A stretch of DNA of 57,719 nucleotides. Origin: a virus. Taxonomy: Duplodnaviria > Caudoviricetes. The stretch is from IMG/VR virus record IMGVR_UViG_3300029309_000042, positions 1 through 57,719 of that record, one strand, 5' to 3'. The notes under the pieces are model-generated. The model was not told the DNA's origin. It saw nothing but the letters and a program-made list of their open reading frames with translations, and made no database searches. Below, piece by piece: positions 1-57,719 of this stretch (positions within the stretch are counted from its first letter, which is position 1; the number at the start of each line of letters is the position of its first letter). Both the position numbers and the translations under genes were made by a program.

Positions 1-468
1 TAGTGAACACCTTGCATCTGCATTACTTTTTCAATTCCGTTTTCTATATTAGAGATGTCAGTCTTTAATCTTTTATCAGAAAAAGCAGTCACATCATTAT
101 TAAAAATCGCCGCTCCTGCACTAGACATATCAAGTGTAAGAGCAGTTATGGAAGAACCACCATCGTTACCTTTAAAAATAATATCTTTATCACTAACTTG
201 AGCATTAAAAATAACATCTGAATTTTCAATACCTATATTCATCATTGTAGTGCCATCATCTTTTATTGCTATATCACCACCACCTACATCTAGCGTAAAG
301 TCACCTGCTACATCTAAAGTTAAAGTACCATTAGGAGTTGCAATAGTTCCATTATCACCATCACTTGTTAGTGTCATATCTGTTCCTGCACCTAATTTTA
401 TTTGAGCATTATCCACAAAAGTAGCATCGTGGTTAAACGCCGCCGTTCCAGCATCTGACATATCAAGT
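1..468. repeat. Imperfect terminal direct repeat, copy 1 (matches 57252-57719)
   Basis: Near-identical at 1-150 and 330-468, divergent between. Same 468-bp length and exact ends as the last 468 bp of the window. Confidence 0.95.
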
Positions 469-1214
469 CTTAAAGCAACAACATCACTTGTGTCATCAAC
501 TCCTACAAATTCCATATCTTGATTGTTAACAGCACTTTTGATTCTAAAAAAATTTGAATTATTTTTTAACTCTCCAATGGTAGTGCCACCATCTTTGAAT
601 AATATATCTCCACCATCAGCATCTAATGTAATATCTCCAGCTACATCAAGTGTTAAGTCACCAGTGCCGTTTGTAATAGTTCCATTAGAACCGTCATGTG
701 TAATTTGTAAATCATCGTCTGCACCTATATTTAAAACAGCAGAGTCTGAATTTAAACTTAAGTCATCACCGACTTTAAGATCTACTACTGATAAAGAAGC
801 AAAAGCATCTGCAACAGCGGCTCCACTTCCTGCACCATCTAAATATACCACCTTTGCATCTCCAGGACCTATGGTTACGTTTGCACCAGACCCTTGTGAT
901 ATAATTATATTTTGTGAACCACTTGTGCCATTTTCAATTATGTGAACACGTTTCATCGTGTTAGGGGTTATGGTAATAGTACAAGCTGAGTCTAATGTAC
1001 CAGTATATTTAATGTACATAGCTCTTCCAGCATCAGTTGATCCATCTGCTATCGTTGTTGCATGAGTGTCAGCATTTGTTGTTATAGCTTCTGTGCCAAA
1101 CCCTAATGCCTCACCAATTAGTTCTAAATTTGTATTAGTTGAAGTACCCCATGTGCCTGATTCATCACCAGTGGCTATTTCTTTCAACCTTAAATTATTA
1201 GTATATTCTGGCAT
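1..1214 (-). CDS. Tail fibre/tailspike protein, N-terminal and middle part (runs off window start; C-terminal chaperone domain at window end)
   Basis: Not in the ORF track. ATG at 1214 overlaps the upstream stop (TAATG). Translates MPEYTNNLRLKEIATGDESGTWGTSTNTNLELIGEALG..., followed by beta-rich repeats and AFSDKRLKTDI, the start of an S74-type intramolecular chaperone. Confidence 0.85.
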   Translation of the reverse strand, partial: MPEYTNNLRLKEIATGDESGTWGTSTNTNLELIGEALGFGTEAITTNADTHATTIADGSTDAGRAMYIKYTGTLDSACTITITPNTMKRVHIIENGTSGSQNIIISQGSGANVTIGPGDAKVVYLDGAGSGAAVADAFASLSVVDLKVGDDLSLNSDSAVLNIGADDDLQITHDGSNGTITNGTGDLTLDVAGDITLDADGGDILFKDGGTTIGELKNNSNFFRIKSAVNNQDMEFVGVDDTSDVVALRLDMSDAGTAAFNHDATFVDNAQIKLGAGTDMTLTSDGDNGTIATPNGTLTLDVAGDFTLDVGGGDIAIKDDGTTMMNIGIENSDVIFNAQVSDKDIIFKGNDGGSSITALTLDMSSAGAAIFNNDVTAFSDKRLKTDISNIENGIEKVMQMQGVH

Positions 1215-1912
1215 TATGCTACCCTTTCAATCCAATTAGCTACTTGATCTGGTTCTATTAACCCATATACATTTTCTACACCAACAAAACCAGTTACACT
1301 AACTCCCGTTAAAGATACCACAGAATTAGCTGATATTGCAAGTGTTCCTACAGAAATAGTCCCTGCGTTACCAGTAGTAGAAAAATTACAATCACCTAAA
1401 ATTACTGCTGTGCCTATAGATCCAGTTCCAGCAACAGTAGTTGGAGAAACTGTAGCACCACCAGTCATTCCTAATGTGCCAACAGATCCAGTACCAACAT
1501 TCGTGGTTACGGAGGCTCCAGCTCCCGCACCAACTACAACTGTTCCCACAGCAGTAGTTCCAACATTTGTTGTTACTGATAAATTTGATGCTCCTTTTAT
1601 AGTTACAGAGCCGACTGCCGTTGTTCCAACGACTGTTGTAACTGGTGCTCCAGTATTTTCTATAACTGTACTAGTGCCAATAGAACCAGTGCCAACTACA
1701 CCAGTTACAGATATTACTGCTGTTCCAGTGACTGCTTCATCACCAATATTTACTGATCCAGTAAGACCAGTTTCAGTGACTAAAGCTCCACCTCCGCCTA
1801 GAGCATCTCCTATTGCACCTGTACTTTCGAGTCCAGTAACTGCAAAAGAAACATTATCAATGCCACCCCAGCCACCAGAACCCCAAGTTCCTGCTCCCCA
1901 AGCGTTAGCCAT
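1214..1912 (-). CDS. Virion structural protein with Thr/Gly/Val-rich repeats
   Basis: N-terminal WGxGTWGxGxWG motif and repeated TGSVG/TTAVG units, in the structural module. Confidence 0.65.
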   Translation of the reverse strand: MANAWGAGTWGSGGWGGIDNVSFAVTGLESTGAIGDALGGGGALVTETGLTGSVNIGDEAVTGTAVISVTGVVGTGSIGTSTVIENTGAPVTTVVGTTAVGSVTIKGASNLSVTTNVGTTAVGTVVVGAGAGASVTTNVGTGSVGTLGMTGGATVSPTTVAGTGSIGTAVILGDCNFSTTGNAGTISVGTLAISANSVVSLTGVSVTGFVGVENVYGLIEPDQVANWIERVA

Positions 1913-1923
1913 AAGGGTTTACC

Positions 1924-2391
1924 TTACGCTATACGAATTATAGCATTTGAAGCGTCAGCAGTAGGGAACTGTATTGTAAAAGTTCCAGATGTAGACGTTT
2001 TGTTAGATGTAAAATCTAATACACATACTGCTTTGTTAGAAGCAGAACTATTATAAATTAAAGCTCCCATTGCAGTAATTGTTGCAGTTGTAAAACTTAA
2101 ATCAGCAAAATCAGTAAAAGCAGTTGCAGTAGAAGTAGAAGTAGCAACAGATGGATCTACCCTTGTTAAACTAGCTCCACCAGTTGTATACGAACCACTA
2201 GAAGTTACTTCGCCAGTTGTAACAAGTGCAGTTGTTCCAAAACCTAAAGTAGCAGTTGTAGACGATTTTGCTCCAGTTCCTTCTGCAAAAAGTGCTAATT
2301 TAAAATCATTACCACCAGAATTTTTAAAATTGTGTACCCCCTCCAACAACTCTTTTTTGAAAGAATTACACATTGCTTGTGCTATAGCCAT
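1924..2391 (-). CDS. Conserved virion structural protein
   Basis: MAIAQAMCNSFKKELLEGVHNF...FTIQFPTADASNAIIRIA, a recurrent marine podophage structural protein. Confidence 0.7.
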   Translation of the reverse strand: MAIAQAMCNSFKKELLEGVHNFKNSGGNDFKLALFAEGTGAKSSTTATLGFGTTALVTTGEVTSSGSYTTGGASLTRVDPSVATSTSTATAFTDFADLSFTTATITAMGALIYNSSASNKAVCVLDFTSNKTSTSGTFTIQFPTADASNAIIRIA

Positions 2392-2392
2392 A

Positions 2393-2680
2393 TTAGAGTC
2401 TCCTTATATATTCAGCCATTTCCTTTTGACCATTAGATCTTAATATGTGAACTATACTAGCTCGTTCTTCTCTCCTTGCCAAGAGTAAATAATTGTATAC
2501 TACTTTTTTAAGATGCTCCCTAAATTGTTTAGCTTGTTGTCTAATATGTGGTGGTGCTTGATCTGATATTGTAACTATCTTATCTACACATAAATCGGCT
2601 ACTTGCTCATTAGTTAACCCTCCATCATGTGAAGTATGAACATTAACACTACCGACTTCAGAAACATTTACATTAAACAT
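2393..2680 (-). CDS. Conserved hypothetical phage protein
   Basis: ORF in operon; likely start MFNVN. Confidence 0.6.
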   Translation of the reverse strand: MFNVNVSEVGSVNVHTSHDGGLTNEQVADLCVDKIVTISDQAPPHIRQQAKQFREHLKKVVYNYLLLARREERASIVHILRSNGQKEMAEYIRRL

Positions 2681-3395
2681 TTTTATTCTCCTCATAAGTT
2701 ATCCCGGGAAGATCATCTCTTCCTATAATATTAGGTGAAGCATCCAAAGGCTCTGGCGGTTCTAACTTGGATTTTCTAGTTATTAACATTTCACCTTGTG
2801 TTGTTGTTGTTACAAGAGGGTCATCAAGTCTATGGTATCCATACAATTTTTGGTCATCAGGTATGTTCATATCAAGCAAAGAGGAACTGTGAGCTATATG
2901 TATTTTAATCTTTTTTGATATTGCTATCGCTAACCAAAATTCACAACAAGCTTTCCCAGCCTCAGCAAAATTTATAGCTTTATGTGTATAATCAAGACCA
3001 TACAAATGTAAATTTGTTACTCCTTGTGATATAGCGTAAGCAATGGCATACGGAACAGTATTATTAAAATAAGCGTATCCAGTTTTTTGTATAACTTCTT
3101 GCAATGGGTACTCAACAACGTCTGGGCATCTTTTATCTAGAGTGCAAGAAAATATAGGGACGTCTAATTTAGTAGTCAGCCTTTCAGCCATTATGTTTGT
3201 TTGTTTTCCAGCATTTGGTGTATCTAAAAACCTAGATGGTGGATCCATCATAAAACACTTATCATGAAATATTACACCCGACATAGAGTTTATAGCCCAT
3301 GTTTCATCAAACTTCTCACTTCTTATAGAAGCAAGAATATATTCACTACAGGTATTGCCTAAACCGACAATAGCTACGCTCTTAATTTTACTCAT
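2673..3395 (-). CDS. Hypothetical protein, possible Rossmann-like sialyltransferase/MAF-like fold
   Basis: VAIVGLG...WAIN...YAIAYAI...LHLYGLDY pattern. Confidence 0.4.
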   Translation of the reverse strand: MSKIKSVAIVGLGNTCSEYILASIRSEKFDETWAINSMSGVIFHDKCFMMDPPSRFLDTPNAGKQTNIMAERLTTKLDVPIFSCTLDKRCPDVVEYPLQEVIQKTGYAYFNNTVPYAIAYAISQGVTNLHLYGLDYTHKAINFAEAGKACCEFWLAIAISKKIKIHIAHSSSLLDMNIPDDQKLYGYHRLDDPLVTTTTQGEMLITRKSKLEPPEPLDASPNIIGRDDLPGITYEENKNV

Positions 3396-4036
3396 GTTTG
3401 TCTTTGTCTAACCAAACCTTCTCGATAAGAATCAGAATAATTTCTACCTTCTGCATAGTTCTTTAATCGTGCGATAGACTCTAAATATCTACCGTTGTAT
3501 AAAGTCAACAAATCTTGTTCCCCTTTCATAAAAGTGTATGCCTCTACTAATGTACCATATAGTAAAGCATCTGGGGCATTTGTACTAATCCATGTCGTTC
3601 CACTATCATCTGTAGTAAGAGAAGCTGGTCTATAATAGTAATGTAATTCTACTGCAAAATCTGCATTTGGAGTGGGTGCTAATATAAAATTGTTTACATC
3701 AAACTGTGCATAATATTTAGGTGTGCCAGTTACTGTAGGATCTGGGTGAAACTCTTGTATAAAGTTAACATCTTTTTGTAATAGAAAAATATTACTACCA
3801 CTACTAATAAGAGATAATGAAAAAGTAGCCATGTAATCCTCTGGTTTTTGTAAAAATTTATTACCAGAAGTAGCTGTTCCTTCAACATTTTTTCTAAAAT
3901 AATCAAGGTCAACCGTTTTAAAAATGCGTTCTTCTGCGTTTTTAATAAAAAAATCTAACTCATTTACAAAAGTAGACTCATCATTTTCTGTCCAGTCTTG
4001 AACAGATTGTTTTAATGTAGTTAATGTAAAGCTCAT
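3392..4036 (-). CDS. Head-tail adaptor / tail tubular protein-like
   Basis: NAEERI...GTPKYYA...LAPTP...PDALLYGTLVEA motifs typical of podophage adaptor proteins. Confidence 0.7.
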   Translation of the reverse strand: MSFTLTTLKQSVQDWTENDESTFVNELDFFIKNAEERIFKTVDLDYFRKNVEGTATSGNKFLQKPEDYMATFSLSLISSGSNIFLLQKDVNFIQEFHPDPTVTGTPKYYAQFDVNNFILAPTPNADFAVELHYYYRPASLTTDDSGTTWISTNAPDALLYGTLVEAYTFMKGEQDLLTLYNGRYLESIARLKNYAEGRNYSDSYREGLVRQRQT

Positions 4037-4350
4037 GATACGCTCACTGTTACAGTTCCTAATGAAGCCGTAGCACTAAAACTTGAAAGTTCTGTACCTA
4101 ATATGCCTTTATCAGTATTAGTATAAACAATAAATTTTCTGTTATCATCTATTTCTTGTGGTCTAGGCTGATATAAAGCTTGTGGTTCAAAAGGTGGTTT
4201 TCTAGGTGTAAGTTGTGGATGCTTTCTTTCATATTCTGATCTATGAACTAAGTTACCATTCCACTCCATAACTCTTTCGCGATAAGGAAAAGCAAAACCT
4301 GACCGATCTGATATAAACTTAGATTTTTTTCCTAATGCGTATCTGCTCAT
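4033..4350 (-). CDS. Conserved virion-associated protein
   Basis: ISDRSGFAFPY...EWNG...KHPQL motif; ATGA overlaps with neighbours. Confidence 0.6.
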   Translation of the reverse strand: MSRYALGKKSKFISDRSGFAFPYRERVMEWNGNLVHRSEYERKHPQLTPRKPPFEPQALYQPRPQEIDDNRKFIVYTNTDKGILGTELSSFSATASLGTVTVSVS

Positions 4351-5015
4351 ACAAAACCATAATATGTACTACTTGGGGTTAATGATAAATTAGAACGGTC
4401 GCGATCCTCCGCAGAAGCCCTTTCAAACTCTTCTTCATACATAGCTTTTAATAACTGTACTCTATCTGGTGCTTTTTTCATGGCTAAATAATATGCCAAT
4501 CCAGCAGTCAGACAAGGGTAAAACCTAAAAGGTATTTCTAGAGTATCCTTTGCTGTATCTGCATCTTGTATTCTTGTTAAGGCATCGTATACAAAAACAT
4601 CTGTACTGTTTTCTGGTGTAGACCATAACTTTAATTTTGGTGTTATTTGTCTATCCAAAAAATACTGGCTTGGTCTGCCAGTTTGTGATTTAGTTGGTAT
4701 GTTTAAATATTGGTCACGACCTATTCTACTTATAGTAAAATCCGTACTTCCACGCCTTACAACAGCATTTAGTACATCTATAAGATCGGTAGCCAAATCA
4801 TACTCAGCAGTACCTGAAGTTAAAGTTTGTGTGCGTTGTTCTATTGTCCATTGATTCAATCCTCTATTAGCCCAATCAGCAAGTAATATATTCATAGATC
4901 TTCGTGCTGTTTGTAGATCATAACCAGTGCGAACTTCTAAGCCACAACGCTCAAAAGCTTCTTCTATGTACTCAGCTACATCAAGCTCAAAATTTGTAGA
5001 GGATGAAGTTGTCAT
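4347..5015 (-). CDS. Head-tail connector / adaptor protein
   Basis: IEEAFERCG...GYDLQTARRSMN...WANRGLN...PFRFYPCL...GLAYYL family motifs. Confidence 0.7.
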   Translation of the reverse strand: MTTSSSTNFELDVAEYIEEAFERCGLEVRTGYDLQTARRSMNILLADWANRGLNQWTIEQRTQTLTSGTAEYDLATDLIDVLNAVVRRGSTDFTISRIGRDQYLNIPTKSQTGRPSQYFLDRQITPKLKLWSTPENSTDVFVYDALTRIQDADTAKDTLEIPFRFYPCLTAGLAYYLAMKKAPDRVQLLKAMYEEEFERASAEDRDRSNLSLTPSSTYYGFV

Positions 5016-5179
5016 TAACTATATGGACCTTTAACTACTTTGCCACCGTTAGCGAAGCTTTTCTTTTTCATAGCACCACCACCTACAGCAAAACTTTTCT
5101 TTTTCATAGCACCACCACCCATCATTTTTTCTTTATCGCCAGTAGCACCACCCATAGCATAGCTTTTTTTCTTCATCAT
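5015..5179 (-). CDS. Small basic repeat protein (54 aa, KKKS[FY]AxGG x3)
   Basis: Translated by hand: MMKKKSYAMGGATGDKEKMMGGGAMKKKSFAVGGGAMKKKSFANGGKVVKGPYS; AAGGAG RBS; translationally coupled at both ends. Confidence 0.7.
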   Translation of the reverse strand: MMKKKSYAMGGATGDKEKMMGGGAMKKKSFAVGGGAMKKKSFANGGKVVKGPYS

Positions 5180-5853
5180 TCTTTATTCTCCTTATAAAGA
5201 TTATTAAATGTTACATCAGGATCCATATATTGTTCATGTTCCTCTGCATTATGAGTCCATTGACTCGGTTTAAAATCGGGAGCTCCCTCTCCAGTTTCCC
5301 AGAGTGCAGGGGAAGTTACTCTTACCCTGTTGTTTGGCAAGGCAACTATGTTACCTGTCCAGTTGTCCGCCTTGATTAATTGAATAACATGACTCTGCTT
5401 ATGCTGAGCTGGGTCATCCGATAAATCAGACTGACTGTAATCTATTGTAAATAAATATTTACCGATATGCAACTTATTATCTATTTTACATATCCATGGA
5501 CTAACACTCACATAATCTAGCTTAACTACACTATGGTAATGAGAACTACAGTCCCAAGGTTGTGCAAACCGAGGGTGCATTATATCTGGCATAGTGTCAA
5601 GTGGTATATCAGCTACTAATGATGTCAATGGCATTCTAGCCCACATAGCACCACCATGTACATTTGGCTCTTTAGTACCATCAACTTCGCAACCAGTAAA
5701 AACTACTTGAAAACCTAATGTTCTATCAGGCATTGTTGTAACAGCAAAAGCGTGAGCATGAATAAATTCACCTCTATACTTTTCATGATTATGAGTAAAC
5801 TCTTTACGCACCCAACATTTAAAAAATGGGATATTACTAACTAAATAAGGCAT
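5176..5853 (-). CDS. Conserved hypothetical phage protein
   Basis: MPYLVSNIP...GGAMWARMP...QHKQSHV...ALPNNRVR; common in marine podophages. Confidence 0.7.
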   Translation of the reverse strand: MPYLVSNIPFFKCWVRKEFTHNHEKYRGEFIHAHAFAVTTMPDRTLGFQVVFTGCEVDGTKEPNVHGGAMWARMPLTSLVADIPLDTMPDIMHPRFAQPWDCSSHYHSVVKLDYVSVSPWICKIDNKLHIGKYLFTIDYSQSDLSDDPAQHKQSHVIQLIKADNWTGNIVALPNNRVRVTSPALWETGEGAPDFKPSQWTHNAEEHEQYMDPDVTFNNLYKENKE

Positions 5854-6125
5854 TAGGATTTTTTCTTTGCAGTTGTTTTCTTTTTAGGTTTTTTACCTTT
5901 ACCAAAAATATGTGCATCTACTTTCGCCGCTTTACCTCCAGTTAGCACAGAGTTAACACGAGCCATAGCCCATTGGTTTGGGGTAGTTCCAGGACGGTGT
6001 CCCGTTTTATAAGCCGCGAGTCCTTTGTTGTAGACTTGTCTTAACTGTCCCGCTGTGACTTTTTTACCTTTAGCTCTAGCTTTTTTTGCTTTTTCAGCTA
6101 AGGTCTTACTTACGTTTGCTGACAC
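5853..6125 (-). CDS. Small basic protein (GHRPG...WAMARVN family)
   Basis: Lys-rich ORF with GLAAYKTGHRPG motif. Confidence 0.6.
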   Translation of the reverse strand: MSANVSKTLAEKAKKARAKGKKVTAGQLRQVYNKGLAAYKTGHRPGTTPNQWAMARVNSVLTGGKAAKVDAHIFGKGKKPKKKTTAKKKS

Positions 6126-6243
6126 GTTTTTTCCTCCTCTTGCTTGGCATTAGTCCTTTATTAACTGCTCTAGCTCTTTCACTAAAGCCTAGTTTTTTAC
6201 CACTGTTAAGCTTTTTTCTTATTGTTTCTAGTTTTGCTACCAT
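6106..6243 (-). CDS. Small basic protein (45 aa)
   Basis: Hand translation MVAKLETIRKKLNSGKKLGFSERARAVNKGLMPSKRRKKRVSKRK. Confidence 0.5.
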   Translation of the reverse strand: MVAKLETIRKKLNSGKKLGFSERARAVNKGLMPSKRRKKRVSKRK

Positions 6244-6352
6244 TTTTCTTTTTCATAGTTGCACCTTTAATAATATCACCACGAGTAATTTTATTAAAAG
6301 GTGCTGTTAGTGAAGCTAACTTTTTTTGTTTAGGTGTTAGTTTTTTCTTCAT
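6206..6352 (-). CDS. Small basic protein (48 aa)
   Basis: Hand translation MKKKLTPKQKKLASLTAPFNKITRGDIIKG...; ATGA overlap with upstream gene. Confidence 0.55.
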   Translation of the reverse strand: MKKKLTPKQKKLASLTAPFNKITRGDIIKGATMKKKNGSKTRNNKKKA

Positions 6353-6627
6353 TTCTTTTTACCTCCATACATTTTTCTAAATCGTTTAGTGTACACAGAC
6401 TCTTTTGTTTTTCTGCGTTTACCTTTTTTATCAAAATCTGTACTAAATTTATAAGCAGATGGATCATTATCCGCTTTGGGTGCATTACGTTGTATCTCTT
6501 TACGTCTTTTAACTTTTTCTGTAGAGGATAAACCTTTTAAATATTTTGGAGGTATTTTACGTTTAGTTTTCTTTTTGGCAGGAGGCTTACTTATTTGTTT
6601 TGACATTTGTCCTCTTGTTATAGCCAT
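6349..6627 (-). CDS. Small basic protein
   Basis: Likely start MAITRGQMSKQI; Lys/Arg-rich. Confidence 0.6.
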   Translation of the reverse strand: MAITRGQMSKQISKPPAKKKTKRKIPPKYLKGLSSTEKVKRRKEIQRNAPKADNDPSAYKFSTDFDKKGKRRKTKESVYTKRFRKMYGGKKK

Positions 6628-6785
6628 TTGAATATCTCCGGAACAAAGGCAGAGGCTATTATCAATACACCTAACCCCCACAGTTTTGTATCAAACCTAT
6701 CAAGTTGTTGTTCAATACGTTTGTATCTATCAGCACATTCTGACTCGTGCTTTTCAAGTAATTTTAAAACTTCATCTGCTTTCAT
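6618..6785 (-). CDS. Small coiled-coil protein with C-terminal TM helix
   Basis: Hand translation MKADEVLKLLEKHESECADRYKRIEQQLDRFDTKLWGLGVLIIASAFVPEIFKWL. Confidence 0.6.
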   Translation of the reverse strand: MKADEVLKLLEKHESECADRYKRIEQQLDRFDTKLWGLGVLIIASAFVPEIFKWL

Positions 6786-7069
6786 TACCAAGCCTTACAA
6801 GACCAATATCTAGCAGTAAATTTATCCTTTGCAGTATCACATCTATGACGTGCTCTAAAAGATTTTCTGCGTCCTGGCTGATCTTTTTTTATGGACATAT
6901 TAGGGTCACCAAATCGGACTAATTTTATTTGTGTTCCTTTTTTTGCTAATACAGCAGATTTTTTAGGACCTCCAGGAGTTTTCTTAGGTTTATTAAATCC
7001 AGGAAAAGTTTCCCCTCGGTAAGTAATTTTACCTGAGGGGGTTCTTTTTACGTCCTTAGTAGTAGCCAT
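6785..7069 (-). CDS. Conserved basic phage protein
   Basis: FPGFNKPK...VRFGDP...RKSFRARHRC...YWSCKAW motif. Confidence 0.7.
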   Translation of the reverse strand: MATTKDVKRTPSGKITYRGETFPGFNKPKKTPGGPKKSAVLAKKGTQIKLVRFGDPNMSIKKDQPGRRKSFRARHRCDTAKDKFTARYWSCKAW

Positions 7070-7473
7070 TAACTATACTCTTTTTTGACTTGTAGTATCA
7101 CAGTGTATGTATCAGCACTAGAATGCCCTACTGTGGTAAATTGTATATCACCAGTTTTACCTGATCCTGCATTATTTGGTAATCCTCCAAATATTGAGTA
7201 ATCATGATAACCACTTTGGTTTTCACCTAATTCAATACAAAACACATCACTAGTTGCGTCAAACAAAATTTTCACCTTCATACCGTTACATTGCCACCAT
7301 ATTTTTTCTATAGTGGCTCCAGTACAAGCTTGACCAAGAGAATTATTAGATAAGGCACTTACATCTACCTTTGTAACAGCACTTTCACCAGTGCCGTCTG
7401 ACACGTTTGTGAATTTTAATACTGCCTTGCTACTACCATCTATGATAGTTTGTGAGGTTACTGCATCTGCCAT
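7069..7473 (-). CDS. Virion structural protein
   Basis: MADAVTSQTIIDG...FTNVSDGTGES; beta-rich, downstream of the capsid gene. Confidence 0.6.
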   Translation of the reverse strand: MADAVTSQTIIDGSSKAVLKFTNVSDGTGESAVTKVDVSALSNNSLGQACTGATIEKIWWQCNGMKVKILFDATSDVFCIELGENQSGYHDYSIFGGLPNNAGSGKTGDIQFTTVGHSSADTYTVILQVKKEYS

Positions 7474-7485
7474 ATAATCCTCCTA

Positions 7486-7992
7486 TTATTGATCAGCAAA
7501 AGCTGGAGCGGTCGCTGATGTTACATTACCAAATATTTGGTAATTAGTTGTGTTCAAACCGATTATAGTAATATCAAATCCAGCAGGAACGTTTAATTGT
7601 ATACTACTGTTTGAGTTTCCATCAGAAAAAACAGAACTTACTTCATTGTCAGAATCTAAAAATGTAACACCACCAATATAAAAATTTGTATTTCCTGGAG
7701 TTACTATAATGGCATCTGTTCCATCAGCGGCTCCACCAGCATAAACAAATCTAAATATTGATCCAGCTATTGGTGCTGGAAGTGTGTATGTATTGTCTTG
7801 ACTTCCATCTGGAACAAGTAAAATTCTACCACTATGAGTAGCATTTGTAAGTGTAACGTCACCATCAGATAAACTTACTGGACCGTCACCTAAAGTAATA
7901 ACTTCTGTAATTGTTCCAGTTGAAGCATTCTTACTGATTGTTTTCATTGTAGTTTCAGATCTTAAGGGACCTGTAAAAGTTGTATTAGCCAT
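7486..7992 (-). CDS. Virion structural (head decoration-like) protein
   Basis: MANTTFTGPLRS N-terminus; immediately downstream of the capsid gene. Confidence 0.6.
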   Translation of the reverse strand: MANTTFTGPLRSETTMKTISKNASTGTITEVITLGDGPVSLSDGDVTLTNATHSGRILLVPDGSQDNTYTLPAPIAGSIFRFVYAGGAADGTDAIIVTPGNTNFYIGGVTFLDSDNEVSSVFSDGNSNSSIQLNVPAGFDITIIGLNTTNYQIFGNVTSATAPAFADQ

Positions 7993-8054
7993 ATTAATCT
8001 CCTTGTCTTGGCTTTGTCGGGTATATTCCCGTCAAGGTATTAAAACTATAACAT

Positions 8055-8081
8055 AAAAAAAGAGCGACTGTAAAGTCGCTC
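8055..8081 (-). terminator. Intrinsic terminator after the major capsid gene
   Basis: 8-bp stem GAGCGACT/AGTCGCTC followed by T7 on the minus strand. Confidence 0.8.
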
Positions 8082-8106
8082 CTTAGTCTCCAAGGGGATC
8101 CTTGAA

Positions 8107-9015
8107 TTAAGCTCCTGGAGAGCCAAATACACAACGAGGGTCTGATACACCAAAGCTGTATCTTTCTCTTGCTTTATATCTAACATTACCAGTATCAAAA
8201 TCGCCTTCCATTGATGTTGCAATACCAGCTCTTTCAAAATGTTTAAAACCATTTGGTGAGTCTGTTTTAATGAAAAATGCGTCTGTATCTGTTAGGAAGT
8301 GGTTAACCACATAACCATCAGGTAACATACCCATATTTCTATGTGCATTGACATCATTGTCAGCAGTTCCTGGACGTAAGTTACTCGCCATTAATCTTTC
8401 AGCTACAAACTGTAAGTTTACTGGAATAATTAATTTACGACCCATCAAAGCTATTCTCATACCCCTTTCATCTGTAAATCCGGAGATATCAATTAGAGAT
8501 TGCTCTAATGATGTTTCATTCAAGTCAGCCGCAGTTGATAACTCGTTTCTGAAAGTACCACCACCTGAAGTTGGATGATCTGTAGCACAAAGCTCCTTAC
8601 CATCACCAAAAGTGAAACCACTATCAAAAGCGTTGTTTAAAATACTCGCCGCTTTGACTTGTTTTGTGTTGGACATAGATCTTGCTAACGCTCTTGTGTA
8701 TCTACTAGAAAGTCTATCATAAAGATTATCTTCTATAGCCTCTTCAGTAATAGCAAAAGCCAAAGCTATTGTTTCATGGGTATATCTAGCAGTGAATGAT
8801 TCATTCGCAGTATCAAAGGAAACCGCCGCTCCCTCTGCTTTTTCTGGTGCAGTACCAAACCCTACTAACATTACCTCTTCTTCAAAAGCTCTGTCAGAAG
8901 TTTCTGTCTCAAATATTTCGGCATGTTCGTTTTCATACCTGTCGTACTCCATGCCAAATAGAGCGTTCAATCCTGGCTCTAATTCCTTAAGGAGTTGTGA
9001 TCTTGCAATAGCCAT
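8107..9015 (-). CDS. Major capsid protein
   Basis: MAIARSQLLKELEPGLNALFG...ARYTHETIALAF...KARERYSFGVSDPR, a characteristic marine podophage HK97-fold MCP. Confidence 0.9.
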   Translation of the reverse strand: MAIARSQLLKELEPGLNALFGMEYDRYENEHAEIFETETSDRAFEEEVMLVGFGTAPEKAEGAAVSFDTANESFTARYTHETIALAFAITEEAIEDNLYDRLSSRYTRALARSMSNTKQVKAASILNNAFDSGFTFGDGKELCATDHPTSGGGTFRNELSTAADLNETSLEQSLIDISGFTDERGMRIALMGRKLIIPVNLQFVAERLMASNLRPGTADNDVNAHRNMGMLPDGYVVNHFLTDTDAFFIKTDSPNGFKHFERAGIATSMEGDFDTGNVRYKARERYSFGVSDPRCVFGSPGA

Positions 9016-9024
9016 TATACCCTC

Positions 9025-9645
9025 CTATAAGCCAGTTGTTGCAGTATGAAATGGTAAATTAAGTTTTACCAAAAAGATAACTCCAGCTGAGGTGACATCA
9101 ATATCTTCAAAGTCATCCTTGATGCCAATGATTCTAAAGTTGTCCGTTGCTGTAGTTGCTCCTGCACTTGCCACAGAAAGTTCACCAATAGATTTACCAG
9201 TTGAACCATTCTCTGAACCAAAGCCAGTACCTTCTGCATTAGAATGTACTAGAGCTTGTGCAGTCGCCGCATTTGTTAAAGAAGCATCTGCTTGAATCTC
9301 AAACACTTGGTGAGGGTTATCATAAATATGAACCGTCGCTTCTGTGCCTGATTTAATTGCAGACGTTCCAGGATAATGATTATCAAAACGAGGTTTCCCG
9401 TTTAAATCAATATATTCACATCCGTTCATAACGCCTAAGATTGCTACACTTCCACCGTCTGAAGCTGAAACATCGACTAAACCATTTGTTAATGGTATGA
9501 CCATATCACCTTGAAAAATTGAACTAGATGATCCAGCCGTCGCCGCTGTCTGTACTTTGTACTTCGTCAGCCCCATTGAGTTTGGTGCAGAACCTAATAA
9601 GTTATGAGGACGTAAACCAAAAGGGGCATCAATATTTGTAGCCAT
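9025..9645 (-). CDS. Capsid decoration/cement protein
   Basis: NIDAPFGLRP...IFQGD...DNPHQVFEIQ; directly upstream of MCP. Confidence 0.65.
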   Translation of the reverse strand: MATNIDAPFGLRPHNLLGSAPNSMGLTKYKVQTAATAGSSSSIFQGDMVIPLTNGLVDVSASDGGSVAILGVMNGCEYIDLNGKPRFDNHYPGTSAIKSGTEATVHIYDNPHQVFEIQADASLTNAATAQALVHSNAEGTGFGSENGSTGKSIGELSVASAGATTATDNFRIIGIKDDFEDIDVTSAGVIFLVKLNLPFHTATTGL

Positions 9646-9671
9646 TTTTGTCTCCTACTCATAAGTTAAAG

Positions 9672-10133
9672 TTATTTGGAACTAGTTGCCTTCGCTCCAA
9701 AGGTTACACGACTTTGCCGTTCTGGTTTAAGGATCGGCATACTTGGGTGTTGCTCTCTCATCATATCATTGTCGACAGCATCCATTTGATCGGACGTTTT
9801 TTGTTGAAAATATTTTTGTCGTTCATTCTTTGTTTCAAGAGGAAATCTTGCAAGTACCAGACCACCCACACCAATAACTCCAGCGTGTTTTCCATCCTGG
9901 ATTGTCGGTGCCTCAAAATCTGGATACTCATCAGCTCTTACTAAATCAAACCCTTCACGGAGTCTGGCAGAAAGATTTTTTACATCATCAAAACCCATTA
10001 CAGAAGTACGGATCCAACGATGCACAAAACCCTCTGGAGCTGGGGGTGCATCTAAAGTAGATGGTGGTTTCCAAGGTGTTCTACGAGTTGTTTTGTCTCT
10101 AGTCGCCTCGGTGCGTGTTTGACGGTTTGACAT
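9672..10133 (-). CDS. Conserved head-module protein
   Basis: WKPPSTLDAPPAPEGFVHRWIR...LREG...GVIGVGGLVLAR. Confidence 0.65.
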   Translation of the reverse strand: MSNRQTRTEATRDKTTRRTPWKPPSTLDAPPAPEGFVHRWIRTSVMGFDDVKNLSARLREGFDLVRADEYPDFEAPTIQDGKHAGVIGVGGLVLARFPLETKNERQKYFQQKTSDQMDAVDNDMMREQHPSMPILKPERQSRVTFGAKATSSK

Positions 10134-10143
10134 ATTGTCTCCT

Positions 10144-11058
10144 TCACGTTGTAGCTAAACTTTGTTTTTGTTTCTGTTTAGCATATTGTTCTAATGATAC
10201 ACCAAGTTTCTTGGCGATTGCAACCTCTGATTTTGTTAAAGTCACTTTTTTAGAGTTCCTTGCACCAGAAGACCTTGTTGCAGGAGCTACTGGAGTGTTA
10301 ACAGAGGTGGTTTGAGGAGCACTTTCCTCAAACTTGTGAGGGAAAGCTTCCCTTATTTTTTGATCAATGACAGTGTAATATTCATCTGTTAATGCGTATT
10401 GTTCACCATATTGTTTAATTAAATCATTATGAACACTAAAAGCAGTTAGTGTCATAGGTTCATCAGATCCAAACCATGTGTTTTTTTCAGCCCAAGCCTG
10501 AGCTTTTGGATGTACTGGTTTAGGGGCTTGTTGACCTTGTTGTGCTTGAGGTTGTTGTTCCACAACTTTGGCTTGTTCCTCACGTGTTACTTTTGCTTTG
10601 TTCAGTTCTCCAGCTTCAACAGCAAGTCTAGCCAAATCTTTATTTATATTTACCTGAGCTTCAACATCTCCAGCAGATATAGCCTCGGCTAATTTTGTTT
10701 TAAGAGTTGCTTCTTCGCTTGTAACTCGAGCATCATATTCTTTTATGTAAGAGTCATCAATGGTTTTAGAACGTTCTTGTAGAGCTTTATTTTCTTTTTG
10801 TAAGCCTTGTGCATAATCGATCGCCGCTTTTTCCCTACGTTCAGCCTCACGTATCTTCCAAGTCATTTCTTCAATACGTTTGCGTACTTTTTTACTGTAG
10901 CCGTCTAGCCCTTCTTCACTTTTTTCTTCAGCTTCAGTTTCTTTGGCATCTTCGACTTGCTCAACTTTAATTTCTTCTTTGGTTTCTTGTAAGTCAACTT
11001 CAACTTCTTCATTGTCAACCTCTAATGGTAATTCTTCTTGTTTTTGTGCTTCTGCCAT
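10144..11058 (-). CDS. Capsid scaffolding protein
   Basis: Acidic coiled-coil; C-terminal VTLTKSEVAIAKKLGVSLEQYAK; located between portal and MCP. Confidence 0.7.
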   Translation of the reverse strand: MAEAQKQEELPLEVDNEEVEVDLQETKEEIKVEQVEDAKETEAEEKSEEGLDGYSKKVRKRIEEMTWKIREAERREKAAIDYAQGLQKENKALQERSKTIDDSYIKEYDARVTSEEATLKTKLAEAISAGDVEAQVNINKDLARLAVEAGELNKAKVTREEQAKVVEQQPQAQQGQQAPKPVHPKAQAWAEKNTWFGSDEPMTLTAFSVHNDLIKQYGEQYALTDEYYTVIDQKIREAFPHKFEESAPQTTSVNTPVAPATRSSGARNSKKVTLTKSEVAIAKKLGVSLEQYAKQKQKQSLATT

Positions 11059-11067
11059 TTTAATCTC

Positions 11068-11505
11068 CTATGTATGCAAAATATCTTCAGGGTTATTTAT
11101 AGTAGCTAATATTTCATCATCGTTTAATAATCTAACTTCACCACCATCTATTTTAAATCTACTTCCTGCATATCGACCGAATATTACCCAGTCTTTTTCT
11201 TTGCACCATGGATTATACATATCTCCAAATTTTTCTTTGTCTTTGAATGCAAGAGGACCGATCTTCAAAACATATCCACATACGGTAGCCAAAGCTTCAC
11301 GCTCTACAGCTTCGTCGGGTATAAAAACACCACCCTCAGTTTTGCCTTTACCCTTGTAAGGCAAAATTAAGACACGCCAACCAGTAGGCTGAGGCATTTT
11401 ATCTAGATTGGATTCTTGTGTTTCTGTTTGTTTTTCGGGGGTTTCTTGTTTTGTTACTTCTTGATATTTTTTAGCTAATCTTCTAGGGACTATTAGTTTA
11501 CTCAT
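11068..11505 (-). CDS. groES: Co-chaperonin GroES (Cpn10)-like protein
   Basis: PTGWRVLI...KTEGGVFIP...VIFGRYAGSRFKIDGGEVRLLNDDEILA. Confidence 0.85.
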   Translation of the reverse strand: MSKLIVPRRLAKKYQEVTKQETPEKQTETQESNLDKMPQPTGWRVLILPYKGKGKTEGGVFIPDEAVEREALATVCGYVLKIGPLAFKDKEKFGDMYNPWCKEKDWVIFGRYAGSRFKIDGGEVRLLNDDEILATINNPEDILHT

Positions 11506-11686
11506 GTTCCACCTTTTTGAGCAAGAGTTTTACCTCTTGTTGTAATGTTGCAAGTTCTGAGAGTCTAGCTCTCGCTTCCTTGTAGGCTTCAAAGTTATCT
11601 ATGTTACCATATAACAGTTGTTCTTCTAAACTTCGTTGCCTTTCTTTTAGAATATTAACTATTCTATCATAAATGTAAAGATCCAT
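11498..11686 (-). CDS. Small coiled-coil head-module protein
   Basis: ORF in operon just upstream of groES. Confidence 0.55.
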   Translation of the reverse strand: MDLYIYDRIVNILKERQRSLEEQLLYGNIDNFEAYKEARARLSELATLQQEVKLLLKKVEHE

Positions 11687-11992
11687 TTATTTTTTTACTT
11701 TTTTCTCTTTTTGTTTTTTAAGGGCGGTCTTCCCCTTTTTCGCAATACTGGCTTGTTGAGGCTTTCCTGCGAACTTTGCTCTCTGCTCAACGACGGTGAG
11801 TATCTGGATTTTTCTGGCGTAGGGTTTTTTAATTCTTTTAACTTTTGCCACAGTAGCTCTAGCATCTGCTGGAGTTGCATATTTAATGCTGACAGTATCT
11901 TTGGGATTTTCATCAGTATATAATCTCCTTCCACTTCCTTTTGGTTTTTTACCAGTGCCTACTTTAGGATCTTTTGTTTTTCTTTTTGCCAT
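11687..11992 (-). CDS. Basic conserved protein (LYTDENPKDT family)
   Basis: DPKVGTGKKPKGSGRRLYTDENPKDTV motif. Confidence 0.65.
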   Translation of the reverse strand: MAKRKTKDPKVGTGKKPKGSGRRLYTDENPKDTVSIKYATPADARATVAKVKRIKKPYARKIQILTVVEQRAKFAGKPQQASIAKKGKTALKKQKEKKVKK

Positions 11993-12086
11993 TTTTTATA
12001 ACACTCGCTAATGTTTTTGCTTGTCCTTGATGTGTTTTAACAGCTTTTTTCAAACCTTTTATTACACCTTTAATTTTCTTTTTCAT
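11964..12086 (-). CDS. Small basic protein (40 aa)
   Basis: Hand translation MKRKLKGVIKGLKKAVKTHQGQAKTL...; AAGGAG RBS. Confidence 0.5.
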   Translation of the reverse strand: MKKKIKGVIKGLKKAVKTHQGQAKTLASVIKNGKKKNKRS

Positions 12087-12223
12087 TATGTTCTCCTTGT
12101 TTTTTTAGCTTCTTTAAAATGTTTAGCAGTTGGTCTGCCCTTTTGTCCAGCTTTACGCATTTTTTCTCCGCTTCCAGCTTTTATTCTTTTACGTTTTGCG
12201 TGTATGTTTTTATATAAACTCAT
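12086..12223 (-). CDS. Small basic protein (45 aa)
   Basis: Hand translation MSLYKNIHAKRKRIKAGSGEKMRKAGQKGRPTAKHFKEAKKTRRT. Confidence 0.6.
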   Translation of the reverse strand: MSLYKNIHAKRKRIKAGSGEKMRKAGQKGRPTAKHFKEAKKTRRT

Positions 12224-12597
12224 TTTTTTGTATCCACTTTTTTGGTTTTGTCATATGATCGCATTCCAGCGATGCCTAGCATACCGAACAATAAAGGCAT
12301 CATAACCGACATATCTGCTTGAGGTATTATAATTCCAAATCCTGCCAATATAGGACTAATCATGTAATTTATTGCTAACGATAAACCACAAATCCAACCA
12401 ATTAAGGGTCGCCAAGAACTTTGAAACCAGTTACCTTTTGCTTCTTCTTGGTTTACTTTTATCTGTGCTAACGCTAATTCCTGAGCATGTTTCTCGGACA
12501 TAGTTGCTATATCATGTGCTAACTGTGCCTTTTTGTCAGCATCTGGAATAAATTTATCTAGTAATCCTGTGACTGGACCAATAAGTGCTGATAACAT
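12220..12597 (-). CDS. Holin, 3TM (GTA holin-like) family
   Basis: EAKGNWFQSSWRPLIGWICG followed by TM helices and GMLGIAGMRSYDK. Confidence 0.8.
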   Translation of the reverse strand: MLSALIGPVTGLLDKFIPDADKKAQLAHDIATMSEKHAQELALAQIKVNQEEAKGNWFQSSWRPLIGWICGLSLAINYMISPILAGFGIIIPQADMSVMMPLLFGMLGIAGMRSYDKTKKVDTKK

Positions 12598-12794
12598 TAC
12601 CAAAGCCTCACTCTGTTTTTATCTACCTTAACTAATTTACAAAAGCACGAGTATCTTTTTTCATCTTCACCAATAACAATATATTGTTCATTAAGGTTTT
12701 GTTTAAAATATTTACATGTATTAACATTTTCAAAATGCAATGTTCCCGCAGGACTTCCACTTAAATAACACATAAGCAAAAAAGCTGGACTCAC
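12597..12794 (-). CDS. Hypothetical Cys-containing protein
   Basis: ORF packed in operon. Confidence 0.5.
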   Translation of the reverse strand: MSPAFLLMCYLSGSPAGTLHFENVNTCKYFKQNLNEQYIVIGEDEKRYSCFCKLVKVDKNRVRLW

Positions 12795-13087
12795 TTAACT
12801 CCTCTAAACTTAATACCCTGAGTCGCCGCTCCACCACCACGACTTACCATGCCTCTTGATTCTCTATCAGCACGATTGTCTCTAGCTCTCATTGTTACTG
12901 AACCACCCATATTAAATTTTCGTCTGGTCATTTTCATGGTAGGCACTACACCACCTTTTGCCATACCGCTATCTGTCAACCTCCTAATGTCATCTTCTAA
13001 CATTTCTTTTAAGTCGTCAAAGTTTGGGTTTGACTCATCAAGGTTTTTTAATTGTTCTTGCAGTTCTTTTAATCTATCATCACTCAT
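12791..13087 (-). CDS. Hypothetical protein with AKGG/MGG motifs
   Basis: GMAKGGVV, KFNMGGSV, C-terminal RGGGAATQGIKFRGVK. Confidence 0.55.
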   Translation of the reverse strand: MSDDRLKELQEQLKNLDESNPNFDDLKEMLEDDIRRLTDSGMAKGGVVPTMKMTRRKFNMGGSVTMRARDNRADRESRGMVSRGGGAATQGIKFRGVK

Positions 13088-13097
13088 TTTACTCTCC

Positions 13098-13925
13098 TTA
13101 TCCTAAGTTTCTAAATAAATTACCTAAACCTAATGTATTATCCTTTATAGGTATTCTAACTTCTATGTTTTGCCTAAAATCTCCTTCGTCTGTTCTTTTT
13201 GGAGACGTGTCAATTACCGTTCCTTCCGGAAGAATTTGTTGTAATTGTGGTGAAAAATAATCTACAGCTTTGCCAAGAACGGCAGGATTAGTCAAAAAAT
13301 TTCTAGCATCTCTCATATCAAAAGCTGTTTCTGTTGCTGGACCCGAAAATGGATTGTTTTCATACCCAGAAATTATAGCTTTTTGAAAATCTGACATGTC
13401 AGCACGATCCATGTTTTCCATAATGCCAAGATCTGGTTTTTTCTCTTCTTCTTTTTCTTCAAATATTTTTTGTCCATACTTACCTAAATTTTTTATAATG
13501 CCAGTAATACCAAAATCACTTGCTCCTTGTATTATCGATGGTAATGTTTCTTGTAAGAACCTTTCTGCCCCTGAAAAATACATGCCTTTATCGCCACGAA
13601 CTTGAGGCTGTAAATATGAAGGTCTAACTAAATCTGATTGATTAGCAAAATTTTGAGCTCCAAAATAATCTCCTGCCACACGATTTCCTGGCTGAAGTCC
13701 ACGTGACATATTAAGAGCTTGTGCAAATATAGGATTGTAATTTTCACTTCCTCTAATGTTTGACCTATTACCTACGTTTGCAAGTACCTCAGCGATTGTT
13801 TGTTCCGCTTGTTGATCGGCTGTGTTTATACCAGAGTCTGCATAACTTTGTTGTGCATCAGCTAACTCTGCTATACCTCCTATTCCGGGACCAAAATCAC
13901 TAGCTGTGCCAAATAGTTCGCTCAT
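13098..13925 (-). CDS. Hypothetical protein (possible internal virion protein)
   Basis: 275-aa ORF coupled to the portal gene. Confidence 0.55.
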   Translation of the reverse strand: MSELFGTASDFGPGIGGIAELADAQQSYADSGINTADQQAEQTIAEVLANVGNRSNIRGSENYNPIFAQALNMSRGLQPGNRVAGDYFGAQNFANQSDLVRPSYLQPQVRGDKGMYFSGAERFLQETLPSIIQGASDFGITGIIKNLGKYGQKIFEEKEEEKKPDLGIMENMDRADMSDFQKAIISGYENNPFSGPATETAFDMRDARNFLTNPAVLGKAVDYFSPQLQQILPEGTVIDTSPKRTDEGDFRQNIEVRIPIKDNTLGLGNLFRNLG

Positions 13926-16291
13926 CCTTGATTCCTTTGTGAAGCTATAAATCTAGCATTTTGTGCTCGCATGTTAGCTATATCTTCAGTTGTATTGATA
14001 CGGTCTTTTTGTATCAAAGTATTTGCTTGAAGCTTTTGTTTATTAAGTTCTAGTTGCTCTGCATCAGTTCTAGCTTGATTCATTGCTTCTTGTTCTTTTA
14101 TTTGTAACTCTTTTGCTTTTAAGTCTACTAATGGGTCGCTTTGCTGTCCGCCAAGTACTTGAGCTTCTAATTCAAAATATTGTTTTGTAAGTTCAGCTTC
14201 TATTTGTGATAATCTAGCTTGTGCCATAGCTGGATCCATCTGCTGTTGTTGTGCTTCCATTTGTATCTGCATACTAGCTTTTAAACCAATATGTTCAAAT
14301 ATATGTTGCTGTAATATATTTATCATAGCTGGATTACTTCTAACAGATATACTACCCATGTAAGCTAAATGAGTAGATATATGTGCATCATGGTCTTGTT
14401 CTGGAAAAGCTTTAAGTTGCATTTGTCCACCTATTACTGACATAACTTTACCATTCTCTATAACTGCGTTCATAGGTTGTGGTTGTGGTGGAGGTGGTAA
14501 TAACTGCTCAATATTATCTACACCTAAACTTATATACACTCTTCTATATGCTTCATACAAATTGTGCATTTCAGGCTTACTCGTTGCCAACTTTAATTGT
14601 TCTTGTGCCAAACTAATGCGTTGTGACATACTAAAAATATTAGGATTAGCTACTGGTACAATATCAATACGTTGGTCAAAGTCTTGTGCTTTATCACCTT
14701 CTTCGGTATATGGGTATGCACCACCTTCTTGTGATATTAAATCAGCAATAAGTTTAAACTCTTGCTTCATACCATTATACAAACGCTTATGAACAGCACT
14801 TATAATTCTACTACCACGCTCTAACAAAGCTATAGTTGTACCTACTGGCATCTCTTGATTGTTTATATTGCCAGTACCCATATCTGTTGTGCCGACAAAT
14901 TTTTGAGCCGCCTGAACCACAAAACCGAGTAGCTGAAATAATGTGCCACTCGGTTCTTGGTAGGGGAGATTAAAAAATGAGTTTTTAAGTTGGTCACCAA
15001 CAACATCTACATCACGCCATTCTCCAGGACGTAATGGTTCATCGTCATTTTTAATTCTTAAACCCCTAGCTTTAAAACCAGATGGCATATTTGCTAGAGT
15101 ACCTGAGTCTATTAACTGCCGTAAGTTTGCTGTCGCCGCTCTAGACAAGTTACCAAGTAAATGTATAAGTCCATTACCGTAAAAACCTAGTCCAGGAGTG
15201 AACATATAGTGAACAAAATACTGTTTTTTGTTTTTAAAAGCATCATTTGGGTCATAATTTCGGTAAACGGACAAAACTTCGCCATTTTCAGCACTAACTG
15301 TAACAATATACGGTAATTTTACACCAGTTTCCTCACCATCTCCGCCAATATCAGGAAATTTTTCCAAATCTAAGTAACAATGGCACTCAAAAAGCTGAAC
15401 TTCTTCATAATCGCCTTGTGCGTATACACCAGTTATTGATTCTACTGTGTCATCGGCTTCATCTCTGTCTGTTTGTCCTGATTGTATATCTATATCACGG
15501 TAAAATTTACTTACTTGAAGCTTTCTAAGCTCATTTTCGGTCATTGTAATGACTTGTGTTACTCTATCAGCAGAATCTAAGTCCGTAGCATTAAATGGCA
15601 CGAGCATATCTTTCGCCTCAACGAACTTACTTACTTGCCTACCGAGTTGTGGGTCTACATAAATCTTTTTAAAAGCACTACCACCTAGCCCCAAATAATA
15701 TAACATCTGGTCAAACTCAGCTTCATACTCTTTCATAGTGTGCATAATTGTATAATTCATATAATCTTGCACACGTTCTGCTTGTTTTTCTAAATCTGGG
15801 GTTGTTGTTCCCATAACTTGTGTGCGTACTGGACCTTTCGCTGGAAGAAGTTCCTTATATGCTTGACTTTGGAACTGCGTAACTGCTTCATTCAACATAG
15901 GGTGTACTACACCAGTAGCACCATCAAAAGGTTCTGTTCTATTTTCGTAATTCAAACCAAGTAAATTTAAGCCTTCACTGTATGTATTCAACCACTCACT
16001 ACGAGCATTTTTATCTTCTTCTACTTTTTCTAATACAAAGCTACTAATACCAGTTAATTCTTCATCATCTAACTGCTCAGCTAAATTAGCCATAAAACTT
16101 GTATCTTCTGGCTCATCCTCTTGAGAGCCAAGTTCCACGGACCCATCTTCAAGTTCGGTAATTTCCATACCTTCTACTATTTCAGGTTGGTCTTCTATAT
16201 CAACATCAACTGGATCTGGGTCAAGTATTGGGTTGCCAACAAGTGTAAGCTCACGTTCAATATTATTATAAGGGTTTTTCGGTTCAGCCAT
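13922..16291 (-). CDS. Portal protein
   Basis: TEPFDGATGVVHPML...PGLGFYGNGLIH...LRQLIDSGTLAN...GEWRDVD...PVGTTIAL; 789 aa, downstream of terL. Confidence 0.9.
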   Translation of the reverse strand: MAEPKNPYNNIERELTLVGNPILDPDPVDVDIEDQPEIVEGMEITELEDGSVELGSQEDEPEDTSFMANLAEQLDDEELTGISSFVLEKVEEDKNARSEWLNTYSEGLNLLGLNYENRTEPFDGATGVVHPMLNEAVTQFQSQAYKELLPAKGPVRTQVMGTTTPDLEKQAERVQDYMNYTIMHTMKEYEAEFDQMLYYLGLGGSAFKKIYVDPQLGRQVSKFVEAKDMLVPFNATDLDSADRVTQVITMTENELRKLQVSKFYRDIDIQSGQTDRDEADDTVESITGVYAQGDYEEVQLFECHCYLDLEKFPDIGGDGEETGVKLPYIVTVSAENGEVLSVYRNYDPNDAFKNKKQYFVHYMFTPGLGFYGNGLIHLLGNLSRAATANLRQLIDSGTLANMPSGFKARGLRIKNDDEPLRPGEWRDVDVVGDQLKNSFFNLPYQEPSGTLFQLLGFVVQAAQKFVGTTDMGTGNINNQEMPVGTTIALLERGSRIISAVHKRLYNGMKQEFKLIADLISQEGGAYPYTEEGDKAQDFDQRIDIVPVANPNIFSMSQRISLAQEQLKLATSKPEMHNLYEAYRRVYISLGVDNIEQLLPPPPQPQPMNAVIENGKVMSVIGGQMQLKAFPEQDHDAHISTHLAYMGSISVRSNPAMINILQQHIFEHIGLKASMQIQMEAQQQQMDPAMAQARLSQIEAELTKQYFELEAQVLGGQQSDPLVDLKAKELQIKEQEAMNQARTDAEQLELNKQKLQANTLIQKDRINTTEDIANMRAQNARFIASQRNQG

Positions 16292-16463
16292 GTAACCCTC
16301 CTTTTATCACATAAAAGCGTTGTCTTATTAAGTGTGCCACATTTTCACGTATCTCGCTAGAAGTTAATGGTTCAAAATTTTCATCTTCTACAACCAAAGC
16401 ATCTGTCAACATTTCTACCTCATGGTATAATTGCTGAGGTGTCAACTCATCCGTAGTAGGCAT
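16284..16463 (-). CDS. Small hypothetical protein between terL and portal
   Basis: Likely start MPTTDEL; overlaps both neighbours. Confidence 0.45.
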   Translation of the reverse strand: MPTTDELTPQQLYHEVEMLTDALVVEDENFEPLTSSEIRENVAHLIRQRFYVIKGGLHG

Positions 16464-17919
16464 TATTTCTAGGTATATATTCTGGCTCATAAACTTCATC
16501 CTCTGGGTGTGTTATAAATCCACCTTCTCTAAATCTTCGTAAAGCTTGGGTTACTGTATCAACAAAGTCATCATGCTCTCCAGCAGGAAAACTCGCACAC
16601 TCTTCAATAACTTCTTCAGCCCAACGAGTATCTGGTGACCATACTAACCCACTTTCTAGTAAAGGTGCAACTGAATTAACACGACTGAATTTATCGTTAC
16701 CTCTACTTGGGCTATAATTTTGTATTGGAATGCCCATCTGCCGTAGTTCATGGGTCAATGGCATACCTGATGCTTTCGCCTCAATCAAGACACATTCTGG
16801 ATCCCAGTATTGATATTCCTCCAAAGCTATTTTGCGTAACTCGGGAAAGTCCCACCTACCACGTCTAGCATCACAAAGAATTATGTTGGGAGGTCCACCC
16901 TCCTCTGGGTAAAAAACACCCCAAGTAGTTATTGCTGAATAGTCCGCTGTTTCTTTTTTACTAAACGCAGTATCGTATGACTGCATAACATAACTCAAAG
17001 GTGGTATATCTTCTTTTTTCCAAACTTGCCACCACTCCCTTTTTAGTATGGCACTTGTTTCACTCGTCGGGTTTTGTTGCCATTGGGCTTCCCACTTACC
17101 AACTGACAATGAAGCCTTAACCTTTAACAGTTCTTCTACTTTCCAAAAGTTAGACCACATTGCCTTACCATCAGGTAAAATAGCTGGGAACTCAATTACT
17201 TCCCACTGGTCAGCTAACACATCTCTAGCTTGTTGCTTAATTAATTTACCAGTTAAATCTATCTCACTCCACCTTGTCATTACGATTACTATAGCTCCTC
17301 CTGGCTGAAGTCTCTGGCGAGGACCTGAGGTGTACCATTCATATGCGTTCTCCAAAGCGGATGGACTTAAAGCATCTTGTTCTGAGTGGGGGTCATCTAT
17401 TATCATCAAATCTGCACCACGACCAGTTATCGCTCCACCAACTCCAGCCGCGAAGTATTCGCCACCTTTGTCTGTTTCCCAACGTCCAGCCGCGAGGCTG
17501 TCTGACCGTAACTTTACATCTGGAAATACTTGGGCGTACTCGGCTCCTGCCATAAGGTTTCTTACTTTTCTACCAAACCTCACGGCTAGTTCACCAGTAT
17601 GAGTTGCTTGTATTATCTTTAACTTTGGGTTACGTCCCATCAACCAACTCGGCAATAAGTAACTTGCAAACTCTGACTTAGTATGTCTCGGGGGCATGTT
17701 TACAATAAGTCGTTTTATTTTGCCAGTAGCCAAGTCGTTAAATTTTTTCGCCATTATCTTATGGTGCTCACCTTCTATAAAATCTTCCCATATAGCACCA
17801 ACATATGTCATAAAATCTTTACGAGCACCCTCAGCAGTCACTAACTGCTTTTGCTTTTCCATAAGTTTTAAGTAATGTCGTAATTTTTCTTCAGGAATGT
17901 TTAAAGGGGCTTGTGTCAT
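16447..17919 (-). CDS. terL: Terminase large subunit
   Basis: NMPPRHTKS Walker A, IIDDPH Walker B, QSYDTA RNase H-like nuclease, HDDFVD. Confidence 0.95.
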   Translation of the reverse strand: MTQAPLNIPEEKLRHYLKLMEKQKQLVTAEGARKDFMTYVGAIWEDFIEGEHHKIMAKKFNDLATGKIKRLIVNMPPRHTKSEFASYLLPSWLMGRNPKLKIIQATHTGELAVRFGRKVRNLMAGAEYAQVFPDVKLRSDSLAAGRWETDKGGEYFAAGVGGAITGRGADLMIIDDPHSEQDALSPSALENAYEWYTSGPRQRLQPGGAIVIVMTRWSEIDLTGKLIKQQARDVLADQWEVIEFPAILPDGKAMWSNFWKVEELLKVKASLSVGKWEAQWQQNPTSETSAILKREWWQVWKKEDIPPLSYVMQSYDTAFSKKETADYSAITTWGVFYPEEGGPPNIILCDARRGRWDFPELRKIALEEYQYWDPECVLIEAKASGMPLTHELRQMGIPIQNYSPSRGNDKFSRVNSVAPLLESGLVWSPDTRWAEEVIEECASFPAGEHDDFVDTVTQALRRFREGGFITHPEDEVYEPEYIPRNNAYYG

Positions 17920-18097
17920 TTTTTTATAAAAATTTTTCCATGGACAATGAACCTGACTTCATATATACACAAAAGGGGGGTCATGTACAAATAATTTTCT
18001 GATATGCTGTGATTCGTGCGGAACCTGTATGCACTGACGCACATACATGTATATCTCCCGTCAGGGAGGGGACCGTTAACATGTTAACTAACTACCC

Positions 18098-18134
18098 AAA
18101 AAAATAGGGCTATGGTTGTAACGCCATAGCCCTA
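18098..18134 (-). terminator. Intrinsic terminator of the TC/GA-free gene
   Basis: 11-bp stem TAGGGCTATGG/CCATAGCCCTA followed by T7 on the minus strand. Confidence 0.85.
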
Positions 18135-18144
18135 GCAGTAGCCC

Positions 18145-18684
18145 CTATTTAAGGGCTACTAGCGTACCAAAGTTAGTACCGTAGGTATGCTTAGCTAAGT
18201 AGCTAAAGCTACCTATAAGCACTGCACCTAGTGCGTTTTGCCTACAACCGTTTTGGCTATTGGCATTTGCTAAAATACTGCTACCACTTAATTGGCTAAT
18301 AGCTTGTATTTGGCTAAGTGGTATTATTTTAGCTTGGCTAGGTACAACCATATTAACAAGCGTTGCGTGTACTTTAGGGCATGTAGTTTTACCCTTAAGC
18401 TTTGTAATAGCTTGTTGGTTAACACCATTTACACAAGCCCATAATATAGCCCCAGCTACGCTATTTTGTGCTTGTTGTGCTTTTAGCATTGGTTGCCACA
18501 AAGTGCCTTTAGCATTAACGCCACCAAACAAAGTGCCATTAGCAGTAAAGGCATTTTTGTTTAACTGTAAGCCCCATTTATGTACGCCACCGTTAGCGTT
18601 AATAAATGCAACCATATTGGCTACTAAAGTGTGTGCGTTTTTTTGTGTTACTGCACTTGTAACATTGTTAAAAGTATTTGGCAT
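18145..18684 (-). CDS. Hypothetical early protein with no Asp/Glu, encoded without TC/GA dinucleotides; paralog of 20320-20787
   Basis: Own sigma70-like promoter, AAGGGGG RBS and terminator; aligns by eye with the 20320-20787 product. Confidence 0.8.
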   Translation of the reverse strand: MPNTFNNVTSAVTQKNAHTLVANMVAFINANGGVHKWGLQLNKNAFTANGTLFGGVNAKGTLWQPMLKAQQAQNSVAGAILWACVNGVNQQAITKLKGKTTCPKVHATLVNMVVPSQAKIIPLSQIQAISQLSGSSILANANSQNGCRQNALGAVLIGSFSYLAKHTYGTNFGTLVALK

Positions 18685-18726
18685 GTTAGCCCCCTTTTAG
18701 TTAGTTAAGCCGTAGTTGGCAATTAT

Positions 18727-18755
18727 AGAATAGCAAATACAAAATAGGTTGTAAA
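18727..18755 (-). promoter_or_regulatory. Sigma70-like promoter of the 18145-18684 gene
   Basis: TTTACA-17 bp-TATTCT on the minus strand. Confidence 0.65.
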
Positions 18756-18950
18756 CACTTAATTTACTTTTTTTACACTTTTTTTATTTTGTGTTGCATT
18801 TTCGCAACAACTACCTTTTTTGATTTGTGATTGTGATTTACATATATGCCACGCTGTCATCATATGATTGAGCACGCGACAATGTGTAACAATCCATCAG
18901 GCAAATAATAATACAGCCATCAGGATTGCTACCACATATAACAATATCAT

Positions 18951-19106
18951 TTACTTAGCTCGTGATGCAAAGCAAATACCATAACAGTAGTGACTGCCAT
19001 ACCACATAGTATAAGTTGCCACTCAAAGGTAAATATGCACATAACTAAGAATGCTAGTGAAAGTAAAACACATACCCAAGCAAGAATAAAATTAAATGTT
19101 TCCATT
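18951..19106 (-). CDS. Small two-TM membrane protein (51 aa)
   Basis: Hand translation METFNFILAWVCVLLSLAFLVMCIFTFEWQLILCGMAVTTVMVFALHHELSK; AAGGAG RBS. Confidence 0.5.
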
Positions 19107-19262
19107 GTTTAGCTCCTTTAAATATTTATGTACTACAAAATTAAGGGCTTGTTGCAACCCGACGTGCATACCATATTCTTTTAAAATATGGTCCTGAACT
19201 TGTTTAAGCCCGTCAGCATCTGAGTGACGTAGCGTAAGCATTTTTTCTTTTACTATTGACAT
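19092..19262 (-). CDS. Small ribbon-helix-helix-like protein, paralog of 23654-23818
   Basis: MSIVKEKMLTLRHSDADGLKQVQDHILKEYGMHVGLQQALNFVVHKYLKE; GGAG RBS and own promoter. Confidence 0.55.
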   Translation of the reverse strand: MSIVKEKMLTLRHSDADGLKQVQDHILKEYGMHVGLQQALNFVVHKYLKELNNGNI

Positions 19263-19294
19263 TGTTAACTCCATTGGTTGTTTAAGTTATGTTT

Positions 19295-19324
19295 ATAGTA
19301 TTACCTGTGATTTATATAGAGCAA
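19295..19324 (-). promoter_or_regulatory. Sigma70-like promoter (twin of 19711-19740)
   Basis: TTGCTC-18 bp-TACTAT. Confidence 0.55.
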
Positions 19325-19413
19325 TAAAAAGATTGTCATGTCTGAACGGGCTGAATCAAATTGACTCTGCTCGCCCAGTCAAAAAGAAGGAGGGCGTGAG
19401 CCCCCCCACTTGA

Positions 19414-19677
19414 TTAAACATTTAAAAGCTTTCCATCCATCCCAAAGTTCAATACATGCTTGAGGTGTCCATCCTCATACACATTGTAAGATAAAGGTTG
19501 CTTTTTGACAGGCTTACCATACGTTCGGTAAAAGTCAATGAAGCCTTGGACATCTTCCATTACCCACATGATAGCATCCTTTGAGTTTGTGAAACTCGCC
19601 GCACTCTTCATATATGCAAAAACATACTGTCCAGGTTTTAGTGGACCTCTACATACTAACCATTCTTGATTACTCAT
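19414..19677 (-). CDS. Hypothetical early protein
   Basis: AGGAG RBS, own promoter, downstream GC-rich hairpin near 19390-19407. Confidence 0.6.
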   Translation of the reverse strand: MSNQEWLVCRGPLKPGQYVFAYMKSAASFTNSKDAIMWVMEDVQGFIDFYRTYGKPVKKQPLSYNVYEDGHLKHVLNFGMDGKLLNV

Positions 19678-19710
19678 TGTTAACTCCTAAGGTTTTATTT
19701 AATTATTTAA

Positions 19711-19740
19711 ATAGTATGGGGCATGATTTAAATAGAGCAA
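19711..19740 (-). promoter_or_regulatory. Sigma70-like promoter (twin of 19295-19324)
   Basis: TTGCTC-18 bp-TACTAT. Confidence 0.55.
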
Positions 19741-19845
19741 TAGTAGAAGTGTCATACGATTTCTTCTTCCCGTCGTGAATCAATTGGAATCAAGTATGTT
19801 ACTGTATATGTGATGGTACATGTATATGTGATTCAAATAGAATCA

Positions 19846-20271
19846 TCAATCCATCCATCCATCCTGTCCCGAGAACATTTGAGAAAATAAGAGTTGCCAT
19901 GCGTTTTGATCCATGTTGATCGGTCGCTTCGCATCGTACGAAACGTCACCATCCATCAACCTCGCTCCAAGGTTCTTTCCATCAATAATTAATACGCTCT
20001 GGGAGGAAGGATGATGAACCAAGTTATAAACCCGACCTCCATGCTGAGTTCTTAAGGTCTGCCATGCAATCTGCAAGGGTCTAAATGTTGGGTAGCTCTT
20101 GTCGTTTCTTGTTGTCAAAACCTTTAATTCAAACCAAGCTTCGTTCCCCTTATAACATCCACTCAGGTCAGGTATCCCAGTCGCCGTGTAGGATTCTAAC
20201 CTACTCCAATGACACATTCCCTCGGTCTGTTTTTTAATTATGTTCCAAAATTTTGTTTCAGGTTTAATCAT
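19846..20271 (-). CDS. PD-(D/E)XK nuclease, VRR-NUC/Holliday junction resolvase-like
   Basis: E...GIPDL...WFELK...LQIAWQ motif set. Confidence 0.75.
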   Translation of the reverse strand: MIKPETKFWNIIKKQTEGMCHWSRLESYTATGIPDLSGCYKGNEAWFELKVLTTRNDKSYPTFRPLQIAWQTLRTQHGGRVYNLVHHPSSQSVLIIDGKNLGARLMDGDVSYDAKRPINMDQNAWQLLFSQMFSGQDGWMD

Positions 20272-20283
20272 TTTGTTAGGTCT

Positions 20284-20312
20284 AAAAAAACCCCCAGTCG
20301 TAAAACTGGGGG
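20284..20312 (-). terminator. Intrinsic terminator of 20320-20787
   Basis: 8-bp stem CCCCCAGT/ACTGGGGG followed by T7 on the minus strand. Confidence 0.85.
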
Positions 20313-20319
20313 CTGAATA

Positions 20320-20787
20320 TTATTGTTTTGGGATAACGTATAACTCTACGAAGTTTTTACCCCATGAAGTAGACTTGGCTGACTGCCCACCGTTAAGAGC
20401 GTCAATTAAAGCGTGGAACGAACGTGCCTTAATTGATTTATGGTATTGGTCAACCATAGCTAAGGTAAGAGGATCTTTACCTTGTTGACAATTAATTAAT
20501 TGCCAGACAACTTTGGCACGGAGGGTAGATTTAGCCGTACCATTTTCCTCATATAAGGTTTTTTGTTTTTCCCACGGAAAAGGTAATTTGTCTTTTACGT
20601 TAACACCGTCAACAAGACGAACACCAACATTGTTGATATTACCCCCAGCATTTTGCTGAACAAAAGCAGTGATATCTGCAACGGTAACACCCTCACGGGA
20701 TTTGATACGCTCAGCTGATAAGCTAGTAATACCAGTGAATGTGATAGGCTTTTGAGGTGCCTTTACCTTTAAAGCTGATTTAGCCAT
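20320..20787 (-). CDS. Hypothetical early protein, normally coded paralog of 18145-18684
   Basis: Own promoter (TTTACA-17-TACTCT at 20832-20860), AAAGGAG RBS and terminator. Confidence 0.75.
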   Translation of the reverse strand: MAKSALKVKAPQKPITFTGITSLSAERIKSREGVTVADITAFVQQNAGGNINNVGVRLVDGVNVKDKLPFPWEKQKTLYEENGTAKSTLRAKVVWQLINCQQGKDPLTLAMVDQYHKSIKARSFHALIDALNGGQSAKSTSWGKNFVELYVIPKQ

Positions 20788-20867
20788 AATAAACTCCTTT
20801 CTACGAGTTTTGTTGTTTAAGTTATGCTAATAGAGTACTACATAACTTCGTCATTGTAAACACCTAA

Positions 20868-21392
20868 TTACTCATTACGATTACTTTTTTTATCTGCTGA
20901 ATGTTCTATTAATTGTGGGAACTCTTCCTGAATACGTTTGATTTCGTCCATGACTTCATCACGATTCATTTGGTCAATCCGTCCGTGTAATATTTCTTTT
21001 CTATCTATATATAATCCAGCCGCCTGACCTCTTGCTTTTTCAGCGGCGACAGCAGATGCGTAATTCTGGTTAGCCATCGCATCGTCTCGTATTTGTGATA
21101 GTTTACGAACATGACTTTCAAAAGTGACCTCATACTTCTGTTGTAGTTCAATCTTAAGTTGATGTATCCTATCCAAGATTTGTGGGAAGTCCCTGCCGTT
21201 CAGCATCTTACTAGCAATCGCATGAGCATTGGACTTTGCATATCCTGCTTCAATCGCCGCCTCAGTCTGTGTTACTTCCTGAGTTGCGTAGATTTTACAA
21301 AACTTTTCTTGTTTGGGTGTCAATCCAAAACTTACTTTAGGATTAGCGACCACTTCTAGTTTAGGTCGGTGTGTTACTTTAGCTCTAGCCAT
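20868..21392 (-). CDS. terS: Terminase small subunit
   Basis: LTPKQEKFC...TEAAIEAGY...AHAIASKML HTH; AAEKARGQAAGLY. Confidence 0.8.
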   Translation of the reverse strand: MARAKVTHRPKLEVVANPKVSFGLTPKQEKFCKIYATQEVTQTEAAIEAGYAKSNAHAIASKMLNGRDFPQILDRIHQLKIELQQKYEVTFESHVRKLSQIRDDAMANQNYASAVAAEKARGQAAGLYIDRKEILHGRIDQMNRDEVMDEIKRIQEEFPQLIEHSADKKSNRNE

Positions 21393-21567
21393 ATCTTTAT
21401 TATATAACTTTGCTAAATAGAAGCAACAAGTGAAATCTTATCGTCGCCGAAGAACTCCACTTGTTGTCGCGAAACGGAAATAATCGATATTAGATATCGT
21501 ATATTATAATATCTGATTTTGTATTTCACTCTAATTTCATTTTAGTACTATATAGTAAAGTCTAATT

Positions 21568-21780
21568 TCAATTAGTAATGTCTTGATGTTCAGGGTACAA
21601 ACCTCGCTTTTCATCAATGCGTTGTTGCTCTTTTTTGTACTCTTCTAACCTATTCATATGATCCGAGACTCTTTGTGCGTCGGCATACGAATTATGTTGG
21701 GTGACTGTTTTGCCATCAGCCACTACCACATATACCCCATCGGGCATGGTTCTTACTTCATATTGCATTACTGCCTCCAC
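21568..21780 (-). CDS. Hypothetical protein
   Basis: ORF in early cluster. Confidence 0.5.
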   Translation of the reverse strand: MEAVMQYEVRTMPDGVYVVVADGKTVTQHNSYADAQRVSDHMNRLEEYKKEQQRIDEKRGLYPEHQDITN

Positions 21781-22007
21781 TCTTTAGTTTTAATGAACTT
21801 ACCTTTTTCAAAGTGATAAGTTTTACCCTCACCGTTTTTGTAAGCACCGTTGATACGACCTATGTACTCAGACTTTAGATTTTTATTACTGATACTTAAA
21901 ACATAAGCCATCATATCGTGAACGTCTTTTTCGTTGTCGTGTTGAAATATTTCACGAACACTACCATCTTCGTCATAAATGACACCAGTTGCATATAATT
22001 TATCCAT
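21768..22007 (-). CDS. Hypothetical protein
   Basis: AGGAGG RBS. Confidence 0.55.
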   Translation of the reverse strand: MDKLYATGVIYDEDGSVREIFQHDNEKDVHDMMAYVLSISNKNLKSEYIGRINGAYKNGEGKTYHFEKGKFIKTKEWRQ

Positions 22008-22016
22008 TGTTACCTC

Positions 22017-22358
22017 CTATAATAAAAAATTATGCTTGATTACTTTTAAGCAGTTGTCCAAGGTCTGTGAGTCATCACAATACCAAATTTGTTTTTCTGG
22101 TGACTTGTTACCAATTTGTTTAAGAAAAAACTTTTCATAAATTACCATGATAGATTCGGCACATGGCATCGGCTGTTGTGGCATACGAACAATAGTAAGT
22201 TCTTCCACATCACTGGGTGACCAAGTCCATACATTTTCATGTTGGCATATTGCTTGAGCCTCTATAACTAAGACGCCCCCTGAAAAACACTTTGCTTTAT
22301 TTTTGTATTCTGCAGAGTTGTAAAGCTCTGTAAAATATTTAGTAGCACGTTCAAACAT
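22017..22358 (-). CDS. Hypothetical protein
   Basis: Likely start MFERAT with AAGGAG RBS. Confidence 0.55.
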   Translation of the reverse strand: MFERATKYFTELYNSAEYKNKAKCFSGGVLVIEAQAICQHENVWTWSPSDVEELTIVRMPQQPMPCAESIMVIYEKFFLKQIGNKSPEKQIWYCDDSQTLDNCLKVIKHNFLL

Positions 22359-22427
22359 GACTAACTCCTTTGATGTTAAATTTACTTTATAATTTAATAA
22401 TAACCCATGATATACCATGAGGTACCA

Positions 22428-22925
22428 TTATTTTGTCTGTTGACGATTGGCTTTTCTCATGGAGAAATAATGAGGGTACACTTTGTAGCAAGAAGCACAC
22501 TTGTAAATGATTGTGAACATAGAATAAAAGAACTCGCCAATGTTCGGGGGCGGAGCTCCACAACAATAACATCTTGGTACTTCATCTAATGTACAATGTA
22601 GTATTGACTCACGATGGAATGGGTCAATCCGCTCTTCAGTCGTTGCAGTAAACATTCCGTGGACACCAGATTTACCATTTGTTTCTTGCAGTCTGGCTGA
22701 GCGTATGTAAGGGTCTTGTTTCTTCTTATATTTCTTTTTACGTTTATTTCTTACTGTTCTTGCACCACTTCCATCATCAATCAAATGTTTTGCACGATAC
22801 TTGAGTGGTGGTAGGGGGATCGTGGTAAGTGTAGGAAGAGGATCAACCGTAACCTCTTCCATCTTTATACCTTGAGCTTCGGCAAACTCCCTAAGGATAT
22901 CATCAAGTTCGTCGTTTAGGGACAT
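22428..22925 (-). CDS. Hypothetical protein with C-terminal CxxC...CxxC zinc ribbon
   Basis: CYCC...CASC. Confidence 0.5.
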   Translation of the reverse strand: MSLNDELDDILREFAEAQGIKMEEVTVDPLPTLTTIPLPPLKYRAKHLIDDGSGARTVRNKRKKKYKKKQDPYIRSARLQETNGKSGVHGMFTATTEERIDPFHRESILHCTLDEVPRCYCCGAPPPNIGEFFYSMFTIIYKCASCYKVYPHYFSMRKANRQQTK

Positions 22926-23122
22926 TCAGTATCTACTATTTGCTCAATGTGGTCAGCAGTGCATCCACAAGCGTGAAGTTTGCTAACTAATCTTATCTTA
23001 GCGTTTTTCACATTAGTAACGCTCCTGCTATCTTTCCAACCATAATCTAAACTAATTTCATCATGGTATTCTTCAATGGCTTGATCAATCTCGTCTTGCC
23101 ATAACTGTTTTACTTTACCCAT
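22916..23122 (-). CDS. Hypothetical protein
   Basis: MGKVKQLWQD; coupled ORF with GGAGG RBS. Confidence 0.55.
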   Translation of the reverse strand: MGKVKQLWQDEIDQAIEEYHDEISLDYGWKDSRSVTNVKNAKIRLVSKLHACGCTADHIEQIVDTECP

Positions 23123-23459
23123 CGGCTTCCTCCTTTACAAAAATGCCGTCAACTAATTTACCCTTACGTTCTTTAATATCGTTGAACGCTCTGTGTAAAC
23201 ATGTCCGTAAGCTAAGACCATTACGAACGGCTATATTAATCAATACAACTAATATATCACCAATAGCATCAGCAGTTTGATAGTTGGCTAATGGCTTTTC
23301 ATTACGCAATGCTCTTGCTAACTCACCGACTTCCTCGGTGAGCTTTGCTAGTTGTGCCTGATCGGTGCTACCATCAATCAGGTTTCTTTTGTGATGCCAA
23401 TCAACAACGGCTTGATGCAGTTCTTTGAAGGTCATCCCCATATAATTAGGTATCGTCAT
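23115..23459 (-). CDS. MazG-like nucleotide pyrophosphohydrolase
   Basis: KLTEEVGELA...DAIGDILVVL...IKERKGKLVDGIFVKE. Confidence 0.85.
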   Translation of the reverse strand: MTIPNYMGMTFKELHQAVVDWHHKRNLIDGSTDQAQLAKLTEEVGELARALRNEKPLANYQTADAIGDILVVLINIAVRNGLSLRTCLHRAFNDIKERKGKLVDGIFVKEEADG

Positions 23460-23652
23460 ATTCTTTAATCCTTTCCCCTAACTCTTCTTTTATATAATCA
23501 ACTACTACTTCCTCGTCTATATTGTCACACATAAACTGAGTGAGACTGTCACCTTCTATTTCATTTTTTTCATACAACTCAAGTAAATGATACATAAGGT
23601 CACGACCTTCTAACGCATCTAAATACGTTTCACCTTCTTGTGGTACACCCAT
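23446..23652 (-). CDS. Acidic hypothetical protein
   Basis: AAGGAG RBS, coupled ORF. Confidence 0.5.
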   Translation of the reverse strand: MGVPQEGETYLDALEGRDLMYHLLELYEKNEIEGDSLTQFMCDNIDEEVVVDYIKEELGERIKEYDDT

Positions 23653-23653
23653 A

Positions 23654-23818
23654 TCAACGCTCCTTTAAGTAAAAGTGAATTAAGTGGTTAACGACTTGTT
23701 GTATACTTATCTTCATACCTTGATTGTTTAGTATGAGTTCTTGTATATGTTTGAGATCGTTAATAGTTTCCTCACCCTTAATAAGAACAGAGGGTTCTGT
23801 TAGTTTTTTATCTTGCAT
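23654..23818 (-). CDS. Small ribbon-helix-helix-like protein (54 aa), paralog of 19092-19262
   Basis: Hand translation MQDKKLTEPSVLIKGEETINDLKHIQELILNNQGMKISIQQVVNHLIHFYLKER; AAGGAGG RBS. Confidence 0.6.
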   Translation of the reverse strand: MQDKKLTEPSVLIKGEETINDLKHIQELILNNQGMKISIQQVVNHLIHFYLKER

Positions 23819-23922
23819 AGCGACCTCCTTGTTGTTTGCTATACTTAATTATACCAAGTGATGTTGCCTGAGGTATTAAAACAATATCCAAACGACAAAT
23901 AATATTACGATAGCCCAACAAA

Positions 23923-24138
23923 TCATAAGCCCCTCTTTGCATTTTCTTCAGCTTCAATCATAGCTAACCAATCATCATATTGTTCAGCTAAATCATTTGG
24001 CATATCGTGGTGACTTACTTCTTCCTTAGTAGTATCATTCCATGATATTAAAATACGAGTAGATACAATACGTCTTGGTATTACATCATCCCTTTTGCGA
24101 TAACCGTGTGTTTCGGTTAGTGTTAGTTTTCTTGACAT
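23923..24138 (-). CDS. Hypothetical protein
   Basis: GAAAGGA RBS. Confidence 0.55.
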   Translation of the reverse strand: MSRKLTLTETHGYRKRDDVIPRRIVSTRILISWNDTTKEEVSHHDMPNDLAEQYDDWLAMIEAEENAKRGL

Positions 24139-24179
24139 TTCTATTCCTTTCTATAATAGATTAATAAAAGTGTGAGTAT

Positions 24180-24346
24180 GGTGTGGATTCGGTTGCTAAC
24201 CTTTTTTAACGAGGGAACGAAACCATCAGCCTATATGAGCTGTTCCAACTCATTACGTTACAAGGCGTCCACATGCAGATGCGTTTCATAACGGAGTAAA
24301 ATCTGAAAAACTCCTCTGGGAGCCACTCTACATGTGCATCCACACC
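24180..24346 (-). ncRNA. Candidate multi-stem structured RNA
   Basis: Intergenic; 9-bp closing stem plus 10-bp, 8-bp, 5-bp and 4-bp internal stems; mismatches read as G-U pairs on the minus strand. Confidence 0.5.
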
Positions 24347-24360
24347 CTTCAACACGCTAC

Positions 24361-24585
24361 TCACCGTCGTGTTTTACGAAAGGAGCGTTCCCTCCTCCCC
24401 GAAACTTTTACAACTGGTTTATGATAACCCCATGGAGCCGATGGCATCCATGGAACTAAATCAATTTGCACTTTATCATCATGAAGCTTTTGTACACGTT
24501 TCAGCTCAGGTATAACTTCAGCTATTGAATTATGCCAATACTCCATATCCCCATCGGGATAGGTAACTTTAAAAGTATGCCTCAT
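24361..24585 (-). CDS. Hypothetical protein
   Basis: Coupled ORF (ATGA overlap). Confidence 0.5.
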   Translation of the reverse strand: MRHTFKVTYPDGDMEYWHNSIAEVIPELKRVQKLHDDKVQIDLVPWMPSAPWGYHKPVVKVSGRRERSFRKTRR

Positions 24586-24848
24586 TGTTTTGCATCCTTC
24601 TTAAGTGTAGCCTCGGCGACTAGTTTACCTTGCTGATATAATGTTGGATCCTTCATGTTAATGTATTCCATGAACATGGTACAGAACAAGTAATCCTCTG
24701 TAAGTACTTGAATTTTAGTACTTAATTCCATACACTCTTTCGCTAACGCGAGTGGACCATGTTGTAACCGAGTAGGTAAGTGCTGACGTATTTTAACATC
24801 ACCTTCTACTAACTGGTCTTCCTTAGGTGGTAATGGTTTGATTTGCAT
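24582..24848 (-). CDS. Hypothetical protein
   Basis: Likely start MQIKPL with AAAGGGG RBS and a promoter-like TTGTAC...TACTAT upstream. Confidence 0.55.
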   Translation of the reverse strand: MQIKPLPPKEDQLVEGDVKIRQHLPTRLQHGPLALAKECMELSTKIQVLTEDYLFCTMFMEYINMKDPTLYQQGKLVAEATLKKDAKQ

Positions 24849-24918
24849 TGTTATCCCCTTTCTACGAGATGTTGTTAATATATAATTAATAGTACCAAAT
24901 AGATGCGTGAGTACAAGT

Positions 24919-25269
24919 TTAAAGTTGTCCATTTAATCTGTGTTGTTCCATAGTTCTTATAATGGTGTGAACACGTTGACGTGACATATTATACTCTGCA
25001 CCTAACTTCGCAAGAGTCTTGTAACCCTTCCAGTAATCCTCGTATATCTGCAAATTCCTGTCTACTTTATTATGTGAGTGAACACCAGTTCTACCATCGC
25101 GAATATACTTATGCAGTTTAAACTTATCAATCCATCTACTAATAGTATTTATACGGACGTTGTACTTTTTAGCTAACTCTATTTTACTCTTAGGGTTTTT
25201 ATCCCAAGCATTTTGTAAAACAAAATCGTAAAAGTCTTGCCATACTTCATCAGTCAGTTTTGTCATCAT
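24919..25269 (-). CDS. Tandem helix-turn-helix DNA-binding protein
   Basis: KIELAKKYNVRINTISRWI and TLAKLGAEYNMSRQRVHTII. Confidence 0.7.
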   Translation of the reverse strand: MMTKLTDEVWQDFYDFVLQNAWDKNPKSKIELAKKYNVRINTISRWIDKFKLHKYIRDGRTGVHSHNKVDRNLQIYEDYWKGYKTLAKLGAEYNMSRQRVHTIIRTMEQHRLNGQL

Positions 25270-25552
25270 CTTGCTCCAATGTAAAATCATACTGGGTTTG
25301 CGTAGTCATGCCCTCTTGGTTTTCCCAGAAGTCATCATCACGATCGTAAGGGTGGCGTGGTTTATCAGCATCTGTTTTTTTAAACTGCACTACACGATTA
25401 TTAGTAGGCTTTTCATAAAACGATTGTATAAACCTCAAAGCATTTTCCATGCTGTCTGCCATGTGTTTTTGTATGTGGATACCGTGATAGTATCGCACAA
25501 GATACTTGTTACCAAGTTCATATATTTCAAATTTAGGCTCTAAGGGCTTCAT
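25250..25552 (-). CDS. Hypothetical protein
   Basis: Likely start MKPLEP. Confidence 0.5.
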   Translation of the reverse strand: MKPLEPKFEIYELGNKYLVRYYHGIHIQKHMADSMENALRFIQSFYEKPTNNRVVQFKKTDADKPRHPYDRDDDFWENQEGMTTQTQYDFTLEQDDDKTD

Positions 25553-26021
25553 AATATCCTTCCTCCATAAAAAATGGTTTAGGTCGCTTTGTCCATTTAG
25601 CAAACCGACTTTTTTCATAATAGTAGTATTTGCGATAAGCTTTTACTACATCAGGGTTTTTGTACTCATCAGGCATAGCTTGTGGTAGCTCAGTTATTAT
25701 TCCAGGAGGAATATAATCTAAACACTCATTACCAACTTGCGATAATACTTTTTCACAATCATGTGTTCTACCATATCTAAAAGTATACTCTTTACATAAG
25801 GCAAATCCAAACATGAGCAACCAAAAGAAATTACCTTTAGTTCTGCCTCCCCATAAAGTGCATGGATGTTTGGCATGAACTGGTAGATATGGTGGACTCA
25901 TATATTTATGTGCGATTGTGCAGATCATCTGCGTTGTTTCCAACGGCATTTTGACAATGTGTTTATCACAATGATACTGAACACATTTATCCATACTGTT
26001 ATCCAGCAAAAATATATTCAT
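25533..26021 (-). CDS. Pyrimidine-dimer DNA glycosylase (endonuclease V)-like protein
   Basis: MNIFLLD...HCDKHIVKMPLETTQM...HPCTLW...EYTFRYG...PQAMPDEYK...AYRKYY. Confidence 0.75.
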   Translation of the reverse strand: MNIFLLDNSMDKCVQYHCDKHIVKMPLETTQMICTIAHKYMSPPYLPVHAKHPCTLWGGRTKGNFFWLLMFGFALCKEYTFRYGRTHDCEKVLSQVGNECLDYIPPGIITELPQAMPDEYKNPDVVKAYRKYYYYEKSRFAKWTKRPKPFFMEEGYYEALRA

Positions 26022-26254
26022 AATGTCACCGATATTTCCAGCCTACGGTCAGGTGGAAGTGATACACCATACACCATACAACGACCACCTTGCTGACGTA
26101 TGTCATCAGCAAACTGTTGAGCTTTGTATCCTTCGTTAAGGTTGAAGTAAGTTTTTTTATATTTACCTCTACCTAAAAATTCAGTAACAGAATACTTAAT
26201 AATGTGGTCACGAAGGTATTGTTCGTAAGCCTCACGTTCTTCAGCATTACTCAT
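26018..26254 (-). CDS. Hypothetical protein
   Basis: Coupled ORF with GGAGG RBS. Confidence 0.5.
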   Translation of the reverse strand: MSNAEEREAYEQYLRDHIIKYSVTEFLGRGKYKKTYFNLNEGYKAQQFADDIRQQGGRCMVYGVSLPPDRRLEISVTL

Positions 26255-26445
26255 TTACTACCTCCCAGTTTAATTTCAGTAAACCTAGCAGGGACAACAA
26301 TCTCTGCATTACACTTGTTACAACATCTACCGTCGTGTATTGGCATGGCATCATTACCTTGCGTCCAATATATTTCACCACTTTCGGTACGGTCTGGTTC
26401 TATTTGCTTGTGGCAAATACAACAATCAATAATTTGTAAATCCAT
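26251..26445 (-). CDS. Small zinc-binding protein
   Basis: Start MDLQ with AAGGAGG RBS and TTTACA-18-TATAAT promoter; CCIC...GNDAMP...GRCCNKCN. Confidence 0.6.
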   Translation of the reverse strand: MDLQIIDCCICHKQIEPDRTESGEIYWTQGNDAMPIHDGRCCNKCNAEIVVPARFTEIKLGGSK

Positions 26446-26516
26446 AGTAAACCTCCTTAAATACAAATATGCTATATTATAAAGGCAGGACTTTAAAAAT
26501 GTAAACACATAAGTGT

Positions 26517-27038
26517 TCAAATGATTAATTTTAAATGTCGTAAGACTTGCCTGACTGGTTCAAAGTCGGAGAGCGAAGAGTAATTGTCCATAAGATAGTT
26601 AACACCAGTCTGCATAATAAGTTTCATGCGAGGGTTACTATCATTAAGTTTATGACAGTACATGACTAACTCAAGCATATCTGCCATTTTTAATCTGTTT
26701 GTTTCACGTTCTGTTAACACAAAGTTTATACCTAGATCCTTAGCTACTTTGTCTTCTGCTTTTTTAAATGCTTTCTTTATTTCAGGGTATTCCCACTTAG
26801 CCGTCGCTGGGATATCACCTAATACTATCTCAGGTACGTCGTGATAGAGAGCAGAGAGCAATAGACTCTTGGAGCAGTTATCCCATAGTTGGTCCAATAA
26901 AACTACGACGGCATAAGAGTGAGCACCCACAGTTTGCCTCAATCCGCCAAGTGGTACAGTGTGATACCGATTAATAAATTGTGCATCATATATAGTTTCA
27001 ATCTTATCATAATTAATTTGGTTGCTCACTGTGTCCAC
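26517..27038 (-). CDS. HD-domain 5'-deoxynucleotidase (YfbR/DatZ-like)
   Basis: RYH...QTVGAHS...ALYHDVPEIVLGDIP...LKMADMLE. Confidence 0.85.
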   Translation of the reverse strand: MDTVSNQINYDKIETIYDAQFINRYHTVPLGGLRQTVGAHSYAVVVLLDQLWDNCSKSLLLSALYHDVPEIVLGDIPATAKWEYPEIKKAFKKAEDKVAKDLGINFVLTERETNRLKMADMLELVMYCHKLNDSNPRMKLIMQTGVNYLMDNYSSLSDFEPVRQVLRHLKLII

Positions 27039-28920
27039 TACTTAATCCTCTTGTCCATGGTTTATCACTGAGTGTTTGTTTTGCCTCACCCCAACTATTA
27101 CCAAGCTCAACATCTACTACACTTGGCACTTGTAGAGTTACACACTCTTCCATAATTTCTTGTATTTGTTTACATTGCTTTTCACTTGTTACACTTATGT
27201 CAAGTTCATCATGTACTTGTATCATTGGTAATATTCCTTCTTTATGTAAAGCGACCATCGCTTGTTTGGTTTGATCTGCGGCTGAGCCTTGTATAAGTTT
27301 GTTGAGGGCTTTATAAGTAAAACACCTTTTGATAGCTGGACCATGTTCAGCGTACGCGTCTTCATATGATAGTGGTTTGAATGTTCCATACATGTTTGGT
27401 TCCCACTTATCAAACCTACACTTACGACCTAACAGTGTTCGTATTACACCTTTCTTACTTGCTTTATTCATTGCAAAGGTAGCTAACTCTTGTACGAAAG
27501 GAACTTTGGCATGGTACTCAGCGAAGAGTTCTTGTGCATCTTCATACTCCAAGCCTAACTGCTCTGCTAATTTATTCTTACCCATTCCATAAAACAGACC
27601 TAAGTTTATATCTTTTGCTTGTTTCCTAGGAACTCCAACAATATCTGCGGCGAGTTGGTGGAAGTCAGTCATTTTATCTTTTGCATATTCAGCAACAAAC
27701 TTTTCTGCCCCAGTAAACTTCATCAATCCTGCATAATGAACAACTAATCGAGGCTCTTGGCTACTGTAATCAAACGCACCCCACAAACTATCTTCCTCAG
27801 GTAGAAACAAACTACGTATCATTGGACCTATCTCAGCATTCCTTGCAGGAACTTGCTGAAGGTTAGGATTAGTATAACTAAATCTACCAGTGACAGTGCC
27901 ACCACCATCACTACGCAGAGGGTGAGCTTCGGCATATATTCTACCATTATGTTGGTGTTTGAGTATTGTATCAATAAATGTAGTTCTAGCTTTATTTAGT
28001 TCCCTTGCCCTAACGACTGCACGAGGTAACTCATGTTCATGGTTAGCTAGAAAGTTTTTAGTGAAGCTTGGTGCATCTATCTTTTGCGTTCTAGGATACT
28101 TCAGCCCAACTTCATCAAATGCTTTCGCAATGGACTGAGCCGCCCAGATATCAATATCTTGACCACCTACAGAAGCTAATACTTCTTGCTCTTGCTTTTC
28201 TAACCTATCCTTTAACACTTCTGCTTTTTCTAAATCTACTCTAACTCCTTGTTTTCGCATGGCTAATACGACTTGGAGTACATTAGTTTCTAGTGTAAAT
28301 ATATCGTTAATATCTTCTTTAGCCATCTCAGTCTGGAACCGTTTCCATAACTTTAATGTTAAACTTGCATCTTGTTCTGCGTAGGCTCCAACAAAGTGAG
28401 CAGGAAGTTTCCACATCTCGCTTTTAGCATTGACTCCAAAAGACTGAGCGGCTTCATTAAGTTCTGCTTCATTCTTACGTTCACCTAGATAATCACGACC
28501 AAGTGCATTTAGAGCATAACTAAATCTATTTTCATCAAGTAATGCTCCTACTATCATAGTATCAATAATCCTACCTTTTATATCAATACCTTCTCGCCAT
28601 AACCATCCAGCATCATACAAAGCATTATGCATAATATAATCACGATCAATGCTACATAAATCTTTTACCCATGCGAGTGTTTGGTTGGGGTCAAGGTTGC
28701 CACCATTCTGGTGTCGTATCGGGAAGTACCATGAGTCAGCTCCAGCAGATACTGCTACTCCTATAACTTCGCCATCACCTCTAGCCCAACCACTACCGTG
28801 TGACAGTAAGTTAGGGTCTCTAGTTTCTAAGTCAATCGCTACTTCTTTTGCATGGGCTAAGTTAGGATAGCCATCTGGCATAACCCACTCAGTCGGTGGT
28901 GTGAACAACGGGAACTGCAT
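27013..28920 (-). CDS. polA: DNA polymerase, family A, with 3'-5' exonuclease
   Basis: IDLET exonuclease; TGRFSYTNPNLQQVP; DYSSQEPR motif A; KDINLGLFYG motif B; IQGSAAD; QVHDEL motif C. Confidence 0.95.
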   Translation of the reverse strand: MQFPLFTPPTEWVMPDGYPNLAHAKEVAIDLETRDPNLLSHGSGWARGDGEVIGVAVSAGADSWYFPIRHQNGGNLDPNQTLAWVKDLCSIDRDYIMHNALYDAGWLWREGIDIKGRIIDTMIVGALLDENRFSYALNALGRDYLGERKNEAELNEAAQSFGVNAKSEMWKLPAHFVGAYAEQDASLTLKLWKRFQTEMAKEDINDIFTLETNVLQVVLAMRKQGVRVDLEKAEVLKDRLEKQEQEVLASVGGQDIDIWAAQSIAKAFDEVGLKYPRTQKIDAPSFTKNFLANHEHELPRAVVRARELNKARTTFIDTILKHQHNGRIYAEAHPLRSDGGGTVTGRFSYTNPNLQQVPARNAEIGPMIRSLFLPEEDSLWGAFDYSSQEPRLVVHYAGLMKFTGAEKFVAEYAKDKMTDFHQLAADIVGVPRKQAKDINLGLFYGMGKNKLAEQLGLEYEDAQELFAEYHAKVPFVQELATFAMNKASKKGVIRTLLGRKCRFDKWEPNMYGTFKPLSYEDAYAEHGPAIKRCFTYKALNKLIQGSAADQTKQAMVALHKEGILPMIQVHDELDISVTSEKQCKQIQEIMEECVTLQVPSVVDVELGNSWGEAKQTLSDKPWTRGLSSGHSEQPN

Positions 28921-29065
28921 CTTCTTTTACTCTCACTTTCATTGGTGTGCCACATCTCATACAGATGTTCCACTTGTTTTTTAATTTACGGAAAGTAGTT
29001 TCAATACGAACATTACATTCCTCACAAGAGGCTATTGCCTTTGTATCTAAGTTTACTTTGTTCAT
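28889..29065 (-). CDS. Small zinc-ribbon protein (58 aa)
   Basis: Hand translation MNKVNLDTKAIASCEECN...ICMRCGTPM...; ATGA overlap. Confidence 0.5.
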   Translation of the reverse strand: MNKVNLDTKAIASCEECNVRIETTFRKLKNKWNICMRCGTPMKVRVKEDAVPVVHTTD

Positions 29066-29370
29066 TTACCCTTTGTTCGCATGTGTGCTTCTACTAATAA
29101 TAAATAACGTCGCAAGTCTTTAATATCATCCATAAGCCCCTCAGGTCTTTTGTCCTCCTCTAAGGCTAGAAAAATATCATATGTATAATCATGAACTTGT
29201 TTTTCAATACGATCCCACTTACGAGCTAACATCATAAAAGCACCAATACCACCTCGTTTACGCCAACTATCGCCATAGTCTTCTTCGGCTCTGTCGAGTG
29301 AAGTCCAGTCCTCTGCACATATAATTTCTGTTTGTTTTATAATAGGGCTATATTCTTTTTGTTTTGTCAT
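29062..29370 (-). CDS. Nucleotide modification associated domain 1 (Nmad1/DUF1599-like) protein
   Basis: DYGDSWRKRGGIGAFMMLARKWDRI...DLRRYLLL. Confidence 0.7.
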   Translation of the reverse strand: MTKQKEYSPIIKQTEIICAEDWTSLDRAEEDYGDSWRKRGGIGAFMMLARKWDRIEKQVHDYTYDIFLALEEDKRPEGLMDDIKDLRRYLLLVEAHMRTKGK

Positions 29371-30362
29371 TTGAGTTTGTCCTTTCTACGATCAATCCAC
29401 TCTTTACATGCAATATGCCAGTCCTCCGACTTGATTTCTGACAAAGCATCCATACATTCTAAGTAGCTTTTAGTTTTCCATGATGTCCATAACTTCCACA
29501 TTGGTAAAGCTACCTCAGAAAATATCTTGTTTTTAAAATCTTTACGCATTTGACCAACCATAAATATTTTTAATTCTTCATCAAATGTTTTAGGGTAAGT
29601 CATCAAAGGCGTTTGATATTCTATTTGCCTAACTGCATACGAATCATAGTCAGGTTGCATATCTTTTAGTGGAGTAAGTGTGTCTAAATAAGCATGAAGG
29701 TTATGTGTAAACTGAGTATAAAAACCTATATTCACACCACACATACTCGCTATATATTCTTGTAAATAACTCATATGAACTGCATTAGCACCACAACAAC
29801 CCCATATCAAATCATTACTTCTGTTACACACAGTCATGTCTAAAAACCCATCACGAATACTAAAATAAACATGAGTATTACAAGGTAAATCTTTACTAGT
29901 GTTTAAGTGCGTTAAGTCTTGCTTTGCATCCCACATTGCCAACACTGCACGTCTATCATTTTTGTAAGAGGTTAAGCGTTCAATTATTATTTTAAGTTGG
30001 TCAAACTCAAAATGTTTTCTCCACCTATAACCATAAGCACCTTGCAGAGTTTTACCATCATCACTAAAGTCACTCATACGTTTGTTGTAATATTCTACTG
30101 TTTCTAAATCACGCATACCGTTCAGCATCCAGAGTGATTCCATGAAGTGAAATATTGGGTTAGCATCACGCTGTTCGTAGAACATAACTCTTTCTTGTGG
30201 GTGATTATAAGTAATCGCAACTGGTGTAGGAAACTCAAGAGCAGTACCCACTCTAGTTTCTATCTTTCTACCCACTTGCATGATTGATTGTTTAGCTAAG
30301 TGTAAAGCTTCTGAGACGTTGCCTACTACAAAAGTTTCTACACCATACATTCTTTTATACAT
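29367..30362 (-). CDS. Thymidylate synthase-family dUMP hydroxymethylase
   Basis: DLPCN catalytic Cys; RSNDLIWGCCGAN with the Asn that specifies dUMP; NLHAY; clustered with a 5-hmdU DNA kinase. Confidence 0.8.
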   Translation of the reverse strand: MYKRMYGVETFVVGNVSEALHLAKQSIMQVGRKIETRVGTALEFPTPVAITYNHPQERVMFYEQRDANPIFHFMESLWMLNGMRDLETVEYYNKRMSDFSDDGKTLQGAYGYRWRKHFEFDQLKIIIERLTSYKNDRRAVLAMWDAKQDLTHLNTSKDLPCNTHVYFSIRDGFLDMTVCNRSNDLIWGCCGANAVHMSYLQEYIASMCGVNIGFYTQFTHNLHAYLDTLTPLKDMQPDYDSYAVRQIEYQTPLMTYPKTFDEELKIFMVGQMRKDFKNKIFSEVALPMWKLWTSWKTKSYLECMDALSEIKSEDWHIACKEWIDRRKDKLK

Positions 30363-30439
30363 ATGTCCCCCTTTCTTTGGAGCTTTTTAAAGCCTCACGA
30401 GGCTTGGAATGTTATGTTTAGCACCTAACCTACCTAAAA

Positions 30440-31480
30440 CTAAATCAACTTATCAGAGGGCAAGTTAATAAAGTCATAAACTGGTTTGACTGCTTTAGTA
30501 TAACTATTACCACCACAAGCTTGTTCAATAAAGTTATTTGTCATCGCTGTGGGCTTCGGTAGCTCGTACTTACCCATTCTGTCAGGTAACAACCCATTAC
30601 GGATTGTAGTATTATCGCAACCATTACAAGCACCGAAGTTCCGTTGTCCGTGGTACAGTTTCACTCTAGCTGAGTAAAACGCATCATTGTTCCACAGTTC
30701 ATCCATGCCATTGTAGTCGTGTATATTACCACACTTATAGATGCCAGTCCAGTCATTGCAACATAGTGCTACATTACCGTCCCAACGAACACTTAGTTCA
30801 CGGAAAGGTTTTGCACATCGTTTGTCTTGTTGTTTGTAGTTTAATGGGAAAGCAGATCCAGCATGGTTGCTGACCTGAGCATGTGTACCACTCGTTGCTA
30901 TTGTTAAATCAGCACCGACTACAATTAATTTTTCTTTTGGTTTTCTTCTTTTATGAGGATTACCCTCTGGGTTTTGTGGATACTCTACAACTTTATGAGG
31001 TCCATTGTAATTAGCTTTTATTTTATCAACAATACGGATACGTTCATAATTATCTAAAAACAAAATGTTAAGTCCTGCATCCATAAGATCGTTAACTTTA
31101 TTACTTACATTACCGAGTAAACCACCCCCATTACTTGTCATCATAATAGAGGCTTTTGGAAAATACTGCCTAGTTGTTTGTATGAATACACAATACTCAG
31201 GGTGCATAGTCGGCTCACCGTGCATGGCAAACTCAAAGCGTGGATTCCAACTACTGTTTTTTATGTTCGTTAAAACCCTCAGTAGAGTATTACGTGTCAT
31301 AAATTTATACTCTTTAGAGTTTTTGCCATGCGTCCAACTTGGACCATCAGCACCATTATCTCTTATTTGTTGTATGCCACAAAAAGAACAAGCGAGGTTA
31401 CAACCCTCAGTTAATTCAATTTGTACTGCGTTCGGGGCATCCTGCTTTAAACGCTCGTTGCCATTGCACTCTAACGTCAT
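30440..31480 (-). CDS. Radical SAM enzyme with SPASM/twitch domain
   Basis: CNLACSFC (CX3CX2C); HGEP; C-terminal C...CCND...C...CNGC. Confidence 0.85.
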   Translation of the reverse strand: MTLECNGNERLKQDAPNAVQIELTEGCNLACSFCGIQQIRDNGADGPSWTHGKNSKEYKFMTRNTLLRVLTNIKNSSWNPRFEFAMHGEPTMHPEYCVFIQTTRQYFPKASIMMTSNGGGLLGNVSNKVNDLMDAGLNILFLDNYERIRIVDKIKANYNGPHKVVEYPQNPEGNPHKRRKPKEKLIVVGADLTIATSGTHAQVSNHAGSAFPLNYKQQDKRCAKPFRELSVRWDGNVALCCNDWTGIYKCGNIHDYNGMDELWNNDAFYSARVKLYHGQRNFGACNGCDNTTIRNGLLPDRMGKYELPKPTAMTNNFIEQACGGNSYTKAVKPVYDFINLPSDKLI

Positions 31481-32210
31481 ATCTTTTTTTCATTCCTTCC
31501 CAACCAGTTTTAGTTTCTTTTTCAACGACTTTAACAAACTCTGGAAACTTGGTGGCTAATTCATAACTAGCTTTTTCTTGTAACTCAGGTGTTCTGTAAT
31601 TACTACAACCTCCCTTTTGTCCGCTACCACCACGCTGATCCCATGTCCAGTCTACTATTACTGCATTTGGTTTACCTCTAGCAAATAAAGATAGAGTCAT
31701 GTAATAGTCTTCCATAAGTTCTACATCATTGTATCTAATATTTAATTTACCAATGTCAAGTGGTCGTAAACCATGCACTGCATTGATACGCATACCATGT
31801 TTGAGGGTATGGGGATAATGTTTATCATTCATTTGGCGAGGGCTAACACCGACATGCCAATACTCATTTAATAAATGTTCCATACGTTGAAACAAATACT
31901 GCATATCATCTTCAGTTGTTTTACGCAAACTTGGTCCGTGATTGCTAATACGTTTACCAAATATTAAATCATCATCTAACATAATAATTTTATCTTGTCC
32001 ATGTTCAATGGCATGATCCATTATAAATTCACGCACATTGTTTATGCCACTTACGTCGCCTCTTGACAACACATTTCTTCCATAATTTAAATGATACTTT
32101 ACTTCACTTTCAGGGCAAACTAAACAAGCCCTTTGTCTAGCCCACTCACCAATACTTCTCCAAGTTGTTTGTGTCGCAGTACGACCTCTTGTTGGTATAT
32201 ATATTTTCAT
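31416..32210 (-). CDS. GT-A fold glycosyltransferase, TET-associated (TAGT)/GREB1-like
   Basis: IYIPTRGR...REFI...MLDDD...MEDYYMTL...GGCS motifs. Confidence 0.75.
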   Translation of the reverse strand: MKIYIPTRGRTATQTTWRSIGEWARQRACLVCPESEVKYHLNYGRNVLSRGDVSGINNVREFIMDHAIEHGQDKIIMLDDDLIFGKRISNHGPSLRKTTEDDMQYLFQRMEHLLNEYWHVGVSPRQMNDKHYPHTLKHGMRINAVHGLRPLDIGKLNIRYNDVELMEDYYMTLSLFARGKPNAVIVDWTWDQRGGSGQKGGCSNYRTPELQEKASYELATKFPEFVKVVEKETKTGWEGMKKRYDVRVQWQRAFKAGCPERSTN

Positions 32211-32211
32211 T

Positions 32212-33114
32212 TTAGTCTCCGTTTACTGGTCCCTTTGGTATGCTTTGCATAACTTCTTTAAATTTACTTCTTGGTTTACCTTGACCAAGCCTTACTCTTT
32301 CGTATTTATCCCACTCACATAAACTATGTTCAATACAACGCATGTCTACATCATCATGATCGATTATATCCCAATCGACATACTTATGTTTTTCAGCTAA
32401 TATATTTTGCATGAACCTATTAGCTCGTTCTTGTGAGTGCATCTTTTTGAGGGGGTAACCATGTATCCTATTTATACCCCTCATTGCTCCTGGTCCTGCG
32501 TTCGCCCAACTAAAACGGTCTGTCGCCTTGTCCAGTACAGATGTGTAGTTGAGGTCGGAAACGACTTCGTAAGACATAAAGCCCCCTCCTCCCCACCCTT
32601 TATAGGCAGACAACGCATTGTGTACGGCTTGTAACGACTGAGTCTCGGACGCAAGTTTTCCAAGCGAGACTTGACTCTGGTAAATCGGTACAAGGAACTC
32701 ATATACAACAACCTCCGCTTTTGGTTTTTTAATACCTTGATTAGTTATTATATACGCTCCAGTGAATGTTTTTAAACCATGTTTAATTCTATTTGAAATT
32801 AAATTTACAGTATGCTCAGGATCCCACTCTAATGCGTCAGCATGTACCCAACCATGTACTTCAGCGAACTCCATAGTGCCTACCATTCTAAACAAGCAAC
32901 AGTTGAATATTATTTCACCAAAGGGGCGATTGTTGTGTGGGTCAGTCCATGCTTTTCGCATATAGACTGTGGTACGGTCGTTTTCCCTAAATGGGTTTGT
33001 AAATTTATATTCACGCAAAATAGGGTCTTCAGTCCATGGTGGACTGTCGCCCCTGACTCTAGCTAAATAAATGGCATGACGTTCATTTATCCAGTTGTAA
33101 AAATTTTCTATCAT
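32212..33114 (-). CDS. 5-hmdU DNA kinase (aGPT-Pplase clade 1)
   Basis: ERHAIY...PPWTEDPILREYKFTNPFRENDR...FMSYEVVSDL...GPGAMRG...IEHSLCEWDKY. Confidence 0.85.
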   Translation of the reverse strand: MIENFYNWINERHAIYLARVRGDSPPWTEDPILREYKFTNPFRENDRTTVYMRKAWTDPHNNRPFGEIIFNCCLFRMVGTMEFAEVHGWVHADALEWDPEHTVNLISNRIKHGLKTFTGAYIITNQGIKKPKAEVVVYEFLVPIYQSQVSLGKLASETQSLQAVHNALSAYKGWGGGGFMSYEVVSDLNYTSVLDKATDRFSWANAGPGAMRGINRIHGYPLKKMHSQERANRFMQNILAEKHKYVDWDIIDHDDVDMRCIEHSLCEWDKYERVRLGQGKPRSKFKEVMQSIPKGPVNGD

Positions 33115-33234
33115 TTGTCCTCCTTATTACTTTTCTTGCTAAAACTCTATAACCTTTTTTCTTATATTTTTTTGCATCTTTTTCAACATAAGTTTCTTTA
33201 ATTTTAACACCGTCTTTAGATATATAGAACTTTC

Positions 33235-33417
33235 TCACTTTGTGTTTATTCCCACTAAATGTTTAAAGTTAGTGACTACAACGTAATTAGATTTGTGCAT
33301 TGGTACAACAGTGTGAACAACTTGCTTTGCCTCTGCATCACCACAAGCTAAGCAAGTAGTGTATCCTAACTCTACTCGCTTAGTTGTAATAGTTTCGCTA
33401 CACTTCCTGCAGAGCAT
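33235..33417 (-). CDS. C4 zinc-finger protein (DksA/TraR-like)
   Basis: MLCRKCSETITTKRVELGYTTCLACG. Confidence 0.55.
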   Translation of the reverse strand: MLCRKCSETITTKRVELGYTTCLACGDAEAKQVVHTVVPMHKSNYVVVTNFKHLVGINTK

Positions 33418-33781
33418 GGGTGTAATTCCAAATAGCTTGTGATAAAATTCTAAGTGCAGAACCTCTACCAAACTTTTCGGACGCATCTTGCTGAGCACCA
33501 TGTAAACCAAACACTCTTACCAAAGCATCAGCTATTGAAGAAGACATAACACCTTGTACATCTTTAATAACCTCACCCTCCTCATCGTATATTGTGTACT
33601 TAGGATTGCTTGTATCTGATTTATAGGTGCGAGCATAGTTCATGACAAACTCCTCGGGTAAACCTAAATCAGTAAATGCAGTGGGCTTAAATATAGTGTG
33701 AGCATCACCCATAACTTCCCAATAGTCTTTTTCATTACTATTTTTTATTGCTTCAAATAATATTTCTTTACTATCTGACAT
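33398..33781 (-). CDS. Hypothetical protein
   Basis: GAAAGG RBS, promoter-like upstream region. Confidence 0.55.
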   Translation of the reverse strand: MSDSKEILFEAIKNSNEKDYWEVMGDAHTIFKPTAFTDLGLPEEFVMNYARTYKSDTSNPKYTIYDEEGEVIKDVQGVMSSSIADALVRVFGLHGAQQDASEKFGRGSALRILSQAIWNYTHALQEV

Positions 33782-33866
33782 AACCTTTCCTTTCTATAAA
33801 AGTTTATTTAATTAATAATAACAAGGGATTGGTAGAACACAATATGTTTGTGCTCTACCAGATGAA

Positions 33867-34895
33867 TTAAGCTTTAGCATATTCCAAAGCTTTAGTGAGT
33901 GCTTTACGCTTGGTCACTGCGGAGTTACCAAACCAAGCAGATACTAGTCTGTTGTCTTGGGAGCTAGACTTTTTCTGGTGGTCCATAACATATGTTAAAC
34001 CATTCAGTGCTCCCCACCAAGTACCCTTAGCAGACTGCAAATTTGCTCCTGGACTAAGATCAATTGCTTGGCGAACTAACTCTGAAGTATTGGTAAACTG
34101 CTCATGGAGAGGGGGTTGCTCAAGACTGTCTGCCTTTGCCCTATCAATAAGAAGTTTTGGTTGCAACATCTCAGCGATGTAGTTATCAATTTGGTCTTGC
34201 TTAGCTCGCTTACTAGCAAGGAACTCAGACTGCTCTTGGAACTGTTTCATTTGTTCGCCAGAGATACCCAACGCTTGTTCGGCTGACTGCATAATTTCTT
34301 CGTCAAACATTTGTAAATGTAAAACTCTGAACTTACCAGTCATACCTTCTTGGTTGAGGGCTAAGGTTATCGTATTGTTACAAACAACCCTGATAGGTGT
34401 GAACATAATTGTCATGGCAGAACCTACTTTGTGACTGTTAGCCATAAGTAAGTAGCCTTCTATTTCATCACCTCCTGCTAATTTAAAACCTTTTTTAATT
34501 TTAGCAAGACCCCACACACGTTCACCGTCTGATAAACTTCCTGCAGTATCCATTTCCATGTGTCCTGCATCAGTAAACTTTTTGAAAAACGACATTGTTT
34601 CTTGGTTTTGAAAAGGCACAAAAGCCTCACCACAATGTGACAACACTCTGTTGTCTGTGTCACGAACAATAGCATAATGTTTGTCCGCTTTTAACATACT
34701 AGCTTCACCACGAGGGTCGTTTAAATCCCAAGTATTTGGTTTGTCTGCATAGTACAATGGACGTTTTGATACTGTCCAGTCAAGCTGAGCGGCGACTAAC
34801 ATTTCATCTGGTGTTAAGTTACCGTCAACTTTATTACCTAAGCCATGCCAAGGAACTTTCCCTGCATAAGCCATCGTTTCAACCATGTGTGCCAT
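33867..34895 (-). CDS. DUF932-family phage/plasmid protein
   Basis: MAHMVETMAY...VPWHGLG...PFQN...TAGSL...TPIRVVCNNT...GTWWGALNG. Confidence 0.85.
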   Translation of the reverse strand: MAHMVETMAYAGKVPWHGLGNKVDGNLTPDEMLVAAQLDWTVSKRPLYYADKPNTWDLNDPRGEASMLKADKHYAIVRDTDNRVLSHCGEAFVPFQNQETMSFFKKFTDAGHMEMDTAGSLSDGERVWGLAKIKKGFKLAGGDEIEGYLLMANSHKVGSAMTIMFTPIRVVCNNTITLALNQEGMTGKFRVLHLQMFDEEIMQSAEQALGISGEQMKQFQEQSEFLASKRAKQDQIDNYIAEMLQPKLLIDRAKADSLEQPPLHEQFTNTSELVRQAIDLSPGANLQSAKGTWWGALNGLTYVMDHQKKSSSQDNRLVSAWFGNSAVTKRKALTKALEYAKA

Positions 34896-34912
34896 AATAT
34901 ACCTCCTTTACA

Positions 34913-35224
34913 CTACATTGTTTCATTTACGTTTAGTTCAACACTAGGGAGTGCCTCATACTCCTTAAAACTAATGTCTAACCATAGTTGGTGACCTTCA
35001 TGTGTTGCAAAGCTACAACGCATCTCCACATCATTGTGTGGCATTGCCATTGTAACTGGATAACGTATAAGGTCGTTTGCATCCTCACCCTCTAAGCCTA
35101 CTTCACCTAAAGTGTTTGGAAGTTTGTCAAGAGCTTTTGGTTTAAGCGTTCTGTTAGAATTACGCCTAATAGCCCTATTGTTGAGTTTAATTAACAACTC
35201 TTTATTTACATATAACTGCGACAT
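34913..35224 (-). CDS. Hypothetical protein
   Basis: Own promoter-like upstream region (TTTACA...TATTAT). Confidence 0.55.
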   Translation of the reverse strand: MSQLYVNKELLIKLNNRAIRRNSNRTLKPKALDKLPNTLGEVGLEGEDANDLIRYPVTMAMPHNDVEMRCSFATHEGHQLWLDISFKEYEALPSVELNVNETM

Positions 35225-35312
35225 TACAAACCTTTCTGTTTTTAGTTAAGTTATGCTTATATAATATAGTGGGATTAGTTGGTGTAAATCGTCAACTACT
35301 CTTTTTGAGCAT

Positions 35313-36830
35313 TTAGTTAGGTATTGAGTATCCTTGGGAATACATCGGTTGTATTAAGTGTAGATTTTTTATAGCTCTAGTTAAGCCAACATAAAAGACA
35401 CGAGCTTCATCATAGTGTGCATTCTCAAACTTTCGCCACATAGAGTATGAACGCTTCATAGTATCTGTTAACATTAGAACATTTGTGGCTTGAGCTCCTT
35501 TGGCTGAATGAATGGTAGAGATACGGATACGAGGAACTGTTGTTAATGATTCACCTTTACGAAGACATGCTTTAATATATCGTCGGTCAGACTCAGGTAT
35601 CTTACCAAGTCCCTCATCCCATGGAAGACTGTGTAATAATCCATGGAAGTCTTGCAAATCTTGTAGACTATAGAGCTCTCCATCTACTCCTTTGGGTAAA
35701 GTCTTATGTCCATACTCTACTTGTTTTCCAAGTATCATTTGCTTATAGACTGTTTTAACTTGTTCCATCCTTAGCCTATCCCCTGACCGAAGTTTTTCCC
35801 ACAACCTAACTGCTTCTAAAACTCTTGAGTCAATCGAACTACTACCATTGTAGATATACAAATGCCCTCGCCTTCTTACTTCTTCCTCAAGTTGTTTTGC
35901 CCCACGAGTGGTTCTGCTCAGTAATAACCAATCCCCTTCAGATATATTTACCATCTCAGAGTGGCGATACCAGTTTACTGTACCTTCCTCAGCTCTTGGC
36001 AAAAATTGTTTCTTACGTCTGCCAACAACAGTGCTGATAACACTTTGACTTAATCTATGGTGTAAAGAAGGTATCCTAAAACTTTGATTTAAAACAGTAA
36101 CTTCTCCTTCTAACCCAATAAAGTAATCTACATCAGCTCCTGCATATCTAAATATTGCTTGATCATCATCTCCTGCCACATATATTTCTTTAGTGTTTTG
36201 TTGTAACTGATGCACCATCTCCCATTGTAAAGGTGATAAGTCTTGTGCTTCATCAATAAATACTGCTTCTAGTTTTGGAGATAACTTTCTTTTACAAAAA
36301 TATTCAAGCATATCAGTATAATCATATAACTCATATGTTTGTTTCCAATGCTCTAAACCTCTGTTTACATAATCAACCCTAGCCCAATCAGTACGCAGTG
36401 GAACAGTTGAGGCATTGTACACAGACCGTAGAGGTTGTTGTAAAATCCTTGACATATTTATAATCTCTAAAAACTTATCACCATATCCATAATCTTTAAA
36501 TGGGCTATCAGCTACATCTGACTGACCATAAAAATTACCTATTTTTAACCAATCCGATATTTCTTTATATTTAGTTTGTGTCATAATCTGTGAATGACTA
36601 ATACCAATCTGCATAAATGCTAGGCTATGAAGTGTTCTAAAAAACGGTAAGTCTTTTTTTACTAACTTAAATTTATCACATGCTCTTTCTATAGCTTCAG
36701 TCGCCGCTCTTCTTGTAAAAGCAAAGTAACCAATTTTGTCTGGTGGTACACCTGATGATATATATTGTTCTACTAATGATAATAGTTTAGTTGTTTTTCC
36801 AGTTCCAGGAGGTCCAACAACTATCTTCAT
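35313..36830 (-). CDS. UvrD/Rep-family SF1 helicase
   Basis: GPPGTGKT, FIDEAQD, AGDDDQAIF, STIHSAKG, YVGLTRA. Confidence 0.9.
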   Translation of the reverse strand: MKIVVGPPGTGKTTKLLSLVEQYISSGVPPDKIGYFAFTRRAATEAIERACDKFKLVKKDLPFFRTLHSLAFMQIGISHSQIMTQTKYKEISDWLKIGNFYGQSDVADSPFKDYGYGDKFLEIINMSRILQQPLRSVYNASTVPLRTDWARVDYVNRGLEHWKQTYELYDYTDMLEYFCKRKLSPKLEAVFIDEAQDLSPLQWEMVHQLQQNTKEIYVAGDDDQAIFRYAGADVDYFIGLEGEVTVLNQSFRIPSLHHRLSQSVISTVVGRRKKQFLPRAEEGTVNWYRHSEMVNISEGDWLLLSRTTRGAKQLEEEVRRRGHLYIYNGSSSIDSRVLEAVRLWEKLRSGDRLRMEQVKTVYKQMILGKQVEYGHKTLPKGVDGELYSLQDLQDFHGLLHSLPWDEGLGKIPESDRRYIKACLRKGESLTTVPRIRISTIHSAKGAQATNVLMLTDTMKRSYSMWRKFENAHYDEARVFYVGLTRAIKNLHLIQPMYSQGYSIPN

Positions 36831-38347
36831 TATATTACATCTTTTGGTTTAGGTATATCTGGTAACTTCATAGGTTCATTATCAGTTTCAAAGTACCCTT
36901 GAGGTAATGACCACACATGTATTCCTTTGCCTTTCACTCGCCAAAACATCTTATCCGCTTCTAAGTTCTGTAATCGCAAAGTAATCTTTGATGAGGAGTA
37001 ATGATTGAAGTCGTTTACTGATAAATGCTTTTTTATATCCTTGACTTGAAAATAAACTAATCCATCCATCCATACTGCGACTCCTTGTAATATATCATCA
37101 CGTTCAACACCCCTTGCTCTTTCGCTACAAAAAGAGTGCAATAAATCTTCAAACTCGCCTTTTATTGTAGCATCAGGTGGTACTTCCACAATAGTTAAAC
37201 TGTCCAATAATAATTGTATTCTTGTCTGCCAAGCATTTTGACTCACTGTTCTTGGTAACTTATTTATCTGTGATACACAATCTTTTTGAAACCTAGTTTG
37301 TGAAACTAAACCATCTGTGCTTAATTCTAACCTTTGTCCATCCACATTAAGTATCCATATGGGTGGGTCACCATCTATTTTTGTAAGTGCTGACATACTA
37401 TTTTGTACACCGTTTGGTCCAACACCATGTTTTCTTGTGACACATACTTCTTTATTACAATACGGTTTGATAGGTTGGTCTTCACATTTATAAAAGTAAT
37501 CTTTCCGTTGCAACTGTTTGATTACTGCTCCAACTTCAGCATGTGAAAGTGATGGTTTTAAGTAATCAAGGTTATACTTTTGTATCAAAGCTTCCCAGTT
37601 ATCAGCATCAAACATTCTTGCATAAACACCTAAATTAAATAAAGCATTATTCCTTGAACCCTCACCAAAGCCCATACTACATAAATGTTGAAGGCATGGT
37701 GGTCCATCGGGTAAGTAACTGTCTTGACTAGCATTTATCTTATAATCAGAAAACTGTTGCTTAGTGATTTTATATTTACTGGCTTTTGCAACAAAATCCT
37801 GAGGCGAGAGTATCTCTAATGTTTTTAAATCATACACCGACCTTGTACTCATTTTACCTTTAAAGTAAGGCATGTTCAAACCGTTTCCAGTATCGCCCCT
37901 TTCTACTAATATTTCAGCTTGTTTGGGAAACACTTCACCTTCTGCTTGACCCAAGCCTGATGCTATCTCTGCAAGTTTATTTTTTATTGTTGAAGCTTTT
38001 ATTGGTTCTTTAAAAAAGAAATATATATGTGCTCCACCTGATTTACTTCTTGCTACCCAACCAACTATTCTTTCTTTGCGTAATCTCTCTACTAAGTTTT
38101 TGTGGTCAACTTGATAGTTGTCAACATCTATTGCTCCCCACATACAAGTGTTATCATCCATGATGGGTATAACACCAAGACCTTGTTTGCCCTTTAAGTG
38201 ATCAATCCAATGTTGTGTCTCTAACGGCTTTTTAATAATTTTATAGACACCAGTTTTTTTCCCTACCCCATTATCATCTAGATCGACAACTCCGTAGGCT
38301 CTTTTATTGCCTTCAAATAAATTTAAAAACTGTTCTGCTAACTCCAT
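36830..38347 (-). CDS. AEP-superfamily primase (PriCT-like region)
   Basis: WGAIDVD and RSKSGGAHIY catalytic motifs; PPCL...RNNALFNLG. Confidence 0.75.
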   Translation of the reverse strand: MELAEQFLNLFEGNKRAYGVVDLDDNGVGKKTGVYKIIKKPLETQHWIDHLKGKQGLGVIPIMDDNTCMWGAIDVDNYQVDHKNLVERLRKERIVGWVARSKSGGAHIYFFFKEPIKASTIKNKLAEIASGLGQAEGEVFPKQAEILVERGDTGNGLNMPYFKGKMSTRSVYDLKTLEILSPQDFVAKASKYKITKQQFSDYKINASQDSYLPDGPPCLQHLCSMGFGEGSRNNALFNLGVYARMFDADNWEALIQKYNLDYLKPSLSHAEVGAVIKQLQRKDYFYKCEDQPIKPYCNKEVCVTRKHGVGPNGVQNSMSALTKIDGDPPIWILNVDGQRLELSTDGLVSQTRFQKDCVSQINKLPRTVSQNAWQTRIQLLLDSLTIVEVPPDATIKGEFEDLLHSFCSERARGVERDDILQGVAVWMDGLVYFQVKDIKKHLSVNDFNHYSSSKITLRLQNLEADKMFWRVKGKGIHVWSLPQGYFETDNEPMKLPDIPKPKDVI

Positions 38348-38436
38348 AACTTCTCCTTTATGAAGCCCTAGCAAATGCAAACAAGGAGGTGCTAGGGCTT
38401 CTACCTAATAATAAACAACAAAATTACTAGGTAATC

Positions 38437-39267
38437 TTAGAAAGGATCGTCGTCAGCTTCTACCTTAGCTTTTGGTGCATCTTTAATTGGTGGTAAGTCA
38501 GTAGGTGCTTGGTCTGGCACTACCTCTTTTACATCAACCTCTCCAGCTTCTACTGATTTTGCAAACGCTACACAGTTTTCAAAAATAGCTTTGTGTAAGT
38601 CATCTGATAAATCTAACTGTCTAACTCTGTTGATAACCCAACCGTACCATTTACCTTTATCATTTTGCTCAGGCACAGTTGACAAGTTGTACATTTGGGA
38701 CATCATTGGTAGAGTGTATGGACCATTCTTACCCATAGCCGTCATAGCGTTCATTTGGGATAGCCACCTTCTTGACTTTTTAAGTTGTGTGCTAGACATT
38801 GTTATTAAACATCTGCTATATTGCTCACCCTCTAACAACATAACGAAGTGTTGAGCCGTGTTGGTAAGTAGATTACCATTTGGCAATACCTCATCATTGT
38901 TATCGTTGCGTGTAGCAGTTGCTACTATTGGGTCATCAGGCAAGTAACTGCCTACATACCCACCACCCTGATCTCTTGGTTTCCACTCAACAAACCTTCT
39001 ATTGTAATAACAAGGCACGACTGTAATACCTTTATCACTTGCACCAGAGTAAACTGCATTTGCTACTGTGTTATATATCATTCCTGCCTTTGCACCTGAA
39101 ACATATGCACCTTCGTTTTCATCTACTTGTGGGCTTTGTGCTCCAAGTATTCTTAAAAAAGGTATTGACATATCTTGTGTTGTTGTCTCAGCAAAACCAA
39201 GACCAGACATTTCTTCAAATGAAGCGTTGACAAGTGCTCCTTCTTGTTTTTTGACTACTTCAGCCAT
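38437..39267 (-). CDS. Single-stranded DNA-binding protein-like
   Basis: IPFLRILGAQSPQ...STQLKKSRRW...NDKGKWYGW; acidic C-terminal DDDPF. Confidence 0.7.
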   Translation of the reverse strand: MAEVVKKQEGALVNASFEEMSGLGFAETTTQDMSIPFLRILGAQSPQVDENEGAYVSGAKAGMIYNTVANAVYSGASDKGITVVPCYYNRRFVEWKPRDQGGGYVGSYLPDDPIVATATRNDNNDEVLPNGNLLTNTAQHFVMLLEGEQYSRCLITMSSTQLKKSRRWLSQMNAMTAMGKNGPYTLPMMSQMYNLSTVPEQNDKGKWYGWVINRVRQLDLSDDLHKAIFENCVAFAKSVEAGEVDVKEVVPDQAPTDLPPIKDAPKAKVEADDDPF

Positions 39268-39813
39268 TTACTTTCTCCTTATTTTAGTTTGTAAACCTAA
39301 AAATACACCAAATATATCATGAGGTATATTTTCACCTTTTCCAGTTTGTTCCTTAACAAACGACTTTAAAGTTTGTGGCTCTACCCAAACTTTATTTGTA
39401 ACTGCCATGCCCTGACCTTGTAAGTCAGCTAATAAATCTTTAGCCTTATTATCTTCGTTCCTACCAAATGAAGCCGTAACAGTATTCTTTATCAAACTTC
39501 CAAAACCATTAGAAGTTAACCAATCATGTGCATCTTTACGATTAGCTTCTGATATGTGTGCCGAAACAAAATCAGTAACCGTAATCTCATGTCCATCTTC
39601 TGTTTGCAAAGTTTTTAAGTTTTGTTCTTGCATAGCAGAGGGTAACAAGTCTTGTGATATTTCTCTTAGCACCCTTTCAGTTTCTTTTAGTTCAGCCTTG
39701 AGTTCTTTTACTCTATCCTCAAGTTGTAGTTGTTTTTTACACAAAGAACTGACATTACTCAATCCTTGTTCGCTTACTTTAGTAAGCTCATTTGCAGTTG
39801 TTTCAAAATCCAT
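39268..39813 (-). CDS. Conserved replication-module protein
   Basis: Coiled coil followed by WL..NGFGSLIKN...VEPQTLKSFVKE. Confidence 0.6.
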   Translation of the reverse strand: MDFETTANELTKVSEQGLSNVSSLCKKQLQLEDRVKELKAELKETERVLREISQDLLPSAMQEQNLKTLQTEDGHEITVTDFVSAHISEANRKDAHDWLTSNGFGSLIKNTVTASFGRNEDNKAKDLLADLQGQGMAVTNKVWVEPQTLKSFVKEQTGKGENIPHDIFGVFLGLQTKIRRK

Positions 39814-40131
39814 TTATACCTCCTTGTCATAGATATCAACTGTTACTGGATAGTACTCTTCATCTTGCCTATCCCACTTTAGTATATTTAACTTGCCTAT
39901 ATTATTAGACATGGCAACGGCACAAGAGATGCCAATAATCACGGGATCCCCTGATAGCAATAAGTAATCCTTGTCGTTAAACTTACGGAGCAACCTATTT
40001 ATCCGCCTAACTGTTGGTTGTGCTGATAAGGCTACTTGTTCCTTAGCTGGAATTAATATTTGCAAATCACCATACTCAGAGGCTTTTGTAATATCTCTTC
40101 CTGGAACTTCCTGCGTTATAAAAACCGTCAT
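39814..40131 (-). CDS. Conserved hypothetical protein
   Basis: ASEYG...DYLLLSGDP...LKWDRQ...YYPV; AGGAG RBS. Confidence 0.6.
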   Translation of the reverse strand: MTVFITQEVPGRDITKASEYGDLQILIPAKEQVALSAQPTVRRINRLLRKFNDKDYLLLSGDPVIIGISCAVAMSNNIGKLNILKWDRQDEEYYPVTVDIYDKEV

Positions 40132-40149
40132 ACTTTCTCCTATGCCGTT

Positions 40150-40263
40150 GTTGTTAATGTTTAACCCTTGTCGCCCACCTCACCACCTTTGCCTAGAAAC
40201 TTGGTGGTTCTTGGTGTTAGCCTAGTGAACGGTTAGCATGTCACGCTACTAAACATTAACAAC
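40150..40263 (-). ncRNA. Candidate structured leader RNA
   Basis: Perfect 14-bp closing inverted repeat around a GC-richer core with internal hairpins. Confidence 0.4.
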
Positions 40264-40440
40264 TATTAAATATATACTTTTATATATAGTAGTAAAACTA
40301 AATTTAGTCTACTTGATAAATCAGATATTGTAATATCAGATATCGATATATTTTCCGTCTCGCGAAGAATATCACACCGACAAAAAAGAGCTTAAATTTT
40401 TAAAACACTTTGTATATAGTAAAGTCAGAAAGTTAAGGTA

Positions 40441-41877
40441 ATGAAATATAAATTTAAGATGCCTCCCTATGAGCACCAACTAACTGCTCTAAGGAAAGGT
40501 TGGAACTTAGATGAGTTTGCATATTTTATGGATATGGGAACTGGTAAGTCTAAAGTCTTGATAGATAATTTTAGTGTCTTGTATGACAAAGGTCATATAG
40601 GGGGTGTTCTCATTATTGCACCAAAAGGTGTGTATAGAAACTGGTCTAGTAATGAGATACCTACCCACATGCCAGACCATGTGTTAGCAGACATTTGTAT
40701 ATGGCAACCTAATCATACACAAAAGTTTTTAACGACTTGGAAAAAGTTGTTTGAAGATAATTATAATTTAAAAATATTTTTAATGAACATTGAGGCATTT
40801 AGCACACGCAAAGGTGTAGAAGTAGCCGAAAAGTTTTTGTTGGCTCATAGCACACTTATGGCAATAGATGAAAGCACCACAATAAAAAGTAAGAATGCTA
40901 AACGTACTAAGTCAATAGTGAAGCTTGGTAAAATGGCGAAGTACCGTAGAATTATGACTGGTAGTCCAATAACAAAAAGCCCTATGGATTTGTACACACA
41001 ATGTGAATTTTTAAACCCAGAGTTACTTGGTCACAAAAGCTTTTATAGTTTTCAATATGAGTACGCAATAATTAAAAGACGTAACTTAGGTTCATATAGT
41101 TTTAACCAAATAGTAGGATATAAAAACCTAAAGGAGTTGAATGGGTTGTTAGATAATTTTAGTTACAGAGTTAGAAAGCAAGATTGTTTAGACTTGCCAG
41201 ACAAAGTATATACAAAGCGAGTTGTAGAACTTACACCTGAACAAGCTAGAATGTACAGTGACTTAAAAAAGATAGCACTTGGTATATGTGAAGAAGGTAC
41301 AGTTACCCCTACCACAATATTGACACAATTACTCAGGTTACAACAAGTTTGTTCTGGACATGTAAAATTAGATGATGGTACAATAAAAACTTTTTCATCA
41401 GCTAAAATAAAAGAGTTAGAAGCAGTGGTAGAAGAAATAGATGGCAAAGCCATTATATGGGCTAACTTCACACATGATATTGAGAGTATTGTAGAGTTGT
41501 TAACAAAAATGTATGGCGAGAACAGTGTAGTATCTTATTATGGTGCAACTAGCACTGACCAACGAGACTATGCTATGTCATCTTTCCAAAATCAAAATAG
41601 CCCAGTAAGGTTTTTTGTAGGACAACCTAGAACTGGTGGCTATGGTCTAACACTTACTCAGGCATCTACAGTTATATATTATAGTAATAGTTATGACCTT
41701 GAGGTTAGGTTACAAAGTGAAGACCGAGCACATCGTATTGGTCAAGTGAATAAGGTAACATATATAGACATTATTGCAGAGAAAACAGTAGACGAAAAAG
41801 TGTTACAAGCCCTAAGAAGTAAAATTGACATAGCAAGTGTAGTTTTACAAGAAAATGTTACAGATTGGATAGTTTAG
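40441..41877 (+). CDS. SNF2-family (SF2) helicase
   Basis: MDMGTGKS, IDES, MTGSP, QSEDRAHRIGQ; the only large plus-strand gene. Confidence 0.9.
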   Translation: MKYKFKMPPYEHQLTALRKGWNLDEFAYFMDMGTGKSKVLIDNFSVLYDKGHIGGVLIIAPKGVYRNWSSNEIPTHMPDHVLADICIWQPNHTQKFLTTWKKLFEDNYNLKIFLMNIEAFSTRKGVEVAEKFLLAHSTLMAIDESTTIKSKNAKRTKSIVKLGKMAKYRRIMTGSPITKSPMDLYTQCEFLNPELLGHKSFYSFQYEYAIIKRRNLGSYSFNQIVGYKNLKELNGLLDNFSYRVRKQDCLDLPDKVYTKRVVELTPEQARMYSDLKKIALGICEEGTVTPTTILTQLLRLQQVCSGHVKLDDGTIKTFSSAKIKELEAVVEEIDGKAIIWANFTHDIESIVELLTKMYGENSVVSYYGATSTDQRDYAMSSFQNQNSPVRFFVGQPRTGGYGLTLTQASTVIYYSNSYDLEVRLQSEDRAHRIGQVNKVTYIDIIAEKTVDEKVLQALRSKIDIASVVLQENVTDWIV

Positions 41878-41949
41878 CTAAAAAAAGACTCCGTATAAGC
41901 TCGATACAGTCATTAGAGCAAGGGTTCCGTGTATGTTTGTACCCTTAAA

Positions 41950-42270
41950 TTACTTCCCATTCTTGGTCATGTACGCAGTAGTCCCCATGTAAGTTCCTAC
42001 TATTCCAGCACCAGAAATATAGAATAAATTGCTAATATCAGCTAAAGCTTCTACTCTTTCAATAGGAACTACAAACATTGCTAAAGTAAACACACCCATA
42101 CCGATTAATGTGTATCTTGCCATGCGTAATTGTGCAAGATTTTTGCGTAACTTAGTTTCTGTTTCTTTTATTTCTTTTATATGACTGAGTTCGTCGTCGG
42201 AGACTATACCATCACCGTCAATGTCGTACTCAGCATATTTAGACTTTTTTTGTAATTGCTTTTGTGTCAT
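41950..42270 (-). CDS. Membrane protein with EF-hand-like motif (possible holin)
   Basis: DIDGDGIVSDDE followed by two TM helices; next to the lysozyme gene. Confidence 0.55.
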   Translation of the reverse strand: MTQKQLQKKSKYAEYDIDGDGIVSDDELSHIKEIKETETKLRKNLAQLRMARYTLIGMGVFTLAMFVVPIERVEALADISNLFYISGAGIVGTYMGTTAYMTKNGK

Positions 42271-42746
42271 CTACTTTCCTTATAAACCCAAGCAAGAAAA
42301 AATAAAAAGCCCACGACTGTACAAGCTAAAAACACCCAACCTATAACTTCCCAAATCTTTCTTATAAATTGTTGTCTATCGTATATTTCTTTTTTTCTTT
42401 CCAGTCTTATATTAGCTTCCATTTCTAATATTTCATTCCAAGACTTAGGACCATAATGAAAATTAATGAAAGTTTTAAGTTCTTGCCTTTGTGCTTCTAG
42501 TTTCTTTTTTGCAGTAAAAGCTTCAATCGCACTTGCTTGTAGCTCATTACCTTTAAACATTTTTCTTAGTGGAGACGCATTTTTGGCAGACTTTTCAGCA
42601 TTGTCAATATCACTTAATGCAGACATCCAACGCCCAAGATCTTTACCCATAGACTCTATTTCACGTCCAGCTTGGAAACCACGCTTAATCGCATTGAATG
42701 CTGTGTTCGCGGCTGTGATGGCTACTCCAATGGTTGCTGGATCCAT
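42267..42746 (-). CDS. Hypothetical protein with C-terminal TM helix
   Basis: MDPATIG...; hydrophobic C-terminus; in the lysis region. Confidence 0.55.
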   Translation of the reverse strand: MDPATIGVAITAANTAFNAIKRGFQAGREIESMGKDLGRWMSALSDIDNAEKSAKNASPLRKMFKGNELQASAIEAFTAKKKLEAQRQELKTFINFHYGPKSWNEILEMEANIRLERKKEIYDRQQFIRKIWEVIGWVFLACTVVGFLFFLAWVYKESR

Positions 42747-42758
42747 GCCGTTCTCCGC

Positions 42759-43217
42759 TTAACCTATTGGAAACTTTTGTAGATTAGCCATTCTTTCTAC
42801 CAATCGTTCTGCACGATTGGTTACTTGACGATACCACTTAGAGTCTTCCATTTGTAATGAGGCTTCAATCCAATCTTCATCAGCAATGGCTTTATTCATT
42901 TTCTTAAATTTACTGAGTCTTGGTCTACCCATATTAAACATCATATTTGCAAGTATGAGTTGTGCTTCTTCAGGTAAGTCATCAAAGTTTTCATATAATA
43001 TTTTACACTCATCTAGAGTAACCTTAATATCTTCTTTGAACAAAGCGTTTACTCTTTCCTCAGATATTTCTGTGCCAACTGGTTTACCATACTCTTCATC
43101 CCACTCAGTAATTAGATGACCTATACCACAAGTCGGTAAGTTTAAATGATCAAGATACACAGCATTTACACACCCCTCATCTCGTTTTAACTCTTGTTGT
43201 AATTGATCTATGTTCAT
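42759..43217 (-). CDS. Endolysin, T4-type lysozyme (GH24)
   Basis: DEG...YLDHLNLPTCGIGH; NMMFNMG; SKWYRQV..RAERL. Confidence 0.9.
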   Translation of the reverse strand: MNIDQLQQELKRDEGCVNAVYLDHLNLPTCGIGHLITEWDEEYGKPVGTEISEERVNALFKEDIKVTLDECKILYENFDDLPEEAQLILANMMFNMGRPRLSKFKKMNKAIADEDWIEASLQMEDSKWYRQVTNRAERLVERMANLQKFPIG

Positions 43218-46198
43218 ACTAATCCGCCTATTCCTGCTCTACTTGATATGGCACTTCCCGTAGTGTCAAATGGAAAAAGAGAGGCAAAGTTCGTGTTAGA
43301 TGGAGGACTACCAACAGAACCACCACCTGACACTGTGGGAAGATTCAGGTTCAATGTATTTGGTGTAATTGTGTTTTGACTTAATTTATCACCCATGAAG
43401 GGAGGCTTACCAGTTCTTTCAAATTCTTGTTGCCTTGTTTCATCTTCAAATCCAGGAGTAATTTCCTCACTGGCTAACCCTAACTCTCTTTCAATACTTG
43501 TAAGTATTCCACTTAATTTGTTTAACTTACCACTTCTGTCTAAAAACCCACTAGGCTTAGAGTGAGCTTGTTCTAGTTGAGCTACGCTCGGTTTCATTGA
43601 CATTAATTTTGCTAATATGTTTCTTGGTAAAACAGATTGTACAAACTCAAAAAGTTGTCCTCTTGTTGCTTTACCTATTTCTGAACCAGTTGCAAATGAT
43701 GCTCCAGCATCTTCACCTATATTAGCAAAAAACCCATATATTCTTATACCTTCTAAATTTTTAAAATAGTTATTATCTATTTCATTTGGTTTCCCAGCTT
43801 TAGAAAACAAAGGTTTTAGATTACTATATTGTCCAGCAAACCTTTTTAAATCATCCAATTCTTTTGTAAGGGCTTTACCGTTTATAACAGTAGAACCATC
43901 GATATCACTTATTCTTGTTACACTAGGCTTATCTAATATGGTGCTTAAAACATGTAGTCTTAATTTTTCAGCATATTTACCGTTTACACCACCAGTAGCA
44001 TTTATCTTATTTATAAATTCTGCTTGAGTGCTTTTTGCAATCTCATTAAATGCACTTTCAGCATCTACCAACTCTCTTTCCATTGCTTTGACAGTAGCAC
44101 TATTTTTTAACCAATTTTGTTTATCTGTAAAGGTTAGTAATGCTTTACGAGTATTAGCATTTGGCACGAGTAAGTTAAACAGTTCTTGGTCTTTTGCTAT
44201 ATCTTTAATAAGGGTAGCACCAGTATCTATGTTTTGCAGAGTATATTGTATAAACCCATCTTGTATGTTTTCCATAGTCTTTATATTATTAGCTTGTGAT
44301 ACTGCTTTTGTCCCACCTTCTTTACTAACACGCATAAAGTTTTTGAGTAACTTTAAGTCCGTTGCATTGATATTACCATCATATAAAGATTTCATGGTTT
44401 TCATTACGTTAAGTCCAGCGTTTCTATCAAACAAAGTACCTAGACTTGTAAAATTAATCACATCCGTTTTTTCTTTTGTAAGTTTTCTTGCATCATCTAG
44501 AAATTTTTTGAACTGACCTGAACCACCAGTTGGAGTATCAATAACTTTATCAATCTCATCCATCAACTCTTTAGCTACAAAAGCACCTTCACCTTTTTGA
44601 GATACAATATCACTAAGTTTATTTCTTACAGTAAGCATTTGTTTTAAGGCGTCAAATGTTCTTTTTTTACCAAAGGTTTTTACAGATATTGTACCAACAT
44701 CAGTATCCGCTCTTTTAAGTTGTGCTAATAAATTACCTAAATCACCTTGTAATTCACCACCTATTTTTTCATATAGATTTTGTTTATTTTTACCCTTTTT
44801 TGCCATTTTGATTTGTGTGCCAGTAAGTATTTCATCAATCTTGACACCTAGACCACTAATATCAAACTTTACATTATCTGTTCTTGCAGAAGAAAAAGCT
44901 TTAGTAAAAGTTCTATCTATTAATTCATTCATACCTTTTTTGTATATATCAAGATCCTCAACAATATCTTCATATCTAACATTTATAGCTTTACCTTCTA
45001 TAGTTTGTACCCTACCTATAGTGTCTGATATTATATTTTTTCCTAAACTATCAATAGTAAACATAAGTTCACCTTGTGATAAATTTGATATATCTTGTTT
45101 AGCTATTTCTTTAGCTTTTTGGTACAGTTTCTTTTGTTGGGTTGTTGTCATCTCTTGTAATATGTTAGATGTTCCACCTACTTGTTGAGCCATTTTTTGC
45201 AAGATAGGGGAACGTGTAGCTAATTGAGATATGGAGAGTAATGGTAAACCCTCTTTTTGTGCAAACTTTTGAGCTGTAACAGCAGTTGGAGGTGTCTTAC
45301 CAACAAAAGCTCCAAAAGGCACACCACCTTTACCTAACATCTTATCAACAAAATATCTACCCATTCCTGGAGCAAATTTGTTAATAGAAGCTTCTATCAA
45401 ACCTTGTAATGCTACATCAGTTGTAAAAGAATCAGTAAGTTTTTGCCTAAAACTTTTATCTTCTACATCTACACCTTCATCAGCAAGAGCTTTATCAAGC
45501 ATAGCTCCAAATATAACACCACCACCAGTTCCAAAAAAAGGTGCAACAAAAGAACCTACAACTCCTCCTGCTGTAGCAAAGTTGAGAAAAGTACCAGTAA
45601 AATCACCAAAGTCTCCAGCAAAGTCACTAAAGCCACCTTTTGGATCTACTCTGTATAGTGGACCATCTTTAGTGAGTGAGTATAACATCTCTGTTTTTTT
45701 ACCACCAACACCAGTTCTTAATAGTCTACCTTCTGGATATTTACGTTTAAAAAATGCAAATTTATCTGCAAACTGAGATCTACGAGCTAGGCTGTCTCTA
45801 TCATTAGTGGTAAGACCACCTATTGCATCTTTACCTAAATAATTATCACCAAACTTTTCTTGTAAAACATTTTCAATACGTTGGTTTTCTAATGCCATAT
45901 TATTCAATATAGTATCAATACCTTCAGCATATTTATTAAACTCGCCTTCTGGCTGTGTCATCATTGAAAGTGCTGGACTAGTTGCAAAGTCTAAAAAATT
46001 ACCTGAGTCTGGCATAATAGCACCAAGTAAATCAAAAAAATCAGAGTCAGGTACAGCGTCTAATGATATGCCACTAGCAGTCTTTGCACCAGTGGATCCC
46101 TCTGATATTGTAATTTCTTCACCTACTGGCTCTTTTAAAGAACTTGTAGGAGTGTTGGAAACATTTATGTCTGTACCAGTTGGTTCATTAAATTCCAA
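43214..46198 (-). CDS. Large internal virion (DNA ejection) protein
   Basis: 994-aa helical ORF in the ejection module. The ORF-track start is TTG; the true start may differ slightly. Confidence 0.55.
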   Translation of the reverse strand: MEFNEPTGTDINVSNTPTSSLKEPVGEEITISEGSTGAKTASGISLDAVPDSDFFDLLGAIMPDSGNFLDFATSPALSMMTQPEGEFNKYAEGIDTILNNMALENQRIENVLQEKFGDNYLGKDAIGGLTTNDRDSLARRSQFADKFAFFKRKYPEGRLLRTGVGGKKTEMLYSLTKDGPLYRVDPKGGFSDFAGDFGDFTGTFLNFATAGGVVGSFVAPFFGTGGGVIFGAMLDKALADEGVDVEDKSFRQKLTDSFTTDVALQGLIEASINKFAPGMGRYFVDKMLGKGGVPFGAFVGKTPPTAVTAQKFAQKEGLPLLSISQLATRSPILQKMAQQVGGTSNILQEMTTTQQKKLYQKAKEIAKQDISNLSQGELMFTIDSLGKNIISDTIGRVQTIEGKAINVRYEDIVEDLDIYKKGMNELIDRTFTKAFSSARTDNVKFDISGLGVKIDEILTGTQIKMAKKGKNKQNLYEKIGGELQGDLGNLLAQLKRADTDVGTISVKTFGKKRTFDALKQMLTVRNKLSDIVSQKGEGAFVAKELMDEIDKVIDTPTGGSGQFKKFLDDARKLTKEKTDVINFTSLGTLFDRNAGLNVMKTMKSLYDGNINATDLKLLKNFMRVSKEGGTKAVSQANNIKTMENIQDGFIQYTLQNIDTGATLIKDIAKDQELFNLLVPNANTRKALLTFTDKQNWLKNSATVKAMERELVDAESAFNEIAKSTQAEFINKINATGGVNGKYAEKLRLHVLSTILDKPSVTRISDIDGSTVINGKALTKELDDLKRFAGQYSNLKPLFSKAGKPNEIDNNYFKNLEGIRIYGFFANIGEDAGASFATGSEIGKATRGQLFEFVQSVLPRNILAKLMSMKPSVAQLEQAHSKPSGFLDRSGKLNKLSGILTSIERELGLASEEITPGFEDETRQQEFERTGKPPFMGDKLSQNTITPNTLNLNLPTVSGGGSVGSPPSNTNFASLFPFDTTGSAISSRAGIGGLV

Positions 46199-46200
46199 AA

Positions 46201-48828
46201 TTAATTCCTCTTTAAAAATTTGTATTGTGTATAAGCATCATAAAAGTCATTTATATCTTTTGGACTAAATCTTTTCTTAGGTTCTTGTTTTGATAATAGC
46301 GTAGAAAATTCATCAGCATAGTTTGTTATAAAGTCATCTTTGTTTTTTGCCTTAAATATAATCTGTGCTCTTTGTTCTTGTATTGGTGTAATATTTATAC
46401 CAACATCTTGATTATTTTCATCAGCAAAGAAAAAACCACTTTCAGCTTGAGGTTTTGCACCTTGTAGTTTTTCAATCGTTTCTGGCGTTACAAGTGGATT
46501 GTCCTTACGATATTTATCTATTCTTGCAGTCATTTCAATATATCTATCTTCAGGATTTAAATTCTTTAGTTTAGGATCTTTCATTGCATCTTCAATTATT
46601 TTAAGCTCTGCTGTTGAACGGACTGAAGCTTGTTTGAATATTCCTTCCATGATTGCAATACCTTCAGGTGTAGTTGTTAACTGCAATCCAGCTTCTTTAA
46701 CTAAGTCAACTTCTGACTGGTTTAAGTTTCCTGGGAAGTTAGAAGCAAAAGTAACAGCAAATTGAGCACCTATTTTATTTAATGTTTCACCTACGGCTAT
46801 ATTACCACCAATAAAGGCTTCTAAGTTATCCTTACCTATTGCACTTTCAAACTTTGCTTTGAGAGTTGGTGAGGCATTAATAAACTTACCAATAGCTAAT
46901 CTTGCTGGAGCAAGTGTACCAGTTCTAAAACCTTGACTACCCTCTTCAAATATCTTTGCAAAACTTGCAAGTTTTTGATTACCCTCAGCAACCTCTCTAG
47001 TGTCAGTAATAAGTTTTTCAATAGACTTAGCAAATACTTTATCCATTGACTCTGTTGGGTTGTATGATGTTGTTAAAGTAGATTTTTTATTTATAAAATC
47101 ATCATAAGCTTCTTCTTTATAACCTAATACTAAACGGTTAGCATCGTTTTCACTTAACCCAGCTCTGAGGAATCTTGTCCTCATAGCTTCGCCCTTAGCA
47201 TTTACAACATTTTCAAACTCACTAGTATCAAATAAATCACGTGTTAGAATCTGTTGTTTAGTTTGTAAGTTTTTATATTCTTGACTATTTCTGTTTAATT
47301 CAGGATTTTTTAAAGCTGTTTGTGTTTCTAGTAATTGATCTATTTTTTGAAATACTTCTGGTTGTACACCTTCAGTTAGTTGTGTTTTTATGAGTTTACC
47401 ATCTGCACCTCTTTTATTAAAATCAACAGCCACAAAACCAGTATCCTTATTACCAAAAGTTTTAAAATCTGTTCCTTTAGTGCCTTGAAAAACTTGAGTA
47501 GTCTTTTTAGTTTTATTGACTAAAACAAGACCTACTCCTTGAACTTCTTTAATTTCTGTTTCATCTTTGCCTTTAACTCTTTCTGTTGCAGTATTGGTGA
47601 GTTTATTAATAGAATAAATTGATCCGTTTGGACCTTCTTTAATAACGGTATTTTCTGCACTTATCTGAGCATTGGTTTTACCACCAACTATTTGAAATTT
47701 TAAATTACCTTTACTGTCAACTTGGTTTTTATCAAATATGTATGTTGCACCTGATGCTTCATCTTTAAATTTATCAATATTTGGTGTTTGTTTAAGTACT
47801 TTTAAAGAGCTACCTCCTCCAGGATCTCTTGAAAGTCTAAATATAGAACCACCTTCTTGGATTATTTGTCCTGGACCTGCATCTACTACTTTTGTATCAC
47901 CAGTTCTTTTATTTGTTGCAATAATATCGCCAAAATCGTTCTTCATAAATTCGTATCCCGATTTAGCTAATTCTGTAAATATGGGTTTAGCTAAATCAGC
48001 TTTAGCTTTAGCACTTGCTTTTACTTCTTCTTTATATACATCTCCTGCTTTTTGTAATCTATCTGACTTTTCTTTAGCTTGAAGCATAGAGAGTTGTATT
48101 AGTGGATCTGCTATTTTAGTTGTTTCAGGACTTAGAGCCGCGTCTAATAATGTTGGGCTACGACCAATTATTTGTCCAAATTTTGCTAATGTAAGTCCTG
48201 GAAGTGTATCAGCATATTGTTGATAGGCACTAGGCTTGTCTGTGTATTGTTTTTGTAACTCAGCTAAAGGTGTTACTTTTGGAGCATACTTTTGTGATAA
48301 AGCTAACAATCCAACTGGAGTATTTGCTAAAGCGTTTAATCCAGCTATTTGTTGATTTACATTAGGTACAGTACCTACACTCAACATAGCTGTAGGTTCG
48401 TTTTGCATCATTCTAGCCATAGCTTCCATTTGGTTTGCTTCACCAATATTCGGTGCAACTGGTGATTCTTCACCTTCATCAGCATCTAAACTAGCTATAC
48501 CACCAGTAGATTCTATTACTGTCATTAAGGGTTGTACTATTGTTAAAACCGATTCCGGAGTTTGGTCAGCATCTGCTTTACCGACCAACTGCCCCAACTC
48601 AGTACGACGCTCCTCCACCGAGGCTTCATCACCTCTGATAGCGTCCATAATTTCTTTTGGATTTTCCGCATTATCAATATTTTGAAAAAGTGTTTCAATA
48701 CCAGACGCGATTCCACCGAGAGCCTCAGTTGATTCAACAGCCTCAGCTTCATCAAGTCCCGACGTGATACCACCCATAGGCTCATTTGCTGTAGGCGTTT
48801 TAAACATTTGTCTTTGTAAAACATTCAT
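46201..48828 (-). CDS. Internal virion (DNA ejection) protein
   Basis: MNVLQRQMF...GGITSG...ELGQLVG..DA..TPESVL; 875 aa. Confidence 0.6.
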   Translation of the reverse strand: MNVLQRQMFKTPTANEPMGGITSGLDEAEAVESTEALGGIASGIETLFQNIDNAENPKEIMDAIRGDEASVEERRTELGQLVGKADADQTPESVLTIVQPLMTVIESTGGIASLDADEGEESPVAPNIGEANQMEAMARMMQNEPTAMLSVGTVPNVNQQIAGLNALANTPVGLLALSQKYAPKVTPLAELQKQYTDKPSAYQQYADTLPGLTLAKFGQIIGRSPTLLDAALSPETTKIADPLIQLSMLQAKEKSDRLQKAGDVYKEEVKASAKAKADLAKPIFTELAKSGYEFMKNDFGDIIATNKRTGDTKVVDAGPGQIIQEGGSIFRLSRDPGGGSSLKVLKQTPNIDKFKDEASGATYIFDKNQVDSKGNLKFQIVGGKTNAQISAENTVIKEGPNGSIYSINKLTNTATERVKGKDETEIKEVQGVGLVLVNKTKKTTQVFQGTKGTDFKTFGNKDTGFVAVDFNKRGADGKLIKTQLTEGVQPEVFQKIDQLLETQTALKNPELNRNSQEYKNLQTKQQILTRDLFDTSEFENVVNAKGEAMRTRFLRAGLSENDANRLVLGYKEEAYDDFINKKSTLTTSYNPTESMDKVFAKSIEKLITDTREVAEGNQKLASFAKIFEEGSQGFRTGTLAPARLAIGKFINASPTLKAKFESAIGKDNLEAFIGGNIAVGETLNKIGAQFAVTFASNFPGNLNQSEVDLVKEAGLQLTTTPEGIAIMEGIFKQASVRSTAELKIIEDAMKDPKLKNLNPEDRYIEMTARIDKYRKDNPLVTPETIEKLQGAKPQAESGFFFADENNQDVGINITPIQEQRAQIIFKAKNKDDFITNYADEFSTLLSKQEPKKRFSPKDINDFYDAYTQYKFLKRN

Positions 48829-49835
48829 TAAAAAATCCCCAGTTTACTTCCAGCACCGTATAAACCAAGACCAGTTATTCCAGCACCTAAAGCTTGTTGA
48901 AATATTGGTGTTTGTGGAGCTCCACCACCTGTCAAAGTTTGTATTTGTGTACTAGGCACACCTCTTAATATATCACTATAAAAACTAAGTCTTTGTTGTG
49001 GTTCTAAAAATTTAAATCTTTCTCCAGCTAATCTTGCTTGTTCATCAGCTTGTCTTTGTTGCTGTTCGATAGCTCCAACTGAAGTTAAAGCATTAATATC
49101 TTTCAACGCTTGGTTTTGTGCTAATTCACCTAATCCAGCTTGTTGCATTGCTTGACTTGCTTGTTGTCCGCCTATCCCTGCTTCTTGTCCTGCAAGTTGA
49201 CCTATTAATCCAGCTTGATTGGCTTGACGTCTTTGTTGATTTTCAAATGATGTCATTGCAGATTGTTGTGCTTGACCAAAGTTTCTAGCTAAATCTTCAA
49301 ATATTCTTCTACTAGCTACATCACCTAACTCACGTTGAGCTATACCTTCTAAAACCCCTTGACGTGAACCACCAAATGCTCCAGCACCTATTGCTCCTGC
49401 TGACCTTCCAGCTTGTTGTTCTGCAAATTGTTTATTTAATTGTGCTAACGCTGATTCAGTTACTGCTTTTTGATATGGGTTCATAAATTCTTGCACCATA
49501 GTTGGGTCAAATATACCAGTAGATAACCCTCCTGCAGTTTCTGCTCTACCTAATGTATCTAATGCACTAGTTAATGTTTCTCCTGCTGTATCTAATCCAG
49601 CTCCTGCATCAGTCAAATAATCTTTATAACCACCTATACCTTGAGTACCAACATCTGTTAAAGCATCTACGGCTTGTTGTTGTAAGCCACTCAAACCTAA
49701 TTCACTAGGTATTAAACTAGCTAATTGTTCCTCTGTGGGAGCTGTTCCAGCTAAAGCTTTAGCTTGTTCCATCAAGCCAAGTTTATAGGCTTCTATTTCA
49801 GGGGCTTCTCTTTGTATTACGGTTTGTTCTGCCAT
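48828..49835 (-). CDS. Internal virion / DNA transfer protein
   Basis: FMNPYQ...GAGAFGGSRQG; Gln/Ala-rich. Confidence 0.65.
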   Translation of the reverse strand: MAEQTVIQREAPEIEAYKLGLMEQAKALAGTAPTEEQLASLIPSELGLSGLQQQAVDALTDVGTQGIGGYKDYLTDAGAGLDTAGETLTSALDTLGRAETAGGLSTGIFDPTMVQEFMNPYQKAVTESALAQLNKQFAEQQAGRSAGAIGAGAFGGSRQGVLEGIAQRELGDVASRRIFEDLARNFGQAQQSAMTSFENQQRRQANQAGLIGQLAGQEAGIGGQQASQAMQQAGLGELAQNQALKDINALTSVGAIEQQQRQADEQARLAGERFKFLEPQQRLSFYSDILRGVPSTQIQTLTGGGAPQTPIFQQALGAGITGLGLYGAGSKLGIF

Positions 49836-51103
49836 TATGCTACCTTCTCAAACTTTTTCATCATTTGGTACATACGCTTTGCACCTTGTTTTCTATCACC
49901 ACCTCCAGCACCTTTTACTGCTCTTGCATTCATAACAAATTCACCATCACTTAACATTGCTGGAATAGAATCAGAGGTTGCTGTTCCAGGACCAACTATT
50001 TCTCCACCTTCTGCTCTATTTTGATAGTAAGGATTATCTCCATAAAAGTTTGTAAACGTAAACCTATCAGGATCCATGTTTAATAAATCTAGACCAGTTG
50101 GCATTCCTGGACCCATTTCTTCTTCTTTTACGGTAAATATTGGTAGACCTGCTTTATCTAATCCGTATAAACCTAATGCAGTTAAACCACCTATTGGAGC
50201 AAACTTTTGGAAAGCACTAGGGGCTAAACTTTCTTTAACTGCTTTGAGGTCTGGCTTAAACTCCCCTGGAGTAAATTTCAATCCAGCTTTTTCAAATATA
50301 TCTTTTCTTAATTTTTCTGATTCTGCAAATGTTTTTGCTTCTTTTGTAAGAGCTTCACCAATCTCTTTTGATGTTGGTTGTATGCTTTCACGGCTTGGTG
50401 ATATGTATTTGTCATAAAAACTACTTACTGAGTCAACTGCATCTCCAGCACCTTTTTTAATTGTTGATAATATGCCAGTGTCTTGTTTTATACCAGTTGG
50501 GAAACCTTTTTCAATAAGCCCTCCTTTGACTGTTGGTTGTGGAGCACTTACTAATCCTGAATCTATAGCACTACCAGTAAACCCACCTTGACCAAATGCC
50601 ATATTACCTAATCCAGCTAGACCACCTGATATTATAGCATTACGCAAAGCATCTTGTGGTTTTTGACCACCAACTAAACCTCCAGCTAATGTGCCTATAC
50701 CAGTTGATAAAAACAAAGGCATAGTAGGTAATAAAAACGGAGCGGCGATTGGAAGCACAACAGGTGCAACCTTTTTGACTATTTTTTTCAAACCCTTAAA
50801 TAGTTTTTTTATAAAAAACTCGGGCTGACCAGTATCAGGGTTTATAGAATTTAACTCATTACCAACAATATAACGGTATGGATCTAAGTCCAAATCACGC
50901 ATTTGTTGAAATAACATATCCTTGAGTCTTGGATTATTATCCAATACTTCCATAGGTATAACAGTTTCGCCCTCTTTAGCGTGAACTACATAGGTATCAC
51001 CATTACGACCAAAGTCAGCTAACATTTTAGAAGCATTTTCTAAAGTAGCTAAACCTATTGGATTGGCATTTGTTACATCATATGAAAGACTTGCAATACT
51101 CAT
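49835..51103 (-). CDS. Internal virion protein
   Basis: GRNGDT.VVH..GE; SINPDTGQPEF; GPGTATSDSIPAMLSDGEFV. Confidence 0.65.
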   Translation of the reverse strand: MSIASLSYDVTNANPIGLATLENASKMLADFGRNGDTYVVHAKEGETVIPMEVLDNNPRLKDMLFQQMRDLDLDPYRYIVGNELNSINPDTGQPEFFIKKLFKGLKKIVKKVAPVVLPIAAPFLLPTMPLFLSTGIGTLAGGLVGGQKPQDALRNAIISGGLAGLGNMAFGQGGFTGSAIDSGLVSAPQPTVKGGLIEKGFPTGIKQDTGILSTIKKGAGDAVDSVSSFYDKYISPSRESIQPTSKEIGEALTKEAKTFAESEKLRKDIFEKAGLKFTPGEFKPDLKAVKESLAPSAFQKFAPIGGLTALGLYGLDKAGLPIFTVKEEEMGPGMPTGLDLLNMDPDRFTFTNFYGDNPYYQNRAEGGEIVGPGTATSDSIPAMLSDGEFVMNARAVKGAGGGDRKQGAKRMYQMMKKFEKVA

Positions 51104-51150
51104 ATCACCATCTTAACAGATAAAAAACTTTTATACAAGTGTGCAGTCAG

Positions 51151-51447
51151 TTATGAAACTGAAACTGTTACAGAACCTAATGACATAGTTAAACTATTAC
51201 CATCAACTCCTGCGATATTCAACAAAGATACTTTAACATCATTTCCAACTCTGTACAAGGTTCCTTGTTCTAAACCAACATCACTCGTAGGTAATGCTGT
51301 AAAAACTAATTTTGTGTTTCTACCCTCTCCTGGATTTGTTTGTTGTTGAATAAATAAATCAAGAGAGGTGATTAAATCATTCATATAATCGAGAGTTAGC
51401 TCACCGTTTGGTTGTGGTAATCTAGGTGGTACTAAATTTCTTGACAT
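51151..51447 (-). CDS. Small tail-associated protein
   Basis: LPTSDVGL..GTLY motif; coupled to the upstream tail gene. Confidence 0.5.
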   Translation of the reverse strand: MSRNLVPPRLPQPNGELTLDYMNDLITSLDLFIQQQTNPGEGRNTKLVFTALPTSDVGLEQGTLYRVGNDVKVSLLNIAGVDGNSLTMSLGSVTVSVS

Positions 51448-53312
51448 TATTTACGTCCATCTGGTCTAATATCCACTCTTGGTGTGCCTAATTTCCAAGC
51501 TACACCTTGCTCTGTAGACTCTAATTTCATATTAAAAGATCGACCTCTTATTCTAAGATTTAAGGTGTCTGTAAATTGTTCCACTGGTGAGGTTGCTGTT
51601 CTTGCTGTAGAACCACTAGAGGTATTGTCGTAAGTACTTCCTGGACCATTCCTAGCTTGTAGCGTAAAGTTTGCAGTAGGATTACCAGTAGAAGAAGTAG
51701 AGCCATCAAATGTTATATCTGGGATTAATTGTTTTATAAAAGTAAAATTATAACCATCACCAATATCAATCTGACTTGATTCTATTGATGCAGTCATAGC
51801 TGAACCATCATCATCGTTACCACTTTCATGATTAAATAAAACTTGTGATCCAGCTCCTATTGGAAATCTTCGTATGCCTCTATCATGCCACGCTGTTCTA
51901 GCAAGTGTTCCATAGTACCATGTTTGATTTGCATAATTATATATTACATATTTGTTATTTTCTTCACTATTTGCTGAAGGATAAAACCACCAAATTTCAC
52001 TCCATTGTGAGTTTACTCCTGCAACGACCTTTTCACCTTGAGAAAAATTAAAATCTAAAAAAACTTTATCTTTTACAGTACAAGCTATTTGTTGTGCTCT
52101 ACCAGTATAAATATAAAAATTATCTTTACCCATCCAAAAAACTATGTCATCTACAGCCACAGCAGATTTAGGACTCATGATTGATATATTTTTAGAAAGT
52201 TCTTGTAAACCAAAAGTAAATGGTGGACCTATAAATCGCATACTAAATAAACTTCTATCTGTAAAAACCAGTATTTGTTGTTTAGTTTCTACGGCTTGTA
52301 TAAAAGTAGAACCACTACTAAGTCTTAAATCACCTGCTGTGTTTGTGGTATCAGGTGTAAAATTTGTTAGTGATTCTTGTGATCCAAACCTTATAAGTAG
52401 AGGGTCTTGTGTGGTAGTGCCAATAGTATTTGCACCAAATACTACGATATGTCTATCAATATCAGACACTAAAACTTGTTTTGCTATTGTAGGTACATCA
52501 CTAGCACCACTTAAACTAGAAAGTAAAACTGCTCTTGAGCCAGTGCCATTTGATTCATCCCAGTAAAAAATAGCACCATCTCTTGGGTTAATTAATAAAT
52601 CCTCACCAAAATTATCATGCGTCCATAATCTTATTTCAGCAGTTGTTCCACTACTCGCCGGATCACCCCAACCAAATGTAGACAGATCAGCATTTACACC
52701 ACCATAACCTCCAGCACCCCAACCATTACCACCTACTGTTGTATCTAATCCAACATTTATTTGATACACACCGTCAACACCAGAACCACCATTACCAGTG
52801 TCAGAAGAATTAGCTGTCGCACTTACCGTAATTTTATAAGAATTAGCATTTACAATAGAAGTTATTTGATGTTCGGCATTAAGTATTGTTGCTGTAATAT
52901 TACCACCCAAACTGACAGCACCAGATATTGTAACAAAATCATTTGCTATTGCACCATGACTAGAATCTGTAACTGTTAATTCTGCTGAACCATCAGAAGC
53001 TGAAAAAGTAATACTATTAGTTGATGTTTTTCTTATAGGAGTTACATCATTAAAAACACCACCCTCTTCAATATAATATTTAAGATGTGTTCCTATACCC
53101 ATATAATTAGAGCCATCAAGAGCTAACCAATTATGTAATGCTCTAGCTGTACCTAAATAAGTATTGTCAGAATATTTTACCCAACCACCGATTTTTTCTG
53201 GAAACTGAGTATAAAACCTGACTTTTTCACAATCAAAAAACCCACCCTCATTAGAGTAAGATGTTATTTCTCTGTTGATTCCTGGTCTAAATTTCAAACT
53301 AGTTAAAGGCAT
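51447..53312 (-). CDS. Tail tubular/nozzle (packaged-DNA stabilisation) protein
   Basis: PGINRE...DCEKVRF...PEKIGGW...EIWWFYPS...VDIRPDGRK; beta-propeller-like. Confidence 0.7.
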   Translation of the reverse strand: MPLTSLKFRPGINREITSYSNEGGFFDCEKVRFYTQFPEKIGGWVKYSDNTYLGTARALHNWLALDGSNYMGIGTHLKYYIEEGGVFNDVTPIRKTSTNSITFSASDGSAELTVTDSSHGAIANDFVTISGAVSLGGNITATILNAEHQITSIVNANSYKITVSATANSSDTGNGGSGVDGVYQINVGLDTTVGGNGWGAGGYGGVNADLSTFGWGDPASSGTTAEIRLWTHDNFGEDLLINPRDGAIFYWDESNGTGSRAVLLSSLSGASDVPTIAKQVLVSDIDRHIVVFGANTIGTTTQDPLLIRFGSQESLTNFTPDTTNTAGDLRLSSGSTFIQAVETKQQILVFTDRSLFSMRFIGPPFTFGLQELSKNISIMSPKSAVAVDDIVFWMGKDNFYIYTGRAQQIACTVKDKVFLDFNFSQGEKVVAGVNSQWSEIWWFYPSANSEENNKYVIYNYANQTWYYGTLARTAWHDRGIRRFPIGAGSQVLFNHESGNDDDGSAMTASIESSQIDIGDGYNFTFIKQLIPDITFDGSTSSTGNPTANFTLQARNGPGSTYDNTSSGSTARTATSPVEQFTDTLNLRIRGRSFNMKLESTEQGVAWKLGTPRVDIRPDGRK

Positions 53313-53353
53313 AATCTTACTCCTCAAACATAATATACTAAATTATTAGTATA

Positions 53354-53947
53354 TCATAAATTATTTTTTTGAAAGTTATAAGCTAAACTTATCCTTACAG
53401 CATCGTCTACTTGTTTTTCAACACTATGTTCAAGATAACTTCTAAAAACTAATAACAATCCAGGTCTAGGTTCATAATAGACTCTTTGATAATTGTCAGG
53501 GTTATATTCATCATACTCTGGAGATATCATATCTACTAAAGGGCTTTTAAAATAAATTTTAGCAGATGTTGTATTAGTCTTTAAAAAATAAACAGCACTA
53601 ATCAAACTACCCCCATGATGATGATATTCTTGATAATCTCCTTTTTTATATACGTTAAACCAAGCGTCATAACAATGTGTGTTTAAACATGACTGTTTAA
53701 TTCTACACTCGTTTAAATATTCTTTAATACTTTCTAAAACAAAATCATTAATGGGTTTAAATTTATTATCAGTCCAAATATTATAAGTACCTATTGTGTT
53801 ATAAGTTGTTTTAGCCAACCAGTTTTCTCCACCTTTTTTTGTTGCATTTTCTAATTCGTAACATCTATTAACAACCTTTTTTTCAATCAAATCATGGTGT
53901 GGGTTATCATAAAAACCTATAAGCGTTGGAAAAAATCTATCTATCAT
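53354..53947 (-). CDS. 2OG-Fe(II) oxygenase-like protein
   Basis: WFN...YQEYHHH...ISAVYF...FRSYLEHSV...RISLAYN. Confidence 0.8.
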   Translation of the reverse strand: MIDRFFPTLIGFYDNPHHDLIEKKVVNRCYELENATKKGGENWLAKTTYNTIGTYNIWTDNKFKPINDFVLESIKEYLNECRIKQSCLNTHCYDAWFNVYKKGDYQEYHHHGGSLISAVYFLKTNTTSAKIYFKSPLVDMISPEYDEYNPDNYQRVYYEPRPGLLLVFRSYLEHSVEKQVDDAVRISLAYNFQKNNL

Positions 53948-54286
53948 TTATAATAATTCATCTTGTGATACTCCGTTTTTTACAAATAATTTATTTTCTA
54001 TTTCTTCTTTGTAAACAACACAATCTGACAAAACACAATAAAGGCTTGAGTTTGTTAAATTATAGAACTGAGTATCTTTTTCTATGTTAAAAGAACCTTC
54101 TTTAAGTCCATGTGGCTTTTTAATAATTAAATAAATTTTACCCCCAGATAAGGTTATATCTTGGTTTTTGTCCAGTTTTATAAAAGTATTTTTATCATAA
54201 AACATTTCAAGCCCTTCATAATTAGAGGGTTTATATGGTCTACTAACTATAAATTTATATTTTTCAAAAATTAATTCTTTTGACAA
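53948..54286 (-). CDS. Hypothetical protein
   Basis: ORF between oxygenase genes. Confidence 0.5.
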   Translation of the reverse strand: MSKELIFEKYKFIVSRPYKPSNYEGLEMFYDKNTFIKLDKNQDITLSGGKIYLIIKKPHGLKEGSFNIEKDTQFYNLTNSSLYCVLSDCVVYKEEIENKLFVKNGVSQDELL

Positions 54287-54891
54287 AAACTTGGCAAACC
54301 CAAAAAAGGTCTTCTATCAAATATGTTTTCATCTGCAAAATCCCCCTTTTTATCATTGTAATGTAGAAAAACCTGACAACAGTTATTTCCTTCAAATTGT
54401 TCTCTCCAATGTTCTAAATCACAACCTCGATAAACTAACATATCGCCACTTTTTAAATTAACTTTAATGCCATCGTTACCCTCTCCTTTTGTCGGGTCAA
54501 GAAAAATATCCCATTCATCGCCACCTAAATTCAAAGTACAAGATATTTCACAACTTGGTCTATCTTTGTGTCTTGGTAAAATATCGCCATATCTATATAA
54601 TCTAACGTAGCTGTATGTTGGAACTAAATCTAAATTAGTTTCTTTCAACATGACTGGTAACACTCTTTCTAATAATGTTTCCATAGCAATATCACCATAA
54701 CAACAATAAGTGTTGGGTATTTGACTTTGGTTGTATTCTCCAAATGTAGTGTCATGTTGTGAAATTAAATTATTTTGAAATAAGTATTGTGTAGTTCTGT
54801 CTTTGTTTAAAATATAACTATAACAAAAACTAGCTAATTCTTTCGATATTGCACTTCTAACAACTTTGTATTTATTTTTAGCAAAACTCAT
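54271..54891 (-). CDS. 2OG-Fe(II) oxygenase-like protein
   Basis: PTYSY.RLY..GD.L.RHKDRPSCEIS...HWRE...QVFLHY. Confidence 0.8.
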   Translation of the reverse strand: MSFAKNKYKVVRSAISKELASFCYSYILNKDRTTQYLFQNNLISQHDTTFGEYNQSQIPNTYCCYGDIAMETLLERVLPVMLKETNLDLVPTYSYVRLYRYGDILPRHKDRPSCEISCTLNLGGDEWDIFLDPTKGEGNDGIKVNLKSGDMLVYRGCDLEHWREQFEGNNCCQVFLHYNDKKGDFADENIFDRRPFLGLPSFCQKN

Positions 54892-55487
54892 GTATGTGGA
54901 CTCCCTAAATGCCAACTGACTAGACTATATCTTGTACCTTTTGTAACTGGAGTTACCCTATGCCACACAAAAGATGGAAAAACGACAACAGACCCTTTTT
55001 GTTTCAAAGTTTTTATGTTATTTATAGTATTCTTTTTAGGCGATAAATTATTTACTTCAAAGTCTCCCCCCTCGTATTCTGTTCCATCAACTAAAGCTAT
55101 AGACATAGATAGTTTTCTAACTAATCCAAATTCATTTGGTATTGTTGCAGAATCAGTATGCCAATCATAATGTTGCTTTTCATCACCAGAATATTTTGTA
55201 AATTGACAAGACTCACTTGAAGTCCATTGAAAATTCCATCCAGCATTTGCATTAGCTGTGTTCAACCAATAATGTATCTCACGATATATCCAAGGATGAT
55301 TTAGCCAAACAACTTGAGAGTTTCTTTTCTTTTTTAATTCTTCTACATCTTTATCACTTGATAAATTATCAACATTAGACACTGTTGCAAGTTTTTCTTT
55401 TTGAGATTTACCATGTGCTAAAATATAATCACATATTCTATGAGGAACAGCGTTTTCAAATACCCAGAAATAATTATTTAATTGCAT
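54888..55487 (-). CDS. 2OG-Fe(II) oxygenase (prolyl 4-hydroxylase/PKHD-like)
   Basis: HYDWHTD...RKLS...YEGG...FPSFVWHRVTPVTKGTRYSLVSW. Confidence 0.85.
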   Translation of the reverse strand: MQLNNYFWVFENAVPHRICDYILAHGKSQKEKLATVSNVDNLSSDKDVEELKKKRNSQVVWLNHPWIYREIHYWLNTANANAGWNFQWTSSESCQFTKYSGDEKQHYDWHTDSATIPNEFGLVRKLSMSIALVDGTEYEGGDFEVNNLSPKKNTINNIKTLKQKGSVVVFPSFVWHRVTPVTKGTRYSLVSWHLGSPHT

Positions 55488-55512
55488 TTTGTTATCTTAA
55501 TTAATTTTATTT

Positions 55513-56025
55513 TTAAGTGCTTACCCATTGTGAATTATCTGGATTCCATATATGAACTGTATAGGGTTCTTCTCTTTCATAACCAAGCCACCTTAAATTA
55601 TCCTCATCCCAATCAAGTTCATAATTAAATTCAACACCTTCACTATTTGTATATTTTTTATTGCTAGGTATGGCTACTGGTGGATCCCATAAACAAGTTG
55701 TTTCATTTAAAGTCCAAGATTCGTAATTTTTTGGGTCTATAAAAGCATCTCTAATAGGATCATATGTCCCACCGATTGTAGCATAGTTTTTTCTAAAGGC
55801 TTTTTCTTGAGTATCTGATAATGTTTGTCTATCAATATAGTGTTTACCACCACGAGTATTATATGATGTGCGTTTGTAAGTATTTGTTACACCATGAACA
55901 TTTTGTAAAAAAGCTTGTCCTATTGCATCGCTTTCATTACCATTTGAATCTTGACAATCTTTATCAGCAACGACTTCTACATTTAAAACTACATTGTTAT
56001 TATCTAATTTAGCAAAATGTGCCAT
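55513..56025 (-). CDS. Conserved tail-associated hypothetical protein
   Basis: MAHFAKLD...TSYNT...FRKNYA..G.TYD..RDAFI.P...SWTLNETTC.W. Confidence 0.65.
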   Translation of the reverse strand: MAHFAKLDNNNVVLNVEVVADKDCQDSNGNESDAIGQAFLQNVHGVTNTYKRTSYNTRGGKHYIDRQTLSDTQEKAFRKNYATIGGTYDPIRDAFIDPKNYESWTLNETTCLWDPPVAIPSNKKYTNSEGVEFNYELDWDEDNLRWLGYEREEPYTVHIWNPDNSQWVST

Positions 56026-56032
56026 ATACAAC

Positions 56033-57049
56033 CTATTGAAACTTATACCTTATAATAACTATACCAGAGCCACCACTACCAGAACTTAGACCATCTGGCG
56101 TACTTGCCGCTCCACCTCCTCCACCTCCAGTGTTACCACTACCATTGCTTCTGTTAGCACCTCCACCACCAGAGCCTCCAGAACCTCCACGAGGTGCTGA
56201 ATCATTACCACCTCCACCACCTCCAGCTCTTGTTGTAGATGAACCATTTATAGAAGTAGCTGTTCCATTTCCACCATTTCCACCTGATGATCCGCTTGGA
56301 CTTGAAGCATTGCTTCCAGCGGCTCCAGCTCCTCCACCGCCTCCACCAGCATCTCTTGTTGATGGAGTGCTTGGTGGTGATGAAGGTGGTCTAGCATTAC
56401 CACCACTATTTCCTTGTCCTGAAGTACCAGAGCCACCAGAAGTGCCTTCTCGACCTCCACCGCCTCCACCCGATCCTCCAGGTCCGCCAGTATTTCTATC
56501 ACCTGCTCCGCCACCACCTCCACCGAAGCCTCCACCAGTAGAAGTTATGGAATCAAAAACAGAGTTACCACCACTACCACCATTACCAGCACTAGTTTGA
56601 TTACTGCCTCCACCCCCAACAGTTATTGGGTAAGCTTGTGCTGAAACTGGGTGACCTCCAGTTGCAGGATTAGGAAAGGATACTCGGTGACCACCAGCAC
56701 CTCCGCCACCACCACCTTGACCTCCGCCACCACCAGCACCTCCGCCAACGACTAAAAAATCAACAGTGTTACTTCCAGCAGAATTACCACCATTCGAAAC
56801 TGTAAAAGTTCCTGAACTTGTAAAGGTATGTATTTTAAAATCTCCAGATGTGGTAATACTCCCACCACTTGCAGATACAAACTGTGCGTTACTTTTACCT
56901 TGCAAATCAGACATTGCAATAGCACCAGAGGGTTGTCCTGCTAATGTTCTAACAGCAGTTGCTCCCATATTTATTTGAGTTGATGAAGGAGATATACTTA
57001 ATTCTGTATTGACTTGAGAAAGTGATATGGCTCCAGTAGGTAACGTCAT
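56033..57049 (-). CDS. Glycine-rich tail fibre-associated protein
   Basis: IHTFTSSGTF, LVVGGGAGGG, GGSGIVIIRY glycine-rich domain. Confidence 0.7.
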   Translation of the reverse strand: MTLPTGAISLSQVNTELSISPSSTQINMGATAVRTLAGQPSGAIAMSDLQGKSNAQFVSASGGSITTSGDFKIHTFTSSGTFTVSNGGNSAGSNTVDFLVVGGGAGGGGGQGGGGGGAGGHRVSFPNPATGGHPVSAQAYPITVGGGGSNQTSAGNGGSGGNSVFDSITSTGGGFGGGGGGAGDRNTGGPGGSGGGGGGREGTSGGSGTSGQGNSGGNARPPSSPPSTPSTRDAGGGGGGAGAAGSNASSPSGSSGGNGGNGTATSINGSSTTRAGGGGGGNDSAPRGGSGGSGGGGANRSNGSGNTGGGGGGAASTPDGLSSGSGGSGIVIIRYKFQ

Positions 57050-57052
57050 AAT

Positions 57053-57719
57053 TTACCCCTTTTTTAATTCATCAATTTCTGCTTTTAAATCTTTAATAGC
57101 TTCAATCAACACTGCCGTAAGTTTACCATAATCTACTGATTTAGTTTGCATTTCATCATCGGCGGTTAACACGACCTCTGGAACAATAGCTTCCATATCT
57201 TGTGCCAACACACCTATTTGTGGTTTTGCATCTTCAACATCATTTCTTTTATAGTGAACACCTTGCATCTGCATTACTTTTTCAATTCCGTTTTCTATAT
57301 TAGAGATGTCAGTCTTTAATCTTTTATCTGAAAAAGCAGTCACATCATTATTAAAAGTCGCCGCTCCTGCACTAGACATATCAAGTGTAAGAGCAGTTAT
57401 TGTTGAGCCACCATCATTACCATTAACAACAAAGTCTTTATCTGAAACTGATACGTTGATATGAAAACTAGATGAATTATTTGCAATATTACCTATTTGT
57501 GTACCAGCATCTTTAAAACGAATAACACCATCATCAGAATCAAGTATTATTTCTCCTGCTGAATCAACAGAAAAGTCGCCATTAGGAGTTGCAATAGTTC
57601 CATTTGTACCATCACTTGTTAGTGTCATATCTGTTCCTGCACCTAATTTTATTTGAGCATTATCCAGAAAAGTAGCATCGTGGTTAAACGCCGCCGTTCC
57701 AGCATCTGACATATCAAGT
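57053..57719 (-). CDS. Tail fibre C-terminus with peptidase S74 intramolecular chaperone (second allele; continues from window start)
   Basis: SDKRLK...GVLAQD...VPEVV...VDYGKLTAVLIEAIK. Confidence 0.85.
   Translation of the reverse strand, partial: LDMSDAGTAAFNHDATFLDNAQIKLGAGTDMTLTSDGTNGTIATPNGDFSVDSAGEIILDSDDGVIRFKDAGTQIGNIANNSSSFHINVSVSDKDFVVNGNDGGSTITALTLDMSSAGAATFNNDVTAFSDKRLKTDISNIENGIEKVMQMQGVHYKRNDVEDAKPQIGVLAQDMEAIVPEVVLTADDEMQTKSVDYGKLTAVLIEAIKDLKAEIDELKKG
57252..57719. repeat. Imperfect terminal direct repeat, copy 2 (matches 1-468)
   Basis: See copy 1. Confidence 0.95.

What the first reader, a model, noticed from the sequence alone, without database searches (positions are those of the whole stretch)
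18073..18727. A whole transcription unit written without TC/GA dinucleotides, encoding a protein with no acidic residues
Seen: read base by base, 18073-18727 (655 bp) contains no TC and no GA, so there is no 5'-TC-3' on either strand. Three ordinary 60-bp lines I counted elsewhere had 5-10 such sites each, so dozens are expected here. The blank zone matches one transcript: it begins at the predicted -10 box (the single GA at 18728-18729 is inside TATTCT, upstream of the likely start site) and covers the leader, ORF and terminator. The 179-aa protein has no Asp or Glu (GAN codons), Ser only as AGY, and one Arg. The stop is TAG, and the RBS is AAGGGGG rather than the GGAG used by most neighbours. 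Avoidance in non-coding parts, across codon junctions and on both strands means selection acts on the DNA, not the protein. Inference: this gene must stay free of a TC-directed mark or lesion.
Basis: partly seen in the sequence, partly recalled or inferred. Interest (0 to 1): 0.95.

Follow-up and report, generated by a model that had tools for sequence, protein, structure and literature searches.

The report
Phage gene lacking TC/GA dinucleotides
A marine phage that carries genes for chemically decorating its own thymines keeps one small gene, a recoded twin of a normal neighbouring gene, completely free of the two-letter word TC on both DNA strands, most likely so that this gene alone escapes the decoration.

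Summary
Window 18073-18727 has no TC or GA, against 1 site per 10 bp elsewhere; the next longest gap is 74 bp. The other nine dinucleotide pairs show no such gap.

The island holds a promoter-like site, a 179-aa ORF and a terminator. The ORF is a real gene: dN/dS is 0.07-0.23. Synonymous reshuffling of its own protein expects about 31 sites, and 0 of 5000 shuffles gave none.

The trait is conserved. Of 69 distinct genes of this type from marine viral contigs, 47 have zero TC and zero GA, down to about 27% protein identity.

New here:
- Every informative genome (22 of 22) also has a normal-composition paralog, with 11-22 Asp+Glu. In the window it is 20320-20787.
- 13 of 69 lineages regained sense-strand TC, but none regained GA.
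- All these phages encode a thymidylate-synthase homolog and a 5-hmdU DNA kinase.

Best reading (about 45%): TC is the thymine hypermodification site, and this cassette stays unmodified so that host RNA polymerase can transcribe it. The protein's function and fold are unknown. No modification or expression data exist.

The parts
18073..18727 (.). TC/GA-free island (655 bp)
   Evidence: the flanking sites are at 18071 and 18728; this is the only significant dinucleotide-free run in the window.
18145..18684 (-). 'F' gene: 179-aa basic protein (pI 10.3) with no Asp or Glu; TAG stop included
   Evidence: dN/dS is 0.07-0.23. The AlphaFold model has pLDDT 82 and pTM 0.83. No Pfam, PHROG, NCBIfam or PADLOC family matches.
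18690..18696 (-). RBS-like AAGGGGG, which avoids the GA of GGAG
   Evidence: Read. Four of 18 related loci instead carry a GA 9 nt before the ATG.
18727..18755 (-). Sigma-70-like promoter match: TTTACA, 17 nt, TATTCT (TG before the -10)
   Evidence: a consensus match only. The one TC of the region lies in the -10 hexamer.
18098..18134 (-). Intrinsic-terminator-like hairpin (11 pairs) plus T-run
   Evidence: In 18 loci the first downstream TC/GA lies 68-91 nt after the stop.
20320..20787 (-). 'N' gene: normal-composition paralog of F (155 aa, 12 Asp+Glu, 28 TC, 12 GA, pI 9.8)
   Evidence: Custom HMM hit. BLASTP F against N gives E 3e-4. hhalign of the F family against the N family gives 92.5% probability and E 4.9e-7. 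Model pLDDT is 84.
20868..21392 (-). Terminase small subunit, upstream of N
   Evidence: Pfam PF03592, E 2.6e-11.
16447..17919 (-). Terminase large subunit, directly downstream of the F terminator
   Evidence: blastn matches annotated TerL genes of HTVC023P-type phages.
32212..33114 (-). 5-hmdU DNA kinase (5-HMUDK), the candidate writer that selects the thymines to be hypermodified
   Evidence: Pfam PF18723, E 3.5e-49.
29367..30362 (-). Thymidylate-synthase homolog (candidate dUMP hydroxymethylase)
   Evidence: Pfam PF00303, E 9.2e-21.
30440..31480 (-). Radical-SAM/SPASM enzyme in the modification cluster
   Evidence: Pfam PF04055 and PF13186; NCBIfam weak hits only.
31416..32210 (-). TET-associated-glycosyltransferase-like protein in the modification cluster
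   Evidence: Pfam PF20691, E 6.2e-18.

Best explanation
F (18145-18684) is a recoded paralog of the neighbouring normal gene N. Its whole expression cassette is kept free of 5'-TC-3' on both strands.

Shown:
- The avoidance is real.
- It acts at the nucleic-acid level.
- It has been maintained by selection across a deep protein family.
- It occurs only in a clade of HTVC023P-like marine phages that all carry a thymidylate-synthase homolog and a 5-hmdU DNA kinase.

Inferred: in these phages T in the context TC is the thymine that the kinase marks for hypermodification. A cassette with no TC on either strand therefore stays free of bulky adducts.

Inferred purpose: host RNA polymerase can then transcribe F at full efficiency from hypermodified DNA, either the incoming virion genome or late, fully modified DNA. 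N and all other genes carry a modifiable T about every 15 nt of template and are transcribed best from freshly replicated DNA.

The price is a protein that cannot use Asp or Glu (GAN), TCN Ser, or the codons GGA, AGA and CGA. The family tolerates this because it is intrinsically basic.

The biochemical role of N and F is unknown. My guess is a small nucleic-acid-binding protein of the packaging module.
For: 1. Reverse-complement symmetry (TC and GA both absent) is the signature of a duplex-DNA dinucleotide. No other pair is affected in 23 whole genomes.
2. The avoidance goes beyond what the protein sequence requires. It persists while synonymous sites diverge to dS 0.3-1.5.
3. Of 69 distinct F-type genes, 47 have 0 TC and 0 GA. 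The 74 N-type genes have 13-38 TC and 12-30 GA.
4. Of 18 near-complete genomes chosen only for carrying the kinase, 15 have a TC/GA island and G008 has a one-strand island. G017 lacks the whole packaging region. G011 has none.
5. 13 of 69 F genes regained 6-30 sense-strand TC but kept GA at 2 or fewer. None did the reverse. Hence TC on the template strand is the harder constraint, as expected if a modified template T hinders RNA polymerase.
6. The two subgroups have different downstream enzymes: rSAM plus a TAGT-like glycosyltransferase, or a GT-B glycosyltransferase. They share the kinase and the TC/GA rule.
7. Literature, as passages read: hypermodification is sequence-specific (PMC8989533). 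Resistant restriction sites in M6, ViI and phiW-14 implicate T in TG or TC (PMC6449724). Phosphorylation of hmU templates by 5-HMUDK cut E. coli RNA polymerase transcription to 37% of natural DNA and 10% of hmU DNA (PMC6457204).
8. The -35 match is TTTACA rather than TTGACA and the RBS is AAGGGGG rather than GGAG. Both avoid GA.
Against: - No data show which thymines are modified in this phage. In M6, ViI and phiW-14 TG is implicated as well as TC, yet CA/TG is not avoided in the island (13.0 against 13.5 per 100).
- M6 and PhiJL001 carry the kinase but have no dinucleotide-free island in their first 50 kb.
- G011 is 100% complete by CheckV and its kinase is 62% identical. It has two normal paralogs and no island, and no gene is uniquely missing from it.
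- All other genes, early ones included, carry template-strand TC. Modification therefore cannot be an absolute block to transcription.
- 3 F genes (G019, G020, G022) carry 2-3 GA, all accounted for by Asp/Glu codons. 4 of 18 loci have a GA in the Shine-Dalgarno region.
- There is no expression evidence.
- The function of N and F is unknown, so the reason this particular protein needs such treatment is a guess.
Confidence: 0.45

Rival explanations
1. Escape from a DNA-cutting or DNA-editing enzyme aimed at TC. Candidates are a host modification-dependent (type IV-like) nuclease or glycosylase that attacks hypermodified T, a TC-specific nickase, or a TC-preferring cytosine deaminase. The site-free cassette would survive intact and still be expressed. 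F might be the countermeasure, in the way T5 first-step-transfer DNA lacks EcoRI sites (recalled).
For: It explains the same duplex symmetry, the self-contained promoter-to-terminator unit and the link with the hypermodification clade. The exception G011, with GC 48% against 36-46% in the others, could simply infect a host that lacks the enzyme.
Against: A double-strand cutter or a strand-blind editor predicts no strand asymmetry. Yet 13 of 69 F genes tolerate 6-30 TC on the sense strand while keeping GA at 2 or fewer. Protecting 0.65 kb does not save the other 57 kb. N and F match no PADLOC, Pfam or PHROG family. No candidate enzyme is known.
Confidence: 0.2
2. Selection at the RNA level. The mRNA must lack GA (always) and UC (usually) because a phage or host endoribonuclease cuts at these dinucleotides. 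F would be a cleavage-proof message, like ACA-less mRNAs that resist MazF (recalled).
For: The minimal island coincides with the transcript, running from about -12 to 68-91 nt past the stop. The sense-strand asymmetry fits. A lone GA is tolerated in the Shine-Dalgarno region of 4 of 18 loci, where a ribosome could shield it. A resistant twin of a normal gene fits a backup-message logic.
Against: It needs two unrelated RNA dinucleotides that happen to be exact reverse complements, which is 1 chance in 15 a priori. In many loci the island runs 100 to more than 300 nt upstream of the ATG, past the promoter-like site. No RNase candidate appeared among the 51 window proteins scanned against Pfam. 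The paired terminator stem is also site-free.
Confidence: 0.2
3. The island is a DNA site that must stay unmodified to be recognised, for example the packaging initiation (pac) region next to the terminase genes. The ORF merely has to live within that rule.
For: The island lies directly upstream of terL and 2.2 kb downstream of terS, inside the packaging module, in all genomes examined.
Against: Synonymous sites are close to saturation (dS up to 1.5), so no long conserved DNA sequence is kept. The edges follow the gene and its terminator. The strand asymmetry is not expected for a protein-binding duplex site.
Confidence: 0.05
4. The pattern is chance, an assembly artefact, low complexity, or a by-product of protein composition or codon bias.
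For: None found. Only the absence of Asp and Glu could in principle be a protein trait.
Against: log10 P is about -25. No island of any pair appears in 1.42 Mb of related phage DNA. The feature recurs in independent assemblies. 0 of 5000 synonymous shuffles reach zero sites. Codon junctions and non-coding flanks are also clean.
Confidence: 0.01

Closest known systems
Thymidine hypermodification systems of phages M6, ViI, phiW-14, SP10 and PaMx11 (PMC5889632, PMC8989533, PMC6449724; passages read)
   Same: The window has a thymidylate-synthase homolog and a 5-hmdU DNA kinase next to DNA polymerase A. The kinase is 32-35% identical to those of M6-like phages. A sequence-context-specific T modification, with TC or TG proposed as the context, is published for these systems.
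   Different: No dinucleotide-free gene exists in M6 or PhiJL001 (first 50 kb each). The downstream enzymes here are a TAGT-like glycosyltransferase plus an rSAM/SPASM enzyme, or a GT-B glycosyltransferase in subgroup B. No amino-acid:DNA transferase was found among the proteins scanned. The modified base is unknown.
Restriction-site avoidance, and site-free early regions such as T5 first-step-transfer DNA without EcoRI sites (recalled, not checked here)
   Same: A nucleic-acid motif is purged by selection from a piece of phage DNA that must keep working while the rest is at risk.
   Different: Here the motif is a dinucleotide, not a 4-8 bp site, so the protein itself loses Asp, Glu and several codons. 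The likely 'enzyme' is the phage's own modification pathway. The gene is a recoded duplicate of a normal gene. The constraint is partly strand-specific.
Cleavage-site-free mRNAs that resist sequence-specific mRNA interferases such as MazF/ACA (recalled)
   Same: A whole message lacks a short motif while other messages carry it.
   Different: Both the motif and its reverse complement are missing, and flanks upstream of the promoter are often clean as well. No cognate RNase is known.
Major-groove DNA modification as an on/off switch for bacterial RNA polymerase in vitro (PMC6457204, passages; PMC11550810, abstract only; base J and T4 Alc recalled)
   Same: hmU templates are transcribed better than T templates. 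Kinase-phosphorylated or bulky hmU derivatives are transcribed poorly. For T7 RNA polymerase, template-strand and non-template-strand effects differ.
   Different: Those are test-tube demonstrations on artificial templates. Here a natural genome seems to have evolved around such an effect. This has not been shown.
TC depletion of animal-virus genomes attributed to APOBEC3 editing (recalled)
   Same: The same dinucleotide is involved, on both strands.
   Different: That is a genome-wide statistical depletion. This is an absolute, gene-sized absence in a phage, with the rest of the genome at normal TC/GA density.
SPO1 TF1 and T4 internal proteins: small basic proteins of phages with modified DNA (recalled)
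   Same: N and F are small, basic (pI 9.8 and 10.3) and restricted to a clade with modified DNA.
   Different: There is no sequence or fold similarity. DNA binding has not been tested.

Membership tests
Thymidine hypermodification pathway (5-hmdU route) | Thymidylate-synthase homolog that could make 5-hmdUMP | tested here: met
   PF00303, E 9.2e-21, at 29367-30362. Hydroxymethylase versus methylase activity cannot be told from sequence here.
Thymidine hypermodification pathway (5-hmdU route) | 5-hmdU DNA kinase (5-HMUDK) | tested here: met
   PF18723, E 3.5e-49, covering 274 of 281 profile positions, at 32212-33114. Present in all 23 genomes compared.
Thymidine hypermodification pathway (5-hmdU route) | Transferase that replaces the (pyro)phosphate (AADT/aGPT-Pplase type) | tested here: not met
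   No such Pfam hit among the 51 window proteins scanned. A TAGT-like glycosyltransferase and an rSAM/SPASM enzyme sit in its place.
Thymidine hypermodification pathway (5-hmdU route) | Hypermodified thymine present in virion DNA, in a defined context | not testable with these tools
   Only assembled sequence and Logan contigs are available.
Target-site avoidance (restriction-avoidance type) | Motif far rarer than composition predicts | tested here: met
   0 sites against about 65 expected in 655 bp. 0 of 5000 synonymous shuffles reach zero.
Target-site avoidance (restriction-avoidance type) | A cognate enzyme with that specificity is known | tested here: inconclusive
   The kinase is present. 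TC or TG preference is published only for other phages and only by inference from restriction data.
Interferase-resistant (site-free) mRNA | Motif absent from the sense strand only, within transcript limits | tested here: not met
   In the window and in 47 of 69 F genes both the motif and its complement are absent. Islands often pass the promoter-like site.
Interferase-resistant (site-free) mRNA | Cognate RNase in phage or host | not tested
   The host is unknown. No RNase family appears among the Pfam hits.
N/F protein family (defined here, not in any library) | Match to the family profile with the shared N-terminal A-F-(I/V)-x-x-x-x-G-G and C-terminal L-N-G-G ... W/Y-G ... L-V motifs | tested here: met
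   Custom HMM gives E 1.6e-74 for F and 1.5e-10 for N. hhalign gives 92.5% probability.
Any curated protein family or solved fold | Significant hit in Pfam, PHROGs, NCBIfam, PADLOC, PDB sequences, PDB or BFVD folds, or the ESM Atlas | tested here: not met
   (one 15-bit NCBIfam hit against a cut-off of 657 is noise).

The most novel reading that the evidence does not exclude
DNA hypermodification in these abundant marine phages doubles as a transcription switch. Thymines in TC are decorated and the decorated template is poorly read by host RNA polymerase. The phage therefore keeps one modification-proof 'pioneer' cassette, F, a TC/GA-free recoding of gene N. F would be the only gene fully expressible from the incoming or late, fully modified genome. 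If so, the island reads out the sequence specificity of the 5-hmdU DNA kinase directly from genome sequence. N and F would then define a new fold of small basic proteins that handle hypermodified DNA.
Probability: 0.3. Interest if true: 0.95.

Novelty: categorically new. Interest (0 to 1): 0.9.

Why it matters
The rules that decide which thymines a phage hypermodifies, and what the modification does to gene expression, are open questions. PMC5889632 states that the exact motifs are not known.

Here evolution seems to have written the answer into sequence. An entire expression cassette avoids one dinucleotide, and does so across a family that has diverged to about 27% identity. A normal-composition twin in the same genome serves as a built-in control.

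This gives three things:
- a sequence-only predictor of the modification motif;
- a natural test case for the cost of DNA modification to transcription;
- a striking example of a DNA-level rule stripping a protein of all acidic residues.

The phages belong to the HTVC023P-like group, reported as very abundant in the ocean (PMC9599517). The N/F family has at least 303 clusters at 90% identity in metagenomes, all unnamed.

Tried and rejected
Function searches that gave nothing:
- F and N against Pfam, PHROGs, NCBIfam and PADLOC.
- The N profile against PDB sequences.
- Foldseek of the F model against PDB and BFVD, and of the N model against PDB (best E about 0.5-1).
- The ESM Atlas.
- tblastn of F against 50,697 GenBank phage records (no match).
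- The N-profile search found 303 proteins, all 'hypothetical' or unnamed.

Generality:
- M6 and PhiJL001 (first 50 kb each) have no island and no N/F homolog.
- HTVC027P, HTVC023P and 023Pt_psg01 (first 50 kb each) have none either.
- The last 7-14 kb of these five records were not scanned.

Expression: the one run search found DNA holders in several studies, plus one metatranscriptome and three runs guessed to be RNA, each with about 6% of the words. All are Logan contigs of 88-95%-like relatives. They cannot show level, strand or ends. I draw nothing from them.

Cause of the G011 exception: a tblastn presence/absence matrix over 23 genomes found no gene that is present in all island-bearing genomes and missing in G011.

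History of the duplication: a maximum-likelihood tree of 44 N and F proteins groups N with F within each subgroup (support 91/67). It carries long-branch and composition warnings, so I do not decide between one duplication and two.

Ideas rejected:
- A codon, tRNA or anticodon-nuclease explanation. Out-of-frame junctions and UTRs are also clean.
- Avoidance of UV photoproducts. TT, CT and CC are at normal density.
- 7-deazaguanine at GA (recalled from phage CAjan) or a methyltransferase. No DpdA/Que or methylase Pfam hit appeared among the 51 proteins scanned.
- The Pam3 gp34-like neighbour as part of the pathway. It occurs in 504 phage records, including the kinase-less 023Pt_psg01.
- Genome termini at F. 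The end overlaps of G000 and G006 are imperfect assembly overlaps.

Supplementary files of the papers were not opened. The supplementary tables of PMC6449724 list the enzyme-by-enzyme results that bear on the TC/TG claim.
Full report
A scan of the window finds the last GA at 18071-18072 and the next at 18728-18729. So 18073-18727 is free of TC and GA. Elsewhere these sites occur once per 10.0 bp (5789 in 57,719 bp). The next longest gaps are 74 bp, directly adjacent, and 67 bp. A geometric model corrected for the number of gaps gives log10 P of about -25. None of the other nine reverse-complement dinucleotide pairs gives a comparable gap. Inside the island every other dinucleotide is near its genome frequency. 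The island contains a sigma-70-like match (TTTACA, 17 nt, TATTCT at 18755-18727), a GA-free RBS-like AAGGGGG, the ORF 18145-18684 on the minus strand, and an 11-pair hairpin with a T-run at 18134-18105.

THE ORF IS A REAL GENE, AND THE RULE ACTS ON THE NUCLEIC ACID. The 179-aa protein has no Asp or Glu, one Arg, and Ser only as AGY. Keeping its amino-acid sequence and drawing synonymous codons at genome usage gives 20.9 +/- 3.4 TC and 10.4 +/- 2.8 GA. None of 5000 draws reached zero. None of the 31 codons that precede a C-starting codon ends in T, and none of the 70 that precede an A-starting codon ends in G. The 115 non-coding bases of the island have no site where 11.5 are expected. Against 11 orthologs dN/dS is 0.07-0.23, with third-position changes dominant and dS between 0.27 and 1.5. 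So the protein is under purifying selection while synonymous sites turn over, yet TC and GA are never fixed. AlphaFold2 on a 41-sequence alignment gives a confident globular model (pLDDT 82, pTM 0.83).

THE TRAIT IS CONSERVED.
- A protein search found 40 relatives at 38-96% identity. The representative library holds 14 clusters.
- Of 14 IMG/VR loci with close relatives, 13 have a TC/GA-free run of 621-781 bp over the gene and its flanks. One locus has three TC.
- Loci of 44-49%-identical relatives show the same: 817 bp free in one, and 2 sites against 54 expected in another.
- In 18 loci the first downstream site lies 68-91 nt after the stop, just past the terminator. Upstream the clean zone ends anywhere from 9 nt to more than 200 nt before the ATG. 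Four of the 18 loci have a GA in the Shine-Dalgarno position (a wider table is).

WHAT KIND OF GENOME THIS IS. The window is a whole IMG/VR virus record. Its ends overlap imperfectly, by 468 nt at 85% identity. The terminase gene is 65-66% identical at the DNA level to HTVC023P-type pelagiphages. Nearly all genes lie on the minus strand. F sits between terS (20868-21392) and terL (16447-17919). Pfam finds a thymidine-hypermodification cluster beside DNA polymerase A: a thymidylate-synthase homolog, a radical-SAM/SPASM enzyme, a TET-associated-glycosyltransferase-like protein and a 5-hmdU DNA kinase. It also finds MazG and HD-domain nucleotide hydrolases.

WHOLE-GENOME COMPARISON.
- I collected 80 IMG/VR loci around kinase homologs. 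In these 1.42 Mb there is no island of any dinucleotide pair.
- Records of 50 kb or more were taken next. Twenty were searched with the F alignment, and 18 of them (G006-G023) were fetched whole.
- Together with G000-G004 this made 23 genomes for scanning.
- Among the 18 chosen only for the kinase, 15 have a TC/GA-free island (167-991 bp). G008 has a one-strand island. G011 and G017 have none.
- No other dinucleotide pair gives an island in any of the genomes.

A NORMAL PARALOG IN EVERY GENOME. The islands in genomes where the first profile found nothing still encode related proteins. A profile built from all island proteins then showed that 22 of 23 genomes carry two paralogs. G017 lacks the whole terS-terL-portal region, so it is uninformative.
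- The first paralog, which I call N, has normal composition. In the window it is 20320-20787, with 155 aa, 12 Asp+Glu, 28 TC and 12 GA.
- The second is the TC/GA-free F.
- hhalign of the F alignment against the N alignment gives 92.5% probability and E 4.9e-7. BLASTP of the window pair gives E 3e-4.
- Both proteins are basic, with pI 10.3 for F and 9.8 for N.

Pooling all fetched DNA gives 143 distinct full-length genes.
- 74 are N-type, with TC 13-38, GA 12-30 and Asp+Glu 11-22.
- 69 are F-type, with Asp+Glu of 3 or fewer. Of these, 47 have no TC and no GA, and 9 have a few sites.
- The remaining 13 have 6-30 sense-strand TC but at most 2 GA. No F gene shows the reverse pattern.

So GA in the message, which is TC on the template strand, is the harder constraint. 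G011 is the one genome where both paralogs are normal. It has the kinase, and no gene is uniquely missing from it.

CONTROLS. HTVC027P, HTVC023P, 023Pt_psg01, M6 and PhiJL001 (first 50 kb each) have neither an N/F homolog (E up to 10) nor a TC/GA island. No Pelagibacter phage is among the 86 GenBank records that match the kinase. So N/F and the island are confined, as far as sampled, to the kinase-bearing branch of the HTVC023P-like phages. They are not a general feature of thymidine-hypermodifying phages.

WHAT THE LITERATURE ADDS. I read passages only and opened no supplements.
- Restriction-resistant sites in M6, ViI and phiW-14 share TG or TC, and the authors attribute this to the kinase (PMC6449724).
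- HTVC023P-type clades V, VIII and IX carry the thymidylate-synthase/pyrophosphorylase pair (PMC9599517).
- In vitro, hmU templates raise E. coli RNA polymerase output to about 350%. Treatment with 5-HMUDK lowers it to 37% of natural DNA, and bulky caged hmU abolishes it (PMC6457204).
- With T7 RNA polymerase, template-strand and non-template-strand modifications act differently (PMC11550810, abstract only).
- Four searches for a prior description of a motif-free gene in a modified phage, or of the kinase's specificity, found none.

MOST LIKELY MECHANISM (about 45%). TC is the context in which the kinase marks hmU. A cassette without TC on either strand cannot be hypermodified. It therefore stays an efficient template for host RNA polymerase when the rest of the genome is decorated, either at entry or late in infection. 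This accounts for:
- the duplex symmetry;
- the transcription-unit extent of the island;
- the stricter rule for the template strand;
- the GA-avoiding promoter and RBS variants;
- the shared rule across subgroups that have different downstream enzymes but the same kinase;
- the existence of a normal twin expressed from the terS operon.

Weak points are listed in the Against line. The main ones are that no modification map exists, that TG is not avoided, that G011 is an exception, and that the function of N and F is unknown.

RIVALS.
- Escape from a TC-directed or modification-directed DNA enzyme (20%). It is weakened by the strand asymmetry.
- An RNase-proof message (20%). It is weakened by the reverse-complement symmetry and by clean DNA upstream of the promoter.
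- An unmodified recognition site such as pac (5%). It is weakened by the saturated synonymous sites.
- Chance, artefact or protein composition. This is excluded.

COMPARISON AND NOVELTY. The phage is a member of the thymidine-hypermodifying kind as far as the two defining enzymes go, though its transferase step differs. The island works like target-site avoidance, but it is not a member of any described case. The target is a dinucleotide and probably the phage's own mark. The avoidance is absolute and gene-sized, it removes all acidic residues from a folded protein, and it comes with a normal paralog. The N/F family matches no library family and no solved or predicted viral fold. I found no description of such a thing in the searches named above.

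VERDICT. Interest is high.

Noticed in passing
window 20320-20787 (-): The normal paralog N has exactly as many GA as Asp+Glu codons (12). That means no 'optional' GA, where 23.0 are expected (z = -4.1, the lowest of all genes in the window). Its sense-strand TC is enriched (z = +3.3). In subgroup-B genomes N has normal GA counts.
   Followed up: partly
window 29367-33114 (-): The modification cluster combines a 5-hmdU DNA kinase with a TET-associated-glycosyltransferase-like protein and a radical-SAM/SPASM enzyme. This differs from the published M6, ViI and PaMx11 enzyme sets and suggests an undescribed thymine modification, possibly glycosylated. Subgroup-B relatives have a GT-B glycosyltransferase instead (L166:1594-2868).
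   Followed up: partly
G011 (loci L136-L138; paralogs at L137:14314-14733 and L137:15726-16148): One complete relative with the kinase has two normal-composition paralogs (12-13 Asp+Glu each) and no island. Its GC content is 48%, against 36-46% in the other 22 genomes. Its acidic residues sit at the same alignment positions as in N.
   Followed up: partly
L234:8470-8658 (+), and the same ORF in G007: In the G006/G007-like lineage the TC/GA-free island is about 1 kb. It also contains a conserved 62-aa, apparently two-helix membrane ORF without Asp or Glu, upstream of F. L018 has a 20-codon hydrophobic ORF in the same place.
   Followed up: no
window 18947-19105 (-): A 52-aa hydrophobic ORF just upstream of the island has the lowest TC/GA density of the ordinary ORFs (5.7 per 100). 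The 74-bp stretch 18728-18802 is the second longest TC/GA-free gap of the genome.
   Followed up: no
window 19846-20271 (-): The gene between N and F matches PHROG 2165, annotated 'DNA helicase', and more weakly an endonuclease PHROG. It has a strong excess of GA over its synonymous expectation (43 against 27.6, z = +6.0).
   Followed up: no
window 1-468 and 57252-57719: The two ends of the record overlap over 468 nt at 85% identity. This looks like a circular or permuted genome closed across strain variation. G006's ends overlap by 370 nt at 96.5%, inside its F gene.
   Followed up: partly
window 53354-57049 (-): A block with two 2OG-Fe(II) oxygenase genes and a glycine-rich-domain protein has no counterpart in the other 22 genomes compared, apart from one weak match in G011.
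   Followed up: no
L001:7550-7895 (phage 023Pt_psg01): The hypothetical gene upstream of terL in this kinase-less relative has a 345-bp run without GC (P about 1e-3 after correction). It is not a homolog of N or F.
   Followed up: no
window, whole: Strand composition is strongly skewed (T 35%, A 28%, C 21%, G 16% on the plus strand), with almost all genes on the minus strand. CG is depleted (observed/expected 0.56).
   Followed up: no

Follow-up and report, generated by a model that had tools for sequence, protein, structure and literature searches.

Phage genomes avoid restriction and modification motifs, and genes free of the cleavage motif of a toxin are also known. SPO1 TF1 is an abundant phage protein that binds 5-hmU DNA. 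Bacterial RNA polymerases are blocked in vitro by bulky 5-substituents on uracil, and the inhibition occurs mainly at initiation (PMC4838386). For the 5-hmdU-kinase phages, restriction data implicate TG/TC as the modified context, which the available portion of the 2019 study leaves as an inference (PMC6449724); the specificity of the kinase family is called not yet known in the available part of a 2018 paper (PMC5889632). [quoted passage not shown]

The window, i.e., the whole stretch of 57,719 nucleotides of viral DNA that was analyzed, encodes a thymidine hypermodification cassette on the minus strand (29367-33114), as revealed by Pfam hits. In particular, it contains a thymidylate-synthase homolog (29367-30362; Thymidylat_synt, 9.2e-21, a model that covers dUMP hydroxymethyltransferase and thymidylate synthase alike), a radical SAM/SPASM protein (30440-31480), a TAGT-type glycosyltransferase (31416-32210) and a 5-hmdU DNA kinase (32212-33114; HMUDK_hel, 3.5e-49; PF18723, 168 bits against a cut-off of 25). 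The pool-clearing enzymes MazG and a YfbR-like HD domain are also encoded, and 5-hmdU is presumably made before replication. The kinase was found in all eight clade records of at least 86% completeness and in 11 of 16 records, the window included, the five without it being fragments of at most 73% completeness; the TAGT and radical SAM proteins were conserved in five of five relatives. The search for TGT/DpdA (PF01702) gave no match in this 97%-complete record and was positive in 14 of 14 control genomes. No TET/JBP-type enzyme was seen in the window, whose two 2OG-Fe(II) oxygenases belong to other Pfam families and lie among the tail genes.

The two genes of interest, A and B, are located on the minus strand between the terminase genes. 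The small subunit gene (terS, 20868-21392, minus strand; Pfam Terminase_2, 2.6e-11; phrog_51) is directly upstream of the B promoter, and the large subunit gene (terL, 16447-17919, minus strand) is directly downstream of the A terminator; terL was identified from the record annotation under its blastn matches, namely two Pelagibacter phages and one unassigned phage record. A variable block between B and A (18947-20271, minus strand) holds ORFs of 141, 87, 60 and 52 aa, the first of which (19846-20271) matched phrog_2165/phrog_93 and is nuclease- or helicase-like. The B-to-A distance differs among relatives, and the order terS-B-A-terL holds across 59 related viral loci, in which TerL is 77-98% identical where its coverage is substantial. 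A Mor-like activator is encoded in the window, the search for a T7-type polymerase gave no match with its positive control also silent, and the phage probably uses the host polymerase.

Gene A (18145-18684) encodes a 179-residue protein with a pI of 10.3 and no Asp or Glu. Its promoter (18727-18758, minus strand) carries GTGTTTACAA, a -35 hexamer TTTACA at 18755-18750, a 17-bp spacer and a -10 hexamer TATTCT at 18732-18727 with TG immediately 5′ of it, and its intrinsic terminator (18097-18134, minus strand) consists of an 11-pair stem with six G-C pairs followed by a T run (folding energy of -24.9 kcal/mol; z -3.4 relative to shuffled sequence). Gene B (20320-20787) encodes a 155-residue protein with a pI of 9.8 and 12 Asp/Glu residues. 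The B promoter (20832-20863, minus strand) also carries GTGTTTACAA, with TTTACA at 20860-20855, a 17-bp spacer and TACTCT at 20837-20832, and the B terminator (20282-20314, minus strand) again has an 11-pair stem with six G-C pairs and a T run (-18.6 kcal/mol; z -4.5). Two exact copies of GTGTTTACAA are present in the 57.7 kb (18749-18758 and 20854-20863), each on the minus strand and some 70 nt before the ATG of A or B; allowing one mismatch gave 8 occurrences against 9.6 expected, which is no enrichment. Additionally, TTTACA-N17-TA[CT]TCT is found exactly twice in the window, at A and at B, and the two strongest terminators of the scanned interval 16000-23000 stand 3′ of these genes. The B promoter was missed by a general promoter scan because TACTCT matches only three of the six positions of TATAAT. 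Among relatives, TTTACA-N16-18-TAnnnT was present in all 31 distinct B upstream sequences. Of 40 distinct sequences upstream of A, 20 carry the exact promoter form, and a crude script located G[GT]TTAC at 68-87 nt before the ATG for 34 of the 46 distinct A loci. Judged by their hexamers, 17-bp spacing and conservation, both promoters are of the sigma-70 type, and the -10 hexamer of each retains a TC on its non-template strand. The matching promoter and terminator architecture proposed in a sequence-only reading of this DNA was borne out; it is unique in the window and kept in relatives.

The TC-free state that the same reading had assigned to A is real and extends to GA. An island of 657 bp (18072-18728), reaching from just below the -10 hexamer to past the A terminator, contains neither dinucleotide on either strand; on the plus strand, TC is absent from 18062-18802 and GA from 18072-18728, and GA is absent from the sense strand of A over 18062-18802. 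The longest such run expected from 5789 GA or TC sites in 57719 bases is about 86 bp. Synonymous resampling of the A protein predicted 10.3 GA and 21.1 TC in the coding sequence, where both counts are zero, and none of 20000 resamples reached this double zero. All 11 Ser codons are AGY, GGA is not used, and no codon junction places G before A (7.0 expected) or T before C (11.7 expected). The ribosome-binding site is AAGGGGG, not GGAG. As A is fully purged of GA, its protein is forced to do without Asp and Glu.

Gene B had been taken as normally coded, which is wrong, and as an unconstrained main copy, which is not supported. All 12 of its sense-strand GA dinucleotides are at codon position 1 of the Asp and Glu codons, and elsewhere B has no GA where 11.3 are expected (z -4.0). 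Of 64 genes, it is the one that avoids GA most strongly; its TC is enriched (28 versus 18.5 expected; z +3.1). B prefers CGT and GGT: its five Arg codons are all CGT, though AGA is the commonest Arg codon of the genome, none of its 11 Gly codons is GGA, and no codon junction forms GA. The restriction of GA to the 12 Asp/Glu codons means that both copies are under constraint, which is complete in A and in B goes to the limit set by the protein. A, with a z of -3.5, and B are the two lowest of the 64 genes; the major capsid gene has a z of 0.0, so high expression does not in general entail GA avoidance.

This pattern was also found in the related loci, which are non-independent samples with 46 distinct A sequences, the window included. 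Sense-strand GA in A numbered 0-2 in 59 of 59 loci, versus about 15-41 expected from the flanks, and was zero in 47; GA and TC were both zero in 38. Outside Asp and Glu codons, GA was absent from 56 of 57 full-length A ORFs and numbered 0-8 in the B homologs (mean 3.8, n=46), compared with a mean of 19.0 in terS (n=42). In several lineages (L010-12, L051-54, L033-35/38 and L046), A keeps GA at 0-2 yet carries 10-30 sense-strand TC, and across the sequences compared, the constant feature is the purge of TC from the template strand, that is, of GA from the sense strand. In most loci, the island reaches 110-370 nt ahead of the A ATG and 80-110 nt beyond the stop codon; L022 and L032 have an additional small ORF in part of the upstream stretch. 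Distant relatives, whose B is about 40% identical, have a GA/TC-free and Asp/Glu-free A-type gene about 1 kb downstream of B, and in the more distant clade L122-129 the synonymous GA purge of B is relaxed (9-12 GA outside Asp/Glu codons). In a phage of 55% GC (L130), the only family member within 8.3 kb lies inside a 1168-nt TC-free stretch, and its sole GA is its single Asp codon; the trait spans 37% to 55% GC. The dN/dS values (0.10-0.25 for A and 0.08-0.26 for B) indicate that A and B are both real genes, with A evolving 2-3 times faster than B (dN) in the closer of the compared genome pairs. From the resampling, the ribosome-binding site of A and the 64-gene comparison, selection acts on the nucleotides and not on the protein alone.

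The proposed paralogy of A and B was supported by the HMM-HMM alignment suggested as its check, the significance of which varies with profile depth. BLASTP aligned the two proteins with an E of 3e-4 (24 of 97 positions identical, 24% gaps). Comparison of family A (23 sequences) with a narrow family B (25 sequences) gave an E of 0.009 and a probability of 4.5%, whereas hhalign against a family B broadened with distant relatives (34 sequences) gave a probability of 96.8% and an E of 2.5e-10 over 113 colinear columns; a local repeat gave an E of 4.4e-10 over 118 columns, 26 of them identical. The three blocks previously aligned by eye all recur in the profile-profile alignments, the first two also in BLASTP. 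An HMMER search of 1.84 billion proteins with the B profile gave 39 hits at E<=0.001, none of them an A member, and the profile did not recover A from the six frames of the window at E<=10. The AlphaFold2 models of A (pLDDT 82, pTM 0.82) and B (pLDDT 75.5, pTM 0.70) both showed the secondary-structure order H-E-H-H-E-H-H-E. A tree of 57 family members placed A and the B of the window in separate clades, with support of 100/100 each, on long branches between which other lineages lie. These relationships indicate that A and B are true but ancient paralogs and that the duplication was not recent. The replacement of acidic B positions by N, A or T in A, claimed from the same alignment by eye, holds for six of the 11 aligned acidic residues; opposite the remaining five are K, G, Q, P and Q.

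A and B belong to a single unannotated family of alpha/beta phage proteins that are small and basic (pI about 10); the family is abundant in marine viral metagenomes. We found no Pfam family for A or B at E<=0.1, hence none of the HU family, and the family has no PHROG match and no recognizable fold. A structure comparison with 48161 chains gave weak rows only, with winged-helix Nur, Zur, MecI and RRE domains at Z 2.2-2.8 and a best row overall of Z 3.8, and Foldseek matches had E values of at least 2; the fold and family searches gave no match backing a binding function. Nevertheless, A works without carboxylate side chains and the 34-member family alignment has no conserved acidic column of B, so these proteins probably act by binding nucleic acid or RNA polymerase and not as enzymes. 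Taken together, the following is near certain: A and B are homologous, their cassettes have the architecture described, the purges of GA and TC are real and conserved, and the genes co-occur with the kinase.

To explain these features, we favor, tentatively and at slightly less than an even chance for the statement as a whole, a reading that adds to the family, its cassettes and their purges a role for thymidine modification in transcription. Each gene is a separate, strongly signalled cassette of promoter, short leader, coding sequence and strong terminator, and both are placed between terS and terL in a marine phage clade with the 5-hmdU DNA kinase pathway. A purge of 5′-GA-3′ from the sense strand is a purge of 5′-TC-3′ from the template; it is carried out in B wherever the protein allows and in A completely, with A in most lineages having lost sense-strand TC as well. 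TC would be the context in which this clade hypermodifies 5-hydroxymethyluracil, and the host RNA polymerase would be impeded by bulky adducts on T in the template. The A cassette would then be designed throughout, and the B cassette for the most part, for transcription from fully hypermodified DNA, which may be that of the entering genome or that made late and awaiting packaging. We infer the motif, the transcription block, the timing of expression and the binding function, and the idea of A as a "bootstrap" copy is compatible with these sequence data. In line with this reading, two cultured kinase phages without the A/B family, PhiJL001 (whole genome) and YuA (49 of 58.7 kb scanned), showed no dinucleotide-free island. 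Several observations count against it. TG, the other published modification context, is not avoided here; the presence of the kinase, TAGT and radical SAM genes does not track the retention of sense-strand TC in A; and the initiation-stage inhibition in the cited work sits ill with the TC kept in both -10 hexamers. Additionally, some 60 other genes have abundant TC on the template strand (mean of 67.5 sense-strand GA per kb) and must still be transcribed, so a full block needs an extra assumption, such as an unlocking factor or newly made DNA. No other hypermodified phage is known to need such a gene.

A bolder form of this proposal, which we consider doubtful, is that thymidine hypermodification acts as a genome-wide transcription lock. 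The host RNA polymerase would be unable to read template strands with modified T at TC, A would be the sole cassette readable from the incoming genome and B readable at low yield, and the A/B family would supply the key, as a new type of factor whose binding to modified DNA or to the polymerase makes the remaining genome accessible. If so, the GA/TC-free island would reveal the target motif of the 5-hmdU DNA kinase of this clade from sequence alone. Our favored reading, if right, would make a DNA modification motif legible in a genome, as the one word missing from an essential cassette. It would also give a testable prediction, TC, for the specificity of the kinase family, and it would mean that hypermodified thymidine carries a transcriptional cost that phages must design around.

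Alternatively, the purge may act on RNA: a phage or host endoribonuclease would cut at or around GA, and the siteless A mRNA and the B mRNA with few sites would outlast general mRNA decay. The lack of GA in the mRNA is the one feature common to all A genes and B, some lineages have sense-strand TC at normal levels, in the window GA is missing even from the ribosome-binding site of A, and genes that lack the motif of a toxin are a known idea. However, such immunity leaves unexplained the absence of sense-strand TC from A in 38 of 59 loci and the reach of the island beyond the gene on both sides, we found no RNase candidate in the window, and a dinucleotide is an unusually short specificity; we therefore regard it as unlikely. 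Similarly unlikely, and compatible with our favored reading, is that A and B are two subunits of one complex, a possibility also raised in the sequence-only reading. The two genes co-occur in every locus with enough flank and have one promoter type in common, which suggests co-expression. No observation contradicts this idea directly, but the faster evolution of A is not typical of tightly co-evolving subunits, and L130 shows a single family member within 8.3 kb.

Two other explanations are very improbable. In the first, the modified base would be the G or A of 5′-GA-3′, as with deazaguanine in some phages, and the sense strands of A and B would be kept free of it. The GA motif published for the iggy DpdA, in the part of the report available, is the same dinucleotide (PMC10484667), but the TGT/DpdA search described above was negative, the modification genes present are of the thymidine type, and a mark on the non-template strand would be less expected to affect transcription. 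In the second, the island would be a landing pad of unmodified DNA, for example for a terminase (pac site), a replication protein or a repressor, with the gene merely inside it. Its position between terS and terL in every locus with flanks, its freedom from the motif on both strands in 38 of 59 loci and its extension beyond the coding sequence agree with this; in contrast, the feature that all lineages have in common is tied to one strand, the sense strand of the gene, B has a sense-strand purge without being an island, and the island edges follow the cassette from promoter to terminator. A by-product of composition and codon bias, with a basic protein that happens to need no acidic residues and the codon preferences of highly expressed genes, agrees with the strong expression signals at both genes and with the CGT and GGT preference of B, which is typical of such genes in many bacteria, but is scarcely credible and largely refuted by the resampling, the 64-gene comparison with its unbiased capsid gene and the codon-junction purge, with the non-coding leader and terminator also purged and the trait persisting from 37% to 55% GC.

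Whatever the mechanism, A and B provide a natural experiment in which purifying selection maintains a putatively shared fold both in the presence and in the absence of Asp and Glu, over the whole of this GC range.

Like the 5-hmdU-kinase phages, the window encodes the kinase, a thymidylate-synthase homolog, a radical SAM enzyme and pool-clearing enzymes; it differs in avoiding TC only, not TG, and in having a TAGT-type glycosyltransferase next to the kinase, and the portions of the literature examined describe no motif-free gene or island for those phages. The case of 5mYOX97 is comparable in that a phage thymidine modification can be confined to a TC context, as far as the available excerpt describes it (PMC13229309), and differs in that the window shows no TET/JBP-type enzyme. 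The dPreQ0 phages iggy and CAjan share the same dinucleotide, read on the other strand, according to the part of that report available (PMC10484667), but they have a DpdA/TGT homolog where the window has none. SPO1 TF1 resembles A and B as a small, basic, strongly expressed protein from a thymine-replaced phage, with no sequence relation to them in the Pfam search at E<=0.1. As in phage genomes that avoid motifs and in genes free of toxin motifs, a short word appears to be selected against because of a sequence-specific enzyme; here, however, the word has two bases, it is purged from one or two transcription units instead of being thinned genome-wide, and a protein family loses two amino acids to the purge.

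Along the minus strand, on which nearly all genes of this 57.7-kb record of a 97%-complete virus lie, the small terminase subunit gene terS (20868-21392) is followed by gene B (20787-20320; 155 aa), four small ORFs, gene A (18684-18145; 179 aa, free of Asp and Glu), the large terminase subunit gene terL (16447-17919) and then the portal gene. We found the order terS-B-A-terL to be kept in relatives wherever the flanks extended far enough. The sole long plus-strand gene of the window encodes an SNF2 helicase (40441-41877), and other genes encode a ferredoxin-like auxiliary protein (5176-5853), a GroES-like co-chaperonin (11068-11505), a Mor-like transcription activator (24919-25290) and a TOTE-type archaeo-eukaryotic primase (36830-38380).

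Gene A lies within a 657-bp island containing neither GA nor TC on either strand, although its coding sequence would still have 10.3 GA and 21.1 TC upon synonymous resampling of its own protein sequence. The sequence-only reading had regarded its paralog B as normally coded; B is not, as every one of its 12 GA dinucleotides opened an Asp or Glu codon. 5/5 Arg codons of B were CGT (genome-wide, 336 of 683 are AGA), GGA codons were absent, and G|A codon junctions numbered 0 versus 6.3 expected. Avoidance of GA outside Asp and Glu codons, scored across 64 genes, was strongest in B (z -4.0), followed by A (z -3.5), and the major capsid gene gave a z of 0.0. TC was enriched in B (28 versus 18.5 expected). 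The common property of the pair is thus a GA-free sense strand, that is, a TC-free template strand, with B exempt at Asp and Glu codons. The third strongest avoider was a 103-aa ORF (34913-35224, minus strand) between a DUF932 gene and a UvrD-like helicase gene, with 2 such GA versus 8.4 expected (z -3.1). A 146-aa antisense ORF within A (18260-18700, plus strand) is a by-product of the purge; it stays open because DNA without GA or TC has no TGA stop on either strand.

The promoter and terminator architecture shared by the two genes was confirmed. The exact 10-mer GTGTTTACAA occurred twice in the window, each time about 70 nt 5' of the start codon of A or B, and the composite TTTACA-N17-TA[CT]TCT had exactly two occurrences. 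The region's two best terminators were located directly 3' of A and of B. A looser relative of this promoter, TGTGTTTACAT-18 bp-TATAAT, was present at 26476-26509 (minus strand), 5' of a small Cys-rich ORF that showed no GA avoidance and is an ordinary gene. Among relatives, the B promoter was preserved in 31 of 31 distinct upstream sequences; for A, the -35 element was widely preserved and the -10 element was variable. The end of terS is only 5 bp from the -35 region of B, and no terminator intervenes, so B can also be reached by read-through; B is therefore monocistronic, as had been proposed, for transcripts from its own promoter but not for possible read-through from terS. We also observed that in many loci AGGGGTTTACA stands twice in front of A, once at the -35 position and again immediately 5' of the ATG, where AGGGG serves as a GA-free ribosome-binding site.

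As for the relationship between the two proteins, three blocks had been aligned by eye, of which BLASTP reproduced the first and the second (24/97 identical, E 3e-4). Metagenome relatives were gathered (40 for A and 37 for B) and aligned into profiles of 23 and 25 sequences, respectively. The narrow A and B profiles aligned colinearly over the full length, including all three blocks, yet with an E of 0.009 and a probability of 4.5%. A search of 1.84 billion proteins with the B profile gave 39 matches at E<=0.001, none of them A members; these included distant relatives with 24-33% identity, some of which mixed A-like and B-like motifs. Comparison of A with the B profile widened to 34 sequences revealed a probability of 96.8% and an E of 2.5e-10 over 113 columns, and a local rerun gave 4.4e-10 over 118 columns. 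HMMER alone did not detect the link between A and B, either in the 1.84 billion proteins or in the window, so the case for homology is built on three things: the profile-profile match, the intermediate sequences and the order of helices and strands, which was identical in two independent AlphaFold2 models of A and B. The homology of A and B is established, and a common fold is likely. No third paralog was found in the window by profile search, although the same search also missed A. In the tree, A formed a single clade (100/100) on a long branch, and the B of the window belonged to its own separate clade (100/100). The closest neighbours of A, joined by an unstarred branch with 92/73 support, were the low-acid family members P0096 and P0112, a grouping for which similar composition may have been the attracting force. 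The divergence of A outpaced that of its neighbours, as A was 41-45% identical where B was 54-63% and terL 76-83% identical, and dN was higher in A than in B by a factor of 2-3 among the closer pairs compared.

We compared 59 viral loci encoding A (46 distinct sequences, including the window). Sense-strand GA numbered 0-2 in all 59 loci and was absent from 47, and 38 of the 59 had neither GA nor TC in A. In the loci L010-L012, L033-L035, L038, L046 and L051-L054, A combined 0-2 GA with 10-30 sense-strand TC, a coding style that resembles that of B. The A genes of L010 and L015 contained 30 and 0 TC, respectively, and encoded proteins that were 82% identical; their promoters were almost identical but their coding DNA was only 75% identical, which suggests mosaic exchange. 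GA outside Asp and Glu codons numbered 0-8 in B homologs (mean 3.8, n=46), compared with a mean of 19.0 in terS (n=42). In a distant clade whose B was about 40% identical, the A-type gene was still free of GA, TC, Asp and Glu, and B carried 9-12 such GA, near expectation. Additionally, a 55% GC fragment (L130) contained a TC-free run of 1168 nt (3531-4698), whose single GA was the sole Asp codon of a 175-aa low-acid family member. Upstream of this family member, we found a terS-like gene as well as an ORF homologous to the 141-aa one between B and A; downstream, and still within the TC-free run, was a second Asp- and Glu-free ORF, Arg-rich and 64 aa long (4395-4588). Two other loci encoded a 58-aa membrane ORF without Asp or Glu inside the island and upstream of A (L022, 4622-4798; L032, 3765-3941); it contained no GA and no TC and was preceded by a further copy of the GGTGTTTACA element. 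A shorter hydrophobic ORF was present at this position in L021 and L029.

Searches with both proteins gave no match in Pfam or PHROGs or by tblastn against 50,697 phage records, and no usable match in the ESM Atlas; a PDB sequence profile search gave 0 matches at E<=10. Of the 34 members of the widened family, one matched an unnamed PHROGs family (E 0.0059). With the predicted model of A, neither Foldseek against the PDB (best E 2.0) nor VIA-align over 48,161 chains (no Z of 5 or more, the highest being 3.8) identified a structural relative, and the best E values in BFVD were 1.3 for model B and 1.9 for model A. Rfam gave nothing at gathering score on 17800-21500. Prediction of an A and B complex returned 'no answer' (score 0.00), which counts neither for nor against binding. 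A has a pI of 10.3 and lacks any carboxylate side chain, and the acidic columns of B were not conserved in the wider family (the D129 column is Ala in 18/34 and Asp in 13/34). These sequence features argue against metal-dependent catalysis and in favour of a putative binding or structural role. No RNA dataset was listed as containing this DNA; two sequencing runs with small shares, as contigs of uncertain kind, derived from a relative 90-95% similar, and one 2.1-kb contig covered the stretch from the far side of A up to the 141-aa gene, with adapter-like loose ends. These contigs say nothing about transcription.

Positions 29367-33114 comprise a cassette for thymidine hypermodification, with genes for a thymidylate-synthase homolog, a radical SAM/SPASM protein, a TAGT-type glycosyltransferase and a 5-hmdU DNA kinase; the TAGT-type transferase beside the kinase may hint at a sugar-bearing thymidine. 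MazG and a YfbR-like HD phosphohydrolase are encoded away from it (23115-23459 and 26517-27038). The window also encodes a family A DNA polymerase, and DpdA was not found in this 97%-complete record. A search for a T7-type RNA polymerase gave zero matches, as did its control, and is uninformative on absence. Two 2OG-Fe(II) oxygenases (53354-53947 and 54888-55487; Pfam Oxy_5 and Oxy_3, families other than TET/JBP) lie amid tail-fibre-like genes, outside the modification cassette. The kinase was present in 8/8 related records at least 86% complete, and all five records without it were fragments.

According to a 2018 paper, the motifs of thymidine hypermodification were 'not yet known' (PMC5889632). 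[quoted passage not shown] A phage thymine dioxygenase has been described that prefers NTC (PMC13229309), and uracil with bulky groups at position 5 has been reported to block bacterial RNA polymerases in vitro (PMC4838386). Given the kinase cassette and this literature, we infer as the simplest account that TC would be the modified context in the clade of the window, and that the template strand of both cassettes would be kept TC-free and so transcribable from hypermodified DNA. The additional, variable loss of sense-strand TC in A would leave a whole duplex without modification. This loss did not track the modification genes, as kinase, TAGT and radical SAM were present both where A contained TC (records G001 and G002) and where it contained none (G004, G005 and G007). 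TC modification would explain the strand asymmetry, why non-coding parts are purged as well and why the link is exclusively with kinase phages, but it gives no account of how the other genes are read. An RNA-level nuclease as the cause of the GA purge would account for the sense-strand rule but leaves the two-strand islands unaccounted for, whereas a DNA landing pad would account for the islands but for neither the strand rule nor B. Composition alone was ruled out by resampling.

Among other kinase phages, we found no dinucleotide-free island in PhiJL001 (whole genome) or YuA (first 49 of 58.7 kb). Tblastn revealed no homolog of A or B in Pelagibacter phage HTVC027P, the closest cultured terminase match. 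Avoidance of motifs is in itself a known phenomenon. In open-access full text, we found no gene of a hypermodified phage described as motif-free or unmodified, and no transcription unit described as completely devoid of a dinucleotide through such a purge. This negative result applies with greater force to a unit whose purge costs the protein two amino acids, is conserved from 37% to 55% GC and is accompanied by a paralog purged at synonymous sites only.

What the first reader, a model, noticed from the sequence alone, without database searches (positions are those of the whole stretch)
29062..33114. Unusual 5-hmdU hypermodification operon: kinase + TAGT-like glycosyltransferase + SPASM radical SAM, no amino-acid:DNA transferase
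Seen: tightly packed genes kinase-GT-rSAM, followed by dUMP hydroxymethylase-Nmad1-PolA-HD. Established: in ViI, M6 and phiW-14, the 5-hmdU kinase is followed by an aGPT-Pplase2 amino-acid:DNA transferase, while TAGT-type GTs are usually linked to TET/JBP enzymes. I recognise neither an aGPT-Pplase2 nor a TET/JBP gene here. Inference: the product may be a sugar or sugar-phosphate adduct on hmdU, further tailored by the radical SAM enzyme, i.e. a possibly uncharacterised base.
Basis: partly seen in the sequence, partly recalled or inferred. Interest (0 to 1): 0.82.

Follow-up and report, generated by a model that had tools for sequence, protein, structure and literature searches.

The report
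Kinase-less thymine hypermodification gene cassette
A marine phage carries a conserved gene set that probably turns thymine into a sugar-bearing base by a route lacking the usual activating kinase, and the resulting base has not been characterised.

Summary
The five tightly packed minus-strand genes are real, but the "kinase" label is wrong. The 300-aa protein (33114-32212) is only the helical domain once called aGPT-Pplase clade 1 (Pfam PF18723, now HMUDK_hel). It is the counterpart of phage M6 gp55, not of the P-loop kinase gp54. The whole 57.7-kb record (CheckV 97% complete) has no P-loop 5-hmdU kinase, no amino-acid:DNA transferase (PF18724) and no Tet_JBP.

The other genes are a TAGT GT-A glycosyltransferase, a radical SAM enzyme closest to BtrN (a Twitch-type dehydrogenase), a dUMP-hydroxymethylase-like TS homologue, PolA and an HD nucleotidase.

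The cassette is widespread. Among 40 non-redundant IMG/VR loci with full flanks around the radical SAM gene, 40 have a DNA glycosyltransferase, 38 the clade-1 protein and 38 the TS homologue. None has the kinase.

More distant loci keep TAGT, the clade-1 protein and TS without the radical SAM gene, as does cultured phage PhiJL001.

The TS/PPlase1/glucosyltransferase grouping was already noted in HTVC023P-type pelagiphages (Wittmers 2022), without the radical SAM gene or the missing kinase.

Best reading: a glycosylated 5-hmdU derivative whose sugar is tailored by the radical SAM enzyme. The role of the clade-1 protein, which keeps the catalytic Glu/Cys motif, is unresolved.

The parts
32212..33114 (-). 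aGPT-Pplase clade 1 / HMUDK_hel protein (300 aa). It is a helix-hairpin-helix glycosylase-like, all-helical protein with no P-loop. It is the counterpart of M6 gp55 and PhiJL001 gp19 and has invariant C266, E267 and K270.
   Evidence: Pfam PF18723, E 3.5e-49, full length. tblastn hits M6 gp55 at 5e-41 and PhiJL001 gp19 at 3e-43. AF2 model has pLDDT 89.9. Best solved fold is PaMx11 gp46/PUGT 8z2m_A, Z 10.8, 222 residues aligned, rmsd 4.0. Invariant residues come from 29 homologues. The motif is shared with M6 gp55, PhiJL001 gp19 and M6 gp51.
31416..32210 (-). TAGT-family GT-A glycosyltransferase (264 aa) with an invariant DDD (DxD) motif. Presumed DNA glycosyltransferase acting on the 5-hydroxymethyl group.
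   Evidence: PF20691, 65.9 bits against a cut-off of 27.5; phrog_842, 1.8e-42. D79, D80, D81, E167 and D168 are invariant in 21 homologues. tblastn finds 7 phage records, including the PhiJL001 'glucosyl transferase'.
30440..31480 (-). Radical SAM enzyme (346 aa) with a CX3CX2C motif (C27, C31, C34) and a BtrN-like auxiliary-cluster domain. Its start overlaps the end of the TAGT gene by 65 nt if the ATG at 31480 is used.
   Evidence: Pfam hits. Invariant Cys. A profile of 20 homologues finds only BtrN in the PDB, E 3.3e-12. phmmer aligns four Cys with BtrN. AF2 model has pLDDT 72.3. Foldseek top hit is BtrN 4m7t, E 1.4e-10, TM 0.73 on target length, followed by anSME, SpeY, DesII and BlsE.
29367..30362 (-). 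Thymidylate-synthase-fold enzyme (331 aa), most likely a dUMP hydroxymethylase.
   Evidence: PF00303, 9.2e-21; phrog_5131, 2.9e-107. About 45% identity to the TS homologues of M6/Yua-like phages and 43.5% to PhiJL001 gp24. The closest solved protein is MilA CMP 5-hydroxymethylase, 4.2e-20, ahead of all thymidylate synthases. The Cys aligned with MilA's is kept, and Asn stands where MilA has Asp.
29062..29370 (-). Conserved 102-aa protein of unknown family lying between the TS homologue and PolA.
   Evidence: No family found in Pfam, PHROGs or NCBIfam. tblastn finds it in 42 of 80 radical-SAM loci.
27013..28920 (-). Family A DNA polymerase with a 3'-5' exonuclease domain. It would incorporate 5-hmdUTP.
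   Evidence: PF00476, 2e-59; PF01612, 2.5e-08. Best phage matches are 023Pt_psg01 (56%) and Pelagibacter phages HTVC027P and HTVC023P (51-52%).
26517..27038 (-). HD-domain, YfbR-like 5'-deoxynucleotidase. Presumed to shape the nucleotide pool (exclusion of dTMP).
   Evidence: PF12917, 1.8e-10. 37% identity to M6 gp59. Present in 48 of 80 loci.
23115..23459 (-). MazG-type nucleotide pyrophosphohydrolase. It may belong to the same dNTP-pool control. Its link to the cassette is inferred only.
   Evidence: PF03819, 2.2e-05, 25.1 bits against a cut-off of 22.

Best explanation
This is a kinase-independent thymidine-hypermodification cassette of an HTVC023P-like marine phage.

Step 1 (inferred from homology). 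The TS-fold enzyme makes 5-hydroxymethyl-dUMP. Host kinases raise it to the triphosphate, and the phage PolA puts 5-hmdU into DNA. The HD nucleotidase, and perhaps MazG, keep dTTP or dUTP out.

Step 2 (inferred from family and context). The TAGT GT-A enzyme transfers a sugar from a host NDP-sugar to the hydroxymethyl oxygen of 5-hmdU in DNA. This gives a base-J-like 5-(glycosyloxymethyl)uracil.

Step 3 (inferred from fold). The BtrN-like radical SAM enzyme, almost always encoded next to the glycosyltransferase, uses a 5'-deoxyadenosyl radical to tailor the sugar. The most likely reaction is oxidation of a secondary alcohol to a ketone, either on DNA or on the donor.

Step 4 (unresolved). The clade-1 aGPT-Pplase/HMUDK_hel protein binds DNA and flips out the modified base. 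It pairs with the glycosyltransferase here as it pairs with, or is fused to, the P-loop kinase in M6- and SP10-type systems. Because it keeps the Glu/Cys motif that is catalytic in the clade-2 transferases, it may also act chemically at C5/C6.

The final base is an uncharacterised glycosylated thymine derivative that would protect the DNA from host nucleases.
For: Domain calls are.

Absence of other routes:
- PF18748, PF02223, PF18724 and PF12851 find nothing in the 97%-complete record.
- The PF18748 search finds M6 gp54 as a positive control.
- PF18748 is also absent from complete PhiJL001 and from three relatives that are 82-94% complete.

TS homologue:
- It is closest to those of M6-like phages, whose bases derive from 5-hmdU (PMC5889632 and PMC8989533, passages).
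- It is closest in the PDB to a hydroxymethylase, and it has Asn at the position where MilA has Asp.

Conservation around the radical SAM gene. 168 relatives were found in IMG/VR and the best 80 loci were examined.
- All 80 loci: glycosyltransferase 78, TS 75, clade-1 protein 70.
- 40 non-redundant loci with at least 5 kb on both sides: 40, 38 and 38, with all four genes in 37.
- The nearest GT lies within 100 bp of the radical SAM gene in 59 of the 78 loci that have one.
- All these genes are on one strand in 80 of 80 loci.
- Gene order differs between distant loci.
- Where TAGT is missing, a second family takes its place next to the radical SAM gene. It gives weak Pfam Glycos_transf_1 hits, and its nearest ESM-Atlas clusters are T4 AGT (PF11440) and GT1. 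It is present in 30 of 80 loci and is the only GT in 17.

Conservation around TAGT. Among 46 loci whose TAGT is under 50% identical to the window's:
- 40 have the clade-1 protein, adjacent within 150 bp in 33.
- 42 have TS, 4 have the radical SAM gene, and none has the kinase or AADT.

Sugar context elsewhere: a cytidylyltransferase/mannose-6-P-isomerase fusion in L039, a GT9 in L043 and a SAM methyltransferase in L078.

Radical SAM enzyme: BtrN is the only PDB hit of the family profile and the best fold match. Other top fold matches (SpeY, DesII, BlsE) are named in the hit titles; that they act on sugars or cyclitols is recalled.

Clade-1 protein: its fold is nearest PUGT, the clade-2 transferase that flips the base.
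Against: - No chemistry is shown. Every step is inferred from homology and gene neighbourhood.
- The TAGT acceptor could be something other than 5-hmdU. Characterised relatives act on 5hmC (Pyle et al.).
- The sequence cannot separate a hydroxymethylase from a methylating TS or from the newly described 5-hydroxy-dCMP synthases (PMC13326640, abstract). Only the Asn and the nearest relatives argue for dUMP hydroxymethylation.
- The invariant Cys/Glu/Lys of the clade-1 protein is hard to explain if it is a mere adaptor.
- M6 gp55 was dispensable in lysate reconstitution, so the function of this family is unknown even in studied phages.
- The radical SAM model has only moderate confidence (pLDDT 72.3). 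A shared fold does not fix the substrate.
- The radical SAM gene is absent from most distant TAGT/clade-1/TS loci (4 of 46), so it is an add-on rather than part of the core.
- tblastn with single queries may miss divergent kinases in the loci. HMM searches of whole records were run on only six records, counting the M6 control.
Confidence: 0.5

Rival explanations
1. Glycosylation replaces phosphorylation as the activating step. TAGT puts a sugar on 5-hmdU. The clade-1 Pplase then attacks C6 with its conserved Cys and expels the sugar through an exocyclic methylene, as clade-2 enzymes expel phosphate. It then adds another nucleophile. The final base is therefore not a simple O-glycoside, and the radical SAM enzyme processes the new substituent.
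For: The clade-1 protein keeps the E-x3-C motif (window E262/C266) in the same C-terminal position as Glu243/Cys247 of M6 gp51 and PaMx11 PUGT. Mutating these residues abolishes activity in clade 2 (PMC8989533, section 17). TAGT and the clade-1 gene are adjacent in 33 of 40 distant loci, and no kinase is present.
Against: A glycosyl oxygen is a poorer leaving group than phosphate (my own chemical reasoning). No gene for a donor nucleophile or further tailoring (PLP, FAD) was seen near the cassette in the window. The profile comparison between clade 1 and M6 gp51 is not significant on its own (E 0.093).
Confidence: 0.15
2. The clade-1 Pplase first installs a hydroxyl-bearing linker on the C5 methylene of 5-hmdU without prior phosphorylation. 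TAGT then glycosylates that linker and the radical SAM enzyme tailors it. The result would resemble the 'glycosylated linker on C5' bases of SP-15/YerA41-type phages.
For: Bases with a glycosylated linker at C5 of thymine exist in SP-15, YerA41 and Carin-5, and aGPT-Pplase genes mark related phages (PMC13697223, passages). The clade-1 protein has a catalytic-looking motif.
Against: No activating enzyme for 5-hmdU is present. No linker-biosynthesis gene was found in the window. The window's PolA is not reported as a match to the SP-15-type fused UDG polymerases. Its best matches are HTVC023P-type.
Confidence: 0.13
3. One reading: a 5-hmdU DNA kinase phosphorylates 5-hmdU, and the GT builds a sugar-phosphate adduct.
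For: The Pfam name of PF18723 contains the word 'kinase'. In other phages the helical domain is fused to a P-loop kinase: 15 of the 18 long homologues found carry PF02223 or PF18748.
Against: The window protein is the helical domain only. No Walker A motif and no PF18748 or PF02223 match exists anywhere in the record. In M6 the kinase activity lies in the separate gp54, and SP10 gp186 keeps its activity without the C-terminal part (PMC8989533, passages).
Confidence: 0.04
4. The GT and radical SAM pair does not modify DNA. It would act on a nucleotide, a host surface glycan or another target (for example a viperin-like anti-host function) and would merely sit in the replication module.
For: Pyle et al. 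list 'pVip' annotations near phage GTs. NCBIfam gives a weak viperin-family hit for the radical SAM core (E 3.8e-4, far below the cut-off). About 65% of GT-containing contigs in that study had no base-modification neighbour.
Against: All 40 non-redundant full-flank loci pair the radical SAM gene with a GT, and 38 of 40 also have the TS homologue and the clade-1 protein. TAGT is defined as a DNA-modification family. The second GT family is nearest T4 DNA alpha-glucosyltransferase in the ESM Atlas.
Confidence: 0.08
5. The TS homologue is an ordinary dTMP synthase or makes another 5-substituted pyrimidine (for example a 5-hydroxy pyrimidine). The acceptor for glycosylation would then not be 5-hmdU.
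For: TS homologues that make 5-hydroxy-dCMP and feed glycosylation were described recently (PMC13326640, abstract). The sequence cannot prove hydroxymethylase activity.
Against: Asn rather than Asp stands at the position where the cytosine-specific MilA has Asp. The closest relatives are the TS homologues of M6-like phages. The protein co-occurs with the HMUDK_hel family, which is tied to 5-hmdU systems.
Confidence: 0.06

Closest known systems
Thymidine hypermodification clusters of Pseudomonas phages M6 and PaMx11 (Lee et al. 2018, 2021)
   Same: The dUMP-hydroxymethylase-like TS is about 45% identical, and the HD hydrolase and PolA lie beside it. A clade-1 aGPT-Pplase (M6 gp55, 32% identity) sits in the same module. 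The SN1 announcement gives the same cassette list.
   Different: M6 also has the P-loop 5-hmdU kinase gp54, the clade-2 amino-acid:DNA transferase gp51, a PLP decarboxylase and an SPL-like radical SAM isomerase. None of these has a homologue here. Here a TAGT glycosyltransferase and a BtrN-like radical SAM enzyme take their place.
[quoted passage not shown] 2022, PMC9599517)
   Same: Very probably the same cassette in the same phage lineage. The window's PolA is 56% identical to that of 023Pt_psg01, which I take by its name to be from that study. The passages name TS, PPlase1, the deoxynucleotidase and the glucosyltransferase lying close to PolA.
   Different: The main text of that paper never uses the word 'radical' (0 occurrences). 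It treats the system as M6-like and does not remark that the kinase and the clade-2 transferase are absent. Its figures and supplements could not be seen.
Alphaproteobacteria phage PhiJL001 (AY576273), genes gp19 to gp28
   Same: A cultured marine phage with the clade-1 protein (gp19, 35% identity), a TAGT-like 'glucosyl transferase' (gp22, 27%), the TS homologue (gp24, 43.5%), an HD protein and PolA in one block. There is no PF18748 kinase anywhere in the complete genome.
   Different: tblastn finds no radical SAM homologue in it. It represents the core cassette without the add-on.
Base J synthesis in kinetoplastids (JBP1/2 plus JGT) and phage TET/5mYOX + GT-A pathways (Burke 2021; Pyle 2023/2024)
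   Same: A GT-A fold enzyme transfers a sugar to a 5-hydroxymethylpyrimidine in DNA. Pyle et al. report that phage GT-A models match a putative JGT structurally.
   Different: Here the hydroxymethyl group would be made before replication by a TS homologue, not by a dioxygenase. No Tet_JBP is present. A clade-1 Pplase and a radical SAM enzyme are added.
BtrN, the radical SAM 2-deoxy-scyllo-inosamine dehydrogenase of butirosin biosynthesis (PDB 4m7s, 4m7t)
   Same: The CX3CX2C core is followed by one C-terminal auxiliary-cluster domain with the same four aligned Cys. BtrN is the best sequence and fold match.
   Different: Identity is only about 17-18% in the fold alignment. The viral family is about 80 residues longer and has large low-confidence insertions. 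Its substrate is unknown.

Membership tests
[quoted passage not shown] | P-loop kinase domain (Pfam PF18748 HMUDK_HMUD1, or PF02223 in fused forms) | tested here: not met
   No match at E<=10 anywhere in the 57.7-kb record. The same PF18748 search finds M6 gp54 at 1.1e-19. tblastn with M6 gp54 gives only a chance hit at E 0.12 on the opposite strand.
[quoted passage not shown] | Walker A motif | tested here: not met
   A regex scan of all six frames finds the motif on the coding strand only in the UvrD-like helicase at 35313-36830.
aGPT-Pplase clade 1 / HMUDK_hel (PF18723) | Full-length match to the family model above its cut-off | tested here: met
   168.1 bits against a cut-off of 25, residues 2-277 on profile positions 4-277 of 281. 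The six-frame search gives 168.6 bits.
aGPT-Pplase clade 1 / HMUDK_hel (PF18723) | Helix-hairpin-helix DNA-glycosylase-like helical fold | tested here: met
   The AF2 model (pLDDT 89.9) is all-helical. VIA-align gives PUGT Z 10.8, DUF2419 Z 9.7, Mag1 Z 9.7 and many HhH glycosylases at Z 6-9. These Z values are in the range where helical proteins can match by arrangement alone.
Amino-acid:DNA transferase (clade 2 aGPT-Pplase, PF18724 ADDT) | Match to the family model | tested here: not met
   No match at E<=10 in the record. tblastn with M6 gp51 finds nothing.
Amino-acid:DNA transferase (clade 2 aGPT-Pplase, PF18724 ADDT) | Essential Glu and Cys (E243 and C247 in PaMx11 PUGT and M6 gp51) | tested here: inconclusive
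   The window protein has E262-x3-C266 in a similar motif at the same C-terminal position. C266 is invariant in 29 homologues, but the Glu at position -4 is Gln in some. The only alignment linking the two clades is weak (E 0.093).
TAGT (TET-associated glycosyltransferase, PF20691) | Match above the cut-off and a GT-A DxD motif | tested here: met
   65.9 bits against a cut-off of 27.5. D79-D80-D81 are invariant in 21 homologues.
TAGT (TET-associated glycosyltransferase, PF20691) | Genomic association with a TET/JBP dioxygenase | tested here: not met
   PF12851 finds nothing in the record. The gene is instead associated with a TS homologue, in 42 of 46 distant TAGT loci.
Radical SAM superfamily | CX3CX2C cluster motif and a Radical_SAM model match | tested here: met
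   C27, C31 and C34 are invariant. The match is 32.4 bits against a cut-off of 29.5.
SPASM subfamily (two auxiliary clusters, seven-Cys motif; the definition is recalled) | Seven conserved Cys in the C-terminal domain | tested here: not met
   The Pfam SPASM model matches (37.7 bits), but only five Cys are invariant after the core (C222, C240, C241, C285, C288).
BtrN-like Twitch radical SAM dehydrogenases | Four Cys of the single auxiliary cluster, and overall fold | tested here: met
   phmmer aligns C222, C240, C285 and C288 with four BtrN Cys. BtrN is the top Foldseek hit, E 1.4e-10, TM 0.73 on target length. It is the only PDB hit of the family profile. That these four Cys bind BtrN's auxiliary cluster is recalled.
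BtrN-like Twitch radical SAM dehydrogenases | Oxidation of a secondary alcohol on a sugar or cyclitol | not testable with these tools
   Inferred only from fold neighbours (BtrN, SpeY, DesII, BlsE) and from the adjacent glycosyltransferase.
dUMP hydroxymethylase (TS superfamily) | TS fold, catalytic Cys, and Asn that selects uracil | tested here: met
   PF00303, 74.6 bits. In the alignment with MilA the Cys is kept, and the window has Asn where MilA has Asp. The roles of these residues are recalled from the TS and dCMP-hydroxymethylase literature.
dUMP hydroxymethylase (TS superfamily) | Water rather than hydride completes the reaction (hydroxymethyl, not methyl, product) | not testable with these tools
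   Only indirect evidence. The nearest relatives are the TS homologues of M6-like phages, and a hydroxymethylase is the closest solved structure.
Nmad1 (recalled as Pfam DUF1599, PF07659) for the 102-aa protein | Match to the family model | tested here: inconclusive
   PF07659 finds nothing in the record at E<=10, and Pfam finds nothing at E<=1. That this accession equals Nmad1 is my recollection, and the model is short.

The most novel reading that the evidence does not exclude
The clade-1 aGPT-Pplase is an active Cys-dependent C5-methylene transferase that needs no kinase. In these phages a glycosyltransferase, not ATP, activates 5-hmdU, or the enzyme exchanges the hydroxyl directly. Together with the BtrN-like radical SAM enzyme, the pathway would yield a thymine derivative of a chemical class not yet seen in DNA, for example a keto-sugar or carbon-linked sugar adduct. 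This base would be carried by a large share of abundant marine HTVC023P-like phages. It would also give the first function to the clade-1 family, which is unassigned even in M6, ViI and SP10.
Probability: 0.15. Interest if true: 0.85.

Novelty: new variant of a known kind. Interest (0 to 1): 0.62.

Why it matters
Every thymidine hypermodification pathway worked out so far starts with phosphorylation of 5-hmdU by a P-loop kinase, followed by a clade-2 transferase. This cassette has neither. It still keeps the enigmatic clade-1 protein and pairs it with a DNA glycosyltransferase.

It therefore points to a second, kinase-free route to modified thymine and probably to an unreported glycosylated base. 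It also offers a clean system in which to find out what clade-1 aGPT-Pplases do.

The cassette sits in relatives of HTVC023P-type pelagiphages, which one paper describes as among the most abundant phages in the ocean (PMC9599517, passage). The modification could affect how marine viral DNA is restricted, sequenced and counted.

PhiJL001 is a cultured phage with the core cassette, so the question can be tested directly.

Tried and rejected
- DNA-level search of the region against 50,697 phage records (blastn, distant mode) gave no match.
- tblastn of the radical SAM protein against the same records gave one weak hit (22.4% identity, an unannotated faecal phage). No cultured phage in that collection carries it.
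- phmmer of the clade-1 protein and of TAGT against PDB sequences gave nothing meaningful.
- Foldseek of the clade-1 model gave no hit at E<=0.001, only weak HhH glycosylases. The VIA-align wide search was needed to bring up PUGT.
- Profile comparison of 29 clade-1 sequences with M6 gp51 gave only a 17-column local alignment at E 0.093. I use it as a pointer to the shared motif, not as proof of homology.
- A profile of the second glycosyltransferase family found nothing in the PDB. Its GT-B assignment rests on weak Pfam hits (E 1.3e-4 to 0.08, all below cut-off) and on ESM-Atlas neighbours, which are leads only.
- The ESM Atlas showed the radical SAM protein's relatives to be viral clusters with the same two Pfam domains. 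This gave no functional lead.
- Complex prediction of the clade-1 protein with the radical SAM enzyme (collected) returned 'no answer' (score 0.00 against a mark of 0.32). This is neither for nor against binding.
- A search for fused forms of the clade-1 domain among longer proteins found 18: 14 with PF02223 kinase, 1 with PF18748 kinase and 3 with family A DNA polymerase. None was fused to a glycosyltransferase or radical SAM domain. The tool states that finding none is weak evidence.
- Literature searches for a phage with glycosylated 5-hmU gave no such report. These were 4 terms; 6 phrases; JL001. They cover only the held open-access library.
- Iyer et al. 2013 (PMC3763556), the source of the aGPT-Pplase and TAGT names, is not held. 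What I say about it comes from citations in other papers or from memory.
- Supplements and figures are closed. Fig. 2 and the supplements of PMC8989533, and Fig. 3A and the data sets of PMC9599517, may show these genes, including the radical SAM gene, without my knowing.
- I considered and rejected the idea that the 127-aa, 91-aa or 51-aa ORFs upstream (33083-33781) hide a kinase. They have no Walker A motif and the 127-aa ORF has no Pfam hit. Two of them, the 127-aa and 91-aa ORFs, were tested and are conserved in only 4 of 80 loci.

Full report
**What is there.** The window is a whole IMG/VR virus record of 57,719 bases, rated 97% complete by CheckV. Almost all of its genes lie on the minus strand. 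The finding's coordinates hold five abutting minus-strand ORFs, read here in the direction of transcription.
- 33114-32212 (300 aa): Pfam PF18723 'HMUDK_hel, 5-hmdU DNA kinase, helical domain', E 3.5e-49, covering essentially the whole protein and the whole model.
- 32210-31416 (264 aa): PF20691 TAGT, 65.9 bits against a cut-off of 27.5; phrog_842, 1.8e-42.
- 31480-30440 (346 aa): Radical_SAM and SPASM models, both just above their cut-offs.
- 30362-29367 (331 aa): thymidylate synthase fold; phrog_5131, 2.9e-107.
- 29370-29062 (102 aa): no family.
PolA with its exonuclease domain (28920-27013) and an HD/YfbR-like 5'-deoxynucleotidase (27038-26517) follow.

**The 'kinase' is not a kinase.** tblastn against phage records shows that the 300-aa protein corresponds to M6 ORF055/gp55. 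Some records annotate their match 'alpha-glutamyl/putrescinyl thymine pyrophosphorylase clade 1'.
- In M6 the experimentally proven 5-hmdU DNA kinase is the separate 187-aa P-loop protein gp54.
- Lysates without gp55 still gave the M6 transfer product (PMC8989533, passages and Table 1).
- The SN1 genome announcement lists the M6-type cassette as hydroxymethylase, Nmad5, aGPT-Pplase1, nucleotide kinase, rSAM, PLP enzyme and aGPT-Pplase2.
- The Pfam name comes from fused forms. Among 18 longer homologues, 14 carry PF02223 and one carries PF18748 'HMUDK_HMUD1, 5-hmdU DNA kinase' N-terminal to PF18723. Three are fused to family A DNA polymerases.

In the window's genome there is no kinase domain.
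- PF18748 and PF02223 find nothing at E<=10.
- The only Walker A motif on the coding strand is in the UvrD-like helicase.
- M6 gp54 finds nothing by tblastn.
- The PF18748 search does find M6 gp54 (E 1.1e-19) when run on the M6 record, so the test works.
- PF18724 (now named ADDT, the clade-2 amino-acid:DNA transferase) and Tet_JBP are also absent.

**The clade-1 protein looks like an enzyme, not only a handle.**
- Twenty-nine homologues down to 25% identity keep R12, D30, R43, D46, R76, F179, D187, D199, the G-P-G at 207-209, G213, C266, E267 and K270.
- The motif around C266 recurs in M6 gp55 and PhiJL001 gp19. In slightly altered form it recurs around C247 of the clade-2 enzyme M6 gp51.
- In clade 2 this Cys and the Glu four residues before it are essential (PMC8989533, section 17). 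In the PaMx11 gp46/PUGT crystal structure, Glu243, Thr244 and Cys247 line the pocket that holds the flipped-out base (PMC11472151, passages).
- The AF2 model of the window protein is confident (pLDDT 89.9, pTM 0.87).
- Foldseek gives only weak helix-hairpin-helix glycosylase hits.
- An all-against-representatives structural search puts PUGT first (8z2m_A, Z 10.8, 222 residues, rmsd 4.0). Queuine-salvage DUF2419 and HhH glycosylases follow. For helical proteins such Z values are not decisive on their own.
- The direct profile-to-sequence comparison of the two clades is weak (E 0.093).
- I therefore treat 'same catalytic dyad' as a well-founded inference, not a result.

**The other enzymes.**
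- TAGT keeps an invariant DDD and an E-D pair in 21 homologues, as expected of an active GT-A enzyme.
- The radical SAM protein has the canonical CX3CX2C motif (C27, C31, C34). After the core it has only five invariant Cys.
- A profile of 20 family members hits only BtrN in the PDB (E 3.3e-12).
- phmmer aligns C222, C240, C285 and C288 with four BtrN Cys.
- The AF2 model (pLDDT 72.3) matches BtrN best (E 1.4e-10, TM 0.73 on target length). The next matches are anSME, the Twitch dehydrogenase SpeY, DesII and BlsE. Several of these are radical SAM enzymes that oxidise or rearrange sugars or cyclitols.
- It is therefore better described as a BtrN-like Twitch enzyme than as a two-cluster SPASM enzyme.
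- The TS homologue is about 45% identical to those of M6/Yua-like phages and 43.5% to PhiJL001 gp24.
- Its closest solved relative is the CMP hydroxymethylase MilA (4.2e-20), ahead of every thymidylate synthase. In that alignment the Cys is kept, and the window has Asn where cytosine-specific MilA has Asp. This fits a uracil substrate.
- Whether the product is hydroxymethyl or methyl cannot be read from the sequence.

**How common, and how tightly linked.** The radical SAM family is large. 1,486 proteins scored E<=0.001 among 2,807 candidates. Many come from marine samples, on contigs of up to about 60 kb or more. Its nearest ESM-Atlas clusters are viral.

A profile scan of IMG/VR found 168 relatives, and the best 80 loci (42-88% identity) were kept. 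Local tblastn gave these counts.

| Gene present | All 80 loci | 40 non-redundant loci with at least 5 kb on both sides |
|---|---|---|
| TS homologue | 75 | 38 |
| Clade-1 protein | 70 | 38 |
| TAGT | 61 | 29 |
| Any glycosyltransferase | 78 | 40 |
| All four genes | 67 | 37 |
| M6-type kinase | 0 | 0 |
| Clade-2 transferase | 0 | 0 |

- Non-redundant here means radical SAM proteins clustered at 90% identity.
- The three incomplete loci in the second column are L043, L072 and L078.
- The nearest GT lies within 100 bp of the radical SAM gene in 59 of the 78 loci that have one. All these genes share one strand in 80 of 80 loci.
- Gene order changes among distant loci, which argues for selection on co-location rather than shared descent alone.
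- Where TAGT is missing, another family sits beside the radical SAM gene. It is present in 30 of 80 loci and is the only GT in 17. It gives weak Pfam Glycos_transf_1 hits, and its nearest ESM-Atlas clusters are T4 DNA alpha-glucosyltransferase (PF11440) and GT1 families.
- Some loci add a cytidylyltransferase/mannose-6-phosphate-isomerase fusion (L039), a GT9 plus DUF2284 (L043) or a SAM methyltransferase (L078).

Scanning from the TAGT side found 160 relatives, of which 80 were kept. The first 34 of these are the same contigs as before. The 46 loci whose TAGT is under 50% identical to the window's gave these counts.
- Clade-1 protein in 40, adjacent within 150 bp in 33.
- TS homologue in 42.
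- Radical SAM gene in only 4.
- Kinase or clade-2 transferase in none.

So the core is TAGT + clade-1 protein + TS, and the radical SAM enzyme is a frequent add-on. Cultured phage PhiJL001 has this core (gp19, gp22, gp24, with HD and PolA). It has no PF18748 kinase anywhere in its complete genome. Two near-complete relatives of the window (94% and 92%) and one 82%-complete TAGT-core contig also lack the kinase.

**Prior knowledge.**
- Wittmers et al. [quoted passage not shown] - The window's PolA is 56% identical to 023Pt_psg01 and 51-52% to HTVC027P and HTVC023P.
- That paper equates the system with M6. Its main text does not mention a radical SAM enzyme ('radical': 0 occurrences) or the absent kinase and clade-2 transferase.
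- Pyle et al. (bioRxiv 2023.12.21.572611, section 9) found GT-A-like phage GTs about evenly split between 5mYOX and ThyS neighbourhoods, and noted 'pVip' annotations nearby. The terms aGPT, Pplase, SPASM, rSAM and HMUDK do not occur in that text.
- Lee et al. 2021 surveyed metaviromes with kinase queries only (section 21). That design could not recover kinase-less cassettes.
- I found no report of a phage with glycosylated 5-hmU in the held library.

**Most likely mechanism.**
1. The TS homologue makes 5-hm-dUMP. Host kinases and the phage PolA place 5-hmdU in DNA. The HD nucleotidase and a MazG protein (23115-23459) bias the nucleotide pool.
2. TAGT glycosylates the hydroxymethyl oxygen, giving a base-J-like nucleotide.
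3. The BtrN-like radical SAM enzyme then tailors the sugar, most simply by oxidising a secondary alcohol.
4. The clade-1 protein flips the base and partners the O-derivatising enzyme, which is a kinase elsewhere and a glycosyltransferase here. Its invariant Cys/Glu/Lys suggest it may also perform C6-thiol chemistry.

All four steps are inferences, and I give the overall scheme about 0.5. The chief rivals are these.
- The sugar serves as a leaving group for a clade-1-catalysed substitution (0.15).
- The clade-1 enzyme installs a linker that is then glycosylated, as in SP-15-type bases (0.13).

**Verdict.** It is a new variant of the known thymidine-hypermodification systems. It is kinase-free and GT-based, and it often includes a BtrN-like radical SAM enzyme. 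It is partly noted in print at the annotation level but is chemically uncharacterised. Interest 0.62.

Noticed in passing
window 40441-41877 (+): The only large plus-strand gene in an otherwise minus-strand genome encodes an SNF2-family helicase (SNF2-rel_dom 1.8e-23, Helicase_C 3.9e-13). GC skew turns positive only in this 2-kb bin.
   Followed up: partly
proteins P0122, P0137, P0138: The clade-1 HMUDK_hel domain occurs fused to family A DNA polymerases. P0138 is DNA_pol_A 81-431 plus HMUDK_hel 519-794. This suggests the domain can work at the replication fork, much as UDG is fused to PolA in SP-15-type phages.
   Followed up: partly
L039:5117-5980: A fusion of a cytidylyltransferase-like domain with a mannose-6-phosphate-isomerase/cupin domain lies between the clade-1 gene and the GT-B-like gene next to the radical SAM gene. 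This hints that some relatives make their own activated sugar.
   Followed up: partly
L043:2567-3499 and 8025-8672; L078:5200-6063: Two loci have TAGT and the radical SAM gene but no clade-1 protein within 7 kb. L043 adds a GT9-family glycosyltransferase and a DUF2284 metal-binding protein. L078 adds a class I SAM methyltransferase.
   Followed up: partly
window 31416-31480: The radical SAM ORF, if it starts at the ATG at 31480, overlaps the 3' end of the TAGT gene by 65 nt. Homologues start about 10-17 residues further in, so the true start may be later or translation may be coupled.
   Followed up: no
window 25533-26021 (-): A T4 endonuclease V-like 'pyrimidine dimer DNA glycosylase' domain protein (Pyr_excise 1.6e-05; phrog_624 2.2e-52) lies just downstream of the HD gene. 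It is kept in 29 of 80 related loci. Its relation to a modified-thymine genome is unexplored.
   Followed up: no
window 36830-38380 and 38437-39813 (-): The primase is of the archaeo-eukaryotic type and matches the AEP-TOTE model (4.4e-17). The two genes upstream of it in the direction of transcription match Pam3 phage gp34-like and gp33-like families (4.2e-61 and 8.5e-32).
   Followed up: no
L079:6307-7014: In one locus a 235-aa ORF with a glycine-rich, P-loop-like stretch sits between the GT-B-like gene and the radical SAM gene. It has no Pfam family (best hit E 0.09). It could be a sulfotransferase- or kinase-like tailoring enzyme.
   Followed up: no
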